A stretch of DNA of 63,989 nucleotides, counting the filler, from Octopus bimaculoides (Eukaryota), in NCBI RefSeq assembly GCF_001194135.2. It is 7 parts of 5 records of this genome, joined end to end, with 100 filler letters (N's around TTAATTAATTAA, not from the genome) between each part and the next. Parts side by side here need not be neighbours in the genome. Positions count along the whole stretch, not along the records: positions 32,676 to 49,861 come from NC_068993.1; 6 more parts are not named here. One strand, given 5' to 3'. A model generated the notes under the pieces. The model was given only the letters and a program-made list of their open reading frames with translations, did not search any database and was not told the DNA's origin. The position numbers and the translations under genes were made by a program. This document shows, one piece after another, positions 1 through 63,989 of this stretch (position 1 is the stretch's first letter; each line of letters opens with the position of its first letter).

Positions 1-61
<61 letters not shown>

Positions 62-176
62 GCATGCATGTATGTATTATTATTTCCAATTTTTATATAT
101 TTTGTTTTTGATTTCATCTATTTGTATTTCTTTTCAAAATTGATTCATTTATTTCATGCATTTTATTTTATCACAT

Positions 177-215
<39 letters not shown>

Positions 216-300
216 TATGCATTTCTATGGCGTTGGAGTAGTTTTCATTTTTAAGCTCTTAATTGTTTAGTTTCACGTACATTTTAATCTGTTTGTCAAA

Positions 301-465
301 GTGTATGCCTCGTTCGCCAATGAACTCGCGCAATATCTAATTGATCTCAAAGAAAGCAAGTTTGACATTTCTGAAAGGAATAATTTTACAGAAATACTGC
401 GTCTGTGCAAAATTACACGTCCTTTTACTGACGAAATAGTTGATTTTCAATGCAATTTCTTGTAA
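301..465 (+). CDS. Candidate terminal coding exon of an upstream gene (VYASFANELAQYLIDLKESKFDISERNNFTEILRLCKITRPFTDEIVDFQCNFL*)
   Basis: Stop-free non-repetitive frame, AG at 300-301 (phase 1), TAA 463-465, AATAAA 533-538. Acceptor only moderate; no family recognised. Confidence 0.35.
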   Translation: MYASFANELAQYLIDLKESKFDISERNNFTEILRLCKITRPFTDEIVDFQCNFL

Positions 466-829
466 ACAAAAAAGAAGCAATTGAAAAAAAAAATAGTGAA
501 AAATAACTAGTTTATATTATTAAATGAATAATAATAAATGTACAAATATTTTAATGGATTGAGAAAAATAACCGACAGAAATAACGTGTGCTCAATAGAA
601 AAAACTTGTTTCGTTGAGTAGACCAGCAAGTAATATCTATGTCTACACAATAGTGACTCTGGATAGAAACCTATTTATGATATGCACACAGAAAACAAGA
701 CATAACTAAATGATAAGCCCACATATACGTAGGTAATATAAATGTCGGAAATATTTGATCGTATGATAAATTAATCCGGGCTTTTTCTTACCGTTTATTT
801 TAATTTTTGGCAATGTTATTTGAATTAAC

Positions 830-1089
830 GTGGAGGCGCGTGGCCTAGTGGTTAGGGTGTCAGCATCATGATCGTAAGATTGTGGTTTCGATTCCTGGAC
901 CGGGCGACGCATTGTGTTTTTGAGCAAAACACTTAATTTCACGTTGCTCCTGTTCACTCAACTGGCAAAAATGAATAACGCTGCGATGGACTGGCGCCCC
1001 GTCCAGCTAGGGAACACGTACTCCATTGAAACCGGGAAACCGGACCCATGATCCTGGCTAGGCTTTAAAAAGGCGCATTTGATTTTTTG
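830..1089 (+). mobile_element. tRNA-derived SINE, family A, full length with target-site duplication
   Basis: A-box TGGCCTAGTGG, B-box-like GGTTTCGATTCC, core TGTGTTTTTGAGCAAAACACTTAATTTCACGTTGCTC; 12-bp TSD ATTTGAATTAAC at 818-829 and 1090-1101. Confidence 0.85.
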
Positions 1090-1533
1090 ATTTGAATTAA
1101 CTGGAGAAATGCATTTATCGTAGTGTTTATAGTTTTCTTTTTTTATTTGTAACTCTATTCTTCTTCTTTTGATTTGGATTAAATTTTACCTCATTTCAGA
1201 CATTTGAGGATGGAGTACTAGGTAGAAAAAAAAAACCCGACATGTTCAGTTGAGAACCCAATAGTAACTATAGATGTAAACCTGTTTACGTTGCAATCAG
1301 AGAGAGAGAGAGGGAGAGAGAGAGAGAGCGACAAACAGACAGACAGACAGATAAAGACAAAGAGAAAAAGCGAGAGAGAGAGAGAAAATAACCTCACATA
1401 TTAAATTATGTAGCTAACAGATACATATGTACTCTGAGGTACGCAACTCACCCTCCTCTGAACTTGTATTTTTCACTGAAAGTAGTCAGTAAATAATTAA
1501 AAATTAATTAATACTAAGACAGCAATACATGTT

Positions 1534-1853
1534 AAGGCGCGTGGTTCAGTGGTTAGAAGGTCGGGCGTACAATCATTAGGTAGCGAGTTCGATTCTTGGA
1601 CCGGGCTGTGTTGTGTTCTTGAGCAAGACACTTTATTTTACGTTTCTCCAGTACACTTGTTTTGTTGGGTACATGTAGAAATGAGTTGCGATGTATTGGC
1701 TTTGGATAACATCGGTGGCCTGGAGAGAGGTGGCTGGTATACATGGGCGACTGCTGGTCTTCCATAAACAACCTTGCTCGGACTTGTGCCTCAGAGGGGA
1801 ACTTTCTACGTGCAATGCTATGGTTATTCGTGACCGAAGAGGGTCTTTACCTC
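1534..1853 (+). mobile_element. SINE family A head/core with a different 3' body
   Basis: Same head and TGTGTTCTTGAGCAAGACACTT core as 830; its 3' part recurs at ~18527-18605. Confidence 0.75.
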
Positions 1854-1864
1854 TAAGTTTTATA

Positions 1865-2013
1865 TATGTTTGAAAAAATGAATACAAATAACTTTTCTGG
1901 TAATTTTTCCACTAATAATTAGATGTTTATAAGTTTACATGACACATAAACATCTAATTATTAAAGTGGAAAAATTATCAGAAAAGCCATTTCTATTCAT
2001 TTTTTCAAATATA
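1865..2013. repeat. Fold-back inverted repeat, ~65-bp arms, 15-nt loop
   Basis: GAAAAAATGAATACAAAT...AATTAGATGTTTAT reverse-complements ATAAACATCTAATT...TATTCATTTTTTC with few mismatches. Confidence 0.85.
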
Positions 2014-2205
2014 CAATACTGTGCCATGCTTTTTCTATTTCTTATTCTACTATATATATAACGAAGCGTTAGTGTGAAGCAGTGCTTAGGTATGAGCAGA
2101 ATTTAGGCTTTGTTTGTGACACATTTCAAATGCTAAAAGAGAATTATATTGAAGTTACAGTGGAAAATAAGTCTCTCATGGTAAAAAGGTTTCGTTTAAT
2201 GTTGC

Positions 2206-2438
2206 CATCTATTAGGAATCTCAGATATCGACGTTTCGAGCTATTTTGGCTCCTGTCAATGAGATGTACCTAAGAGAGGCAACTCTGAACGATCTACTAG
2301 TGCAAATCAATGTATTGACTGAATTATACATAAAACTATAGCTTTCTAAGTTCGTTCAGAGTTGCCTCTCTTAGGTACATCTCATTGACAAGAGCCAAAA
2401 TAGCTCGAAACATCGATGTCTGAGATTCTTGATAGATG
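2206..2438. repeat. Inverted repeat, ~87-bp arms (2206-2292 / 2352-2438), each arm carrying a hammerhead-type motif
   Basis: Direct arm comparison shows about five mismatches. Confidence 0.9.
2379..2426 (+). ncRNA. Minimal type I hammerhead ribozyme, U3:A8 core variant
   Basis: Stem I ATCTCA/TGAGAT, core TTGACAA, stem II GAGC-7nt-GCTC, GAAA, palindromic stem III ACATCGATGT, GUC triplet; predicted cut after C2420. Confidence 0.72.
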
Positions 2439-2989
2439 TCGACACTGACCGAACCGGTGTTTTCACTGCCTTAATAATAATAACAGCAACAACAACAACA
2501 ACAACAACAACATCAACAACAATAACAATAATAATAATAATAACTAATTCGTTTTATTGGCCACAAGGGCTAATATCAATTAAAAACATGTAAGGGCAAA
2601 GAATAATAATAGCAATAAATAAATAAATAAATTCATCACAGCTGAAACACCTTTGAATTCAAAGCTGCGGTATCAGGGCTGACCTGGGACTAAACATCTC
2701 ATTCACAACATTCACCATGAAGTCCAGACTAATACCTCAGAAAGGTGAGCAAACAAGTGAGTCCCTACGTAACCATTAGATCTGCCAAATACTCAAAACA
2801 ACCCTAGTACTTCCATTGGATAATGTGGTCCTAGGTTTTCAGCGTGTATGGCGGGTGCGGTGAGGGAGGAAAACAAAGCTGGGGTGTTCAACGCTAGAAA
2901 CAGAAAGTCTGCGCAATCAAGACTGCCTTGGAGCGATTCAACAACACCCATGTCACAACACTATCACTACAATTACAAGAAACACAGCC

Positions 2990-3215
2990 TCGACTACCAT
3001 CAACACCAACACCACCAAAACCAACACCAACACCACAGTAATCCAGACCAATACCAGCTTCAACCATCACCACGCCTTAGTGATGACGATGGGGGTTGCT
3101 GAATGTTGCTATAAAAGGTGGTGATGGTGGTGGCGGCAACAGTGGCGGTGGTGGTTGTAGTGGTGACAGTGGAAGTGGGGGGGGTAGTGGCGGCGGCGGT
3201 GATGGTGGCGCTGGT

Positions 3216-3246
<31 letters not shown>

Positions 3247-3890
3247 GTGGTGGTGATGGTGGTGGTGGTNNNNNNNNNNNNNNNNNNNNNNNNNNNNNNN
3301 NNNNNNNNNNNNNNNNNNNNNNNNNNNNNNNNNNNNNNNNNNNNNNNNNNNNNNNNNNNNNNNNNNNNNNNNNNNNNNNNNNNNNNNNNNNNNNNNNNNN
3401 NNNNNNNNNNNNNNNNNNNNNNNNNNNNNNNNNNNNNNNNNNNNNNNNNNNNNNNNNNNNNNNNNNNNNNNNNNNNNNNNNNNNNNNNNNNNNNNNNNNN
3501 NNNNNNNNNNNNNNNNNNNNNNNNNNNNNNNNNNNNNNNNNNNNNNNNNNNNNNNNNNNNNNNNNNNNNNNNNNNNNNNGAGGGTGATTGTGGCGGTGCT
3601 GATTGCGGTGTGGAGATTGTGGTGGTGGTGGTCGTCGTCATCGTGGTGCAGGTGGTGAATGGCTGAGGCGGGTGGAGTGGGAACGGAGTGGGCTTGTCGG
3701 TTAAAGAGGTGGGAAAAGCGGGGATTATTGTGATAGGGGTGAGTATATGTGGTATTCAACGATGGTGGTAGTGGTGGTCGTAGTGAGACTGGCGATGATG
3801 GTTAAGTTGCTGCTTGTAATGGATAGCTTCTTGATGGCGTTGGCGGAAGTTGGGACCGCGGGCAGTGGGTATAGGGTGGAATAAAGGCGT
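2990..3890. repeat. (CAC/CCA)n then (GGT)n low-complexity tract with a gap
   Basis: Trinucleotide degeneracy; explains the poly-G/T/V/H ORFs in the track. Confidence 0.9.
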
Positions 3891-3951
3891 TAGGACATGA
3901 AGAAGGCGCCATCGCTACAGAAAGGTTTCAGTATCGAAAAATACCACGCTG

Positions 3952-4014
<63 letters not shown>

Positions 4015-4349
4015 ATGTACATTTGTATGTAAGTAGGTGTCGTGTATGTATATATTTATGTATACATGTATGCATGCATGCAAGTATGTGTGTGTGTATG
4101 TATGAATGTATGTGTGTGTGTATGTATGTATATATATGTGTGTGTGCACTCGTTTTCTTGGGAGCGTTTGTGGATAGATAAATCTAAAATGCATACATAT
4201 ACAAAATTACATGTAAGAATAAACACACACACATACACATGCACACGAACGCACACACACACACACACGTACACATATATATACATACATACATACAATC
4301 ATATATGTGTGTGGTGTGTGTGACAAAGTGTGTATATATTATAAACATA

Positions 4350-4421
<72 letters not shown>

Positions 4422-5411
4422 TACATAGATAGATAGACAGATAGATAGATAGGTGCACAAGCGGAAGTACACACACACACACATACTCATGCATGGAGAA
4501 TATGTACTTATTCACATACACATACTGCAAATAAACGGATATAGACATGTAAACTATCAAATGCACTGTAGTCTGTATATGTGTGTGTGCGCGCGTGTGT
4601 GTATATATATATATAATTAATGCACACACATACATATACATTTCTAAGTATGTATGTACAGAATACATGTCAATGTTACTTCGTAGCCTTTTGTATATTC
4701 GTGTGTGTGTGTGTGTATTTAGGTGTGTGTGTGGGCGTTTGCATGTGTGTGTAAATGTGTATGTGTATTCGACCGCATGGAAGCTATACCAAGCCTTGTG
4801 CCATTAGAATCGACGGTGATATCGAATAATGTGTGGAGCAGCGGATTAAGGGGTGGGCAGAGTGTTTTTTTCTTCTTTACTTCCCTCCCTCTACTCACCT
4901 CTAACATCACTTATATCTTAGTCTTACCACCCCCACCGCTTCCGAACCAACCAAACCATCTACCTTCTTTTCCATTTCCTTTCAACCATTTCTAGCCTCG
5001 CACCACCACCACCACCACCACCACTACCACCACCAACGCCATGGTCGTCCTTCATTCGCTCTACAGTCGTCGCTTCGGTCAGAACAGCTTCGCCACCCAG
5101 ATGCTGGCCATATCGGGTTTCACCTGGAGAAATTGGTGTAGAGGTTTCTTCTCTCACCGGAAGTCACCACAACTGTCCCGTCGATATCTTTCTTTTACAA
5201 CTGTTCTATTTCAGCTTCACACTATTNNNNNNNNNNNNNNNNNNNNNNNNNNNNNNNNNNNNNNNNNNNNNNNNNNNNNNNNNNNNNNNNNNNNNNNNNN
5301 NNNNNNNNNNNNNNNNNNNNNNNNNNNNNNNNNNNNNNNNNNNNNNNNNNNNNNNNNNNNNNNNNGTTTTGTTCTACGCGCCATTGTGTTTGTGTGTATG
5401 TGTGTGTGTGC

Positions 5412-5459
<48 letters not shown>

Positions 5460-5466
5460 TCATATA

Positions 5467-5629
5467 GGCGCCGGAGTGGTTGTGTGGTAAGAAGATTGCT
5501 TCCTAACCACATGATTCTGGGTTCAGTCCCATTGCGTGGCACCTTGGGCAAGTGTCTGCTGCTATAGCCTCGGGCTGACTAAAGCACTGTGAGTGGATTT
5601 GGTAGACAGAAACTGAAAGAAGCCCGTCG

Positions 5630-5662
<33 letters not shown>

Positions 5663-5880
5663 ACGTATGTATTTATGTATGTTTGTCCCCCCCACACACA
5701 CACACTATCGCATGACAACCAGTGTGTTTACATTCTCGTAACAGCGGTTTAGCAAAAGGGATTGATAGAATAAATACTGGGCTTACAAAGAATAAGATTT
5801 TATGCCGATTTGTTCGACTAATGGGGAGGCTCCAGCGTGGCCGCAGTTTACTGACCGAAAGAAATAAAATAATAAAGAAT
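5467..5880 (+). mobile_element. SINE family B (octopus OK-like) with internal (TA)n/(TG)n microsatellite
   Basis: Head GTGGTAAGAAG..GGTTCAGTCCCA..GCACCTTGGGCAAGTGTC..GTGAGTGGATTTGGTAGAC, microsatellite, tail ..CCAGCGTGGCCGCAGT + A-rich end; more than ten copies in the window. Family name from recall. Confidence 0.85.
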
Positions 5881-6222
5881 ACCCGATCGCTATTCCACTA
5901 AAACTCTTCAACGCGGTGCCCCAGCATGGTCGCAGTCCAAAGACTGAAGCAAGTTATAAATAAAAGTAAGACATATGCGGTCATTGAACCTTCTTGAAAG
6001 AGTCGCCAAATCTCCCTCAAATGAAACTCATTGTCTAAAAGGAAAATTAAAATCAGTGTCTATGTGGTGCTTTAATCGAACATTGTAAATATAATCAAAT
6101 TATTATTGTATGTTTAAAATTGTAAATATTTAATCGATACAGCTACTTCACCCCTTTTATGTTTGTCTGTCCTTGTTCGTCTCCTCTTTGTAATGCCTTT
6201 ATGGCAAATATTTATGAAATAA

Positions 6223-6806
6223 AGTAGCTTGCTTACCAACCACATGGTACCGGGTTCATTCACACTGCGTGGCACCTTAGGCAAGTGTCTTCTACTATAG
6301 CCTCGGGCCGACCAAAGCCTTGTGAGTGGATTTGGTTGACGGAAACTGAAAGAAGCCTGTCGTATGTATGTAACCTCGTGGACATCGGTGGCGATTTTTT
6401 CTTCCTCCGTTTTTCCCTTCTTTGGACTTTTCTTGTTTCCGACGAAGAGCTACGCTCGAAACGTCATATTCTCTCTCTTTCCTTTCCCGAGTGTCTAGTA
6501 ACATAATCTGTATCACGTCCTCATGTTGTTTTTTGTTGTTGTTTTCTTGTCTTTTTCCTTTTTTGAACTATATATATATGTGTGTGTGTGTGTGTTTGTG
6601 TGTCTGTGTTTGTCCCTCCCAGCATCGCTTGACAACCGATGCTGGTGTGTTTAGGCCCCCGTAATCTAGCGGTTCGGCAAAAGAGACCGATAGAATAAGT
6701 ACTAGGCTTGCAAAGAATAAGTCCAGGGGTCGATTTGCTCGACTAAACGCGGTGCTCCAGCATGGCCGCAGTCAAATAACTGAAACAAGTAAATGAGTAA
6801 AAGAGT
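6223..6806 (+). mobile_element. SINE family B copy with a nested ~190-bp insert
   Basis: Matches the 5467 head and tail; foreign sequence ~6375-6565 interrupts the internal microsatellite. Confidence 0.8.
6375..6565 (+). mobile_element. Penelope-like terminal-repeat fragment with degenerate hammerhead motif
   Basis: CCGACGA-A-GAGC-TAC-GCTC-GAAACGTC at ~6439-6465; related to 7030-7200 and 40860-41040 on the - strand. Confidence 0.5.
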
Positions 6807-7029
6807 ATGCATTAGATAATAGATTGTGTTAGAAATAGACAAGATGCTCACGACTGAAACATATTTGATCATACGATGTTTGATGAGGTAGGATAAGCTG
6901 GAACTTAAGTGCAACAACTCACATAAAAAAAAGGTAAAGACCTCCTTCGGTGATAAATGGCCATTGGGATTGCACCTAGAAAGTTACCTAGAAATATATA
7001 TATATATATGCGTATATGTATATGTATAT

Positions 7030-7200
7030 ATATTTTAAATTTACAGAAAAACGAAAGACGAAGAAAGGTGTATAAACAACAAGCAGATGTATTAGTCTGA
7101 CGCTCGGGAAGGTGAGGAAGTCTTTTATGTTTCGAGCCTACGCTCTTCAACAGTAAGGAACACGATGAAATAAATAGAGACAGAATTAAAAAAAAGAAAA
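7030..7200 (-). mobile_element. Penelope-like terminal-repeat fragment
   Basis: Minus strand CTGTTGA-A-GAGC-GTAG-GCTC-GAAAC and TTCCCGAGCGTC shared with the 6375 insert. Confidence 0.5.
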
Positions 7201-8835
7201 TTTTGGCGTAGCAGTCAATCATAGTAACATATATATATCTATATATGTAATTCTATTTGGGCTTTAATCTCGGAGTATGCTTCATTAAGCCTATCCAAAG
7301 GTGAAGACTATCAGATAGAATTATAGATCTGAAATCGTGTAAGCATCCGCAGAATTTATATAAATATTAACAAGAAAGATGGAGAGTGAGCAATCGTTTT
7401 ATCAAATCAGAGAAAATTTGTTTCATCAATATTTAATCAGAAGAGTATTGCTATAATATTATTATATAATATGTGTAACAATACTTTGCGTCGGTATCAT
7501 TGATCTAATAACGCAAAATACCGACTCATTAGGTTGATGTATAAAATCCATTTGCTAGACTTCGTTCAAGATGTTTTAATCACTTACTTTGCATATCATT
7601 GTTAAGACAAATTCAAATTAACTGGTCAAGAAATAGGATGAATCGATTAACTTGAGGAGTCAATATTTTACTGTATTAGTACAATGATATCGACGCATTA
7701 TGTCGTTACACACATGACAATAATAATATAATAACATCCTTCCGATAAAATATTAATGAAACAACTGTAGAATTATATAATAAAACCATTTACTCACTTG
7801 TTATATATGTAAGTATATATGTGTATGTGTGTGCGTGTGTGTCTGCGCATCATATATTTATATATAGATGGGCAGGCGGTTGTTAATCAAAGCATTTATT
7901 GATATACATATATGAATATAAATATAATTAAGCAATAAGTAAATATATAAATAACAAGAAATAAGGAAAGTGGGGGTTCATGGTATTCTTCTTAGATAGG
8001 TTGATATTCTGAAAGCTCACACTCGAGCATCGAAGATATAAAAAAAAGAGTATCCGAGTAGGCCTTTATAGTAGTTATCTGGAATGTTATTATTCCAATT
8101 TTACTAATAAGGGAGAGCAGAATACAGGTTATTCCTTACAGTTTTTCTGAGTGAGGTTCTCAAAAGTGCGCTACTGGGTGTTGTATGGACATAAACATGA
8201 AGTAGATGGGTGTTAGCTAATGATCATTAAATAGCATAAGTTTGAATTATATAAAACACTCACCCCATATTTTCCTTCTGAACTCTGTGTATATGTGGGT
8301 GAGTATGTGTGTGTGCGTCACTGTGTGTGTGTCTATGTGTTACTTTGCGTGTGTGTTACTGTGTGCGTTTGCGCGCGTGTGTGTGTGTCATTGTTTGTCT
8401 TACTGAGTGTTTGTGCGTGTGTGTGTGTTATGTGTGTGCGTTTGCGTGTGTGTGTGTGTGTGCGTGTGTGTGTCATTGTGTGTGTCTTACTGAGTGTTCG
8501 TGCGTGTGAGTGCGCGCGCGCGTATTTGTGCACTGTGTCCATTTGTAAAATGCCAGTCATCTTTTCATAAATTCTGTTTCACTCTTTCGTTTACTTACAA
8601 TTTCTTTTAACATTTCTTTACATTATCTCCGATTTTTATATTTTATTTTCATTTCCCTTTTAAACCTTTCAGTTGGTCTTTCATTTCACTTTTACATCTC
8701 ATTTTCATCTTTTCTTTCTAATCTGCCAGACTTCTTTCTATTTTCTTTTTCCTGTCTTTTTTTTATGGAAATGTTACTCTATAAAAATTTCACCTACGCT
8801 CTTACGATTATCATCATTATCCTCCTCATCATTAT

Positions 8836-8872
<37 letters not shown>

Positions 8873-9040
8873 ACATCATAATCAGCAACATCATCATCAT
8901 CATCAACAACAACAACAACAACAACAACAAACCATCTTCGCGACAGCAGTTATTTATATTAACAATATTAGCATTAGCGAATTCATCTCCATTAATATAT
9001 AAATTACCAATCTCATTAGTACGACAGCCATCATCTCCAT

Positions 9041-9051
9041 TACTACTGCTG

Positions 9052-9121
<70 letters not shown>
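9041..9121. repeat. (ACT)n microsatellite; (CAT)n/(CAA)n nearby at ~8835-8930
   Basis: Direct inspection. Confidence 0.95.
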
Positions 9122-9784
9122 CGAAATGTTAATTTTAAAAATGAGTCAACGACTAAAACTTCTCTGCGGTCGTTCATCCTGCAGGCAAATCACCCTCAAG
9201 CTATCATCCGGTACTCAGAAAACAAGCAAACGTTAGACGTTGTGACACAAAGTATACTGGGCCAAATAAAAAAAGAGAAAGGACAAAATGATCATGGTTA
9301 GAAGGCTTTGGTTAGAAGGCTTTGGGCTATAGAGCTGCTGGATTGTGGATAACTTTACGCTAAGCAACTGCATAAATAAAAGAAAATGAATACAACTTCT
9401 TTGAATATGTAACCATGTACTCTCATAAATAAGTGATGAAAATTTGAAGATACATCGACAAAATTGTATCTCAGAAATTTTATTTATTATATAATTATTA
9501 TTTGTACGTGATCAACTGGGGCGGCGAGGCATATTGGTTTTGTACTATGACTTCCGTTTGACTCAAAATTTTGCGTCATGGTGAATGGCACATATTCTAA
9601 GAAAACTTCAAACGGTAGTACCCCAGCATGACCGCAGCTTTAAAGCTGAAACACTTTAAAGAATTTAAAGAAAATTCACGAATAGTTGTTATGCCAGAAG
9701 CAACTTAAATCTTAGATATCCAGAAAATGTGAGCAAAAAAGGCCTTTCGGGATTTTTTTTTTCCTTTTTCTTTCAAGTCTAGCA

Positions 9785-10005
9785 GGAATCCACCAGCCAG
9801 CAAGAAGACCAGTGGAAAATATAGCAAGGCAGACTTTGAATTGGAATCGAGAGAGGAAAAGACAAGTGGGACACTTGGAATCACGTTAGAAGATCGAGAG
9901 AAGAGGAATTCAAGTTCACGGAGATGACATGGAATCAAGAGTAAAGAATGAGTACAGCAGAGAACATGTTGGAAAACTGTTGTGGAAAATCTGATTCACC
10001 AGGAT
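9785..10005 (+). pseudogene. RTE-clade LINE 3' end relic
   Basis: Frameshifted RRPVENIARQTLNWNRERKRQVG then RRSREEEFKFTEMTWNQE*RM resembles the RTE ORF C-terminus (..ITRQALxWNPQGKRKVGRP..WRRSVEEE..GMTW..). Confidence 0.65.
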
Positions 10006-10146
10006 TCCAGACTTTAGTTAATATTCAGTTCATTTCTAGGCGGCGAGCTGACAGAATCGTTAGCACACCTGGCAAAATGGTGTGTGTGTGTGTGTGTGTA
10101 TGTGTGTTTTGGTAGGCTGAATTTATTCGCATATTTCTGTATAGTA

Positions 10147-10360
10147 AGGCGGTGAGCTGGCAGAATGGTTAGCACACCGAGCAAAATGCTTAGAGGCATT
10201 TTGCCTGTCTTTAAGTTCTGAGTTCAAATTCCGCCGAGGTCAACTTGGCCTTTCATCCTTTCGGGGTCGATAAAATAAGTGGCAGTTGAACAATGATATT
10301 GATGTAATCGACTTGGCACCTACCCAAAATTGCTGGCTTTGTATTCAAATTTGAAATCAA
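10147..10360 (+). mobile_element. SINE family C (Deu/Nin-domain-like); extra head copy at ~10028-10075
   Basis: GGCGGTGAGCTGGCAGAAT..TTCTGAGTTCAAATTCCGCCGAGGT..CCTTTCATCCTTTCGGGGTCGATAAAATAAGT; the last motif resembles the Deu/Nin SINE domain. Confidence 0.8.
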
Positions 10361-10479
10361 TGTTAAGCTCATTTTATCTTACATTTTACCTTTATATTTT
10401 TTTGCAAATTTTTTCTCGGTGAACAAACGGGAAATGTATAAAAGAATTTCTGACACTGGCACAAGGAAGTAACAAACTC

Positions 10480-10610
10480 TGGGAATAGAAGAGTCGATTG
10501 AATCGACATAAGAAATTAACTTGTACTTATCTTGTAGACCTCTGAAGTTAACCTTGACGAGATTTGAACTCAGAACTTAAAGAAGCGTAACTAACCACCA
10601 CAAGGCATTT
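10480..10610 (-). mobile_element. SINE family C, degenerate
   Basis: Reverse complement gives TTCTGAGTTCAAATCTCGTCAAGGTTAAC..GATAAGTACAAG. Confidence 0.6.
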
Positions 10611-11222
10611 AGTTTGAAATTCGACCAAGTTTGCAAATCTACGGCCCTAACGAGAAGTGTGTATATAATGAAACTTAAGACTCCATTCTAGTGTAACGAA
10701 AGTTCTTTAAGCATAAGCATAGTGACCCTGGACTCCACTCCGCCCATTTAGTGTATTCTCCATAACTCTTTCTTTACACATTAGCTTTATAATTAACGTC
10801 TGAATTGTGACGGATATCATTGACCAACTCATCCATGACCAATGGATGCTCTCCAGGCATCCATGTCAATAGTACATAAGTGACAGATATTTTTAACTGA
10901 AGTGGTTTGTTTCCACGGTTGAGCACTTCTCGCTAGCCTTGTCTTTTTTGTTTTTCAGATATTTTGTTCAAATATGAAAAACGTCAATAAACACGTGTGT
11001 CTCTGTGCTTGTATGTATAGCATATTCTTTTCCTTTCTCTCACTGTTTCTCTCTCTCTCTTTCCCACACTCTCTCTCTTTTCTCTCTTTCACTCAGCATA
11101 TGCATATAAATGTATTTATCTATCTTTCTACACATACGCACGCATACACGCACACACGCGCCGCGCGCACACACACATTATAAATGTAAGGCTCCGATCA
11201 TCGACTGGTAAACCGTGCCTAG

Positions 11223-11774
11223 TTTTCTCTTGAACATCCATTGTCTGAATATCTCTTTAAATATGAATTAAAAGTTTGAAGGAAGCGCTTATCCTTATGT
11301 TCTTTCGTTTAAAAAGCTGGTTCTCGTGGTAATATTTTTATTACCAGAAATGAAATCAAAAGCGTAAACACGAAGCAACCGTTTCTGTACGCCTGTAAGT
11401 GTTGTTCACAATGGGTTTCTTTAAAACGAAAGCACATAAAAAAGAAGCTTTGGCTCTGTATCTGGTTTCCAACATTCTTTATATGAATTCGCGTGTTGAA
11501 ACAAATTTTGTTGTGTCTGGGGAGAATCACTATGCCGATATAATTAACACAGGCATTGGTTCAATTCCACTCATTTGTTATAAGTCGATTGGTTAAATAT
11601 CAAACTAACTAATTGATTGTTTGTTTAACAATCGACCGTTTGTTAAACCAAGGGCGTATTTTAATAATATTGGCATAATGACTCGCTCCAGACACAACAA
11701 AATAAGGATAAGCATTTCCTTCAGAATTTCATTTCATATTTCAAAAGTTGTTCAAACAGTGGATATTTAGAAAA
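11223..11774. mobile_element. Old MITE-like element with ~70-bp degenerate terminal inverted repeats
   Basis: 11223-11297 vs reverse complement of 11703-11774 (ATCCA.TGT.TGAA..AAATATGAA..TGAAGGAA..GCTTATCCTTA), roughly 70-75% identical by eye. Confidence 0.55.
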
Positions 11775-12894
11775 AAAAAAGAAAAGAACAAAAAAAAAAG
11801 AAAAAAACAAAAAAAAGACAGGATTGGCTTACCGGCTGATGATCGCAAATGAGCAACTCTGAAAACGGTTAAATTGGAGACTTTCAATTATAATGCATTA
11901 AAGGATACTCTACATTTGCACTGAATCCTCTAATTTATCACTTCTGGTGAATCAACAGCGATACATACATACATACATACATACATACATACATACATAC
12001 ATGTGTGTGTGTGTGTGTGCGTGTACACGTACGTACATACACATATATACACATTTTTAATTTGACTATGAGATAGGTATTTAGATTTCATATAGATACA
12101 TATCTTTAAGCTGCTCTAAAAATATTTAGATATTTACTTACTGATATAACAATGAACAAGTTTCATAGCAACCATCACAGACTGAGAACAACAATCACCA
12201 GTAATAAACGTAAATGTCCAAGTAAAAGAAATAGATGATGGAAATTTAATTTCTTTAGTGGATTGACAGAATAAGCTAAGCAAAAATAATAAATACTTGG
12301 CCGTATTTAGTTACTTCTCTTAATCTTCTGGGATCACATCCTGTCGAGACTAGCTTCCCTTTTCGTCCTTCTGGGATCGATTTAATCGACTGTATCCATT
12401 ACAACAAATTTCTGGATGTGTGCCTATGTTAGAGATTTCTATTTTAGTGCTATTTATACAAAGGCAACGCAGGACAAAATCGGTAGAGCAGTATACAGCT
12501 TGTCTTGTGATATTTATTTATATTTCCATTATGCTCTCTCTTTGACATTCATCCTACTGGGATCAGTTTGTAGCTTCGTTCTTAATATTAGAAATCATTA
12601 ATTTGGCGTTACATAGAGCTCAATACAACGGCTCAGTAAATTCATTTCACCGAATTTTAATTTACATTTTTTTTTTTTTGTTTTTAGTATGTGACATCTT
12701 TGAAATAATATTAAATGCGTAACAGGTTCATATCTAATGACTTTTAGGTGGTGTTCTTTGGCTTGGGACAAATCTAAAACAAATGTCAGTTGTAATTGCT
12801 TTCGCGGACAGAAAAGACTATAAGTCTACGGAAGCAGATTTACATAGACCAGTCTAACACGTGATTTCTAATGGGAAAACCTGTCATAACATTC

Positions 12895-12948
<54 letters not shown>

Positions 12949-12954
12949 CGCGCA

Positions 12955-13085
12955 CGCACGACAGGCTTCATTTTGCGTCTATCAAATCCACTCACAAGGC
13001 TTTGGTCGGCCCAAAGCTTTAGTACAAGACACTTGCCCAAGGTACCACGCACTCCAAACTATGTGGTTGGGAAGTGAACTTTTTA
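12955..13085 (-). mobile_element. SINE family B head
   Basis: ATCAAATCCACTCACAAGGCTTTGGTCGGCCC..AAGACACTTGCCCAAGGTACCACGCA is the reverse of the family B head. Confidence 0.75.
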
Positions 13086-13621
13086 TCTATATATATACAT
13101 GTGTTTTGTATGTGTGTGTGCGTGTGTGCGTATGCACACACTTGCACATACATACATATAGACATCAATAGATAGATAGACAGATATCTGAGTATACACG
13201 TTTAGAATTATACACATTAAAAATTATACATATATAAAGCGTCAATAGTTAACCGATAAAGTGATATTTAAGTGTCGAATTTGCAGAGTCATTACGGAGT
13301 AGGGCAAAATGTGAAGCGGTATATGTTCCATCCGTTTGCACTCTGTGTTTGAATTCTACCGAACTCAAATTAACCTTTCAGGTTAGATAAAATTAAGTAA
13401 AAAATAAAATTGGGTTTGTGCATGAGAATTGCTCTTCTATCCCTAACTAGGAAACCGTTTTTTTTTTTCTTTCTTGCAGATACTCAGAAACATGAATCTA
13501 CAAATAAATTAGCTTCGGTTCCGAGCTATAGTTAGTACTCAAAACCCAGCAATATAAAAGTAAATCAAAACCCAGCATTTAAGTGACTTGGACTTGTGTT
13601 TCCCTAGCATAGGCCCAGACG

Positions 13622-13770
13622 TATGTGGTAAGAAGCTTGCTTCCCAGCAACACTGCCCCGGATTCAGTCCCACTGCGTAGCACCTTGCGCATGTGTCTTC
13701 TGCTATTGGTTTGGGTCGATCAAAAACCTTGTGAGTGGATTTGGTGGACGGAAACTGAAAGAATCCTAAT
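13622..13770 (+). mobile_element. SINE family B head, ending in (TA)n and a gap
   Basis: Matches the 5467 head. Confidence 0.8.
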
Positions 13771-13998
13771 ATATATATATATATATATATANNNNNNNNN
13801 NNNNNNNNNNNNNNNNNNNNNNNNNNNNNNNNNNNNNNNNNNNNNNNNNNNNNNNNNNNNNNNNNNNNNNNNNNNNNNNNNNNNNNNNNNNNNNNNNNNN
13901 NNNNNNNNNNNNNNNNNNNNNNNNNNNNNNNNNNNNNNNNNNNNNNNNNNNNNNNNNNNNNNNNNNNNNNNNNNNNNNNNNNNNNNNNNNNNNNNNNN

Positions 13999-14047
<49 letters not shown>

Positions 14048-14602
14048 ATATAAAATAATACAAAATATGGTACAAGAACGCAACAGGTGACAACAAAACA
14101 TCTAGACAGATGATACAAAAAGGGACAAGAAAAAACAAGGACGAATCATTCGGAGTTTTCTTTCGTCAGTCGAGTTCCAGATCATCTTTGCAATTCGGTT
14201 GGTTATGCTCGAGACTGCTCCAATCTGCCAAGCCCCAAGGAAAATCTAATCTAAGAGCACTAGATTCCTTGGAAGAAAGCAGCGAATGTATGCGAAAACA
14301 AGTACGGGAGAAAACGGAGAAATGGTACACAAATACAAATGCAAACAACAGGACATTAACAACAGGTGTCTTTCGACTACGGATGAATTAAATTAAATTA
14401 GCTGGCATGCGTGGAAGTGAATCCTTACGGTAGGGACATAAGGGATAACAGGCGTGGGAAGGAATATAGATGTTGCACGGATTGTAGTCGAATCAAGAAA
14501 GAAAGGTCAGGCTTGGCAGAACACCGGTTACGTGGAGGGAGAGGAGATAGGTAGAGGCAGAGGTATTAGGGAGGGACGATAAAGAAAGAAAAGAGAAGAA
14601 AA

Positions 14603-14656
<54 letters not shown>

Positions 14657-14696
14657 CTATATCTATATATATATATATATATACAAATATATATAT

Positions 14697-14748
<52 letters not shown>

Positions 14749-14759
14749 GTGAGTAGATA

Positions 14760-14965
14760 TTTGTGCCCCATCACCACTTAAGAGCTGGCGTTAGCGTGTT
14801 TACGTCCCTGTAAATTAGCGATTCAGCAAAAGCCAGAGGTAGAATAAGTTCCATGGTTAAAATAAAAAGTTCAGTAGACTCATTCGGTTGAAAATCCTTA
14901 AAATCGGTGCTCCAGCATGGCCGCAACCTAATGACTGAAAGAAGTAAAAGATAAAAGATATAAAA
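14760..14965 (+). mobile_element. SINE family B tail
   Basis: GTGTTTACGTCCCTGTAAATTAGCG..CGGTGCTCCAGCATGGCCGCA + A-rich end. Confidence 0.7.
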
Positions 14966-15400
14966 TAAAAAATAGGCTGAGGCGTAAATCAACGGGATAT
15001 AAATTATCGTGAGTTTTCTTTAGTTTAAGCTTAGTGATATCTTATTTATTGTATACAAGATTTATTCATTTAATTTTACTTGTACTAGTTTCAATCATTG
15101 GACTGCAACCGGAAGTGGCAACTTCCTTTCTTGATTTTAATGAATTACTTCTGTCCACAGAATTTTGGTTGAACACATTTTATCGCCCTTATCCGGTGAA
15201 ATATAAAGATGACCTTTGTACAAGTGTATGAAATACTCCCACAATGTTTCTAATCAAAGCGCAAGTTTAAATTGATTATTAAGACAACACGCACACACGC
15301 ACACACACACACACATACACACATATCACACCACGTGCTTCAATGTGGTAGAGACCCTGTAAAATGTCATCGTTACTACTTTTCACTATACATACATACG

Positions 15401-15424
<24 letters not shown>

Positions 15425-15433
<9 letters not shown>

Positions 15434-15570
15434 CTTGTTTCCCACCAAAATGGTTTCGAGTTCAGTCCCACTGTGTGACACTTTGGGCATGTGTCTTCTA
15501 GTGTAGTATCAGGTCGACCGAGGCCTTGCGAGTGGATTTGGTAGACTAAAACTGAAAGCAGCCCGTCGTG
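15425..15570 (-). mobile_element. Family B head-like segment
   Basis: GAGTTCAGTCCCACTGTGTGACACTTTGGGCATGTGTCTTC..GAGTGGATTTGGTAGACTAAAACTGAAAG matches the family B head as read on the + strand, so orientation should be treated as +/uncertain. Confidence 0.5.
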
Positions 15571-15654
15571 TGTATATATATGTGTGTGTNNNNNNNNNNT
15601 CTCTGTTGCAATGTTAGACTTTTTTTTTTTTTTTTTAGTCAATATATGGTCATT

Positions 15655-15870
15655 GCAAGGTGGTGAGCTGACAGAACCGTTAGCACGCCGGATGAAATGC
15701 TTAACGGTATTTTTATCTGTCTTTACGTTCTGAGTACAAATTCCGCCGGGGTCGACTTTGCCTTTCATTCTTTCGGGGTCGATAAATCAAGTACCAGTTG
15801 CGTACTGGGTCGATCTAATTGACTGACTTCTTCTCCAAAAATTTCGGGCCTTGTTCCTAGAGTAGAATAG
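15655..15870 (+). mobile_element. SINE family C
   Basis: High similarity to 10147-10360. Confidence 0.8.
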
Positions 15871-16104
15871 AATATACGGTGATCGCTTATAAAAATATAT
15901 TACTATTATTTATAGAGTATATATGTACGCACGTACAAGCATACATGCACACATTTACAAGCATAGGTTTACAAACACATTTAACAGGCTTCCCCACATT
16001 TCCCATCAATCAAAATTACCACGCAAAGCTCATAGTCACTCTATGAGTACCGCGCGGTATAGTATAATGAAAACGAGGAATCACGTGGTATCGAAATAGT
16101 TAAG

Positions 16105-16290
16105 GCAACGAACTGGCGGAATGGTTAGCACGACGCAAAATGCTTAGCGGTATTTCGGCCGTCACTACGTTCTGAGTTCAAATTCCGCTGAGGTTGAATT
16201 TGCCATTCATCCTTTTGGAGTCAATAAAATAAGTATCAGTTGAACATCTCTTCCTCCAAAATTGGTGCCCTTGTGGAGAAATTTGAAACC
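16105..16290 (+). mobile_element. SINE family C
   Basis: Similarity to 10147 and 15655 copies. Confidence 0.75.
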
Positions 16291-16694
16291 ATATCTCACT
16301 ATTTAAACCATATCTAACCGTCATCTACAAGCAATTCATTTAATTTATCTTTCTTTCACTCTCTCCCGCTTCTCTCTTACTTATGCTACTTCATCCTCCG
16401 AAAATATCTTCCTCTGTCTGGGCCCGTTAAGTCTCTTTTTGGATTGTTCATCTCCTTCCATCACAGGCTCTCGCTGCAATTCTTTGTCTTTCTTGTGTCG
16501 TTTTAATTTCTGCCGTATGAAACTAACCTGTCACACCCCTTTATGCAGAAACAATAAATTGTTTTGCTTCATTGTATCTGTGTCTTCTTAATGATCTAAT
16601 TGCTTCTTCCATTTTCTTTCCTCTCTCTCTCTCTCTCTTCTCTATTCTTTTCTCATTGCACATATACATATATGCATACGTACTCACATGTATT

Positions 16695-16742
<48 letters not shown>

Positions 16743-17026
16743 TATATATACATATATGCAGGCATACGTATGCGCATGTGTCTGTGTGTGTGTGTGTATG
16801 TGTGTGTGTGTGAGTTTGTGTGTGTAAGGAGGGGCGCTGTATCGTTGCCAACGAGTATCGCCTCTGATCCTTTCATATGTTGTCTCTGCCATGATGATAG
16901 ATGAAACTTGATATGAGACCCAGCAGTAATAGAAATAATGTGAAGATGTATTCTCTTCCCTGAAAGCAACTTCCATCCGCTTTCATCTGAGCAGCAAACA
17001 TGAATACATATAATGCATGCATACAT

Positions 17027-17069
<43 letters not shown>

Positions 17070-17074
17070 GTGTG

Positions 17075-17106
<32 letters not shown>

Positions 17107-17780
17107 CATACACATCCATGCACACATACACATACTCTCATGTACAGACATGCATACTTATATGCCTTTCATGCATACATATACACGTGTATAACCCGAT
17201 ATGCATCTTTTTGCTTTCTTTAAGTACTCACATCTTTATATTACCTTATATTACCTCTGTATCACCACCACCACCATTAATACCAACACCACCATCCTTG
17301 TCGCTTTGTCACTATAATCTCTATTTTCCTTATTACCGCCTTGCACTTCCACAGCTGCCTGAATCCAGCCCCTCCACCCCCACCCCCGAGTTTTCCTTCA
17401 TTCCGTTTATTCACCTTTATTATTTTGCATTCATTAACGACAATTAAAATCCTGCAATTACCTTGGTCTCTGTACATCTCATCAAATTATCAAATTCAAC
17501 AATGCATCACCGTGACTTAAATAATGACTTCAATGCAAAAGAAAACCTCAAAAGCAGTGAGGCTGCAAAAGGAAACTAATGTTTTAATAAACCGCTAAAT
17601 TAGACTTAGTTTTCTGTTTTTCATTGTTTCATTTACATTTTTTAATCATTGTTTCATTTATATTTTTTAATCATTTCATTCTATGTAAATCCTTAGATTC
17701 TTTATCTGTCTTTCTATCGTCCCCAACCCCTATCCGTTGCCCTGGTGGCAGATATAAGAAACCAACAACTTCATCGGCAA

Positions 17781-17811
<31 letters not shown>

Positions 17812-17839
17812 ATTATCATCACCATTATTGTCATCATCG

Positions 17840-17940
17840 TGGCGTGGCTGTATGGTAAGAAGCATGCTCCCCAACCACATGGTTCCGGGTTCAGTCCATC
17901 TGAGTGGTACCTTGGGTGTCTTCTACTATGGCCTTCTACC
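17840..17940 (+). mobile_element. SINE family B head fragment
   Basis: GTGGCTGTATGGTAAGAAGC..AACCACATGGTTCCGGGTTCAGTCC..CACCTTGG-like. Confidence 0.7.
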
Positions 17941-18824
17941 ATGGTTAAGAAGCATGAATATTTGGTCGGTGCACTTATGTGGGATTTGACAAATCTATGG
18001 CTAGACTATTAGCAATGACGCACTAACGGATGAATGTATAAAGAAAAAACGGAAAATTAAACGGAAAGTATAAGAAAATAAATTTTAAAATAGCTGTTCA
18101 TTGAACCTCTGTTTCTCGTATAAGTCTAATTGTTATTGCAGGAGCGCTTTTGAATTGTATAACTTTTCATCAAATATCGATAATTTCCGAGTTGAAAATA
18201 TGAACAAGATACTGCTCAGAGAAATTAAATATGACCTCCATTAGTCCATTTTTCTTTTGTAGTTGAAAAGTAGCGCTTGTTTTCTAGTGTAATCCGGCGA
18301 TATACGGCTTCTGAATGTTTCTTCAAGATTCGTCTTTCTGTTTTATATAGCTCAAGATATGCAAACGAGAGAGAAAAATAAAAGAAAAACAAATAATGTA
18401 AGAAAATTGTCCACGGTTGGAGTGTCTCTCTCCAAAAACTGCTCGCTCTTGACTTCTGTAAGCCTAAACGACTACAGTTAGAGTCAATAACTCCTACACC
18501 ACCACCATCACCCCAACCACCACCACCCGGACTTGTGCCTAGGAGGGGAACTTTCTAAGTGCTATCCCATGATCATTCGTAACCGAAGGGGTCTTTACTT
18601 ACTTATTTTAGTGATGTAACCGAAATGTCACTCGGAAGGATGCGTCGCCCCATCTGTTACTGATGCATAATAGCAGCATTTTCGACATGCTACTAAATCC
18701 TTAGCCGTGTGCAAATTGTTCCACTAAATACAGCGGAGCCATAGTCCTCATTGCTAGGTTCTCCTCAGAAATATCAAATTTCTAGACGATTCGACTGGAT
18801 GATATTCTAATCCCTTCAACTTGA

Positions 18825-18892
18825 ATTACAACATGCTAATCGGTTTGCTCAAACATAGCTTTGTTTGAGCAAACTGATTAGCATGTTGTAAT
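18825..18892. repeat. Near-perfect 68-nt hairpin (31-bp stem, 6-nt loop)
   Basis: ATTACAACATGCTAATCGGTTTGCTCAAACA / TGTTTGAGCAAACTGATTAGCATGTTGTAAT; one G:T position. Confidence 0.9.
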
Positions 18893-18907
18893 ATGCATAT
18901 ATAAAGC

Positions 18908-19028
18908 TTTATATAAAATCTGTATTCCAGCTAGGCCATCTTTAATGGAAGCGCTGAAGAGAAATTATTGTTTAACGCCTTGAATATCGTAGCACACCTT
19001 AAATTATACCGTATGCAGTTTTCGTTTC
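18908..19028 (+). repeat. ~115-bp direct repeat, copy 1 (copy 2 at ~21667-21781)
   Basis: TATAAAATCTGTATTCCAGCTAGGCCATC...CGTATGCAGTTTTC in both, with a handful of substitutions. Confidence 0.9.
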
Positions 19029-19550
19029 GTATATTCACAAATAAATACTTATATCGTGTAGATAAGGGTACGTAGATACTGGTACCCAATATTTTTCTAT
19101 CTATATTTGTTAACATTATTCAACTCGGGTTGAGTAATATCGACTTCTACAATTCTACATGGTTATCTTCGCAACACTCTAAAAGTAGTAGTCAAATTTG
19201 TCTGAAACCATATCTTAAAAGTAAAAGACGAATACACTGAATAATGTAGTTGAATATGCTATACATCAAAACACAAACATTGATCGTAGATCATACAGGA
19301 TAAAGAATAAGGTTTGTGTAATCAAGGCTGATTCAGAGCTAAGCAACAACATTTATTAAATGGAGCTGCTATATTGGTTAAATTGATTATGTATTTATTC
19401 GGCTTCTCGATTGAAATTGGAATCTGATCACCGATGTCATTTTGAATCGGGCATTGAACATCAGCAAAATGGCTTCCCACGCACTCAATCGAGCTATTAG
19501 GAGCATAAGTCAAATTTCATTCAAATCACAGGCTAGAATATTTTGGGGGT

Positions 19551-19587
<37 letters not shown>

Positions 19588-20147
19588 AGGTAAGTTTGAG
19601 AAAAACGACGATTTAATCTCACCTATATCTTTGATTACAGGTCTGTTTGATTAGGATAATGTGAAGCTGAACACCAGCAGTACAACAACAAAAGTACAAA
19701 AACAAAAATGAAAAATATAAAAGATGCCTGACTTACTTGCTAGAAAGAACAAGAAAGTGAAAGTGAAAGTAAGGACATGAAAAGAGAGAAAATGTATGAG
19801 AAAAGAGGAACAGAAGGACAAAGAATGAAATAGAGAAGGACAGAGACTAGAAGACCAATTCTAGAAGAAAACAGAAAGAATGATGAAGATGGTAGAAAAA
19901 AGAATTAACCGGAAATTGTTTTAAAGATTGGTGGTCTGTAGGGACGCGAGAAAATCAAAGATTTGAAGGAAATACTATCAATATTGATTCCAAAAACGAT
20001 ACCTGCAGCCAATAAGAGATTTCATAATTTATTTCTAAGTTACCACCTGCTCATAATGAAATATATATGCATACATACAATCATGCATACATGTGTGTGT
20101 GCGCGTGCGTGTGTTTGCGTGTGTGTATATATGTATGTGTGTGTATG

Positions 20148-20178
<31 letters not shown>

Positions 20179-20959
20179 AATAATATAAATAATATAATAT
20201 ATATATATACATATATATATATGCATATATACATACGTATATGTACATACTTACATCTATACGTATATATATNNNNNNNNNNNNNNNNNNNNNNNNNNNN
20301 NNNNNNNNNNNNNNNNNNNNNNNNNNNNNNNNNNNNNNNNNNNNNNNNNNNNNNNNNNNNNNNNNNNNNNNNNNNNNNNNNNNNNNNNNNNNNNNNNNNN
20401 NNNNNNNNNNNNNNNNNNNNNNNNNNNNNNNNNNNNNNNNNNNNNNNNNNATATATATATATATCGCAGGACATCACGAAACGTGTACAACAAAAAAATA
20501 CGAAGTACGAGTACATGGAGTATGAACTATTTTTTCGAACAACGAAAAACACAAATGGAAAACAAAACAAATAACACAAAGATCGACCCTTCATCAGTTG
20601 TTCGCTGTTTTTCTTCTCTCGTATTTCGAGCATTTAACAACAATATATGCTTTCGATAAAACAGTTGCTCCCGCAAAGTAAATTAAATAAAATTTGGGAT
20701 TTTACGGAGGGTCAAAATTGGTAACACAAACAGAACAGTGAAAACAAACAGGAAGGGCGGCTAAGCCTAAGCGAGGTTGTGGCGGTGAACGCGTAAATCA
20801 AGCTTGGACTGGAGACAGACATGAACACGTATTCATTGTTCCAGCTAAAACGGAGAGAAAGTATGTGTGTATGTATATATGTATGTATGTATGTATGCAT
20901 GTATGTATGTATGTATGTATGTTTGCATGCATGCATGTATGTATGTATAAAGTGTTTGC

Positions 20960-21220
20960 AGTGGTGTACAGATATATATTAAGAAAAAGGAGGTTATCAG
21001 AATTTTGGAAAAAATTCCTTAGTAGCGCTTTCTTTCGTTTAACCGAACCTTTCAAGAAAAATTGAAGAGTGTGTGTGAGTGTATGTATTTGTGTGTGCAC
21101 GTGTTTATGTATGTGTGTGCATAATGAAGAGTTCGGTTAAACGGATGAAAGCGTTAATAAAGAATTATCCAAAATTCTGACTGCCTCCTTTTCTTAATAT
21201 TTATATATATAACCACACTG
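20960..21220. repeat. Degenerate fold-back, ~95-bp arms around a (GT)n loop
   Basis: ATATTAAGAAAAAGGAGG..CAGAATTTTGGA..CGTTTAACCGAAC.TTCA vs its reverse at 21125-21220. Confidence 0.75.
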
Positions 21221-22249
21221 TTTATAAATAAACATATATTCACACACACGCACGTATATGTATAGACACGAAAATATATATCATATACATAATACATATT
21301 ATATATATATAATATATATAAAATATATAATATATATAAATATTTATATATATATATAAATTTATATATATATAAATACTCACATATATGTGTGCGGAAG
21401 ACAGGTGGTGCTGCCTGTTCGAAGAATTTTCGTGGCTCTTATACAAAGGAAGCAACGATACATACGCGCATAAGGGCGCTCATATACACATACACCACAC
21501 ACACACACACGCATGCACGCGCGCACATACACACACACACACGTACACACACACACGTACACACACACACACACATACACACACACACACACACACGCAC
21601 ACGCACACAGATATGGTGTTGAGAAACGAACAAAAATTAGAGTACGAAGTATTAATTAAAGTCTTATATAAAATCTGTATTCCAGCTAGGCCATCTTTAA
21701 TGGAAGCGCTGAAGAGAAATTATTGTTTAACGCCGTGAAAATTGTAGCACACCTTAAATTCTATCGTATGCAGTTTTCTTTNNNNNNNNNNNNNNNNNNN
21801 NNNNNNNNNNNNNNNNNNNNNNNNNNNNNNNNNNNNNNNNNNNNNNNNNNNNNNNNNNNNNNNNNNNNNNNNNNNNNNNNNNNNNNNNNNNNNNNNNNNN
21901 NNNNNNNNNNNNNNNNNNNNNNNNNNNNNNNNNNNNNNNNNNNNNNNNNNNNNNNNNNNNNNNNNNNNNNNNNNNNNNNNNNNNNNNNNNNNNNNNNNNN
22001 NNNNNNNNNNNNNNNNNNNNNNNNNNNNNNNNNNNNNNNNNNNNNNNNNNNNNNNNNNNNNNNNNNNNNNNNNNNNNNNNNNNNNNNNNNNNNNNNNNNN
22101 NNNNNNNNNNNNNNNNNNNNNNNNNNNNNNNNNNNNNNNNNNNNNNNNNNNNNNNNNNNNNNNNNNNNNNNNNNNNNNNNNNNNNNNNNNNNNNNNNNNN
22201 NNNNNNNNNNNNNNNNNNNNNNNNNNNNNNNNNNNNNNNNNNNNNNNNC

Positions 22250-22580
22250 GTCACAACTGCAGCCAGTAGTTCTTGACCACGGGGATGGTAAGCGCCCCAA
22301 CGGAATAACCTTCTTCCTATACGAGGGTGGTAGATCCCTAGTCTTGGACGCGACATTCGCGATACTTTCTCCGGCTCCAACCTTGCTGCATCGGCAGCAC
22401 ACTCGGATATCGCCGCCCGTAACTCAGAGAAGAGAAAAATAAACAAATATAGGAGACTGATCATTGTCAGCTTGTGCCGAATTGTCGTTGAGACCTCAAA
22501 TGTTCTCAGACCCCGCACTGCTGATTTCCTCTACAAAATCGCGATAACTGTGGCCCATCTGTGAAATGAGCTCCGCATTC
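22250..22580 (+). pseudogene. CRE-type non-LTR retrotransposon relic, C-terminal restriction-like endonuclease region
   Basis: LDHGDGKRPNGITFF..GRSLVLDAT, frameshift, DTFSGSNLAASAA..AARNSEKRKINKY..VETSNVLRPRTADFL follows the G.DGKRPDG..WD.T..DT..A..K..KY..A.ET.G pattern. Confidence 0.7.
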
Positions 22581-23486
22581 ATGACTGCAAGGGGTGGCTA
22601 GACACATAAATCATGTATCAGGATTTTAATCTGCCGTTTGTGACTTTACCTTTTTTGCTTTGCCCTTTATCTGACTGCATCTATGCTGGGATATCACCTG
22701 GAATGGTTTAGTCGAACAAATCGGCCAAAATACTTAATATTTTAAAACATTTATCACTTATATCGACCTCTTTTAGCGGAACAGCTAGGGGTTCAGGTTG
22801 TTTACGGTAGCATAAACAAGCCAACACCATATAAGATCAGATGTATTAATTTCCAACTTCTCGCAAATTTCAGGCTTTGTGCTTATGTAAGAAACAATTG
22901 TTCACAATCTTTTCGTTCTGATAGTCAGGTCGAGAAGGTCTTGAAGTACAAGTATATTAGACTTGTGAACTTTAAAACGTTCTTCTTACTACTGTATCAA
23001 ATGAATCTTGTAGAAACAATGTCAAAATACAAAAGTTCCATAACAAAATCGATTAAACCTGAACGTGGAAAGAATGATTATGTTGAATAGTGTTGAAACG
23101 ATTATAAATGAAGTATTAAAATTATTTGTTTACTCTCTTCTTGTATACTAATCATTATGTAAGACTGTGTGTGTGTATGTATGTATGTGTGTGTTTGCAC
23201 GCTTGTGTATGTATGTATGCATGCATGTATGTATGTATGTATGTATGTATGTATGTATGTATGTATGTATGTATGTGTACTTCTATGTTTGTCGGCGTGT
23301 ATGCGTGCGTGTGTGCTGGAGAATAGCAAAGAAATCTTCGTGTAGACAGTCACCAAGCAGTGTTTAAGATAATTCCCAAACTTAAATTTCCAACTCTTTC
23401 ATCCAGGACAGGTAACGTCAATATAGGAAAAAAGTTGGTTATAAGAACGATCTACGTCGAGCGGATATGAAAGTAAAAAAAAAAAA

Positions 23487-23586
23487 NNNNNNNNNNNNNN
23501 NNNNNNNNNNNNNNNNNNNNNNNNNNNNNNTTAATTAATTAANNNNNNNNNNNNNNNNNNNNNNNNNNNNNNNNNNNNNNNNNNNN
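23487..23586. other. Artificial scaffolding spacer 44N+TTAATTAATTAA+44N
   Basis: Exactly 100 bp; same construct six times. Confidence 0.95.
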
Positions 23587-23830
23587 AAACTGATAGAAGT
23601 CCGTCGTATATATGTATATATATATATGTGTGTGTGTGTGCGTGTTTGTGTGTCTCTGTGTGTTTGTGTGTCTGTGTGTGTTTGTGTGTCTGTGTGTGTT
23701 TGTGTGTCTGTGTGTGTTTGTGTGTCTGTGTTTGTCCCCCCAACATCACTTGACAACCGATGCTGGTGTGTTTACGTTCCCGTAACTTAGCGGTTCGGCA
23801 AATAAGACCGATAGAATAAGTACTAGGTTT
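23587..23830 (+). mobile_element. SINE family B, microsatellite plus tail
   Basis: AAACTGA.AGAAG.CCGTCGTA(TA)n(TG)n..TGACAACCGATGCTGGTGTGTTTACG..GATAGAATAAGTACTAGG. Confidence 0.75.
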
Positions 23831-24612
23831 ACTCTAGTAAAAGAGTAAAAGAGAGTAACCGTACTCTTTATATTTTCATCTGTATCTACACCTTTCTCTC
23901 CCAGCTTATCATACATTCTAATTTTACCTATTTATTTCCTTGGTTTCTTTCTTCCCCCCGCCTCACCTCATTCATGCTCTCTTTCCTTCTAAAACAATTT
24001 CTTCCTATTTCATTCTCATTCTTTCCTATTACTCTTTTCATTCTAATTCCATCTTGGCAATAGCTTTCTGACGTCACAGTTTCTTTCTTTCCGTCACTCT
24101 ATCAGTCCCTCTTTTTCCTTTTACTTAAAATTTTTCTTTTCGACTCCCACTTTTATTTAACCTTTCTCAGTTCTTTTCATCATTTCCTGTACCTCCTTCC
24201 ATTTGTTTCCCTTCCTTTTATATCCTTCTTTTATCCTTCTTCACTTCTTTTCGTCTTCCTTTATTTTTCCCGCCCATTTTGTTTTCGTCACCTTTGTCAT
24301 CTTTCAACGTTTGTTAGGTTTATTTACGTTGGGCAGATATTCCTAGAGAACACTTTATTCTGAAGTTGAATGCAAAAGAGAACGATAAAACCAAGAAGGT
24401 GGTTTAAGAATCAGATTGGGGATGGATTGAAGTATGACAGGAAGGAAACTATAAAAGACAACCACAAACCTGCCATTGTTTGGCTAAAGACACAGACAGC
24501 CATGTCTTATAAAACCTACGTCCACAATTTCATTTCTTTCTTCCTTTTTTTCATGGCTGGTTATACAAAAACTGAAGTCAAAACTTCTGTTTAACGATCG
24601 CAACTCTGTCTG

Positions 24613-24708
<96 letters not shown>

Positions 24709-24792
24709 CACTCAAATGCACACAGGCGCACATGTTTGTCTGTCTCTATCTCTCTATTTGTCTTTCTATATATCTGTATATTTATTTATCAG

Positions 24793-24852
<60 letters not shown>

Positions 24853-24957
24853 CTTATCTATTTATNNNNNNNNNNNNNNNNNNNNNNNNNNNNNNNNNNN
24901 NNNNNNNNNNNNNNNNNNNNNNNNNNNNNNNNNNNNNNNNNNNNNNTTATTTATCAG

Positions 24958-25021
<64 letters not shown>

Positions 25022-25395
25022 CTTATCTATTTATCTACCTACAATCAAATGCACACACGCTCACCTATAAAGATTCTATTAGAATGCTGAGTCCAACAAA
25101 AGTGGCTGTCTCGTTCAAGAGCATATCAAGGAAAATAAAAGCTCTACTCACACGTATTTGTAAATGAACATGTAACTTCATGATATGCATGTGCGCACGC
25201 GCGCGTGTGTGTGAGTGTGAGTGTGCCTGCGTGTGTATCTGCGCGCGCACACGTTTATTGTATGTGCTAATGCGTGGAAGCACACACATACACATCCAAA
25301 TATATATATAGATATAAATGTTCGTGTGTGTGTGCACATGTGAATATTTGCTGGGTGCGTATATGTATTCATGTTTAGCTAATATTGTATAACCT

Positions 25396-25440
<45 letters not shown>

Positions 25441-25763
25441 TAATAATAATTGTGGAGCAAGAACAAAGGCTGAATTAGTAGTGATTAGAAATCCAGATTT
25501 GTTCAAAGCGTAGTACTGTTATAATATATCCTAAAGGTTTTAGTTGTCTTCTTCATAGGTTAACTAATCCTACAGTGAATTCAACAGTTTATCTGGCAAG
25601 AATAGGAAGGTTCTATTTCCTCTGTAGTTTCTGTAATAGCTTGCTTTGATCGACGTGTTTATAGCCATCGAAATAGTTAGAGAGACAAGAGAGCCACATA
25701 CTCCTGTATGGTTTACTCGCAAGATGTATCGTTTACATCAAACGCACGCGCGCTGATGCGCGG

Positions 25764-25820
<57 letters not shown>

Positions 25821-26385
25821 TTACATGTACACATTCATGTATATATATGTAAATAAATCAAAGTGTGTGCGTATACGTATCTGTGTTCAGATATATGTAT
25901 GTGTGTGTATGTATATATATATATATATAAGAATATGTAGTATATGTGTGTTGACACAAATACTCACGCACACGCATGCGCAAATAAGATGTAGTGCAGG
26001 AAATAAAAGATTTGGGAATATAACCGGTATATAGTGTTGTGATAATCGTATCTCTCGTAGAATATACTTCTTCAATATCTTTTTACGCATTCATATGTTT
26101 TAACGTGGATTTGGATACGATGGTAGTGTATCCATTCAGTTTACACACACACACACACACAGAGAAACACACAGACAAACACAGACACACACACAGACAC
26201 AAATACCAAATACATGTGAGAGTATGTTTGGGAGAGAAAATGTGTACGTGAATGGATGCATGTACGGATATAGAATGTTATACATCTAAAGAGATGCAGG
26301 GAAAACACGACTTGCATATTCTCAAAAGGGTAACCAAATCCATGACTAGTTGTAACTGGATGTTGCTTATGTCAAAAGTCATACA

Positions 26386-26429
<44 letters not shown>

Positions 26430-26798
26430 NNNNNNNNNNNNNNNNNNNNNNNNNNNNNNNNNNNNNNNNNNNNNNNNNNNNNNNNNNNNNNNNNNNNNNN
26501 NNNNNNNNNNNNNNNNNNNNNNNNNNNNNNNNNNNNNNNNNNNNNNNNNNNNNNNNNNNNNNNNNNNNNNNNNNNNNNNNNNNNNNNNNNNNNNNNNNNN
26601 NNNNNNNNNNNNNNNNNNNNNNNNNNNNNNNNNNNNNNNNNNNNNNNNNNNNNNNNNNNNNNNNNNNNNNNNNNNNNNNNNNNNNNNNNNNNNNNNNNNN
26701 NNNNNNNNNNNNNNNNNNNNNNNNNNNNNNNNNNNNNNNNNNNNNNNNNNNNNNNNNNNNNNNNNNNNNNNNNNNNNNNATATATATATATATATATA

Positions 26799-26830
<32 letters not shown>

Positions 26831-26831
26831 G

Positions 26832-26863
<32 letters not shown>

Positions 26864-26902
26864 TTATATACATATATATTTATATATATTTGTACTTATA
26901 TA

Positions 26903-26937
<35 letters not shown>

Positions 26938-27840
26938 AGACTCTCATATGCACATGTAATGAATACTGCACACACACACACACACATGTATGTGAATATA
27001 TTACATACACACATATGTATATGTTCGATGCCGGGGATATTGATTTTGTTGCTATGTGTACTTTTTACCGTTTTTTTGTTTGTTTGTTACAGTTTTGTGT
27101 TGTTTTTCTCGTTTCAATGGTGTTTCCCAGGTATTCATTGTACATTATTGTTATCAGGCATGTAATTTCCATTGATGTTGCTTGTTTTTATATACCCACT
27201 ACTGTTGTTTAACATTATTCTAATCGCTCATTATGTGTGTGTGTATGTGTGTGTATTCACAAAGGTGAATACGTATTTGAAATCTCGGAAACCGTAGGCC
27301 ATAATTTCTGTCTCCAAAGAAACTATTGCCTTCAGATCTTGGAAAATGACTCTTCCGGGGTTTTTCGTAAGGTATCACTGAACTGAGGACAAACACTATA
27401 ATCTATATTTTGCCGTTCAATCCCTGCAGTGCATGTGTGTGAGTGTGTGTGTGTAGCAATATATGCGTATATGTAACTATATATATGTGTGTGTGTATAA
27501 GCATTTATACATGCATGTGTGTACGTGTGTGTATATCTTTGTCTAAATGTCAATATTACTATGAATCTGTTCAGTCCTTTTATGTTTTGTCCATGTTTAT
27601 GTTATTTACTCTGTGCCATATTCTGGTCGTCGTAGCAAAAATTTGCATTGTATGCTCTTCTGTTATATCATGTTTTGTTTGTGTATATTCTAACCGAGTG
27701 CTTAGAAATTCTTTTCGTCCGCTATGATTATTATGCCTTTCCATTTTTAATCTTCTATTACATCATAGTATATGTTATTATATTATTTTTGTGACTGCTT
27801 TATTATTTCTTATTAATATTTTCTGAAGGATACCCATCTG

Positions 27841-27923
<83 letters not shown>

Positions 27924-28277
27924 GTCTGTCTGTCTGTCTATCAAGACTTCTTTCTACCTACAAATTCTCTCTCTNNNNNNNNNNNNNNNNNNNNNNNNNN
28001 NNNNNNNNNNNNNNNNNNNNNNNNNNNNNNNNNNNNNNNNNNNNNNNNNNNNNNNNNNNNNNNNNNNNNNNNNNNNNNNNNNNNNNNNNNNNNNNNNNNN
28101 NNNNNNNNNNNNNNNNNNNNNNNNNNNNNNNNNNNNNNNNNNNNNNNNNNNNNNNNNNNNNNNNNNNNNNNNNATATATATATATATATATATATATAAC
28201 TATATACATACACACACGCATGCATTTATATATTCTTACATAAACCTACAACCACCACTTTTATATATTTGCGTGTA

Positions 28278-28320
<43 letters not shown>

Positions 28321-29268
28321 CAACACTATCAGAATGCATGAGTTACAACATTGATAAAGCAGAGATCAACCAGACAGAAATGTGTCGCTTGCGTCCTAGA
28401 CACTGCTTAACTCTCGACGAATAAGCTTACGTTGCGTTAAGTTGATAATGTTGGTGACACAAAGGTGAGGTATCATCAAGTTAGTTCTTTGTCTTGCTGT
28501 GCTGACAAACTTACAACGATCTCTCTCGAAAGGGGAGATTATCTGCAGTCTGTATTACCTTTTCTTATATAATTATGCAGCTCTCCGTGACATTTGTCAA
28601 TTCATGTGTTACGTTTTAAAAAAAAAAAACTGTATCAAAATAATAATAAGAGAATTCATATAACTAATAAAAATTTCTGAGTTGCTATTTCATAAATGTT
28701 ACTAGCTTGAAAAGTTACCATTTTATATATGTTTATAGCTTGAAAGGAAGTAACTATTGTGATAGAAGATCTTTATTTTGTGTATTCGAATCTAAAAGGT
28801 ATACAAATGTAGTAACGAAATTTTTGTATGTCCAAATACAAGTAATAGAATGATAAGTACATATTTATAACATTATAAATTTAATCCTGAGAATTACGTT
28901 GTAAATAATATTCAATATCACAAAAATGGACAACGTACCAAAACCTCCTGTGAGAGGAATCGAATCACGTAACTATCACTTGATCGTAAACTACATCTCC
29001 GACTGTCCTAAATGGACACTGCCATTCGCAATATTCTAATTCAATGCTATAAAACTTTTTTTCTGTCATTCAATTATTTGAAAATAGAAGATAAAAAACG
29101 ATAGATACGCGTTTTATCTTCCGTCAATGGGCCTCCTGTTCTTTCCTGTCACAAATTGGTGCTTACAACGTCTAATGCAATTCACATACATCACATTCTA
29201 GACATTTCTTCATAAATAATAGGATACATTTCGACAAATATATCATATTTGATTTCCGCTCACATTAC

Positions 29269-29347
29269 CTCTACGAATACAGCTGTTGAGAAATTCACGA
29301 GTATCAGTCTTGTAATTTTTACTTGTGAGATCTTCACAGAATTGTAA
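29269..29347 (-). CDS. Candidate isolated internal exon (LQFCEDLTSKNYKTDTREFLNSCIRR)
   Basis: Acceptor CCTTTACTCTAG, donor GAG|GTAATG, open frame, phase 0 to 1; no partner exon found. Confidence 0.25.
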
Positions 29348-30039
29348 CTAGAGTAAAGGTATTAATAAGTTCAGGCTAGCATCTTTAGACATTGTTTACG
29401 TTATATGGCTACAGTTCATGTGTGAGAGAAATTCACTCCTGAACTTTAGTCATTTCGTTCAAAAACTATAACTGTAGTTACTCTAGCTATTTTCTTTGTT
29501 TTCGTTCTGCTATGGTATCGTGTCATTTGTTTTTCTCTTACTACAAAAGTCCGTTTAACATTAATGCTGTACGATTGGTTAAATCATTAGAAAGTCGGAC
29601 AAACTGCTTTACAAAATTTGTTCCAGCTCCTTACGATCTGAATTCAAATATCACCGAAGTCACTTTTCATTCACTTCTCTCCAGGGTCGATAGAATAACG
29701 TACCAGTCAAGTACTGGCTCAATTTAATCGGGCATATGCCTTCCCTATAAATTCCTTGTCTTGTGCTAATTGTGGAAATTGTTTTCATGCACAATAACTG
29801 CAGAATTAAACTCTGTTCCTTTAAGTCTTCGTTTCAAAACACAACGTGGCCGGTGTTACCTTTCTCCTGGAATCGAGGACGAGTGTACTAGTGAAATATT
29901 GACTCTAGTTCAATCGTAAAATACAAGACTCTATCACTCTAAGGTTCGATACTTGCGACAGGAAATAACTTCATGAATTAGTTTATGCATAAACATCTGG
30001 ATATCAATAAAATAATTACAGATCAAATATTCTTTTCTA

Positions 30040-30190
30040 CTCTAGGCACAAGGCCTGTAATTTTTTGGGAGGCGGATGGCTATTCCATTAGATCGACCCC
30101 AGTACGTAACTGGTACTTAATTTATCGACCACGAAAGAATGAAAGGCAAAGTCGAACTCGGCGAAATTTGAACTCAGAACGTAAAGACAG
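30040..30190 (-). mobile_element. SINE family C
   Basis: Reverse of TTCTGAGTTCAAATTTCGCCGAGTTCGACTTTGCCTTTCATTC..GTCGATAAATTAAGTACCAGTTACGTACTGGGGTCGAT. Confidence 0.75.
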
Positions 30191-31604
30191 ACGAAATAAT
30201 AACTGATCAAATATTAATATATATTTAATCGAATTCTCTCGTTTCACTCCCCATTATCGCCGTAATTCCTTCAACATAGTGTGTGCCTTTGTGACAAAGT
30301 TAAACATCCTTATCAAAATACAGTGGTGGTGGAGAAGGACAAATATTTTGTAGTTTTTATTTACGTATCATTAAGTTCCAAGGTTCGAATCACACAGTGA
30401 TTCATTCTACTTTGTAATCAACAAAGGAATTCACAAACTACCAATATTGTACTCTGAATGAATTCAATCAAATGTACTCTCTATTTTTCATAATCTTTAT
30501 AAAAACCCTATAAAACACGGGGGAAACCACATTTAAATTTCTATTTTGCTTCAAACCTAAAATTCATTTCTAAATTATTCTAAATGAGTCTATGTCATTC
30601 CGACCAACTTCAAGTTTTATAATTTGCCCATTTATACACAAAAATCTATTTCTTCCATTATCTCGCCTTCCTTGTCTTTCTGTTATACTTCCTTCCACTC
30701 TATTTCCTTCAATTCTCTTTTTTCCTTTTATGTCTTCCTATTTCTGATTCTGTGATGATGTCGTTACGTTAATATCCATCTGTACTTAATGTTAGCGACT
30801 TTATCTTGCTTCACATGTCTGGAATATTGGCATTCTTCGTGTAATGCCTTTAGAATCCGTTTCATTAACTTGACATCAAAAAGCATATTTCACAAATGTA
30901 TCATTCGTTACAGACTAGATAGACTTCTATATTTCTAATGCATTTTAAAAAATGTATTATATAAAAACGACGACGGAGAGTAAAAACAGGAAAAAGTGCA
31001 GATGGGAGAGCCATGAGAGTGGATTAAATGCAGCATTTGTCTTTTATATTTGCCGAGTTGACAGAGAAATAAAAAGCGAAAAATCTTGTGACAGTATAAA
31101 ATTGGTAGTTCTCTCCTAACATTTTAACCTCTTCCACAATATTTAGAATTTTTATATTTGCTATTTTTCTTTCAGTCATTTCACTGTGGTCATGCTAGCG
31201 CACTGCTTTTAAAGGTTTTAGATGTACCGACCCACACCTCGTCCCTCAGTAGTTTTAAGTCTGGTGCTGATTCTATCGTTATCTATTGCCGATCTGTTAT
31301 GATAGGGGAAGTAAACAAAGCAACGGTTGTCAAGCTGTGGGTGGAAGACAAATACAGAAATAAAGACACACACACACACACTTATATAGACCGGGCAGCG
31401 CGTTGTGTTCTTGAGCAAAACATTTCATCTCATGTTGCCCTGCGATCATTTTCGACACTGTTCAGGCAATTTGGTGGAGGGAGTGATCAAATGTATGGCA
31501 CATACATTTGATCACACTATAAAAAAATTTGTGCAGGTCGTTCGGAAAAAGCCGAAAACTCGAACGTCGTCTTCAATGGGAGAATCTATTCTATATATAT
31601 ATAG

Positions 31605-31800
31605 CTATTCTTTCATTTGTTTCAGTCATTTGACTGCAGCCATGCTGGAGCACCGTCTTTTGTCGAACCGAACAAATCGACTTATTCATTGGAAGCCTAG
31701 TACACATCCTATCGACCTCTTTTGTCAAGCCGCAAATTTACGGGGACGCAAAGACACCAACATCGGTTGTCAAGTGATAGTGGGGAACAAAACACAGACA
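31605..31800 (-). mobile_element. SINE family B tail
   Basis: TTTCAGTCATTTGACTGCAGCCATGCTGGAGCACCG..GGTTGTCAAG. Confidence 0.75.
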
Positions 31801-31809
31801 CACAAACAT

Positions 31810-31844
<35 letters not shown>

Positions 31845-32071
31845 TTCCATTATTTCAAATTCTATGTACTAGAATTTTAAGGATATTCATAGCTCTTTTA
31901 CACCACAAACGCAAACGCTAAGACACTCTTCAGCATAATTCCAATGCTGGAATAAGGAGTTGGGGTATATACACACACACACACACACACACACATACTC
32001 AGAGAGAGAGAGAGTGAGGGAGAGAGAGATAGAGAGAGAGAGAGAGAGAAAGAAAGAAAGAGAGAGAGAGC

Positions 32072-32122
<51 letters not shown>

Positions 32123-32478
32123 GGAGAGAAAATGAGAGAGAAAGAGATTTACAAACGTAGACTTGCTAATTAATCTTTACAAATTCAGAAAGTGTTTAAT
32201 TACTTGCCGTCTCTGAGAAGATTCGGAGAGATGGATTTTCGTGTAAAGTATAGATCATTAAATATACTCAAATTTTTGTGTTTGCCGTTGCTTTTGTTGT
32301 CTTTCTTCGCCTTGTCGTGTCTCATATTCTATCATTTATAATTACAAACACACACACAAACACACACACACATATATAAATATACATGACATGATCTATG
32401 ACATATGAATATGTGTGTATATATACTTGCGTACATGTGTATATATATATATGTGTGCGTGAGTGTGTTTGTGTGTAT

Positions 32479-32575
<97 letters not shown>

Positions 32576-32675
32576 NNNNNNNNNNNNNNNNNNNNNNNNN
32601 NNNNNNNNNNNNNNNNNNNTTAATTAATTAANNNNNNNNNNNNNNNNNNNNNNNNNNNNNNNNNNNNNNNNNNNN
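32576..32675. other. Artificial scaffolding spacer
   Basis: 44N+TTAATTAATTAA+44N. Confidence 0.95.
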
Positions 32676-32678
32676 GAC

Positions 32679-32734
<56 letters not shown>

Positions 32735-32814
32735 GGAGTCAGAGACACAGAGAGAGAGACGGAGTGAGAAAGAGAGATATGTATGTACGCATGCACGTAT
32801 GTATGTATGTATGT

Positions 32815-33400
32815 AAATACTTCATCCAAAAGTACCATGTGGTTGTCTGTCGAGAAATTTCTTGCATGTTTATCCTACATGTACAATTTTGTAATTTCTA
32901 TTAATAAAAGAAGCATGTGTATGGGTAGAGAAATAATACAAAACCTTTTTCGAACTTCCTGTTTTTTTTAACTCCTTCTCTCGCTAGAAACCATCAAGGT
33001 GCTTGAAAAAGTGGTAATCGGTAAGAAAAAGGTCTGGGGAATAAGTTGGGTGGGGAAGAACTTCGTAGCCAAGTTCCCTCAACTTCTAGAGCGTCATTAG
33101 TGAAACGTGTGCTCAAGTATTGTCATGAAGAATGATTGACCGCTTCTGTTGACCAGTCTGAGACGCAGGTGTAGCAGTATTTCGTTTATTTTCGTAATTT
33201 CATGGCAATATGTTTCTGCAGTAATGGTTTTTAAGAAGTTATAGTGGATGAGTCCAGCAGTACACCACCAGTCAGCATAACCTTCTTTTTGAAGATCTCG
33301 GGTTTAGGGAAGGTTTTCGGTGTTTCATTTTTATCCAACCACTACGAAGAACGTTTTTTTGTTATTGTACAGAATCCACTTTTCATCGCCAGAACTCAAC
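32815..33400 (-). pseudogene. Mariner transposase relic (Hsmar1/SETMAR-like DD34D)
   Basis: GDEKWILYNN..WLDKNETPKTFPKP..GLIHYNFL..IILHDN..KLRELGYEVLPHPTYSPDLFLTDYHFFKHLDGF*, with stops and frameshifts. Confidence 0.9.
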
Positions 33401-33998
33401 TTGCCAGTCATCCGCTTTTCATGGTATGTGTAAGTGACCAAGATCACAATATTCCCTATAAACGAACACCCGGTCCGCTGCAGGATTTAAAGACAGTAAT
33501 TTTGAAGGTGGGGGTGCCAGTTAATGACATCAACCCCAGCAGTTAACTGAGACATTTTTATCGATCACGAAGAGAAAAGAAAACAAATTTGACATCAGTG
33601 GGATTTGAACTCCAAACGTTATGAGCTCCGAAAGATTCGAGATTGTGATTTCGATTCGCAGACAGATTGGTGCGTTGTATTCTTGTACAGATCATTACAT
33701 TTCACGTTGCTCTGCTGTCACTTCGACATCCGACGTGCGACACAACGTGAACCTCTACAGACAACGTCGGTGTGATATTAGCCATGAGCTAATGTGTCAC
33801 AGGAACTTACGACCACTAGAAACAAATCATCTGTACAGGTTGTTCAGCAAGACATTGCGGGACACCCCCGTATGTCTTTTACTATGTTAAAGACCATAAT
33901 AAAAAAAAATACACACAGGTTCCACGTGAGGAAACAAAATTACATATTCAGTGAGCATTTCATTGGCTCGGTGTGAACATGGCCTATTACAGTATTAA

Positions 33999-34402
33999 TC
34001 TTTTACTCTTTTATTTGTTTCAGTCATTTGACTATGGCCATGCTGGAGCACCGCCTTTAGTCGAGCAAATCGACCCCGGGACTTATTCTTTGTAAGCCTA
34101 GTACTTATTCTATCGGTCTATTTTGCCGAACCGCTAAGTTACGGGGACAGAAACACACCAGCATTGGTTGTCAAGCAATGCTAGGGGGACAAACACAGAC
34201 ACACAAACACACACACATATACATATATATACATATATACGATGGGCTTCTTTCAGTTTCCATCTACCAAATCCACTCACAAGGCTTTGGTCGGCCCGAG
34301 GCTATAGTAGAAGACACTTGCCCAAAGTGCTACGCAGTGGGACTGAATCCGGAACCATGTGGTTGGTAAGCAAGCTACTTACCACACAGCCACTCCTGTG
34401 CC
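33999..34402 (-). mobile_element. Full-length SINE family B inserted into the left arm only
   Basis: Complete head, microsatellite and tail; absent at the homologous site (~43720-43745) of the right arm. Confidence 0.9.
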
Positions 34403-35289
34403 TATGTCGGTTTGGTAAATTGGAAGGTTTGTGCTTTGAAGGTGATGGTAATCTTAACAGCCTTTTGTCAATCAAATATTGAAAGTAATTCAATAATACA
34501 GAGCTTTATTTGTTATCCGAATGTATCATAAGAAGTAGGGACATGTGCCTAACAACATGAAGCTCAGAATGAATTATATAAAGAAATACACAACAAGAGC
34601 AAACGTACATTAATAATATATTTCTTTAGTAAATAAGAGTTTCTTCACCGGATTTTCCAAAGATTATATCGTTGCTGGTAATATCTTCTCACTTGTAGGA
34701 TCTGGTGAAAGCGGTGGCAGAATCCAGTGTTCAAGATGCGTTAATATTTTATTAACATTTGCGAGACATCACTTACAGACTTACAGCGAAGACATGAGCT
34801 GGAATCAACATTGGCGGAGTATGAGCGGATAAGAAATGAATGAGTCCAGAGTATCTGAGTGAGCTTGACGCAAGATCAAGTAGAAATACTTGTAGGAGCG
34901 ATACTTCATGTCATTTTGAAGAGGAAGGAATGGGTATAGAGTAAAGTGAGCTGAATTCAACATGGTCAGGATATGAACGAATGAGAAGTGTGTGAGTCGA
35001 GAGTATCTGAGCGAACGTGACGCGAGATCAAGTAGCAGCGGTGGGCAGAGGCTGGAGAGTGGTTAGTGATTAGGTGCTAATCAAGCGAACGCCTGGGCGT
35101 GGCATAACACTGTCCCAGGTGTAGGAGCAATACTTCATGTCGATGAAACTTCAGGTTGAAGAGAGCAAGAATATGTTGGAGTATGGTGGGGATGATTCAT
35201 TTTCTGTCTTTGAATTAAAGGGTTATTGATTGGTGTTAAGTCCTAATTATGTTACCACAAAAGAACATAAGAGAGATGGCTGATTATAG

Positions 35290-35670
35290 CTAGGCCTAAT
35301 ACCTGGATCAACCATGGGAAATCCGGTTGAGTACACCTCATGTACAAAGAAGAAACATAATGAACTACTAGCAGAAATTCGAAACCAAACGACATGGTCT
35401 GTTGTGAAAGCAAGTGGTATTGTTTCACGACAATGCACACTCACATTCGCCTGCCCAAGCCCTTGAAATCACTGAAGAATTGGGTCTCCAGCTTTTGGAA
35501 TACTCTGCATAACATGCAGATCTCGTTCCTTCCGTTTATCAATTCTTTGGACTGCTCAAACATCCTTTAAGACGTCGTCGATGTGATAATGACGAGGATG
35601 TGCAGAACGCGCTGCATGGATACCTGTGCGATCAGCCGAAAAGCTTCTGAATTATCAAGTATGTGGATCC
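35290..35670 (+). pseudogene. Second mariner transposase relic (C-terminal catalytic part)
   Basis: LFHDNAHSH..EELGLQLLEYSA*HADLVPSVYQFFGLLKHPLRRRRCDNDEDVQNALHGYLCDQPKSF vs the HDNARPH..HPPYSPDLAPSDYHLFGPLK..F.NDEDV consensus. Confidence 0.8.
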
Positions 35671-36187
35671 TCCCAAAGTTGCCATATTGTAGGGTCGAAA
35701 ATGAGAACTTGTAGATGGTAAATGAACTTTTTAACCATTCGGCTGTAAAGTTTGTCTAGATGTAATAAAGATGTAATAAAGAGCGAAGAAAATCTTAACA
35801 GATAAAATGGAGTTGGCACTGAGATGATCCGAAGAGAAGCAATAATGAAGAACACAAATAAAAATTGAATATGGGTCCACAGAAACTCTACCCAGCATAA
35901 TCTAGGCACACGAAAGCAGCTAGAGAACAGAATATTTAGAATATTTGCTGATTTCCTCGCATTCACCTTCAAGCTCGCACACACTATTGATACTAAATAA
36001 ACTTAAAAAGGAAAGGGTGACCTCGGTGCAATTTGAACTCAGAATGTAGAGCGTCGGAAAAGTGAAAGAAAGTATTCTGCACAACATGCTCAACATTCCA
36101 CCAAACTACTACACGTGATATGTACTTACGATAATGAATTATTAAAGCTAAAGGTAATCGCGATTGGACTCCACTCTTTCTACCTGT

Positions 36188-36225
<38 letters not shown>

Positions 36226-37471
36226 NNNNNNNNNNNNNNNNNNNNNNNNNNNNNNNNNNNNNNNNNNNNNNNNNNNNNNNNNNNNNNNNNNNNNNNNNNN
36301 NNNNNNNNNNNNNNNNNNNNNNNNNNNNNNNNNNNNNNNNNNNNNNNNNNNNNNNNNNNNNNNNNNNNNNNNNNNNNNNNNNNNNNNNNNNNNNNNNNNN
36401 NNNNNNNNNNNNNNNNNNNNNNNNNNNNNNNNNNNNNNNNNNNNNNNNNNNNNNNNNNNNNNNNNNNNNNNNNNNNNNNNNNNNNNNNNNNNNNNNNNNN
36501 NNNNNNNNNNNNNNNNNNNNNNNNNNNNNNNNNNNNNNNNNNNNNNNNNNNNNNNNNNNNNNNNNNNNNNNNNNNNNNNNNNNNNNNNNNNNNNNNNNNN
36601 NNNNNNNNNNNNNNNNNNNNNNNNNNNNNNNNNNNNNNNNNATATATAATTATGTGTATTTCTTCTATCTTAATGAATAAAAATTCTTCTGATAAAATAA
36701 ATGGGTTAATAGAAACGTTCCGAACGTTCGTGTGTGCGGATGTGTGTATGTGTGTGTGCGTGTGTGTATAAATATGTATGAATGTGTGTATATAATTTTC
36801 CTCTTGTTCAAATTCCACCGAGGGAAACTTTGTCTTTCAGTCTTTCGTTAATTGTTAAGAGAGCATAAATAATGGGTGGTAGCCGGGTGGAATTTTATCA
36901 CAACGTAGCACTGATTGCTTTCCTGTACTTGCCTGAACGTTATACATTCTGAGTTCAAATTCCACAAGGTCAACTGGACCTTTAAGTCTTTCGAGATCGA
37001 TATAAAAAGTACCAGTCCTGAGCAATGAACTGGCTGAAACATAAGAACGCTGCACAGGATCCATTGCGTTCTTATTTCAAATCTCGTTGTTTCCTAGTCG
37101 GGTGGTAGAATTCATCCTCCGTTTAGCTTAACACATCATCCTCTGTTACATTGGGTAATTTCATCAGAGCGCACAATGTTAGAAGCATTCCTGCTAGGTC
37201 ATCGCTTTCAAGAAAACTTCATGTGTTTCAGAAAGAGCCCCTTTCAGAATATCAGGGGCGCTGCTTTCCCCATTGTGGGACAAAAAAAAAATGGAATAAA
37301 TGAAGTATAACATGAAATATAAGAAACATGAATGTAAAACGATAAACAACGGAAAGAGATTTCAAGTGGCTTTCTATGAAATTATTGTAAACATCCTGTT
37401 TCAGTTGCTTCTCCCAGTTTTATCGTTTTCATGTCAATATTTTGTAACTTAAATCACGAGACATTAACGAA

Positions 37472-37508
37472 TATAAATGCATATATTAAATACATAATAT
37501 TTCATATT
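37472..37508 (+). promoter_or_regulatory. Possible TATA box (37472-37478) and initiator (TCATATT, A at 37504)
   Basis: ~32-nt spacing, 87 nt upstream of ATG 37591; such motifs are common in AT-rich DNA. Confidence 0.25.
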
Positions 37509-37590
37509 TATATTAGCAACGAGAAACCATTTTGTTATTAAATTTCCCTGAAGGACTTGAGTCGAATTTTGAAGAAAGAAAAACAACGCT

Positions 37591-37684
37591 ATGGGAAGGA
37601 TAACGAACATCGTGATATTTTCACTTTTCGTGTTCTGTCAAGGAATATACGCAGCCGTTAATATTGAGACTAAAATAACGGAAG
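37591..37684 (+). CDS. Secreted-protein gene exon 1: signal peptide MGRITNIVIFSLFVFCQGIYA-AVNIETKITE
   Basis: ATGG start, basic n-region, hydrophobic core, small-residue cleavage region, consensus donor GAAG|GTGAGT, phase 1. Confidence 0.85.
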
Positions 37685-37981
37685 GTGAGTGTGTTATTTC
37701 AATTAGATATTTCACACACATTTATAACATGTTGACGATAATGATGATGATATGCTGTGCATGTATATGTGTGTGTGTGTGTGCGTATAACGTTCTGTTC
37801 TGTGACGGTAAACATGCAAATTATTATATATATGCATGTGTAAGCATGCAAACATATAAATAAATATATACAACTATACATACATGCGTAGGTATGTATG
37901 TACGTATGTACAAGTGAGTGGACGAATGAAAGTAAAAGGCACTGAAGGCGTTTAGTAAAACAGCTTGAATACCCCCGAGCA

Positions 37982-38139
37982 ACCTAAAGTTTCGCAGGCG
38001 TCTAACAGAAACCTAGCGCATTCAGGCAAGATTACTTTTTGACCAAACAGGGCAAGCCATTGAATTTCTATCTTTCGCCATTCGGTAATCTGTGCCTGAA
38101 CCCGCCAGGTTTTTGTTAGAAGCGTGCGAAACGTTAAGT
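37982..38139. repeat. Intronic inverted repeat, ~55-bp arms
   Basis: 37982-38035 vs reverse of 38085-38139, about 78% by eye. Confidence 0.7.
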
Positions 38140-38956
38140 CGTCTGGAACTGAATGAAACTGTCCTACATGACATGCTTCTGTCTATCTATGTATCTATAT
38201 ATATNNNNNNNNNNNNNNNNNNNNNNNNNNNNNNNNNNNNNNNNNNNNNNNNNNNNNNNNNNNNNNNNNNNNNNNNNNNATATATATCTGTCTATCTATC
38301 TATCTATCTACCTACCTATCTATCTATCTATCTATATATCTATCTATCTATCTATATATCTATCTATCCATCACTATATGTGTGTGCATGTGTGCGTGTG
38401 TGTATAAAATTAGAGATAGATCTAATTCTAAATTTATATATACTAAATCTATTTAGATGTATTTGTATGTGCAGTCGTATTTTCTCTAACCTTACACTCC
38501 AATCTCTTTCGCTGTCTCTTGTCCAATCCTCCAAAACGTTCCTCTTAGCCTTATCGATACATTCGTCTCTGTCAATCCCTAAGACCGTGTTCTGTTCATT
38601 TATTTCCTCTTTGTCCCCCGTCCGTCTACTCACAGTCTCGTCTTGAATCCTACTTATTTATATTTGTATGTCCACTTCTGTATTGCACATTTATTCATTT
38701 CTTGTTTATTCGTTCCTGAGCTGTTATGTTTGGTCCCATTTCGCGCCAGCTTCTTGTTGGTACCATCAGAATTGAATCAATATTACCGTAAGGCGCGAAA
38801 TTGCGATTGACCCTTTGGCAGAAAACTAATGAGGAATTGGTGACTTTCTGTGTCGGTTTTCTGTTTGCTTGTGCATGTATTGTTTTAAACTTACACAAAC
38901 ACAAACACACATTTACATACATATATACATGCATACATGCATGTATACATACGTAC

Positions 38957-39009
<53 letters not shown>

Positions 39010-39607
39010 CNNNNNNNNNNNNNNNNNNNNNNNNNNNNNNNNNNNNNNNNNNNNNNNNNNNNNNNNNNNNNNNNNNNNNNNNNNNNNNNNNNNNNNNNNN
39101 NNNNNNNNNNNNNNNNNNNNNNNNNNNNNNNNNNNNNNNNNNNNNNNNNNNNNNNNNNNNNNNNNNNNNNNNNNNNNNNNNNNNNNNNNNNNNNNNNNNN
39201 NNNNNNNNNNNNNNNNNNNNNNNNNNNNNNNNNNNNNNNNNNNNNNNNNNNNNNNNNNNNNNNNNNNNNNNNNNNNNNNNNNNNNNNNNNNNNNNNNNNN
39301 NNNNNNNNNNNNNNNNNNNNNNNNNNNNNNNNNNNNNNNNNNNNNNNNNNNNNNNNNNNNNNNNNNNNNNNNNNNNNNNNNNNNNNNNNNNNNNNNNNNN
39401 NNNNNNNNNNNNNNNNNNNNNNNNNNNNNNNNNNNNNNNNNNNNNNNNNNNNNNNNNNNNNNNNNNNNNNNNNNNNNNNNNNNNNNNNNNNNNNNNNNNN
39501 NNNNNNNNNNNNNNNNNNNNNNNNNNNNNNNNNNNNNNNNNNNNNNNNNNNNNNNNNNNNNNNNNNNNNNNNNNNNATATATATATATATATATATATAC
39601 ATTGGTG

Positions 39608-39674
<67 letters not shown>

Positions 39675-40066
39675 GTCTGTGTGTATCTTTGGGTTTGTGC
39701 TCTTAGTTGTGTTATTAACCGACCAAATCTTGATAACTAGTGTTCACTTGTTTATGTCCCAATAGCATAACAATTCCGCATAAGACACCGGTAGAGAAGT
39801 TTCACGATTAATAGTAAGCACTGGGGTGGATTTCACTCACTAAACTTTTCATGGTGGCTTGGGGGGCATCGCTTGGGAGCATCGCTGCAGTTCAATGAAT
39901 GAAAACTAGTGAAGATTAGAGATAAAAGATTCATTTTTGCGTGTCCGCTGCGTGAGTAGGTGCGAGTTAGCATGTGTTTATATACGTGTGCATCTCCTTA
40001 CACATGATGCTATCACGTAATACAGTGACATATTTATGCATTTATTTCCATTCGTTTTGTTTACAG

Positions 40067-40264
40067 GCAAGACTTCCCATGGAATAGCTCTTTGGCAGGA
40101 AATGATGTACAAACGGCGAGTGTATGAAATGCTCAACAAGAAGATAACAGATATCGGTTCGCATGACGGTACAAAAAATAGTGGATTGCAAAATAGGAAC
40201 CTCGAGTGCATATGGAAAAATGTTGTGCTAACATGTAATGCAACTTTACCTCGCCTTCAGACAT
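40067..40264 (+). CDS. Exon 2 (GKTSHGIALWQEMMYKRRVYEMLNKK...LECIWKNVVLTCNATLPRLQT)
   Basis: Acceptor TTCGTTTTGTTTACAG, donor CAT|GTAAGT, 198 bp, phase 1-1, open, joins exon 1 in frame. Confidence 0.85.
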
Positions 40265-40859
40265 GTAAGTATTACATTGACATTAACACCTCTTTTTCGA
40301 ACATCAAAATCTCAGTGAAAGCAAGAATTAAATCAAACATCTTGTGAATCTTCGACCTACAAGAATTGCCAATCAAAACTCAAACGAATCACAGACTGCC
40401 GTCTCAAAAGGAAGACAAACAAATACAATGAAAATTGCAATAAAAATGTCTGAATAGAAACAAGGAATGAGTCTACCGGGCGCAGCTGTTTTGACGCTGA
40501 TGTGTTTGCATGGTTGTCGGGATACTCAAACTCTTTTGGCTATCCGTCTCTTTCTTTGATATATGTATGTATATATATATATATATATATGCATTGATTA
40601 CTTACATATATAAACAGACTTACACCAACTACCATTCAATATAAATACTTGATTTGTCAGAGTTCATCCCGCCTCTCAAGGAGGATTAGTACTTACCAAA
40701 TAACTACTGAGACTAGCACAACTCGAAAAGAGAGTTAATTTTACGGATGAAGAATTTCACCAAAATTGACATGCCGTTAAAGTAAACGACGGGCTTATGT
40801 CTGGAGATATCAAGTCAGACTCGTGCGCTTGTTTCTGGCTCAACAGGCAGATATATACA

Positions 40860-41040
40860 CCTAGTTTAAATTTACTGAAGGCAAAAGACGAAGACAGGTG
40901 TGGGAGCAACAAGCAAGAATATTAGTTTAACCCTCTAGACATATGGAAAAGTCTTTTGTATTTCGAGCCTACGCTCTTTGAAAGAAAGTATTAAGAGGAA
41001 AAAATGGGGAGAGAATGAAAAAAAACGGAGATAGATAAAA
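40860..41040 (-). mobile_element. Penelope-like terminal-repeat fragment, same family as 7030-7200
   Basis: AAGAGCGTAGGCTCGAAA..AAAAGACTT..GCTTGTTG..ACACCT.TCTTCGTC shared. Confidence 0.5.
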
Positions 41041-41067
41041 CGTGCAGCATTCAACGGTCCAGCATGG

Positions 41068-41098
<31 letters not shown>

Positions 41099-41149
41099 TA
41101 GATAAATAGATAAATAGATACATAGATAAGATAGATAGACCGACGTGCT

Positions 41150-41285
41150 TCTACATAGCTTCCGTCTACGAAATTCACTAACGAAGCATTGGTCAGCCCA
41201 TGTCTATAGCAGAAAACACTTGCCAGTGCTGGGATTGAACTGAAACCAAATGGCTGGGAAGCGAACTTCTTAAACATACACCCAT
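41150..41285 (-). mobile_element. SINE family B head, degenerate
   Basis: AGCTTCCGTCTACGAAATTCACT..CTATAGCAGAAAACACTTGCC..GGGATTGAAC. Confidence 0.65.
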
Positions 41286-41448
41286 GACAGCACCAAACGT
41301 TTTTAATTTGTTAGTATTTATCATTTATTTACTTTTTAGTGTCTGTGCTATTTCTGTTTTCATGGCATCTTACAATTTCACAGATACTAAACAACTCGGA
41401 CATAACGTGATAACAGGACCATCTTCTGTTATTTGAAATCCTTTACAG

Positions 41449-41568
41449 ATACTAGTAATATGGACCACAGTGGACCCGAAGTTCTTGAAATCCTAAGCTC
41501 TCCCACACAGCTTACCACCGAATGCATATCAATTTCATTCACCTCTTTCATCTCTTCCCATTCGTTCA
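41449..41568 (+). CDS. Exon 3 (YTSNMDHSGPEVLEILSSPTQLTTECISISFTSFISSHSF), MAM-like motifs
   Basis: Acceptor CCTTTACAG, donor TCA|GTAAGA, 120 bp, phase 1-1, open; DHS, LxSP and CxSxxF resemble the MAM motifs DHT, LxSP, CLxF. Confidence 0.85.
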
Positions 41569-42182
41569 GTAAGATGCCGGAAATTTTGAACTAAGCAAAG
41601 ACACATGTTTTTACGTCCCAGTAGTTACGTCTCTTCCTGTTTACATTGTTGTTCACAAGCCGTAATAAATAAAACAATTTCAAATATTATATTTTTCTCT
41701 TTTCCAGTTTCTGTTATACTGCGAATATCCAAGTATTTAATCCATATCACCGTTTTAACAGATGGTAATGAAATTAAAAATCAAATAATGCGTGAGTGTC
41801 ATTTAACATTCCTAATACAATATATACATACATACATACATACATACATACAAACAAACAAACATACATGCATACATGCATACATACATACATACATACA
41901 TACAGTTCTATGTTCATAGATGCACTCATTGATACATATACGCGTGTGTGTATTAGATACAGATCTATGTATACACGTATACAGGTGGTTGTTTTTGTGT
42001 ACGTGTGTATGTTTGTATATATATATATATATCCATGTGAGTGAGTGCGGATGAGTAGGTGTTTGCGCATGAGTGGATGTGTGTATGTATTACGAATATA
42101 CATCTAGTGAGCTTATATATTAATGTCTTTTTTTGCATTTCTGTAATCTCTAAAATTAGATTTTCTTCTATATTTCTTACAG

Positions 42183-42419
42183 ATATGTATAACGATCCTG
42201 TTAGAAGTCTGAGTTTCACCGTAGGATCCGCAAGTGTTTTGTTTAGTATATGCGTGGAAAATCGCACTGAGAAACATTTTAGAATATGTTTTCGCGTTAA
42301 TTACAGCGTATTCTTCTTCCAAAAAACATTGTATCTTGGTTGTTTCAATAAACCCCCTCTTTCTTCTCAAAATATCTCATTAGACAGTGTCAAGGATTCG
42401 TTGCAATTTTCCGATACTG
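42183..42419 (+). CDS. Exon 4 (NMYNDPVRSLSF...HFRICFRV...NISLDSVKDSLQFSDT)
   Basis: Strong acceptor TTCTATATTTCTTACAG in phase 1; best phase-1 donor is CTG|GCAAGT (GC-AG). Otherwise the frame runs to TAA at 42482-42484. FRIxF and ISLDSV resemble MAM FxIxFE and IALDDI. Confidence 0.75.
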
Positions 42420-42869
42420 GCAAGTTCCGCAGCGTTGAAAATAACGTTGAATACCTTTGTTATTTCATGGAGGATCAGAAGTAAATATGATTTGAACTTA
42501 GTGACAACAAGCTACATATGGTCATTAATGTATCTGAATGAAAACAAAGCTAATGTATATATTGATATTACAATGAACGCATAACCCTTTCGACTATGAA
42601 CCAGTATGTTTGCCCAATTATTTACCTTTCTACACGGATATGTTATGATCTATGGAAAACGTCTACTCTGTATTCCCTTGACGAGAATTGAAACAACTCT
42701 CACTTTGACAATTATTGTTTTATTCTACTTATTTTCAACATTTCAAAGCCAAAGAGACAGTTGTTAACCGAGAGAAACCTCAAAACTTATAATCCATCTT
42801 TTTCTCCCACTTCGCCCTCACCCACCTCTCTTTTCCTCCTTAATTGCTTCCAGCAACTCATCTGTCCAA

Positions 42870-44075
42870 CCATATCCGTCGAGCATTACACGAACTTTTA
42901 TTTCTGTAATTTATGGGAACATAAACAAGCGTTGAACAATTACATCATTTCCGACATTGTGTACTTGCTTGTCGATGTACTTCTTTCAGAAATCCACATA
43001 CTTGATTATTCAGAAGCTTTTCGGCTGATCGCACAGGTATATATGCAGCACGCCCTCCACATCTTCGTCATTATAACATCGACGACATCTTAAAGGATGT
43101 TTGAGCAGTCCAAAGAATTCATACTCTGCCCAAGTTGAATTCAGCTCACTCTACTTTATGCCCATTTCTTCCTGCTCAGAACATCACCTTTCTGACATTA
43201 CCTGCATTCATGCTCATGTCTTCGCTGTACGTCTGTAAGTGACGTCTCGCAAGTTTAAATAAAACATTAACGGCAACTTAGACCCTGGATTCTGACTCCA
43301 CTTTCTCCAAACCCAAGTGAGAAAATATTATCAGCAACGAAATAATCTTTGAAGAAGCCGATGAAGAAACACTTATATCCTCAAATATATTATTAACGTA
43401 CATTTGCGCCTGTTGTGTATTTCTTTATATAATTCGATTTGTTCTGTGCTTCATGTTGTTAGACATATGTCTCTACTTCTTATGATACACTTGGATAACA
43501 CAAATAAAACTTTATATGATTGAGTTACTCTCAATATTTGACTGAGAAAAGACTGTTAAAGTTACCAAAATGATAGTAGGTTTATAGAATTATTTAATTG
43601 TTTATGGTAATCCAATGCGTATCCATGACTTTACCCCATACCATTAATTTTCATGCGATCTTTCGTACGACCAACAAATAAATAATTGCCATTTGACTTC
43701 GGGTTTTGTAAACCTTCAAACTTACTTAACAAACAATACTGTAAAAGACGATGTACACACTGATCGAATGAAATGCTCACTGGATCTTTAATGTAGTAAA
43801 AGACATACGGGGGTGTCCCGCAATGTCTTGCTGAAAACCTGTACAGATGATTTGTTTCTAGTGGTCGTAAGTTCCTGTAAAACATTAGCTCATGGCTAAC
43901 ATCACACCGACGTTGTCTGTAGAGGTTCACGATGTGTCGCACGTCGGATGTCGAAGAGATAGCAGAGCAACGTGAAATTAAGTGTTTTGCACAAGAATAG
44001 AACGCACCAATCTGCGAATCGAAACCATAATCTTGATCCCGTTAGTGCAAAACTCTAATCACTACACTACACGGA
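42870..44075 (-). repeat. Right arm of the inverted duplication (mariner tail + spacer + SINE family A)
   Basis: Reverse complement aligns to 33633-35672, lacking the SINE-B insertion and ~34970-35530; keeps more of the mariner C-terminus and the SINE-A head. Confidence 0.85.
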
Positions 44076-44793
44076 TCATTCACGCTCTTTGTTATATATA
44101 CACACAAACACACACACACACACACGTATATATATATANNNNNNNNNNNNNNNNNNNNNNNNNNNNNNNNNNNNNNNNNNNNNNNNNNNNNNNNNNNNNN
44201 NNNNNNNNNNNNNNNNNNNNNNNNNNNNNNNNNNNNNNNNNNNNNNNNNNNNNNNNNNNNNNNNNNNNNNNNNNNNNNNNNNNNNNNNNNNNNNNNNNNN
44301 NNNNNNNNNNNNNNNNNNNNNNNNNNNNNNNNNNNNNNNNNNNNNNNNNNNNNNNNNNNNNNNNNNNNNNNNNNNNNNNNNNNNNNNNNNNNNNNNNNNN
44401 NNNNNNNNNNNNNNNNNNNNNNNNNNNNNNNNNNNNNNNNNNNNNNNNNNNNNNNNNNNNNNNNNNNNNNNNNNNNNNNNNNNNNNNNNNNNNNNNNNNN
44501 NNNNNNNNNNNNNNNNNNNNNNNNNNNNNNNNNNNNNNNNNNNNNNNNNNNNNNNNNNNNNNNNNNNNNNNNNNNNNNNNNNNNNNAACTCTAATCACTA
44601 CACTACACGGATCATTCACGCTCTTTGTTATATATACACACGCGCATACCGACACACACGCGCACTCACGTATGCATGTATGTGTGTATGTATACGTTCA
44701 TTATATGTGTAGAGGGACCGATTGGAGGATCAATAAATCTTAATAATAATAGAATTTTTCATTCTTCAATTTTCTTTATTTCGCTTTTTACAG

Positions 44794-44810
44794 TTGTCTG
44801 TTACAATTAA
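44794..44810 (+). CDS. Candidate terminal exon 5a (VVCYN*)
   Basis: Long pyrimidine acceptor TTTTCTTTATTTCGCTTTTTACAG, phase 1; would add a closing Cys as expected at a MAM C-terminus. Confidence 0.4.
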
Positions 44811-45029
44811 TCTCAAAAAAAATATCTCTAAGCTCAATATATTTATCAACGAACCCAATATCTATATTTGTCTTCCGATTAATGTTTTTTTATTTTTATT
44901 TTGTCAATCTAAAAATAGTTCTCTTGTTGGGTTTATGCAATTGAATATGAAGCTCTCAAATCTTCAAGGTAGTCATTGAATTGATATTTGCGTTATTGAC
45001 ATAGAAATTGGTCCGCCACGTCGACCGTT

Positions 45030-45202
45030 CTAATATTGTTTTTTTGTGCAGCCAATTTGATTGTTGAAATTATAATGATCAGCATGATAATCAGCCTTAA
45101 AACACAACAGGACACTTTTCGTGGAGAAAGATTCGAGTTTCATCTCAAACTCGAGTTTTACATGCGAAACAGGGATATCAAGCTTGCGGTCTTTATTGCG
45201 AT
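45030..45202 (-). CDS. Candidate terminal exon of the - strand gene (DRNKDRKLDIPVSHVKLEFEMK...QIGCTKKQY*)
   Basis: Acceptor TTACTTTATATCGTTCACAG, phase 1, compatible with a phase-1 donor at 47246. Confidence 0.4.
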
Positions 45203-45245
45203 CTGTGAACGATATAAAGTAATTATACATAATAAAGTGAACTAG
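45052..45245 (+). CDS. Alternative terminal exon 5b of the + gene (ANLIVEIIMISMIISLK...HNKVN*)
   Basis: Acceptor TTGTTTTTTTGTGCAG, phase 1, open; codon-registered antisense to 45030-45202, so one may be a shadow. Confidence 0.3.
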
Positions 45246-45475
45246 AGTGTATAAATGCCCACAAGCTCCCACACACACACACACATACACACGTGCATAT
45301 GATTTGAATAATACATTAACTCCGAATAAATGTGTTTAGTACACTTTCTTTTGTTTGTCCACTCACTCGTGTGTGTATNNNNNNNNNNNNNNNNNNNNNN
45401 NNNNNNNNNNNNNNNNNNNNNNNNNNNNNNNNNNNNNNNNNNNNNNNNNNNNNNNNNNNNNNNNNNNNNNNNNNN

Positions 45476-45876
45476 TATTTAAAAGAGTTCCAACTCTGTC
45501 TGTTTTTTATGTTTTATTTATATTCTTGTAAAATTAATGTGGGATATAGAATATGGAATATATAATATATAATATAAAAATGGATGGTACAGTCTGTTAC
45601 AGTCTGTTACAGTCTGTCAGATACCGGCCATGATGAAATACCACAAGGTATTGAAAATACGTATTCGCCTTTATATATTTAATCCTTTATATTGAACACT
45701 CAATATTTCATATATTCAATAAGACATATTCCATATATTCAATAAGACATTCAATACTTTATTTCATTGTACCATCCATTTTTATATTATATATTCCATA
45801 TTCTATATCCCACATTAATTTTACAAGAATATAAATAAAACATAAAAAACAGACAGAGTTGGAACTCTTTTAAATA
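45476..45876. repeat. Young fold-back, ~110-bp near-identical arms, hammerhead-like motif in the loop
   Basis: 45476-45590 vs reverse of 45768-45876 differ essentially by one ~5-nt indel; left arm abuts a gap. Confidence 0.85.
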
Positions 45877-47189
45877 AAATTATATATATACATACATATA
45901 CTCTATTATTTCATTTCCTCCTTCTCTACTTTTCTTCTCTTCAAGTTTTTAGGTAAACTCCTGCACAAATTATATGCTGTCCTTGTAATGTAGAAGCTGT
46001 TAAGTTCAATACTCTCCAAAGCCGATTGTTTTTTGTTTTTTTTTTCTTTTTGATTAAATATTATCGCCAATAAATTACTTTTACTATATAAACCTCTGAC
46101 ATGTATCGACTTTCACTTATTTCAGAAAACAATACTAATGTCCTTTGAGCGATTGGTACTTACCATCTAAATGCCCGTTCATCTTTACGCTACCTGCGTT
46201 AACTTCGTAAACTAGATACGGGTAGTAGTCATGCATTTTCACACATACTGAAAAATATAAACAAGACAGAAGACCAAACTTTATTAGTATGAAAAACAAA
46301 GAACAAACTCCATTACATAAATAATGGGTTTCTGATAAAAGTACAAGAGCAGCAACTTAAGTGGGCCAACGGTTTGTCTTTACTATCGATCCTAGTACTT
46401 CACTGGTACTTTATTCTTGTTAGTACCGTGGCCCCAAGGCGGTAAACTGACAGAATCGTTAGCACACCGGACACAATACTTAACGGCAATGGGGACTCGT
46501 TGATAATTTATATAAACCCTTGTCAATATTGAGTACCCTTCGTACCCAAGAACTTTAACTGTTGATGACTTAGTACCTGAATTTTTTGAAAATAGGAATG
46601 TATACTAGATATAAGTACTTGGCTCATATCATTTCATTAGTACTATTTTTAATGAAATGGCGATTCAAGTTTTGATATAGCTCCAAATACAATCTATTGA
46701 AAACAGTTCCTGTATAATTTCTGTTGTTTTGGGAGGGTCATTATACCTATAATAAACATACGCAATGGTTATATTTCACTCCTTTACTATTTATTTCTTT
46801 AACCAATAAACTGATAATCGATTGCTTGGTTAATCGTTTGACCAATCATTCTATAAATTAGGTTTGTTAGCAATATCTGTTTCAGCATATGTGATCACAC
46901 AAGAGATCTTACAAACCAAATACGAAAATGCTTGTATATTATTTGCAGAAAGCACAACAAATGCCTCACTTTTACGAGCTTTGATAAAAAAGTATCAGTA
47001 CTGGTTCTGTAACAATAAAAATACAACACATATCAATTCGGTATTTAATTTCCTTCGCAGTTGTTCCCTTCTGAAGTCATACACTTTATCTTGTGTCATT
47101 CATAGAAGCATTTCAAGAACACCTTCCTTGAGGATAGGAGCAGCTGCTTCGTCGCATTCTCTTCGATCTCTTCGACGCCCTGGATTTCT

Positions 47190-47380
47190 TCAATGCCTTG
47201 GATTTTTCGACGCCTCGGATTTCTTTTTCCACTTCAAAGACTGACCCTTGACTTCGGTGTCATGACCCGTTTTGAAAATGTTTTCGTCTCCCAAGACATA
47301 ATCAAGGAGATCCTTCGCAGCTGAATCCTGATCTTCTTTTCGAGACGACCACACTCTGCAGACTTTACTTCCAGGCACTA
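47190..47380 (-). CDS. Minus-strand gene exon B (LVPGSKVCRVWSSRKEDQDSAAKDLLDYVLGDENIFKTGHDTEVK...), unknown product
   Basis: Acceptor TTTGTTGTTTACAG, phase 1, only open frame; ends at TGA 47190 or at donor AGG|GTCAGT after 47246. Confidence 0.7.
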
Positions 47381-47669
47381 CTGTAAACAACAAACGTGAA
47401 CAAGAGCGTTTTAACTAGTGTGTATGCGAGACAGAGTTGAAGGTGAATTTGTGCCAAGCGGCTTCAGACTGCGTATTTTAGCTCCGTTACCATAGCAACA
47501 GTCCAAATATTTTTGATCAGACCTAGTATTTTAACATGGAAGATTATGCGTTGTAAATAAATACCAAATAATAATCAAACAAAAATAACATACAAATAAA
47601 TGTACATACCTATGTTCAGAATTAAATGGAATTTAAAACAGCACTTTCCATTTCTACCTTCCCACTTAC

Positions 47670-47813
47670 ACTTCATTCTTGGCGCAGCAGCCTTCACGTC
47701 TATGTTTGTAATTTCCAGAGCAAAACCAGTATTGGGGGTTTGGGTGAGCTTTTCATCAACCTGGAGTTCTTCAACAATTTCTTCTAGAACATTAATCATT
47801 TCATCATCTATAC
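47670..47813 (-). CDS. Minus-strand gene exon A (IDDEMINVLEEIVEELQVDEKLTQTPNTGFALEITNIDVKAAAPRMK), unknown product
   Basis: Acceptor TTTACAATATTTTTAG, donor AGT|GTAAGT, 144 bp, phase 1-1; splices in frame to exon B over a 289-bp intron. Confidence 0.75.
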
Positions 47814-48440
47814 CTAAAAATATTGTAAAAGGCATTCATCAATATTTACCTTTTTGACCAGAACATACACAAACGCACTCACAGACGCATATGCGTCCTA
47901 ACACGACGGACATCCACCCAGTAGACCCTGTTTCCACCTACAATATCAGCCGCCCCACACATATAGGATCCCTATACACACTCCATACCTGCACAAATAC
48001 TCCGAATGAATTAACCAAAATAAAAACAAAACACACACAAACCGGCAAACAGATACCTGTGAGACCTTTGGACACCGGTTAACCTCCTTTCCTCGACAAC
48101 GCTAAACATATAGTACCACTCTACAAGAACACCAGGCCCAAAACCAACACACATTTTTCATACACACATTTCCAGAAAAATCTTGTTGTCTTGCAATATC
48201 TCTAGAGGTGGATTTCGTGCCGAAAGACATATCTTGTTCAGTTGCGAATAAAAACATCGTAAAATAATTGAAACAAATGAACAAATGAAAAATCCAAAAT
48301 AGTATTAATTTAGTCGCAGGTTCTTTTATATTTTGGTTCTGTGACCTAACTTATAACCTAACTCAAAATATATGCAACATCGTACTTCTTTAATTGAGTA
48401 CAGGAGTTCAACTATGCAGAGACATTAGATCCTCATACTA

Positions 48441-48697
48441 TTGGGTTGGTGCATAATTATTGCGGCTTTTTTTTTTTTTTTCAATAAATTTTATTCAACA
48501 AAAACAATAACTATATTTAACAAAAACATCATTAAATGACGGTCTGACCGTCTGCCAAGCAAATGGGAAGCAGTAATTGAAGTAGATGGTGAATATGCTC
48601 CGGAATAATCATTTAGAGAGGTTTTTGTTACATGTTGTTATTGTTTTTGTTGAATAAAATTTGTTGAAAAAAAAGCAATAATTATGCACTAACCCAA
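48441..48697 (+). mobile_element. Mariner-derived MITE
   Basis: TIRs TTGGGTTGGTGCATAATTATTGC / GCAATAATTATGCACTAACCCAA (Hsmar1/Made1-like), TA on the left, internal RLPSKWEAVIEVDGEY transposase C-terminal remnant. Confidence 0.85.
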
Positions 48698-48801
48698 TGC
48701 ATGTTGCTTGTTGCGCATTTAAAGGAGAACATATGTGTATATATGTCGGGAGATGGGTTGCATTCCTATGTATATATATATGTGTGTGTGTGTGTATGTG
48801 C

Positions 48802-49369
48802 AAAATTAGTGTACATTTATACACAAAAGGGGTGACCCTAACAGGACACCTTACATGCTAAAAGGAACAGTCTAATTCCAAACCATGGTTAAGAGTAATT
48901 TCGAAGGGGATGAAAAATAAAACCATTTTCAATAGTTACCACTTGTTCCTAGGTTTCGAACATTAATGAACAAATAAAATAATTCGTTATCTTCATCAGC
49001 AAGAGCGCTAAAAATTAACGTATATTTATGTGACAAATACACAGCACATGCCCCATCTCTATACATCATAATTTTTCAAATCCACCGCGCAAGCGCAGTT
49101 ATAGTCGGCAGCGAATAAAAATATATTTTCCAACTTTCTTTAAAATTACGAAAATCATACTAAGAAAATTTATATAGGGTAGAAAATTACAGAAATTTTC
49201 TACCAGTGGCTAGCTAACATGGTACAAGTGGTAACTATTAAAAATGTTTTTATTTTTTATCCCCTTCGAAAGTACTCTTAACCGTGGTTTGGACTCTGAC
49301 TGTTACTTTTATCATGTGAGGTGTCACGTTAGGGTCACCTCTTTTGTGTATAAATTGTACACTAATTTT
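48802..49369. mobile_element. MITE/fold-back with ~148-bp TIRs
   Basis: 48802-48948 vs reverse of 49221-49369, about 85-90% identical by eye. Confidence 0.85.
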
Positions 49370-49861
49370 ACATGAATGATATGTTGTCTATTGACTATTT
49401 TATGCATGCTAGTCACTGGTAAAAAAATTTTTTAATATGATTTTCTTAATCCTCGCCAGCGATTCTTAACGCCTACCTCTGTCGGTCTTATGTGCTGATT
49501 TTCAAAGCGGTAAAAGTGTAAGCAACAAATAAAATGGGTGGCTTATTAACAATTTGAACTTTTGTGGGTTTTGATTTATTTTAACTCTTGTTTCTAGCAA
49601 TAGCTGGTGTCGGTCAGTAACCTCCATCACTTTTGTAACCTCTAATAATTTTGCCCTTAGGTTCAAATTGCTAATAAGCCACCCATTTAAATTGTTGCTT
49701 TGTGTGCGTGTGCGTTCGTGCGTGTGCGTTCGTGCGTGTGTGTGTGTATGTGTCTATGTCTGTGTCACTGTGTATGCGTGCGTGTGCATAAATGTATCTA
49801 TATATAAAGGTATAGACCTATCTTCCTCTCTCTCTCCCCTTGTAAATACATACATATATAT

Positions 49862-49961
49862 NNNNNNNNNNNNNNNNNNNNNNNNNNNNNNNNNNNNNNN
49901 NNNNNTTAATTAATTAANNNNNNNNNNNNNNNNNNNNNNNNNNNNNNNNNNNNNNNNNNNN
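49862..49961. other. Artificial scaffolding spacer
   Basis: 44N+TTAATTAATTAA+44N. Confidence 0.95.
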
Positions 49962-50695
49962 AAAGTTCAGAATAACTTATTACATCTGGTAAAGTACAGA
50001 ACAAGAAAATTTTAACTTAAAATATTGCAGCTAAGGATAAAATTTCAAATAAAATATTTAGAGTTAGAAAATATTAGCTTTTACTAGAACTAAAAATTTT
50101 ATTACAAATTATTACTTCTATTTGTTATTACTTGCTGCTTCTATTCAAAATTTAAAAAAAACAACTCAAAAAAATTTTTTCACTTTAAAATATTTATTTT
50201 TTTAATTATGAATTAATAATTAGAAGGTTGTAAAAATAGGTTGTAAAAAATAATAATAATACATAACCAGTCAGTACAATAAATAGAATAATACAAAAGT
50301 TAGTTATATATTACAGTAAGATCTACCTATAACAATAAATTCACGGTAAAATTTTCTTGAGTTATTGCCAAGTCTTCACATTTTTAGTCTTGACCCAATG
50401 CCTACTTTTTACATAATGAATTTGCTTACCATATATACTATTCTACTTTGCATAAAACTTTAGCTATATTGGTACTTCTGGCTCTCATTTTGTAAGTATT
50501 CTAGGGTGTCAATATTTCGACAAAATGATGGTACCTTTTTTAATTATAATGTTACTTTGTAAATTAAAATCAAATAATTTTTAATATTCAAATTTTACCC
50601 TTAACTGCTATAAGCTGTAATATTTTAAGTAACAATTTTCTTACATTATTTACATTATTTGCATTTTACGAATATTTGTCCTCATCTTGTTATTG

Positions 50696-50835
<140 letters not shown>

Positions 50836-52266
50836 TTAAAAAAAGATTGACGTAACTCTTCATGAAGGTAAATAGTCAAGACGAAGAGCGCGATTCGATT
50901 GTATAGATGTTTTATTCGTTGAACAATGTTTCGACAGTACGTCTGTCTTTCTCAAGTTCAAAACAAAAGGTGATTAAAAATTCAAAATTTCAGAAATCTA
51001 AACGTAAATTATGAACGAGAGTAACCAGCGTCCATACGTTGATGGAATGACATCATCAGTTTTTTAACAAGCAGAAAGAAAGAAAAAAATAGAAAAAGGA
51101 AGACGACAGAAAAAAAAGGAAAGAAAAAGAGAGAAAGAAGAATATTCAATCAAACAGTTTTGTATAAATTTGATGATATTCTCCTGTCATCTTATTCATT
51201 CCTCCAGGGCGTGATGTCAATAACCCGCAAATATATTTCTCCTCATACATTCTGAATCTACCCCACTTTCACTTCTCAGAATGACTTGTGGTATTTAGAT
51301 TGTCTTTATACGAGTATATTGCGAAGTCAAGCATCACCAAAGTTTCATTTTACCTTTCATAACTCCTACTGTTTGTAAAATAAAGTGCCGGTCAAGTACT
51401 AAAATTTGCCGCGTTACACCTGTTTCTGTGTTTCAATGTTCTGAGTTCAAACTCCATCGAGTTCTACCTTGCTTTTCATAATTCCAGAATCAATAAAATG
51501 AAGTACTGAGTCAAAAAAAATCCACCATGCCCATCCCACAAATCTATAAATTTATATCTATGTTAGAAGCCAATTTCCAGTATTTAACATTCTGAGTTCA
51601 AATCATAACGAGGTCTACTTTCACTTTCATCCTCGACTAGTCAATACAATAAAGTACTAGTCAAATATGTACTTATATTGGTTTAATTGACTACGTCTCT
51701 AACGCCCAAACACGAGGCCCTGTTCCGCTGTAAGAAATAATTATACAGCTTAAAATATATGTTTTCGTATGACTGTAGTTGCTAGTGGTATCAAAACCAC
51801 ACAAACATTGATGGTGATATCGCAACTATGTGCGTGACCTTTTGGTGTATTGGTACTAGAGGAAAATTTTCAGCGTTTCTTATCCATAAAATAAGTTTAT
51901 CCATAAAATATGACCATGTAATATTGCTAAGATCGATTTATTCGATGATATCAACTAAGCCTATAAAAAAAAATTTGTCCTTGTATCGTATGACAAAAAA
52001 ATCATATTTATATTCTGTTTGTCATAGAAAATTATATACAACTGACTGGAACGGTTCATATATGCATACGCAGACAGATACACTCCTAGACAGCAGGATT
52101 CCCAGACATAATATATGTATGTGTGTTTATGTTTGTGAATAGATGTATATGTATATGTATGTATGAATACACATACGCATATATACAGAGATATATATGT
52201 ATATATATATAGATATGTATGTATGTATCTATATATATATATCTATCTATCTATCTATCTATATAT

Positions 52267-52366
52267 NNNNNNNNNNNNNNNNNNNNNNNNNNNNNNNNNN
52301 NNNNNNNNNNTTAATTAATTAANNNNNNNNNNNNNNNNNNNNNNNNNNNNNNNNNNNNNNNNNNNN
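52267..52366. other. Artificial scaffolding spacer
   Basis: 44N+TTAATTAATTAA+44N. Confidence 0.95.
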
Positions 52367-52372
52367 TATATA

Positions 52373-52408
<36 letters not shown>

Positions 52409-52959
52409 TGTATGTATGTGTGTTTGTATGTATGTATACATAACAAAAAAGTGGATTGGAGACGCATATAAAAGAGCGTATACATCTAAACGCATGCAGA
52501 CATGTACATGCACACACAAAATACATACATATTTTCTGAAGAAATTATATATATGTACACACTTACAAACACATGCACAAACATATATAAAAACGCAAAT
52601 ATACGCATACATACGGATTAAAAAATTCACATATATACATATACATACATTCACTCCTATACTCATATGTATTTAATACTACATTTATATTACTTTGGAG
52701 GAGATGATGCATATGTAAATAATGGCAAGAATAAAATGAAAACATAACAAAAATAACATATAAAAATAATTTAAAGAAATATAAAAAGGCTTTTTAAAAT
52801 AATCGAACAAATAAATAGACAGAGTAACGAAAAGTTAGGATTCTTCGAGCAAAGAAGATTCCTAAAAATATGGAAGATATATTACGAGAAAATATTCTAG
52901 AGGAAGTAGATGCCAAAGTTACAAAACCAGGAATTAAGAGAAGGTTAAATGGAGTAAAG

Positions 52960-53445
52960 GGCTGGACAGTTATAGTAGGGGAATTTATCTTTATATCTTA
53001 AGTATGAATGACATAATTGATGCTGACCGCTATGTTTATTAAAGGAATCATTATATTGCATTATAGTTTTTACTTCAGCAATACAGAGTGCACACTTGTT
53101 ACTATATCCGTTATATGGTCTAGCGTGTTTAACAATGGAGTATTTGATATCGTGATCCACTGAGTTCTGCTTTAAATCGTGGATTAGCCTAGACAAATAG
53201 TACAATTAGTCCTAGTCTCTGATCGAAAGATAGTGTTGTAGTTATGCAATCACGCTTTGAAATTGGGGCTGAACGCACCGACTTAGACAAATATAGATCG
53301 ATCTGTACATATCCTACACTTGTACACAATATTCTTGGCGAGACATTTATTATCCAACAGGAAGAAGGGTGTTGGATAATACGCTGTAGGGTTGGTTTGA
53401 AAGAAGATATCTGTCTTGGACGCTCACTAAATTCCTACACTTGGG
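52960..53445 (-). pseudogene. Penelope-like element GIY-YIG endonuclease relic
   Basis: LDNKCLAKNIVYKC..FV*VGAFSPNFKA*LHNYNTIFR, frameshift, LSRLIHDLKQ..IKYSIVKHARPYNGYSNKCALCIAE matches the C(L)..IVY..YIG..FK.R..H..F..LS..IW.LK..W.I..A.PY..C.LC.E pattern. Confidence 0.85.
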
Positions 53446-53552
53446 TCCCTGGATTGTGTGTGTGTATATATACATATATATAGAAATATATATATATATA
53501 TAAAATAACGTCGACCACTAACGTGGACAATTGATGCGCTAGAAATAGATCA

Positions 53553-53704
53553 CAGCCTGATTTGTAATGAACCGTAATCATCAGAATCGTATACCGAGTT
53601 GCCCACCGCCATTGGTGCGCGTGCATATGGTTCTGCTAATTACAGCTTAATGGTAAAATTCGGTATACGATTCTGATGATTACGGTTCATTACAAATCAG
53701 GCTG
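53553..53704. repeat. Inverted repeat, 48-bp arms, 56-nt loop, right arm overlapping the hammerhead 5' end
   Basis: 53553-53600 pairs with 53657-53704 with a single G:T. Confidence 0.9.
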
Positions 53705-53755
53705 ATGAGGATTAGACAAATGGTAAGAATTTGTTAAATCCGAAACTAGTTCCTG
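53698..53755 (+). ncRNA. Minimal type I hammerhead ribozyme
   Basis: Stem I CAGG/CCTG, core CTGATGA, 13-bp stem II (one mismatch, one G:U), GAAA, palindromic stem III AACTAGTT, GUU triplet; predicted cut after T53751. Confidence 0.75.
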
Positions 53756-54642
53756 TTTAATAATGCTTGTTTAGGTGATTTTAAATGTCTTGCCAGCTCA
53801 CGTTTTTNNNNNNNNNNNNNNNNNNNNNNNNNNNNNNNNNNNNNNNNNNNNNNNNNNNNNNNNNNNNNNNNNNNNNNNNNNNNNNNNNNNNNNNNNNNNN
53901 NNNNNNNNNNNNNNNNNNNNNNNNNNNNNNNNNNNNNNNNNNNNNNNNNNNNNNNNNNNNNNNNNNNNNNNNNNNNNNNNNNNNNNNNNNNNNNNNNNNN
54001 NNNNNNNNNNNNNNNNNNNNNNNNNNNNNNNNNNNNNNNNNNNNNNNNNNNNNNNNNNNNNNNNNNNNNNNNNNNNNNNNNNNNNNNNNNNNNNNNNNNN
54101 NNNNNNNNNNNNNNNNNNNNNNNNNNNNNNNNNNNNNNNNNNNNNNNNNNNNNNNNNNNNNNNNNNNNNNNNNNNNNNNNNNNNNNNNNNNNNNNNNNNN
54201 NNNNNNNNNNNNNNNNNNNNNNNNAAAGTAAGTTGATAACGTTTAATAACAAATTAGGATTGTTGTTATGTAATGATTATAATAATTTGAAAGTCTCAAA
54301 TATAATCATGTAAAGATTACAATAATTCGAATATGTCAAAAATAATCAAATGATGGTTTTATGTTATTTGGTAGAGTGTGCAGATAAAATATTCTCTCGT
54401 ATATTTAAATAATACACATTGGTAGGAAACAAAAATTTAGAGAAGTATAAGGAATATGTGTAAGTAAAAGTATTAATTTAACGATATAAAACGAGAATTG
54501 CCAATAGTTGGTAGGTAGGTAAGTATGTGTGTGTATCTTTGTAAGTGAGTTCTGCATATGTGTAGGTGTACAAATAGGGTGCATGTAGATCTAGAAGATA
54601 ATAGTATATATGCATAAATGTCTTTATCGGTGTGTATGTGTC

Positions 54643-54733
<91 letters not shown>

Positions 54734-55506
54734 ATATGTGTGTGTGCCTGTACGTGTGTGAATTTATGTACAAACCAGGTGAATGGACGTCAATATGTAT
54801 AAATGGGTAAAGAGGAATACATCTCTATGTAAGATAGGAATCTTGTTGACTGTCGAAAAGATGATTTTTTTCGGAAAAAGAATAATTGAAATTAAATTTT
54901 TAGAGTGAATACACAGACGAGTAGATATAATATTGGAAGTCATGATAATGGGTCATTTGAAGCAAAACACTTGTAGATAAAGATAGAAGATACTTCTAAT
55001 CCATGTCCTAAGATAGAAAAGGGACGAGGTCACAACAGAATAAAAAAGACAGGATGTTAGTTTCGATCTGCATTTAAACATTTATTTGTGATTTTTCCAT
55101 CCAATAATGAGTTTGGTTTATTTGTTTCGAAATTGGCATTTTTACTTTTTATTTTACTGTTACTATATATATATATATTTTTTTTTTTTCAGTATTTGTA
55201 ACTTGTGCCACCTTGAATTTATGAACTACTCGGAAAAAGAAAGAAAGCTAATTTCGCAAAGGCACGTAAAAGAGAGTAAAATGAATGTGAGCCAGCAGTG
55301 CTATGAAAGCAACCTACTTGATGAAGTGCCGGCACACAGCTGTTGCTGAATCAGAATTCTTTCTATAATAATTTATAAAATAATTTTATGTAATGGTATG
55401 AGAATGAAAACTCACCAAATTGGAAGTGTTGCCATCGCACAGAAACAAATGTAATTTGAAAATTAAAGCTTGCTTATCCCATCATCTTGTTTTATATATA
55501 CATTCA

Positions 55507-55559
<53 letters not shown>

Positions 55560-55569
55560 TTATATATAC

Positions 55570-56400
55570 ACACTTTAGTATCATCCTAATGTTATTTTGA
55601 AGTGAAATCAGTTCTTCCTCCATTATGCTTGTTGTCAAAATACTAATATCTAGGAGTAGATTAATCACCCCGACTGATATTTTAAGCAAAAATAGATATT
55701 CTCAAATCTGTTAGACGTTTTCTGTGTAGCTCAACCATGTGTGAACAATAGACTTGGAGGTCATCTTCTGGTTTGCAATTTTTCTTCTCCAATAGAGAGA
55801 GATTCGGAAACTGAAAAAACTAACAACAGTTTATATTATATTTGAATCACACTGTAACATGGACAGAAGCATAGAAAAGGCTAATTATACATTGATAGAG
55901 CTTAACCTCATTGTGGATTGTGGGTTTAAATTAACTTCATTGAAAGTTGTGAATATATTTGCCATATAAGCAATGTCATACTTGATCTTTCTTAGTTCAT
56001 CATTAAGAAGAGAATAAGATAAGAGTCTGAATTCGGAAATAAAAAAACTTCTCAGGTAGTTTCTCCTTGACACCCTTCGAAATTTTGTATGCAACAACAA
56101 AGATTTAAAATCTTTATCATTCTCAGTGCAGAGCTGATGAAACAGTGGGAAATTGAAAGCATGTGCCTTGATTTTATTTACTGTTGTGATCTGTTAATTC
56201 TATCACATAAGTTAATTGTGGCCGGCTATTTCCTGTTACAATAAATTGATGAAGCAGCCATGACAACCTGCCACGGATGTGTCCCATATAGCTAAAGTAC
56301 AAAATACTGATTCCTGTTATATTTTTAGATGTATTACAAATAGTTACTCTAAAACCAAACGAAGTATACATAAGCAAGAAACAAACTTTTATTGCTTGAC
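55570..56400 (-). pseudogene. hAT (Charlie/Buster-type) transposase relic
   Basis: VNKIKAHAFNFPLFHQLCTENDKDFKSLLLHTKFRRVSRRNYLR (cf. LLLHTEVRWLSRG), DIAYMANIFTTFNEVNL (cf. LAYLADIF..LNELNL), EDDLQVYCSH, MEEELISLQN. Confidence 0.85.
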
Positions 56401-57508
56401 AAAAGGGATTGATTTAACTCTAATCAAATTTTGGTTGTTCTAAATATCTTGCACAATATATCTTCAATATTACAGCATTCCACATTTTGAGATACTCGAA
56501 TTACGCATTTTTAGAATAAAAATTTCGTACTCCCACCTCTTCACTTTAATTTACACGGTTAAACTTCTCCGCCGCAAAACATCCTGAAGAAATTTCAATT
56601 TAAGAGTGATAGCTTTTCCAGTTTTTCTTCTATAAAGATACGGAGTACAAATGTTTCAAAATGTGAAATATTACAATACGATGAAAACTAACAAGAAAAA
56701 AAAATAGTGGTAGCTTGTGCTCCGAAAATACGATGAGGGTGTGAGTAGAAGACTTTGCACAAAACATGGATTTAAAAAATATATTTTAAAAAGTCCGCAC
56801 GCGAGTGTTTAAAAATGAAGGATACTTATAAAATGTGGAAAAATTCCAAACACCACCAAAATGTTTGATTTATATAAGACAGTAATTGTAGAATTTCGAC
56901 ATTAAAAAACAACAAAAATAAGCTCAATTACAACTCAACTACTGTAACGTTGTGTACTTCATACGATACTACATCAATGTTAAAGCAAAAAAAAAAAAAA
57001 AAAATTATAGTATTTATATTTATAACATTGTTTTAATCAATTAGATGGGGCCTGTAATGAAAGCAAATGTACGAGAGCAAATTCCAAAGTTTGTCTACGA
57101 CTGAGAATTTGTAAAACTAAAATCATTGAAAACAATTGTATCTGAAATACGTTGAAATATTTATTCAGTTATTTACTTAGAATAAAAGTCAAAATACCGA
57201 TTATGGAAGATATGAACACTTTCTTAACTTAACCTTAAAACTATAAGCTTGAGAAAACAGCTGTGCGAAATACATCAAAGTAAAAATTACAGTTTTTAGA
57301 AAGAAATAATTTGTTTAGAGAACATAATCAACCTGTCTGCTTGTCTTTCCGTCTGTCTGCCTGTCTGTCTGTCTATCTCTGTCTATTCCCCCCTCCATCT
57401 CTCTCGCTGTCTCTTATGTCCATCTCTTATGTTCCTGCATTTAAGCTTTCACTTCATACACGCCAGCTCAATTTGATTCGCTCTCAGTCGAAACATATTT
57501 TTCATATT

Positions 57509-59182
57509 TATACTAGCAGAGATACCCGGCCTTACCCGTGTCATATGGAATTGAAGAATTAGACTTTTTTAATTAATATTTTCTCTAAAAAACTGAAATT
57601 TCTATGATTCGAATTTCCTCAAAATTGCATATGAAGAATTTTAATGAGGGTTCTTTTCCTCTTTACACACCCCAACAAAAATTCTAATCATGACACATTT
57701 ATCCCATACTACTGATCTTTATGCCCAGATTCCAAAATTCAAATCTTATGAAACGTATTGAAAGGTTTTTGCTCCTGAAAAATGCAGCTCATGGAGCTCT
57801 TTGTGGGAGTGAAGCCCCTATTGGTGGTGGGGGGATCTTAAAGTTAACCAGAGAAGTTTAATTTTTGGGAATCTTTTTAACTTGGGTTTTATATCTATTG
57901 TTCAAATTTCTTTGAAATAGGAAATATATGTATGTTCACTGGGTTTGTAAAAGAGCAAAGCTACAGGAAACCAAAAGATGAATGATCACAATAAGCAGTC
58001 AGCTACCCTACTCTAGTCGTTAATACTTCCCCAGTGTAGGATTCCACACCATACAGGTGTCGGGCACAGCCGTAAGATGCATTACAGATCTAAAGCAATT
58101 GGAGGGACATGACCCAATTCAAATAAACATTAACAACTGTGTGACGTGAGGGCTAAGGAGAAATGAAAGTGTCATATCTGGAGTTTGCCAATGATCACTT
58201 TGCCGATAGGTAACTGGACAGAATAAATTTGCAATCTATAAATGTCTTTGAATAACCAGTCACTTATCTGGGAAGGCCTTGAAATCAATGTTACCATCTG
58301 GAGACTATGTGTGACCCAGTGATAATAAAAAGACTCAAAAGTGCTCTGCAACCAAATAACTTTACTCAACACTTTGCAACTGAATCAGTGGAGGTAAAGA
58401 TGCCTCGCCTTTAGTTAACAATTTATACACCACATTGCAGAAATCACAATCTAAATATATCTCAAAACAAAATCTTACATTGTTGTACCATTGAATGACA
58501 AATAACGGGTGACCCTACAGCTTCCAAGAGAAAAATTGTATTGTCTTTTCTTAGGAAAAATAACTAAATTGTGGGTGTTAAGTCCCCATGAAGGGGTCTT
58601 TGTAACTTCTAAGAAGTTAAAATTTTAGAAATATTACTTCATTTGTGTCTAATATCTATGGTTAAAACATCATCAGCAGCAAAAATATATGAATTTTCAT
58701 GGGGGCTATGGCCTCATTTATGCCCCCTCACTTTTAAAGATATACTGCATTACATCTGCCCTTATGCATAGAATATAATTTCCAAATTTCATAAAGATCC
58801 ATTCAGTACTTTTGACCTAGTTTTGGATCATAAAAGTGACTAAAATTTGAGAGTTAAGGCCCCCATTAGCGGGTGTTAGAATCGTCATGAGAAGTGAAGA
58901 ATTTTGGGAATACTTCTTGATGTCTGTTGAAATTCCATCAACATCGAAAATTTATGAATTTTCATGGTGGGGTTCTGCCCCCTTTAAGCCATCTCACTCG
59001 ACCTTATGCATTGAATCTAAGGATCCATTCAGTAATTTTGGTCCATGAAATTGTATGTAACATATAGCATTACCCTTCTCCCTAGGCTTGGATTTTGTGT
59101 TCCAAATTTCATTAGGATCGGTGCAGTAGTTTTCAATTGTATAAGTAACACGCATAAAGACATTGACTTTTATATAATAGAT
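57509..59182 (+). mobile_element. Non-autonomous Helitron-like element with ~265-bp internal subrepeats and a unique insert
   Basis: 5' TACTAGCAGAGATACCCGGC and 3' CCAAATTTCATTAGGATCGG..TTTTATATAATAGAT resemble recalled non-autonomous Helitron ends; repeated ATGAATTTTCATGG, CCTTATGCAT.GAAT, GATCCATTCAGTA motifs. Confidence 0.55.
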
Positions 59183-59205
59183 ATGAATATATATGAACAT
59201 ATACA

Positions 59206-59246
<41 letters not shown>

Positions 59247-59307
59247 GAGAATATACAAATAATAACAACAGACGAGGACAGGTGGTGNNNNNNNNNNNNN
59301 NNNNNNN

Positions 59308-59366
<59 letters not shown>

Positions 59367-60187
59367 TATATATATATATATATATATGCACATATATACA
59401 CAAAAAGATACATTGATAGATACAACTGAGTGGGCAGACAAAAATGTGAGACACTGCTTGGTGCATTTTTTATTTTGATAAGCCTAGTACTTATTCTATC
59501 AGTTTCTTTTTGTTGAACTAGTAAGCTATGGGGATGTGAATATTTTTTCTACCTTGTTTCACATTTATATGCTTACTCCAGTATATATATATTATTTTTA
59601 AGGAGCACGCTTCGAGAGTTGCATTTCCCTCGCGTTCGGCACACTGTATTTATTACGGTAGTTTTGACTTTGAGTCCCTCATAGCGTGAGGCATTTATGT
59701 ATAGTAATGCCCTTAATATAAATAAATATATTTATAGGGAATAAATAAAAAAAATTCTCTTATGAGGTATTTTACGCTGACTACTTGATAAATTCTTATA
59801 AAGATTTTATCGTATTTTTAAATTATATATATATACATTTAAATTAGCCTAAGTTTCTTCTTTAATGTGGACATAAAGGAAAAAATCTTGTTCCTCTAAT
59901 CCATGTATTGGTTGGAGGTTCTCGGGTGTTTTAATATATCTTGTTGGAATTTAAAAGTAAACCACCGGACACTTAGTAAACCATTAGCATCTGGTTTACA
60001 TCGAGTTACTGTAACGTAGGTTATCTCCCTTGTATTTATGTAAAATCTCGTGCTTAATTAAAAAAAACAAGAAAATGCAAAAATTCATCTCTTAGGAAGC
60101 AAAAAATCCGGGCATTTTCGACCATGAGGAATCCATTGGTGCGACTCCCAGATTGCCATCTTGTAAGGTGTGGATTTCTATAGATGC

Positions 60188-60231
<44 letters not shown>

Positions 60232-60331
60232 NNNNNNNNNNNNNNNNNNNNNNNNNNNNNNNNNNNNNNNNNNNNTTAATTAATTAANNNNNNNNNNNNN
60301 NNNNNNNNNNNNNNNNNNNNNNNNNNNNNNN
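60232..60331. other. Artificial scaffolding spacer
   Basis: 44N+TTAATTAATTAA+44N. Confidence 0.95.
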
Positions 60332-60624
60332 TATATATATATATATATATATGTATGTATTGTTTTATTCTTCTATTTGTTTCTGTCATTTGACTGCGGC
60401 CAATCGAACAAATCGACCCTATGACTTGTTCCTCGTAATCTTAGTACTTATTCTATCGTTCCTTTTTGGCCGAACCGCTAGGTTACAGTGCCAATATCGG
60501 TTGTCAGGAAATGGTGAGGGGACGAACTCAGCCTCACAATCATATTTTTTTAATATTATTAGTTGCAGCTCAAAGCTCTGGCCATGCTGCAGCACCACCG
60601 TTTTGCAACCAAATGCGGGCTCCA

Positions 60625-61370
60625 TGCTTCACTTAAGCAATGCTTCTTTCATGGGACAACTTGTGCTGCAACCAAGAGAGGCATGTAATATACTGGATCT
60701 CTGCTTCACAAACAATATTGTCATTATCCATAATGTTAAAATGACACCTACGCTAGTAGCGGACCACAGCATAATAAAGTTGCTTATGTATGCACCAAAA
60801 AAATCAGCAGACATGCAGCCAATACGAAGCACCCAAAATATATCCAAATTGAATGTTCATATAGCAAACTGGAAGTTGGTTGAGAAAGAGATCCTCAGAC
60901 AGGATTGTTTGTTATGATTCTTCATACCAGATACCGAGATGAAACGGAAATATTTTATGTCCATAATGCAAGTCTGTCCCAGAGCGCAAGGTCAACATGC
61001 ACAAAAACAGGATCCCTATGGAAATAATGATTCTTTTGTGACGACGGACAAAGATTGCGAACCACCTGAACAGCCACCCCAAAAGTGGTGAGAAGACTTG
61101 CCTGGAGAGGACGCTGTTGGAGATTGAGAAAAGCCTGCACCAATCTCACGAAGAAGAGAGAGCGGATAAGCAAGCTTTGGTTATAGAAAATATTAAGTCG
61201 AGTCGTAAAACTTTCTTTAACTTTGCCAATGAAACAGCCTCAGTACGCCATAAGATAGGAACCCTCTTCCAAAAATATGACTCCTTCACAGAAAATCCAC
61301 TGAGGATAAGTGAAATACTAAACAAGCAGTACACATCTGGTACACAGACAAATCAACAGAATTCTTGGCC
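60625..61370 (+). pseudogene. CR1/L2-type LINE ORF2 relic (APE end + linker)
   Basis: QLVLQPREACNILDLCFTNN..VADHSII (cf. Q.V..PTRG.NILDL.FTN..SDH); IENIKSSRKTFFNFANE..VRHKIGTL..DSFTENPLRISEILNKQYTS (cf. IK.NPK.FY.Y..IGPL..L.E.LN.Q). Confidence 0.8.
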
Positions 61371-62532
61371 ACTTTACCTGTAACCCAGCAGCCCTTCTCA
61401 AATTGTGCAAACGAGCCCTTGCAGCTTCTCTTTCAGAGCTTTCTTGCAAGTGGTAAACTCCTAGACAAACTGAAAGAAGAGATATTTTCCGTTACAGGGT
61501 CTTTTGTACTCTAATATTAACGTCTTCTGGACTCTGATATTAGATTACTTTCTATAGTCAATACATGGGGTAAGTGTTTAAGACTATTTACAAAATGTCA
61601 ATCGTTTACGCGCACACACACATACACACACACACATACACACACACACACGCACGCACACACACATTGGTGTGAAAACACATTCAAGCGCAAATATTAT
61701 CAGCTTTCTACGCCCACTTAAGTGTGTGCTTTTCTACGTATATCACTGAAATACAGTTGTGTTGAAGCAGATGTATAATGACCTTGTTACAACCTATAAA
61801 GTGGATGACTTTGTAAAAATATCATCTAAAACCAGAGATATTTTGTATCATATTTAAAATAATATTGTTTCACTCACAAAAGTTTCATCTTCACCACAAC
61901 ATTTCTCATTTTCAGCTACGGCTCGTTTTTTACATGACCGCAGTCGGGCCTAGGTCGTCTATGTTTGTCAGCAATCTGAATTTTGTGTAATATTCACATC
62001 TTACTCAGATATGGTATATCTCAGACTTCATTATGCAATATGCCTTGGCATATTAATATTAGCGGTTATGTTGTTATTCTCATGATTTACAACATATTGT
62101 TGAGGAAATTCATAACAATAAAAGAATATCTAGGCTGCTTTTACGAGTAAGATCGTATCTATTCAGTCATACGAAAACTGAGAATAAATTATGGAGAATA
62201 AGTGTTATGACAAACACAAGTTTTTGATATGTTACTGTATCATTAACACATCAGAAATTTATTGAAACCTCCGAACTGCTCTCTATAATTTTCTAAACAA
62301 TGCCAAGCTAAGATTAAATATATTTAGTAGATTTGCATCACTTAACTAACCTCAGATTTATTCATCTAAATGTGTGAAAGATTGAAATCTGATAGCATAA
62401 TTATAATCGATATATTAAAGAATTAACTTGCTAATACTTTAGGTCATTTTCAGAAAAGTTCAAATATAAAAAAGAAAAAAGCTTAAATTTTATTGTCAAT
62501 TTATTGGTATCTTCGTGCAGGCACGCTGCTTA

Positions 62533-62593
<61 letters not shown>

Positions 62594-62879
62594 GTCTATC
62601 TATCTATCCATCTATCTATAGGGAAGTCTTGTCTAGTGAATGCTTCAAAAAAAGATGGGTGAATGTAGCAAGGATGGCACGTGTGAACGACGGAGCCATC
62701 TTGAGCATAACCCTATGAACAAGAAAAAAAAATAAAACAAAAAGGCAAAAGAGAGTCACTTACTGTTATAGTTTCTTCAATGAGAATATTGACCAAGGTT
62801 ACCGTGGTCTTTTCCGTGGGCTTTTCCTTCCACGGCTAAACCTAAACTGTCCTCCCCTCTTTTTACACGAGAACATTAC

Positions 62880-62979
62880 NNNNNNNNNNNNNNNNNNNNN
62901 NNNNNNNNNNNNNNNNNNNNNNNTTAATTAATTAANNNNNNNNNNNNNNNNNNNNNNNNNNNNNNNNNNNNNNNNNNNN
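62880..62979. other. Artificial scaffolding spacer
   Basis: 44N+TTAATTAATTAA+44N. Confidence 0.95.
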
Positions 62980-63021
<42 letters not shown>

Positions 63022-63054
63022 CAAACAGAGAAAGAAGAAGGCTAGCTAGCTAAC

Positions 63055-63117
<63 letters not shown>

Positions 63118-63951
63118 GAAATTACGAAAGACATAAGTTTATCTCATTTCTTACTATGTATGTTTCCTATTGTGGTTGCTTGGTACTCTGCATTGACTAC
63201 CCCAAGTGTAGTTGGATCTTAGTCACAGCGGTTCATCGGGTAACACTTTATTACTTTATGTTAGCGAGAACTAGCATCTGAATTTGGATAGATGGTCAGA
63301 CATTTTGTAAGTGTTTTGAAAGAGAATTAGAAAGAAAGCAAAGGGCATAGAGAGAGAGAGATAAACTGGGGCAAATAAACAAGAGACAGGGAGAAAGGAG
63401 TCGACAAAATAAAGTAGAGAATGAGAAAAAGGAGAGAGAGAAGAATTGAGAGAAAAGCAAGACACAATTGTAATTAAAGAAAGAAAAACCTGAACTAGAG
63501 AACCATAAAAATTAGTATACAAATAAAAAAAACATTTAAGCAAAGTAATAGAATAAGTGTAATACATATAAATACACCTAAGAGATAAAGGATGTGAGAG
63601 AAAGTAAAAAAGCATGTCATAAAAGGGAGTAGGAGGGAGATAGTGAAAAGAAAGAGATTATGGAAAAGAAAGGGTTTCAAAATGTTTAGTGATTTAACAT
63701 ATCAATTGAAACCAACAGAAATTGGGAAATGGTTATAAATTCAAATCCATCAGCATATGATGTTATGAGAAGGTCATGGCCTTAAAAAAGCTGCATAGGT
63801 GCCAGAAGGTAAATTTGTATATTTCAATACGACATCTAAACAAACATATACTTTTAGGTAGAAAAGTATAGATTCACACAAACAGACACATACATCCACA
63901 TGCGGGTACATGCACCCCTAGGCACACGGACAAACCGACACTATCTATCTA

Positions 63952-63989
<38 letters not shown>

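What the first reader, a model, noticed from the sequence alone, without database searches (positions are those of the whole stretch)
33633..44075. Old inverted duplication brackets exons 1-4 of the secreted-protein gene
Arms 33633-35672 (+) and ~42870-44075 (-) are collinear over SINE-A, ordinary-looking spacer and an inward-pointing mariner tail, enclosing ~7.2 kb with the putative promoter and four exons (seen). This could be a composite/fold-back transposon that carried the gene, or a substrate for inversion that would detach exons 1-4 from exon 5 (inference).
Basis: partly seen in the sequence, partly recalled or inferred. Interest (0 to 1): 0.7.

Follow-up and report, generated by a model that had tools for sequence, protein, structure and literature searches.

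The report
Old inverted duplication flanking an octopus gene
Two diverged, oppositely oriented copies of a 1-2 kb patch of dead transposon debris flank one small secreted-protein gene in the Octopus bimaculoides genome; this is most likely an inert scar of an old breakage-and-repair event, not a transposon or a working inversion switch.

Summary
The inverted arms are real. Five collinear blocks (33637-35668 vs 44036-42992) match at 82-92% identity, with BLAST E-values down to 1e-101. Both arms end inward in the same truncated mariner transposase remnant. Divergence is roughly uniform (K2P 0.09-0.16), which fits one duplication about 12-22 My ago.

The locus is Octopus bimaculoides chromosome CM046613.1. 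The enclosed gene is LOC106876288 (XP_014780267.1, 225 aa, with a signal peptide). It belongs to a cluster of at least four paralogues oriented + + | - -.

I found no TIRs, no intact transposase and no target-site duplication, so the composite or fold-back transposon idea fails. The longest perfect match between the arms is 43 nt, so they are poor recombination substrates today.

The best reading is an inert inverted segmental duplication, possibly the footprint of a staggered-break micro-inversion of the gene.

Two things could not be tested. Genome-wide copy number of the arm is unknown. The left arm sits on a 3.5-kb contig bounded by gaps, so its orientation rests on scaffolding alone.

The finding is ordinary and of low interest.

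The parts
32880..33560 (-). Separate, 5'-truncated Hsmar1-like mariner remnant just outside the left arm. It is not part of the duplication.
   Evidence: Matches the SETMAR transposase domain, residues 26-191, E 7e-33, with frameshifts and stops. It has no counterpart near the right arm.
33637..35668 (+). Left arm, 2032 nt. In order: SINE-like block A, short spacer, SINE-B insertion, unclassified block B, ~152-nt duplicated minisatellite, dead mariner ORF fragment.
   Evidence: Collinear inverted BLAST blocks with the right arm. Edges tested.
33637..33893 (+). Block A ('SINE-A'), left copy. An A-rich stretch follows at 33898-33908.
   Evidence: 91% identical to 44036-43785, E 1e-99. No tRNA match.
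33997..34410 (-). SINE-B insertion, present only in the left arm, so it arrived after the duplication.
   Evidence: Absent at the matching point of the right arm, with homology on both sides. Five more copies lie within 27 kb of the locus. 29 representative protein clusters contain it.
34446..34805 (+). Block B, the unclassified 'ordinary' spacer, left copy.
   Evidence: 82% identical to 43567-43206, E 1e-101. No transposase similarity in any frame.
34795..35035 (+). Internal ~152-nt tandem duplication (34795-34883 is about 80% identical to 34947-35035). It is only partly represented in the right arm (43181-43118).
   Evidence: (D7). TRF does not call it.
35290..35668 (+). Dead mariner transposase fragment, left arm. 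It points inward and ends about 30 codons before the natural C-terminus.
   Evidence: Matches SETMAR/Mos1 at E~5e-9, Mos1 residues 222-315 of 345, with in-frame stops.
37591..42484 (+). LOC106876288 (XP_014780267.1, 225 aa, signal-peptide start MGRITNIVIFSLFVFCQGIYA). CDS exons: 37591-37684, 40067-40264, 41708-41791, 42183-42484. TATAAA at 37472.
   Evidence: Annotated CDS range. Exon reconstruction. Exact sequence look-up.
42992..44036 (-). Right arm, 1045 nt. Reading on the minus strand from 44036 down to 42992: block A, spacer, block B, part of the minisatellite, and the last 132 nt of the same mariner fragment. It carries a ~560-nt deletion relative to the left arm.
   Evidence: The mariner ORF runs continuously across 35537 in the left arm, so the deletion is in the right arm.
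44139..44586 (.). Assembly gap abutting the right arm. 44051-44104 equals 44587-44640, after which the CA-microsatellites differ. It is probably a false gap or an allelic overlap.
44781..47813 (-). Exons 2-4 of the convergent paralogue LOC106876287 (XP_014780266.1, 183 aa): 47813-47609, 46247-46164, and 45202 down to at least 44781. Exon 1 lies outside the piece.
   Evidence: A spliced Logan transcript contig maps at 99.5-100% identity. Protein identity. BLASTP against LOC106876288 gives E 5e-9.

Best explanation
A patch of about 2 kb of already-dead repeat debris was copied once, in inverted orientation, to the other side of the small gene LOC106876288 in the Octopus bimaculoides lineage. The patch consists of a SINE-like element, unclassified spacer, a minisatellite and an internally truncated mariner ORF fragment. 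The event dates to roughly 12-22 million years ago.

The copy was made by chromosome breakage and repair, not by transposition. The favoured specific route is an inversion of the ~7-kb gene-bearing segment made with a staggered break at one end. Fill-in and end-joining then leave the sequence between the nicks as an inverted duplication at both ends of the flipped segment.

Since then the two copies have decayed independently: 8-18% substitutions, a SINE-B insertion in the left arm, and ~560-nt and ~50-nt deletions in the right arm. They have no detectable activity now.

Shown: the duplication, its composite make-up, the lack of transposon ends, the gene content and the later indels. Inferred: a single event, its age, and the staggered-break or inversion route. 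I give the specific inversion route about 0.3 and the general 'inert inverted segmental duplication' about 0.6.
For: - Five collinear inverted blocks span unrelated sequence classes, with E-values down to 1e-101.
- Both arms stop at the same point inside a mariner ORF (Mos1 residue ~315 of 345). This is a shared derived breakpoint.
- K2P is 0.10, 0.16 and 0.09 in the three large blocks, and heterogeneity is only marginal (chi-square p=0.07).
- There is no homology beyond the edges and no transposase remnant at any flank.
- The SINE-B insertion is specific to one arm. The right-arm deletion interrupts an ORF that is continuous in the left arm.
- Arm components occur only twice in 27 kb of readable local sequence, where SINE-B occurs six times.
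- The arm ORF has no relative in the protein collection, whereas a SINE-B control hits 29 representative clusters.
- Inverted duplications of breakpoint sequence flank 17 of 29 Drosophila inversions, with mean identity 88%, and in 12 of those only one breakpoint region is duplicated (PMC1885836).
- Clock: JC 0.09 is about 25 My for octopus repeats (PMC13282606). Pooled pairwise K of about 0.12 gives roughly 17 My.
Against: - Genome-wide copy number of the arm could not be measured. No tool here searches the octopus genome, and both metagenome scans were empty.
- The negative is weak. The same tool missed XP_014780267.1 even though the query shared 32 identical residues with it.
- Block B is somewhat more diverged than blocks A and C (Fisher p=0.03).
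- Nothing shows that the enclosed segment was ever in the other orientation. The cluster reads + + | - -, so the gene matches its left neighbour as it stands.
- The left-arm contig's orientation is unverified.
Confidence: 0.6

Rival explanations
1. The two arms are independent insertions, or remnants, of a dispersed composite repeat family. This would be an unclassified non-autonomous element that happens to contain a SINE-like part and a captured mariner fragment. The two copies lie in opposite orientation by chance.
For: - About 66% of an octopus genome is repeats, with hundreds of unclassified SINE and TIR families (PMC13282606).
- Block B is slightly more diverged than blocks A and C.
- Genome-wide copy number is untested.
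Against: - No third copy of any arm block occurs in 27 kb of the locus or in about 24 kb of other cephalopod sequence, whereas SINE-B recurs in both.
- The arms have no terminal repeats or defined ends, and their outer and inner edges show no target-site duplication.
- The arm ORF has no database relatives, while a true multi-copy SINE does.
Confidence: 0.15
2. The duplication is real, but the arms are actually direct repeats. The 3.5-kb contig carrying the left arm (32676-36225) is bounded by gaps on both sides and was placed in the wrong orientation by the scaffolder.
For: - The left-arm contig lies between gaps 28204-32675 and 36226-36641.
- No transcript or gene model ties its orientation to the rest.
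- L002 and L003 are the same assembly (0 mismatches), and no independent assembly of the junction ORFs is on record.
Against: - The chromosome-scale release keeps this orientation.
- The other contigs are tied together independently. Exon 1 is linked to exons 2-4 by the gene model and by the paralogue's matching exon order. The right-arm contig is linked to LOC106876287 by the overlapping gap flanks and by a spliced transcript.
Confidence: 0.12
3. A composite or fold-back transposon: the arms act as long terminal inverted repeats that moved the enclosed gene as cargo.
For: The arms are inverted, contain transposon-derived sequence and bracket a complete small gene.
Against: - The mariner pieces are internal ORF fragments with stops. 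They lack both TIRs and point inward, so no transposase-binding end lies at either outer edge.
- The outer edges fall inside or next to a SINE-like block, with no target-site duplication.
- The gene sits among at least three local paralogues that diverged long before the arms did: 22% protein identity and no detectable DNA similarity between the two genes, against 82-92% DNA identity between the arms. It was therefore resident and not imported.
Confidence: 0.03
4. The arms are a live inversion substrate. Recombination between them still flips the gene cassette, so orientation is polymorphic.
For: Inverted repeats of 1-2 kb lying 7 kb apart have the right geometry for this.
Against: - Overall identity is 82-92% and the longest uninterrupted match is 43 nt.
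- The arms are interrupted by indels of 0.4-0.56 kb.
- From general knowledge, homologous recombination falls steeply with a few per cent divergence and needs longer perfect tracts in the animals where this has been measured.
- The whole CDS is inside the arms, so flipping would not split the gene.
Confidence: 0.03

Closest known systems
Inverted duplications at inversion breakpoints (staggered-break model; Ranz et al. 2007, PMC1885836)
   Same: The two copies lie in inverted orientation directly at the two ends of a segment. Identity is in the same range (88±5% there, 82-92% here). The case where only one breakpoint region is duplicated is common. No transposase is involved.
   Different: The segment here is only about 7 kb with one gene, against megabase-scale inversions there. 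The duplicated sequence is itself repeat debris rather than unique genic sequence. Inversion of the enclosed segment has not been shown, because no outgroup was available.
Inverted low-copy repeats or segmental duplications that mediate recurrent inversions by non-allelic homologous recombination
   Same: Inverted kilobase-scale duplicates flank a gene-bearing segment.
   Different: Active examples have long tracts of near-identity. These arms have at most 43 nt of perfect match and large indels.
Composite transposons and Foldback-type elements
   Same: Inverted arms containing transposon sequence bracket cargo DNA.
   Different: The outer edges have no functional element ends. There are no TIRs, no target-site duplication and no transposase source. 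The arms are a mosaic of unrelated fragments.
Tc1/mariner (Hsmar1/Mos1-like) elements
   Same: The inner 132-380 nt of each arm encode part of a mariner catalytic domain, including the HDN(A) motif region.
   Different: Only about 95 codons remain, with stops. The N-terminal two-thirds, the last ~30 codons and both TIRs are absent.

Membership tests
Tc1/mariner transposon (arm tails) | Recognisable DD(E/D) transposase sequence | tested here: met
   phmmer against PDB: SETMAR E 4.7e-9 and Mos1 E 1.8e-8, covering Mos1 residues 222-315. Pfam-A itself gave no hit.
Tc1/mariner transposon (arm tails) | Complete open transposase ORF | tested here: not met
   The fragment has in-frame stops and covers only about 95 of 345 codons. 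No further transposase signal appears in any frame of the arms or the inner flanks.
Tc1/mariner transposon (arm tails) | Terminal inverted repeats flanked by a TA duplication | tested here: not met
   Both copies end inside the ORF at the same nucleotide (35668/42992), and unrelated sequence follows.
Composite / fold-back transposon | Arms reach the element's outer termini, and the whole unit is flanked by a target-site duplication | tested here: not met
   The outer edges (about 33625-33637 and 44036-44050) fall within or next to the SINE-like block. The flanks share nothing above chance (score 8.0 against a null of 9.1±1.3; sequences). The right edge is blurred by gap 44139-44586.
Composite / fold-back transposon | The same arm-cargo-arm unit occurs at other genomic sites | not testable with these tools
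   No octopus genome search is available. Only 27 kb of the locus could be read, and it holds no further copy.
Staggered-break inversion footprint | Inverted duplication of one sequence abutting both ends of a segment | tested here: met
Staggered-break inversion footprint | The enclosed segment is inverted relative to the ancestral (outgroup) order, and the outgroup has a single copy of the duplicated sequence | not testable with these tools
   No orthologous locus could be fetched. Protein searches and contig look-ups were exhausted, and the 90% clusters of both proteins contain O. bimaculoides sequences only.
tRNA-derived SINE (block A, 'SINE-A') | tRNA-related 5' head | tested here: not met
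   ARAGORN found no genes. Rfam gave no tRNA match, even at E<=10 on 200-nt stretches. Only a by-eye resemblance to A and B boxes exists in the right copy.
tRNA-derived SINE (block A, 'SINE-A') | Many dispersed copies with unrelated flanks | not testable with these tools
   There are two copies in the piece. No hits in the protein collection or in the metagenome scans.
DUF4773 protein family (the bracketed gene and its paralogues) | Significant match to the Pfam DUF4773 model | tested here: not met
   hmmscan of P0002 and P0003 at E<=1 gave no DUF4773 hit. UniRef labels only LOC106876287 'DUF4773 domain-containing'. LOC106876288 is related to it by BLASTP, E 5e-9.
NAHR-competent inverted repeats | Long tracts of (near-)perfect identity between the arms | tested here: not met
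   The longest exact matches are 43, 42, 33, 32 and 31 nt. Overall identity is 82-92%, with indels of 0.4-0.56 kb.

The most novel reading that the evidence does not exclude
The arms are the scar of a gene-sized micro-inversion that flipped one member of a secreted-protein paralogue array. On this reading the flip gave the gene a new downstream context, since the first poly(A) signal after its stop lies inside the right arm. That change would have helped make it the most divergent member of the cluster. In the most novel form, the orientation is still polymorphic or recurrently flipped in octopus populations.
Probability: 0.05. Interest if true: 0.5.

Novelty: new member of a known kind. Interest (0 to 1): 0.2.

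Why it matters
If the inversion reading is right, this would be a clean kilobase-scale example, in a cephalopod, of the staggered-break mechanism described for large Drosophila inversions. It would also show how one member of a fast-evolving secreted-protein cluster was re-oriented and given a new 3' flank. Otherwise it is a routine old segmental duplication in a genome that is two-thirds repeats.

The practical value of the check is that it corrects the gene model in the finding (four coding exons, all inside the arms), identifies the locus (O. bimaculoides CM046613.1, LOC106876288 and LOC106876287), and flags that the 'inverted' call depends on an unverified scaffold join.

Tried and rejected
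1. Copy number through the protein collection. The arm ORF gave 0 hits. The tool's false negative weakens this result. A SINE-B control in the exhaustive search gave 29 clusters.
2. Exact-match scans of metagenome contigs with a block-B 25-mer and a block-A 22-mer both returned 0 hits. That collection evidently lacks octopus DNA, so the result is uninformative.
3. Sampling more octopus genome through SINE-B-containing proteins. Two proteins were not on record. Two loci were not octopus (L004 and L005). One 20-kb cephalopod locus and three short Logan contigs held SINE-B only. The sample is too small to bound copy number.
4. Is block B more mariner? All six frames of the left arm were compared with PDB and gave nothing.
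5. Does the flanking minus-strand mariner continue beyond block A, or does a mariner continue past the inner breakpoints? No signal was found. Frameshift-tolerant peptides were too short to score, so which arm is parental stays undecided.
6. A tRNA origin for block A was not supported.
7. Residual homology inside or outside the arms, and DNA-level paralogy between the two genes, were sought with nhmmer and local alignment. None was found.
8. Independent assembly of the arm junctions: none is on record. L002 and L003 are the same assembly as the window.
Pfam on the long ORFs gave nothing meaningful.
10. A search for the run accession SRR7158633 in the literature found nothing.

Full report
**Observation.**
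- A self-comparison of the piece (32676-49861) finds five inverted, strictly collinear matches between 33637-35668 and 44036-42992:
  - 33637-33893 / 44036-43785: 91%, E 1e-99
  - 33949-33996 / 43782-43735: 85%
  - 34446-34805 / 43567-43206: 82%, E 1e-101
  - 34914-34977 / 43181-43118: 83%
  - 35537-35668 / 43123-42992: 92%, E 4e-49
- A gapped alignment shows why the left arm (2032 nt) is twice the length of the right (1045 nt).
  - The left arm carries a 0.4-kb insertion of a different SINE ('SINE-B', 33997-34410, minus strand) at a point where the right arm is uninterrupted.
  - The right arm lacks about 560 nt (equivalent to 34978-35536) and about 50 nt around an A-rich stretch.
- Local alignment of the sequences just beyond the inner and outer edges scores at chance (14.5 vs null 13.1±2.1; 8.0 vs 9.1±1.3). 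The edges are therefore real, and the right arm is 42992-44036 rather than ~42870-44075.

**What the arms are made of.**
- The inner end of each arm encodes part of a mariner transposase. The left-arm translation (…VVLFHDNAHSHSPAQALEITEELGLQLLEYSA*HADLVPSVYQFFGLLKHPLRRRRCDNDEDVQNALHGYLCDQPKSF*) matches SETMAR/Hsmar1 and Mos1 at E~5e-9, covering Mos1 residues 222-315 of 345.
- The ORF points inward in both arms and contains stops. It ends at the same nucleotide in both, about 30 codons short of the natural C-terminus.
- The ORF is continuous across 35537 in the left arm, so the 560-nt difference is a deletion in the right arm.
- Block B (34446-34805) and the adjoining ~152-nt duplicated stretch (34795-35035) show no transposase similarity in any of six frames.
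I can call it SINE-like only by eye.
- A second, unrelated mariner remnant (32880-33560, minus strand; SETMAR E 7e-33) lies just outside the left arm and has no counterpart at the right arm.

**One event or several?**
- K2P distances are 0.10 (block A), 0.16 (block B) and 0.09 (mariner tail). Heterogeneity is marginal (chi-square p=0.07; A+C vs B, Fisher p=0.03).
- The collinearity runs across unrelated sequence classes, and the arms share a truncation point inside the mariner ORF. Both facts point to one duplication of an already assembled composite, not independent insertions.
- I used the octopus repeat clock quoted in PMC13282606 (JC 0.09 ≈ 25 My to consensus). A pooled pairwise K of about 0.12 then gives roughly 17 My, with a range of 12-22 My. 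This is an inference. It is about as old as the O. bimaculoides-O. vulgaris split quoted in that paper (13-33 My).

**Locus and genes.**
- A spliced Logan transcript contig (L001, run SRR7158633) maps at 99.5-100% identity to the minus strand at 47815-47604, 46249-46164 and 45203-44781.
- The protein cluster containing its product also contains XP_014780266.1, LOC106876287 of Octopus bimaculoides (183 aa; UniRef label 'DUF4773 domain-containing').
- The locus was fetched from GCA_001194135.2, chromosome CM046613.1 at about 8.30-8.33 Mb. It is identical to the window (0 mismatches, same N runs), so it is the same assembly.
- The annotation there places a 225-aa gene on the window's plus strand with CDS limits 37591-42484.
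- I reconstructed the gene from splice-site and phase logic as four exons: 37591-37684, 40067-40264, 41708-41791 and 42183-42484. An exact-sequence look-up confirms the product is XP_014780267.1, uncharacterized protein LOC106876288.
- It starts with a signal-peptide-like sequence (MGRITNIVIFSLFVFCQGIYA).
An 'exon 5' beyond the right arm is not supported.
- LOC106876288 and LOC106876287 are convergent paralogues.
  - They align by BLASTP at E 5e-9 and 22% identity over the full length.
  - They share the same four-exon layout, an 84-nt exon 3 and a phase-1 intron after exon 1.
- The next gene to the right (minus strand, window-equivalent 55.2-61.3 kb) and the tail of the left neighbour (plus strand, ending near 27.7 kb) are also family members.
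- The cluster therefore reads + + | - -, with the right arm at the point where orientation switches.
- The paralogues share no detectable DNA similarity, so the gene family is far older than the arms.
- Pfam gives no DUF4773 hit for either protein at E<=1.

**Assembly gaps.**
- Of the three listed gaps, 36226-36641 is intergenic and 38205-38279 and 39011-39576 are in intron 1. All three are flanked by microsatellites, and the latter two by the same type of repeat on both sides. None touches an arm or an exon, and no reading frame crosses one.
- Two further gaps exist.
  - 44139-44586 abuts the right arm. It is flanked by an identical 54 nt (44051-44104 = 44587-44640) followed by differing CA-repeats, so it is probably a false gap.
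  - 45379-45475 lies in an intron of LOC106876287.
- The relative orientation of the contigs carrying exon 1, exons 2-4 plus the right arm, and LOC106876287 is supported by the gene model, the paralogue's exon order, the overlapping gap flanks and the transcript.
- The left arm lies on contig 32676-36225, between gaps 28204-32675 and 36226-36641. Nothing but scaffolding fixes its orientation, and no independent assembly of the junction ORFs is on record.

- The arm ORF (block A plus spacer, 136 aa) has no relative in the 5.8-billion-cluster protein collection.
- A control ORF from SINE-B hits 29 representative clusters in the exhaustive search.
- The tool missed XP_014780267.1 even though the query shared 32 identical residues with it, so its negatives are weak.
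- Exact scans of metagenome contigs were empty for both arm probes. That collection probably holds no octopus DNA.
- Locally, SINE-B occurs six times in 27 kb of readable sequence, whereas blocks A and B and the mariner tail occur only in the two arms.
- About 24 kb of other cephalopod sequence held SINE-B only.
- The evidence leans towards low copy number but does not establish it.

**Interpretation.**
- The composite or fold-back transposon idea fails on anatomy.
  - No element ends lie at the outer edges, and there is no target-site duplication.
  - The mariner pieces are internal fragments pointing inward.
  - The gene is a resident member of an older local family.
- The idea of a present-day inversion substrate is weak.
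  - The longest exact match between the arms is 43 nt, at 82-92% identity and with large indels.
  - Flipping would not split the CDS.
- The structure does match the footprint described for inversions made by staggered breaks: an inverted duplication of breakpoint sequence at both ends of the flipped segment.
  - This footprint was found at 17 of 29 Drosophila inversions, with mean identity 88%, and in 12 of those only one breakpoint region was duplicated (PMC1885836).
- I therefore favour an inert inverted segmental duplication created by breakage and repair (about 0.6). A micro-inversion of the LOC106876288 segment is the most specific candidate mechanism (about 0.3).
- A copy-in by template switching, with no inversion, cannot be separated from this without an outgroup.
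- One side observation: no AATAAA or ATTAAA lies between the stop codon (42482-42484) and the right arm. The first is at 43258, inside the arm, so the gene's 3' end may now lie in the duplicated sequence. This is an inference.

**Verdict.** Copy number, contig orientation and outgroup state remain open.

Noticed in passing
window 44781-47813 (-) plus L001: A transcript-supported secreted-type gene, LOC106876287 (XP_014780266.1), lies tail-to-tail with the bracketed gene. Its poly(A) signal (about 44775) is only a few hundred nt from the right arm's outer edge, or less if gap 44139-44586 is false.
   Followed up: yes
window 47191-47381 (-): An unannotated open exon (…LVPGSKVCRVWSSRKEDQDS…NPRH*) has a good acceptor (ttgtttacag|). 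Its phase is compatible with an alternative donor at 47678. It could be an alternative terminal exon of LOC106876287.
   Followed up: partly
L002/L003, window-equivalent 27591-27738 (+) and 55191-61254 (-): Two more paralogues of the same small secreted-protein family lie here, giving a cluster oriented + + | - -. LOC106876288 is by far the most divergent member.
   Followed up: partly
window 44051-44104 and 44587-44640: An identical 54 nt lies on both sides of gap 44139-44586, followed by different CA-microsatellites. The gap is probably false (allelic overlap), so the estimated 448 nt may not exist.
   Followed up: partly
window 37951-38168; 45476-45877; 48366-48746; 48799-49373; 49520-49700: Five hairpin or palindromic repeats with arm identity of 72-94%. 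They look like MITE-type fold-backs. One is in intron 1 of LOC106876288 and one abuts gap 45379-45475.
   Followed up: no
window 35997-36161 and 36991-36820: An inverted pair of a third SINE-like repeat straddles gap 36226-36641, between the left arm and exon 1.
   Followed up: no
window 32880-33560 (-): A well-preserved Hsmar1-like mariner remnant (SETMAR E 7e-33). It is 5'-truncated within about 70 nt of the left arm's outer edge and is unrelated to the mariner fragment inside the arms.
   Followed up: partly
window 43258 (+): The first canonical poly(A) signal downstream of the LOC106876288 stop codon lies inside the right arm. None lies in the 507 nt between the stop and the arm.
   Followed up: no
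tool behaviour: The word-indexed protein search missed XP_014780267.1 even though the query shared its first 32 residues and the protein is in the collection as a cluster representative. Negatives from that tool should be read cautiously.
   Followed up: yes

What the first reader, a model, noticed from the sequence alone, without database searches (positions are those of the whole stretch)
37591..44810. Secreted protein with a highly divergent MAM-like domain, all-phase-1 exons and a probable GC-AG intron
Four exons splice in frame (94+198+120+237 nt) into signal peptide, ~45-aa spacer and ~150-aa Cys-containing region with MAM-like motifs in order (CxWxN, DHS, LxSP, CxSxxF, FRIxF, ISLDxV, possible closing Cys). 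The domain is split by phase-1 introns and seems to stand alone, whereas MAM usually occurs in larger modular proteins. May be lineage-specific (inference).
Basis: partly seen in the sequence, partly recalled or inferred. Interest (0 to 1): 0.7.

Follow-up and report, generated by a model that had tools for sequence, protein, structure and literature searches.

The report
Fast-evolving octopus secreted DUF4773-like gene

Summary
The window piece is Octopus bimaculoides DNA. The gene is the RefSeq locus LOC106876288 (XP_014780267.1, 225 aa, "uncharacterized protein").

What holds:
- The signal peptide is plausible, and all introns are phase 1.

What does not hold:
- The true exon 3 is 41708-41791 (84 nt), not 41449-41568.
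- Exon 4 reads through to the stop at 42482-42484. The proposed GC donor is absent in O. sinensis, where the read-through frame is conserved.
- No MAM signal appears in Pfam (E≤10), in PDB sequences, or in Foldseek on a confident model.

All three assembly gaps lie outside exons. The two in intron 1 match plain microsatellites in the gap-free O. sinensis locus.

The protein belongs to a multi-copy, clustered family seen so far only in octopods. A tail-to-tail paralogue lies in the same piece. The family consensus gives Pfam DUF4773 as top hit (E=1.2e-4, below the curated cutoff).

The gene evolves very fast. dN/dS is about 1.4-1.6, and exons diverge about twice as fast as introns, yet the reading frame is kept.

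Function is unknown. A paralogue occurs in octopus skin mucus.

The parts
37591..37684 (+). Exon 1: start codon, signal-peptide-like segment (MGRITNIVIFSLFVFCQGIYAAVNIETKITE-G), ends in phase 1
   Evidence: translation is identical to XP_014780267.1; the paralogue-only HMM hits this frame (E=0.026). The paralogue's exon 1 has the same layout (91 nt, phase 1).
37685..40066 (+). Intron 1 (phase 1), containing assembly gaps 38205-38279 and 39011-39576 flanked by microsatellites
   Evidence: The gap-free O. sinensis L001 is collinear and has only microsatellite arrays opposite both gaps.
40067..40264 (+). Exon 2 (198 nt, phase 1-1): spacer predicted helical at low confidence, plus the start of the Cys domain (LECIWKNVVLTCNATLPRLQT)
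   Evidence: The paralogue-only HMM hits it at E=2e-4. The C-x-W and second Cys are invariant in the family.
41449..41568 (+).
   Evidence: It is absent from all annotated proteins, and four alternative isoforms are absent from the 15-billion-protein collection. It adds 0.8 bits to the family profile score. Its 95% identity to O. sinensis is within the intron background. All six differences change the amino acid and remove DHS and LxSP.
41708..41791 (+). True exon 3 (84 nt, phase 1-1): FSVILRISKYLIHITVLTDGNEIKNQIM-H, β-strands of the domain
   Evidence: One search gives the exact RefSeq match. O. sinensis and O. vulgaris have the same exon. The neighbouring paralogue also has an 84-nt exon here. 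It adds 21 bits to the paralogue profile score. pLDDT is 86-91 in the AF2 model.
42183..42484 (+). Exon 4 to the stop codon (42482-42484): the rest of the β domain, the conserved KxxLSSQNISLDSVKDSLQFSD tail, and the C-terminus ...YLCYFMEDQK*
Evidence: The paralogue-only HMM hits it at E=2e-14.
44794..44810 (+).
   Evidence: It lies 2.3 kb past the stop. It sits in a 52-nt stretch (44766-44817) identical in O. sinensis. That stretch carries AATAAA on the minus strand at 44780, about 250 nt downstream of the neighbour's stop at 45030. It is therefore probably the neighbour's 3' end (inference).
45030..47813 (-). Tail-to-tail paralogue LOC106876287 (XP_014780266.1, 183 aa): exons 47813-47610, 46247-46164 and 45202-45030; exon 1 lies outside the piece
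   Evidence: tblastn and HMM hits. The model was rebuilt and found by exact look-up, and UniRef names it 'DUF4773 domain-containing protein'.

Best explanation
SHOWN.
- The locus is Octopus bimaculoides LOC106876288. It is a four-exon gene: 37591-37684, 40067-40264, 41708-41791, 42183-42484.
- It encodes a 225-aa protein with four parts: an N-terminal signal-peptide-like segment; a spacer of about 50 residues, predicted helical at low confidence; an all-β Cys-containing domain of about 110 residues (nine predicted strands); and a tail predicted to be disordered.
- It belongs to a multi-copy family found here only in octopods (Octopus spp. and Argonauta). The members share the exon plan, with all introns in phase 1.
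- The family is clustered on one chromosome, and a convergent paralogue lies 2.5 kb downstream in this piece.
- The family is best described as a divergent branch of Pfam DUF4773, not MAM.
- The gene evolves unusually fast between O. bimaculoides and O. sinensis. Even so, the frame, the splice sites, most Cys and two N-glycosylation sequons are kept.
- Two of the six family cysteines (the second of the CC pair and the next one) are lost together in this lineage. Two new cysteines (C149, C218) are conserved in the orthologues.

INFERRED.
- The protein enters the secretory pathway, is N-glycosylated, and is released as a small disulfide-stabilised β-domain protein.
- It probably acts at an exposed or mucosal surface by binding an external partner that itself changes quickly, such as a microbe or parasite. 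Diversifying selection would then drive its divergence.
- The biochemical activity of DUF4773 is unknown.
For: Gene model:
- Exact match to XP_014780267.1.
- Same model in O. sinensis and O. vulgaris.

Family:
- A profile of the two orthologues finds four further representatives with E between 8.6e-19 and 1.4e-4, all from octopods.
- Consecutive O. vulgaris accessions (CAI9731748/753/755) and shared chromosomes point to clustering.
- A paralogue lies in the piece.

DUF4773:
- The family consensus gives PF15998 as top hit: E=1.2e-4, 23 bits, profile positions 2-113 of 118.
- Individual paralogues hit it at E=0.005-0.044 over the same span.
- UniRef names the neighbour and A0A0L8GLC6 as DUF4773 proteins.

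Structure:
- AF2 with a 10-sequence alignment gives pLDDT 85-91 for most of residues 80-180 (one ten-residue block at 70), with nine β-strands.

Evolution:
- dN/dS is 1.35 overall and 1.57 for the mature part.
- Exons are 78-81% identical, against 87-90.5% for non-coding DNA.
- Nonsynonymous sites differ twice as often as intron sites, Fisher p=7e-8.
- Only 1.9% of simulated neutral sequences with the same number of changes keep the frame open.
- Indels are in frame.
- The sequons NAT/NIT and NIS are conserved.

Secretion context:
- A paralogue (A0A0L8GLC6) is in the O. vulgaris skin-mucus proteome (PMC11431876).
- DUF4773 transcripts are abundant in the secretory locust pleuropodia (PMC6966819).
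- A DUF4773 gene marks an oyster haemocyte cluster (PMC12064177).
Against: - The window protein itself gives no DUF4773 hit at E≤10, so the link is transitive, through the paralogues.
- The consensus score (23 bits) is below Pfam's curated cutoff (27).
- The neighbour that UniRef calls DUF4773 does not hit the current Pfam model at E≤10.
- dN is not significantly above dS (Fisher p=0.25). The case for positive selection therefore rests on the intron comparison and on frame retention.
- No transcript or peptide evidence for this particular gene was found. Its protein cluster has no member from the Logan run assemblies, and no paper cites it.
- No signal-peptide predictor was available.
- The proposed function is an inference from paralogues and from the pattern of evolution.
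Confidence: 0.72

Rival explanations
1. Relaxed constraint: the gene is a recently redundant tandem duplicate drifting towards pseudogenisation. Its dN/dS near 1 would then reflect neutrality rather than adaptive change, and it has no current function.
For: - dN/dS of 1.35 is not statistically different from 1.
- Two family cysteines are lost.
- There are no Logan transcript-derived members in its cluster, although two paralogues have them.
- It is the most diverged orthologue pair seen in the family: 63-66% identity, against 84% for LOC106872506 and LOC115218663.
Against: - The frame stays open in three species despite 113 substitutions; the simulated probability is 0.019.
- All indels are multiples of three, and all six splice sites are kept.
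- There is a run of 19 invariant residues, and invariant Cys, Trp and Gly positions.
- Nonsynonymous divergence is twice the intron divergence. Neutrality predicts they would be equal, not that dN would be higher.
Confidence: 0.18
2. One reading: a stand-alone, highly divergent MAM domain encoded by exons 37591-37684, 40067-40264, 41449-41568 and 42183-42419, plus a GC-AG intron to 44794.
For: - The splice sites and open frame of 41449-41568 exist and are retained in O. sinensis.
- The domain is β-rich.
- C-x-W and x-C-F motifs are present.
Against: - There is no Pfam MAM hit at E≤10 for any model, paralogue or consensus.
- There is no PDB MAM chain by sequence and no MAM or ConA-like fold by Foldseek.
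- The exon is absent from three species' annotations and from the protein collection.
- The exon adds nothing to the family profile score.
- DHS and LxSP are not conserved.
- The GC donor is absent in O. sinensis.
Confidence: 0.03
3. 41449-41568 is a rarely used alternative cassette exon (phase 1-1, 120 nt). It would be included with or instead of exon 3 in some tissue, giving an isoform with a 40-residue insert.
For: - It has a good acceptor (tttacag) and donor (GTAAGA), and an open frame in both species.
- Its phase is compatible with inclusion.
- It is 95% identical between the species.
Against: - No annotated isoform contains it.
- Its conservation equals that of several other intron windows and runs on past the donor.
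- All six substitutions are nonsynonymous.
- Inserting it would split, and substituting it for exon 3 would remove, strands of a confidently predicted β domain.
Confidence: 0.07

Closest known systems
Pfam DUF4773 (PF15998), a secreted stand-alone domain of unknown function in invertebrates
   Same: - A signal peptide is followed by a single Cys-containing β domain of about 110-120 residues.
- The family consensus and several paralogues match the profile end to end: positions 2-113 of 118, E=1.2e-4 for the consensus.
- UniRef already names two paralogues as DUF4773 proteins.
- The expression context is secretory or barrier tissue: octopus mucus, locust pleuropodia, oyster haemocytes.
   Different: - The window protein itself scores nothing against the profile.
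- All scores are below the curated cutoff.
- Two of the six family cysteines are lost and two others gained.
- It has a long spacer, predicted helical at low confidence, and a conserved C-terminal tail.
- It evolves very fast.
MAM domain (PF00629; meprin, A5/neuropilin, RPTPmu)
   Same: It is β-rich, extracellular and Cys-containing, with a C-x-W near the start of the domain. Phase-1 introns are typical of extracellular modules (general knowledge).
   Different: - There is no profile, sequence or fold match.
- The domain is about 110 residues, not about 170.
- Three of the seven motifs came from a non-exon.
- Structure search returned only scattered weak matches to unrelated β-rich proteins, none of them a MAM or ConA-like jelly roll.
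Lineage-restricted, tandemly expanded secreted gene families under diversifying selection (for example mucosal, immune, venom or reproductive proteins)
   Same: - Clustered paralogues.
- A signal-peptide exon followed by symmetric phase-1 exons.
- dN/dS of 1 or more, with exons diverging faster than introns.
- Gain and loss of cysteines.
- A paralogue present in skin mucus.
   Different: This is an analogy of evolutionary pattern only. No activity, partner or tissue is known for this gene.

Membership tests
MAM domain (PF00629) | Match to the Pfam MAM profile | tested here: not met
MAM domain (PF00629) | Sequence similarity to solved MAM-containing proteins (RPTPmu, meprin, neuropilin) | tested here: not met
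   phmmer against all PDB chains at E≤10 returned only a thioredoxin, at E=0.73.
MAM domain (PF00629) | β-sandwich jelly-roll (ConA-like) fold of about 170 residues | tested here: not met
   The AF2 domain (pLDDT 85-91) has nine sequential strands in about 110 residues. Foldseek against PDB gave no hit with E≤0.001, and no MAM entry was among the 50 matches listed.
MAM domain (PF00629) | Ordered conserved motifs lying in expressed, conserved coding sequence | tested here: not met
   DHS, LxSP and CxSxxF lie in 41449-41568, which is not an exon. DHS and LxSP are mutated in O. sinensis.
DUF4773 (PF15998) | Whole-protein score at or above Pfam's gathering cutoff (27 bits) | tested here: not met
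   Window protein: no hit at E≤10. Best paralogue: 17.7 bits, E=0.005. Family consensus: 23 bits, E=1.2e-4.
DUF4773 (PF15998) | Top-ranked, end-to-end collinear match of the Cys domain to the profile | tested here: met
   This holds for the family, not for the window protein alone. The consensus covers profile positions 2-113 of 118 and is ranked first by 100-fold in E-value. P0006/P0013 cover 2-112 and P0004/P0010 cover 9-101.
DUF4773 (PF15998) | Demonstrable homology of the window protein to proteins filed as DUF4773 | tested here: met
   A profile of the window protein and its orthologue finds P0003-P0007 at E from 8.6e-19 to 1.4e-4. A paralogue-only HMM scores the window protein at 99.5 bits. 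The neighbour P0014 aligns with all family Cys and is named DUF4773 by UniRef.
DUF4773 (PF15998) | Profile-profile (HHpred-type) confirmation against a bona fide DUF4773 alignment | not testable with these tools
   No DUF4773 seed sequences could be retrieved.
GC-AG intron | Donor conserved in the orthologue, and the downstream exon needed to complete the frame | tested here: not met
   The donor GC at 42420 is AC in O. sinensis. The read-through frame to the stop is conserved, and RefSeq models in both species use it.
Secreted protein (classical signal peptide) | N-terminal n-h-c region with a cleavage site, and conserved N-glycosylation sequons | tested here: inconclusive
   The sequence shows R3, a hydrophobic core at 7-15, and small residues at 18-22. 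All paralogues have the same pattern. Two sequons are conserved. No SignalP was available, and no protein-level data exist for this gene.

The most novel reading that the evidence does not exclude
An octopod-specific, tandemly expanded branch of the uncharacterised DUF4773 family is evolving under diversifying selection at a barrier surface such as skin mucus. This member shows disulfide rewiring: paired loss of two family cysteines and gain of two others. It also has coding divergence twice the intron rate. On this reading it is a candidate fast-evolving recognition or defence factor in cephalopods.
Probability: 0.3. Interest if true: 0.45.

Novelty: new member of a known kind. Interest (0 to 1): 0.22.

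Why it matters
- The result corrects a tempting but wrong reading. There is no orphan MAM domain and no GC-AG intron here.
- It shows how motif-spotting can be misled by a splice-site-flanked open frame inside an intron.
- It places an "uncharacterized" RefSeq protein in a DUF4773-like family that is clustered and found so far only in octopods.
- It flags the gene as one of the rare cases where exons diverge faster than introns. Together with a paralogue in skin mucus, this makes the family a reasonable candidate for cephalopod mucosal or innate-defence studies.
- It also offers a small handle on the unknown function of DUF4773.
- Overall it remains an ordinary lineage-specific secreted gene with no demonstrated function.

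Tried and rejected
1. MAM homology. PDB sequence search and Foldseek also gave nothing.

2. AF2 with only the two orthologues gave pLDDT 38 and was unusable. It was repeated with 10 sequences.

3. Two word-indexed profile searches meant to reach DUF4773 proteins outside octopods returned only family members. No profile-profile test was therefore possible.

4. Its 95% identity is matched by several intron windows. The substitution pattern is uninformative: six of six changes are nonsynonymous, but the chance of seeing no synonymous change is about 0.2.

5. The family HMM on six-frame fragments cannot detect either candidate exon 3 alone, because both are too short. This was resolved by scoring whole alternative proteins.

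6. Rfam and tRNA scans of the piece found nothing.

7. A literature search for the locus and accession numbers found nothing.

8. The end of the upstream gene in L002 (positions 1-148) shows no family motif.

9. It could not be determined whether the N-terminal peptide of A0A0L8GLC6 listed in the mucus paper's supplement was observed by mass spectrometry or derived in silico.

Full report
**What is in the sequence.**
The piece (32676-49861) is identical, gaps included, to Octopus bimaculoides chromosome CM046613.1 in assembly GCA_001194135.2. A search of 5.8 billion proteins returned two hits. One is XP_014780267.1, "uncharacterized protein LOC106876288" of O. bimaculoides (225 aa). The other is XP_029653854.1 of O. 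sinensis (237 aa).

**The gene model.**
- The RefSeq protein is reproduced exactly by exons 37591-37684, 40067-40264, 41708-41791 and 42183-42484.
- The last exon runs through the proposed GC donor to the stop at 42482-42484.

**Assembly gaps.**
- Gaps 38205-38279 and 39011-39576 both lie in intron 1.
- The O. sinensis locus (L001, no N) is collinear with the window at 85-89% identity.
- Opposite the two gaps it has only (TA)n, (TG)n and (ATAG)n arrays. It also has the same exon 1-exon 2 junction. Nothing coding is hidden there.
- Gap 44139-44586 is 1.65 kb past the stop. Its flanks share an exact 55-nt duplicate (44051-44105 and 44587-44641), which suggests an assembly artefact.

- The stretch 41449-41568 is open and keeps its AG and GT in O. 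sinensis.
- No annotated protein in O. bimaculoides, O. sinensis or O. vulgaris contains it.
- Four alternative isoforms are absent from a 15-billion-protein collection.
- Its 95% identity to O. sinensis is not special. Ungapped non-coding identity at the locus is 90.5%, and several 200-nt intron windows reach 94-95.5%.
- All six substitutions change the amino acid. They remove two of the three MAM motifs read in this exon: DHS becomes SQS, and LSSP becomes LISS.
- The decisive test used an HMM built only from paralogues, leaving out this gene, its orthologue and its neighbour.
- The 84-nt exon is therefore homologous to the family, and the 120-nt stretch contributes nothing.
- The neighbouring paralogue also has an 84-nt phase 1-1 third exon.

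**The GC-AG intron.**
- In O. sinensis the donor GC is AC.
- The read-through frame is conserved there (KFRS-ENNV ... YLC-FMED), with an in-frame 21-nt insertion.
- That block carries AATAAA on the minus strand at 44780, about 250 nt downstream of the stop of the convergent neighbour. It is more simply read as the neighbour's 3' end (inference).

**Not MAM.**
- phmmer against all PDB chains finds only a thioredoxin, at E=0.73.
- AlphaFold2 with the two orthologues alone was useless (pLDDT 38).
- With ten family members, most of residues 80-180 reach pLDDT 85-91 (one ten-residue block at 70), with nine consecutive β-strands.
- Foldseek against PDB gives nothing below E=0.077. The weak matches are scattered β-rich proteins (neuraminidase, galectin-11, LpqH, avidins), not a MAM or ConA-like jelly roll.

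**What it is.**
A profile of the two orthologues, run with HMMER against 1.84 billion representative proteins, found four further representatives with E between 8.6e-19 and 1.4e-4. All come from octopods: O. bimaculoides, O. sinensis, O. vulgaris and Argonauta hians.

The family shares these features:
- a signal-peptide exon;
- a variable acidic spacer;
- a domain with six cysteines (C-x-W ... CC ... C ... x-C-F ... LGC-x-x-K).

The genes are clustered:
- O. vulgaris accessions CAI9731748, CAI9731753 and CAI9731755 lie within a few genes of each other.
- The O. bimaculoides members share one chromosome.
- Within the piece, a tail-to-tail paralogue (LOC106876287, XP_014780266.1) occupies 45030-47813 on the minus strand. 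Its first exon lies beyond the piece.

The link to DUF4773:
- UniRef names that neighbour "DUF4773 domain-containing protein".
- Individual paralogues hit Pfam DUF4773 weakly but end to end (E=0.005-0.044).
- The family consensus hits it as the clear top match: E=1.2e-4, 23 bits, profile positions 2-113 of 118.
- That score is still below the curated 27-bit cutoff, and the window protein itself scores nothing.
- I therefore call the family a divergent DUF4773-like branch, and the window gene a member by transitive homology.

**Evolution.**
- Between O. bimaculoides and O. sinensis the protein is only 63-66% identical, while the surrounding non-coding DNA is 87-90% identical.
- Nei-Gojobori estimates are dN=0.20, dS=0.15 and dN/dS=1.35, rising to 1.57 for the mature part.
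- Exons 2-4 are 78-81% identical, less than the introns.
- Nonsynonymous sites differ twice as often as intron sites (p=7e-8).
- dN against dS alone is not significant (p=0.25).
- Against simple decay: only 1.9% of simulated sequences carrying 113 random substitutions keep the frame open.
- The indels are in frame and all splice sites are retained.
- Two N-glycosylation sequons are conserved, and 19 consecutive residues (LSSQNISLDSVKDSLQFSD) are invariant.
- This lineage has lost the second Cys of the CC pair and the following Cys together, which suggests they form a disulfide in the family. It has gained C149 and C218, both conserved in the orthologues.

**Likely function (inference).**
- The protein is a secreted, glycosylated small β-domain protein.
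- A paralogue (A0A0L8GLC6) has the same type of N-terminus. It was quantified in the O. vulgaris skin-mucus proteome and falls with senescence (PMC11431876).
- DUF4773 transcripts are among the most abundant in the secretory locust pleuropodia (PMC6966819).
- A DUF4773 gene marks an oyster haemocyte cluster (PMC12064177).
- Combined with the rapid evolution, a role in binding a rapidly changing external partner at a barrier surface is the most likely reading.
- Drift after duplication is the main rival.
- No expression data for this particular gene could be reached with these tools.

**Verdict.**
The gene is real and already annotated, but uncharacterised. The useful residue is a corrected gene model, an assignment to a DUF4773-like octopod family, and evidence of unusually fast coding evolution.

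Noticed in passing
window 45030-47813 (-); exon 1 at L002 23574-23664: A convergent paralogue, LOC106876287 (183 aa), has the same exon plan: 91, 204, 84 and 173 nt, all introns phase 1. UniRef calls it a DUF4773 protein, but the current Pfam model does not hit it at E≤10. Its top hit is a spurious CBF_beta match (E=0.003). Its cluster holds a 163-aa product from a 911-nt Logan contig, which suggests it is transcribed and spliced.
   Followed up: yes
window 44051-44105 and 44587-44641: An exact 55-nt duplicate flanks the gap 44139-44586 on both sides. The gap is probably an assembly artefact with overlapping contig ends, not missing sequence.
   Followed up: partly
window 44766-44817: A 52-nt block is 100% identical to O. 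sinensis in otherwise 90% identical DNA. It contains AATAAA on the minus strand at 44780, so it is probably the polyadenylation region of the neighbouring gene.
   Followed up: partly
window 40882-41005 and 41098-41224 (intron 2): Two segments have several extra copies on both strands in the O. sinensis locus (L001 6105-6208, 21920-22041, 18929-19056). They look like dispersed repeats, possibly SINE-like, and were not classified.
   Followed up: no
window 41792-42182 versus L001 14188-17020: Intron 3 is 391 nt in O. bimaculoides but 2.8 kb in O. sinensis. This is a large insertion or deletion, or a repeat expansion, between the species.
   Followed up: no
P0005/P0011 (LOC106872505, O. bimaculoides): This paralogue carries the start of a second domain after the first (…LKCKWKKKAGHCSVLLNNLPWLYVNMTVVP…). 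That fits domain duplication through the symmetric phase-1 exons.
   Followed up: no
P0007 (Argonauta hians GAB1601733.1), spacer region: The spacer between the signal peptide and the domain is expanded by NAINDNIAS-type tandem repeats. The spacer is therefore length-variable across the family.
   Followed up: no
L001 2889-3065 (+) and 3886-3969 (+): There are weak family-like tblastn hits (E from 3.5e-4 to 0.05) upstream of the O. sinensis orthologue. They may be a further copy or a pseudogene fragment. The matching O. bimaculoides region falls in a 4.5-kb gap outside the piece.
   Followed up: no
window protein residues 88-98, 149 and 218: The third and fourth family cysteines are lost together (CC becomes CN, and FC becomes FS). 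Two lineage-specific cysteines are conserved in O. sinensis and O. vulgaris. This suggests a rewired disulfide pattern.
   Followed up: partly
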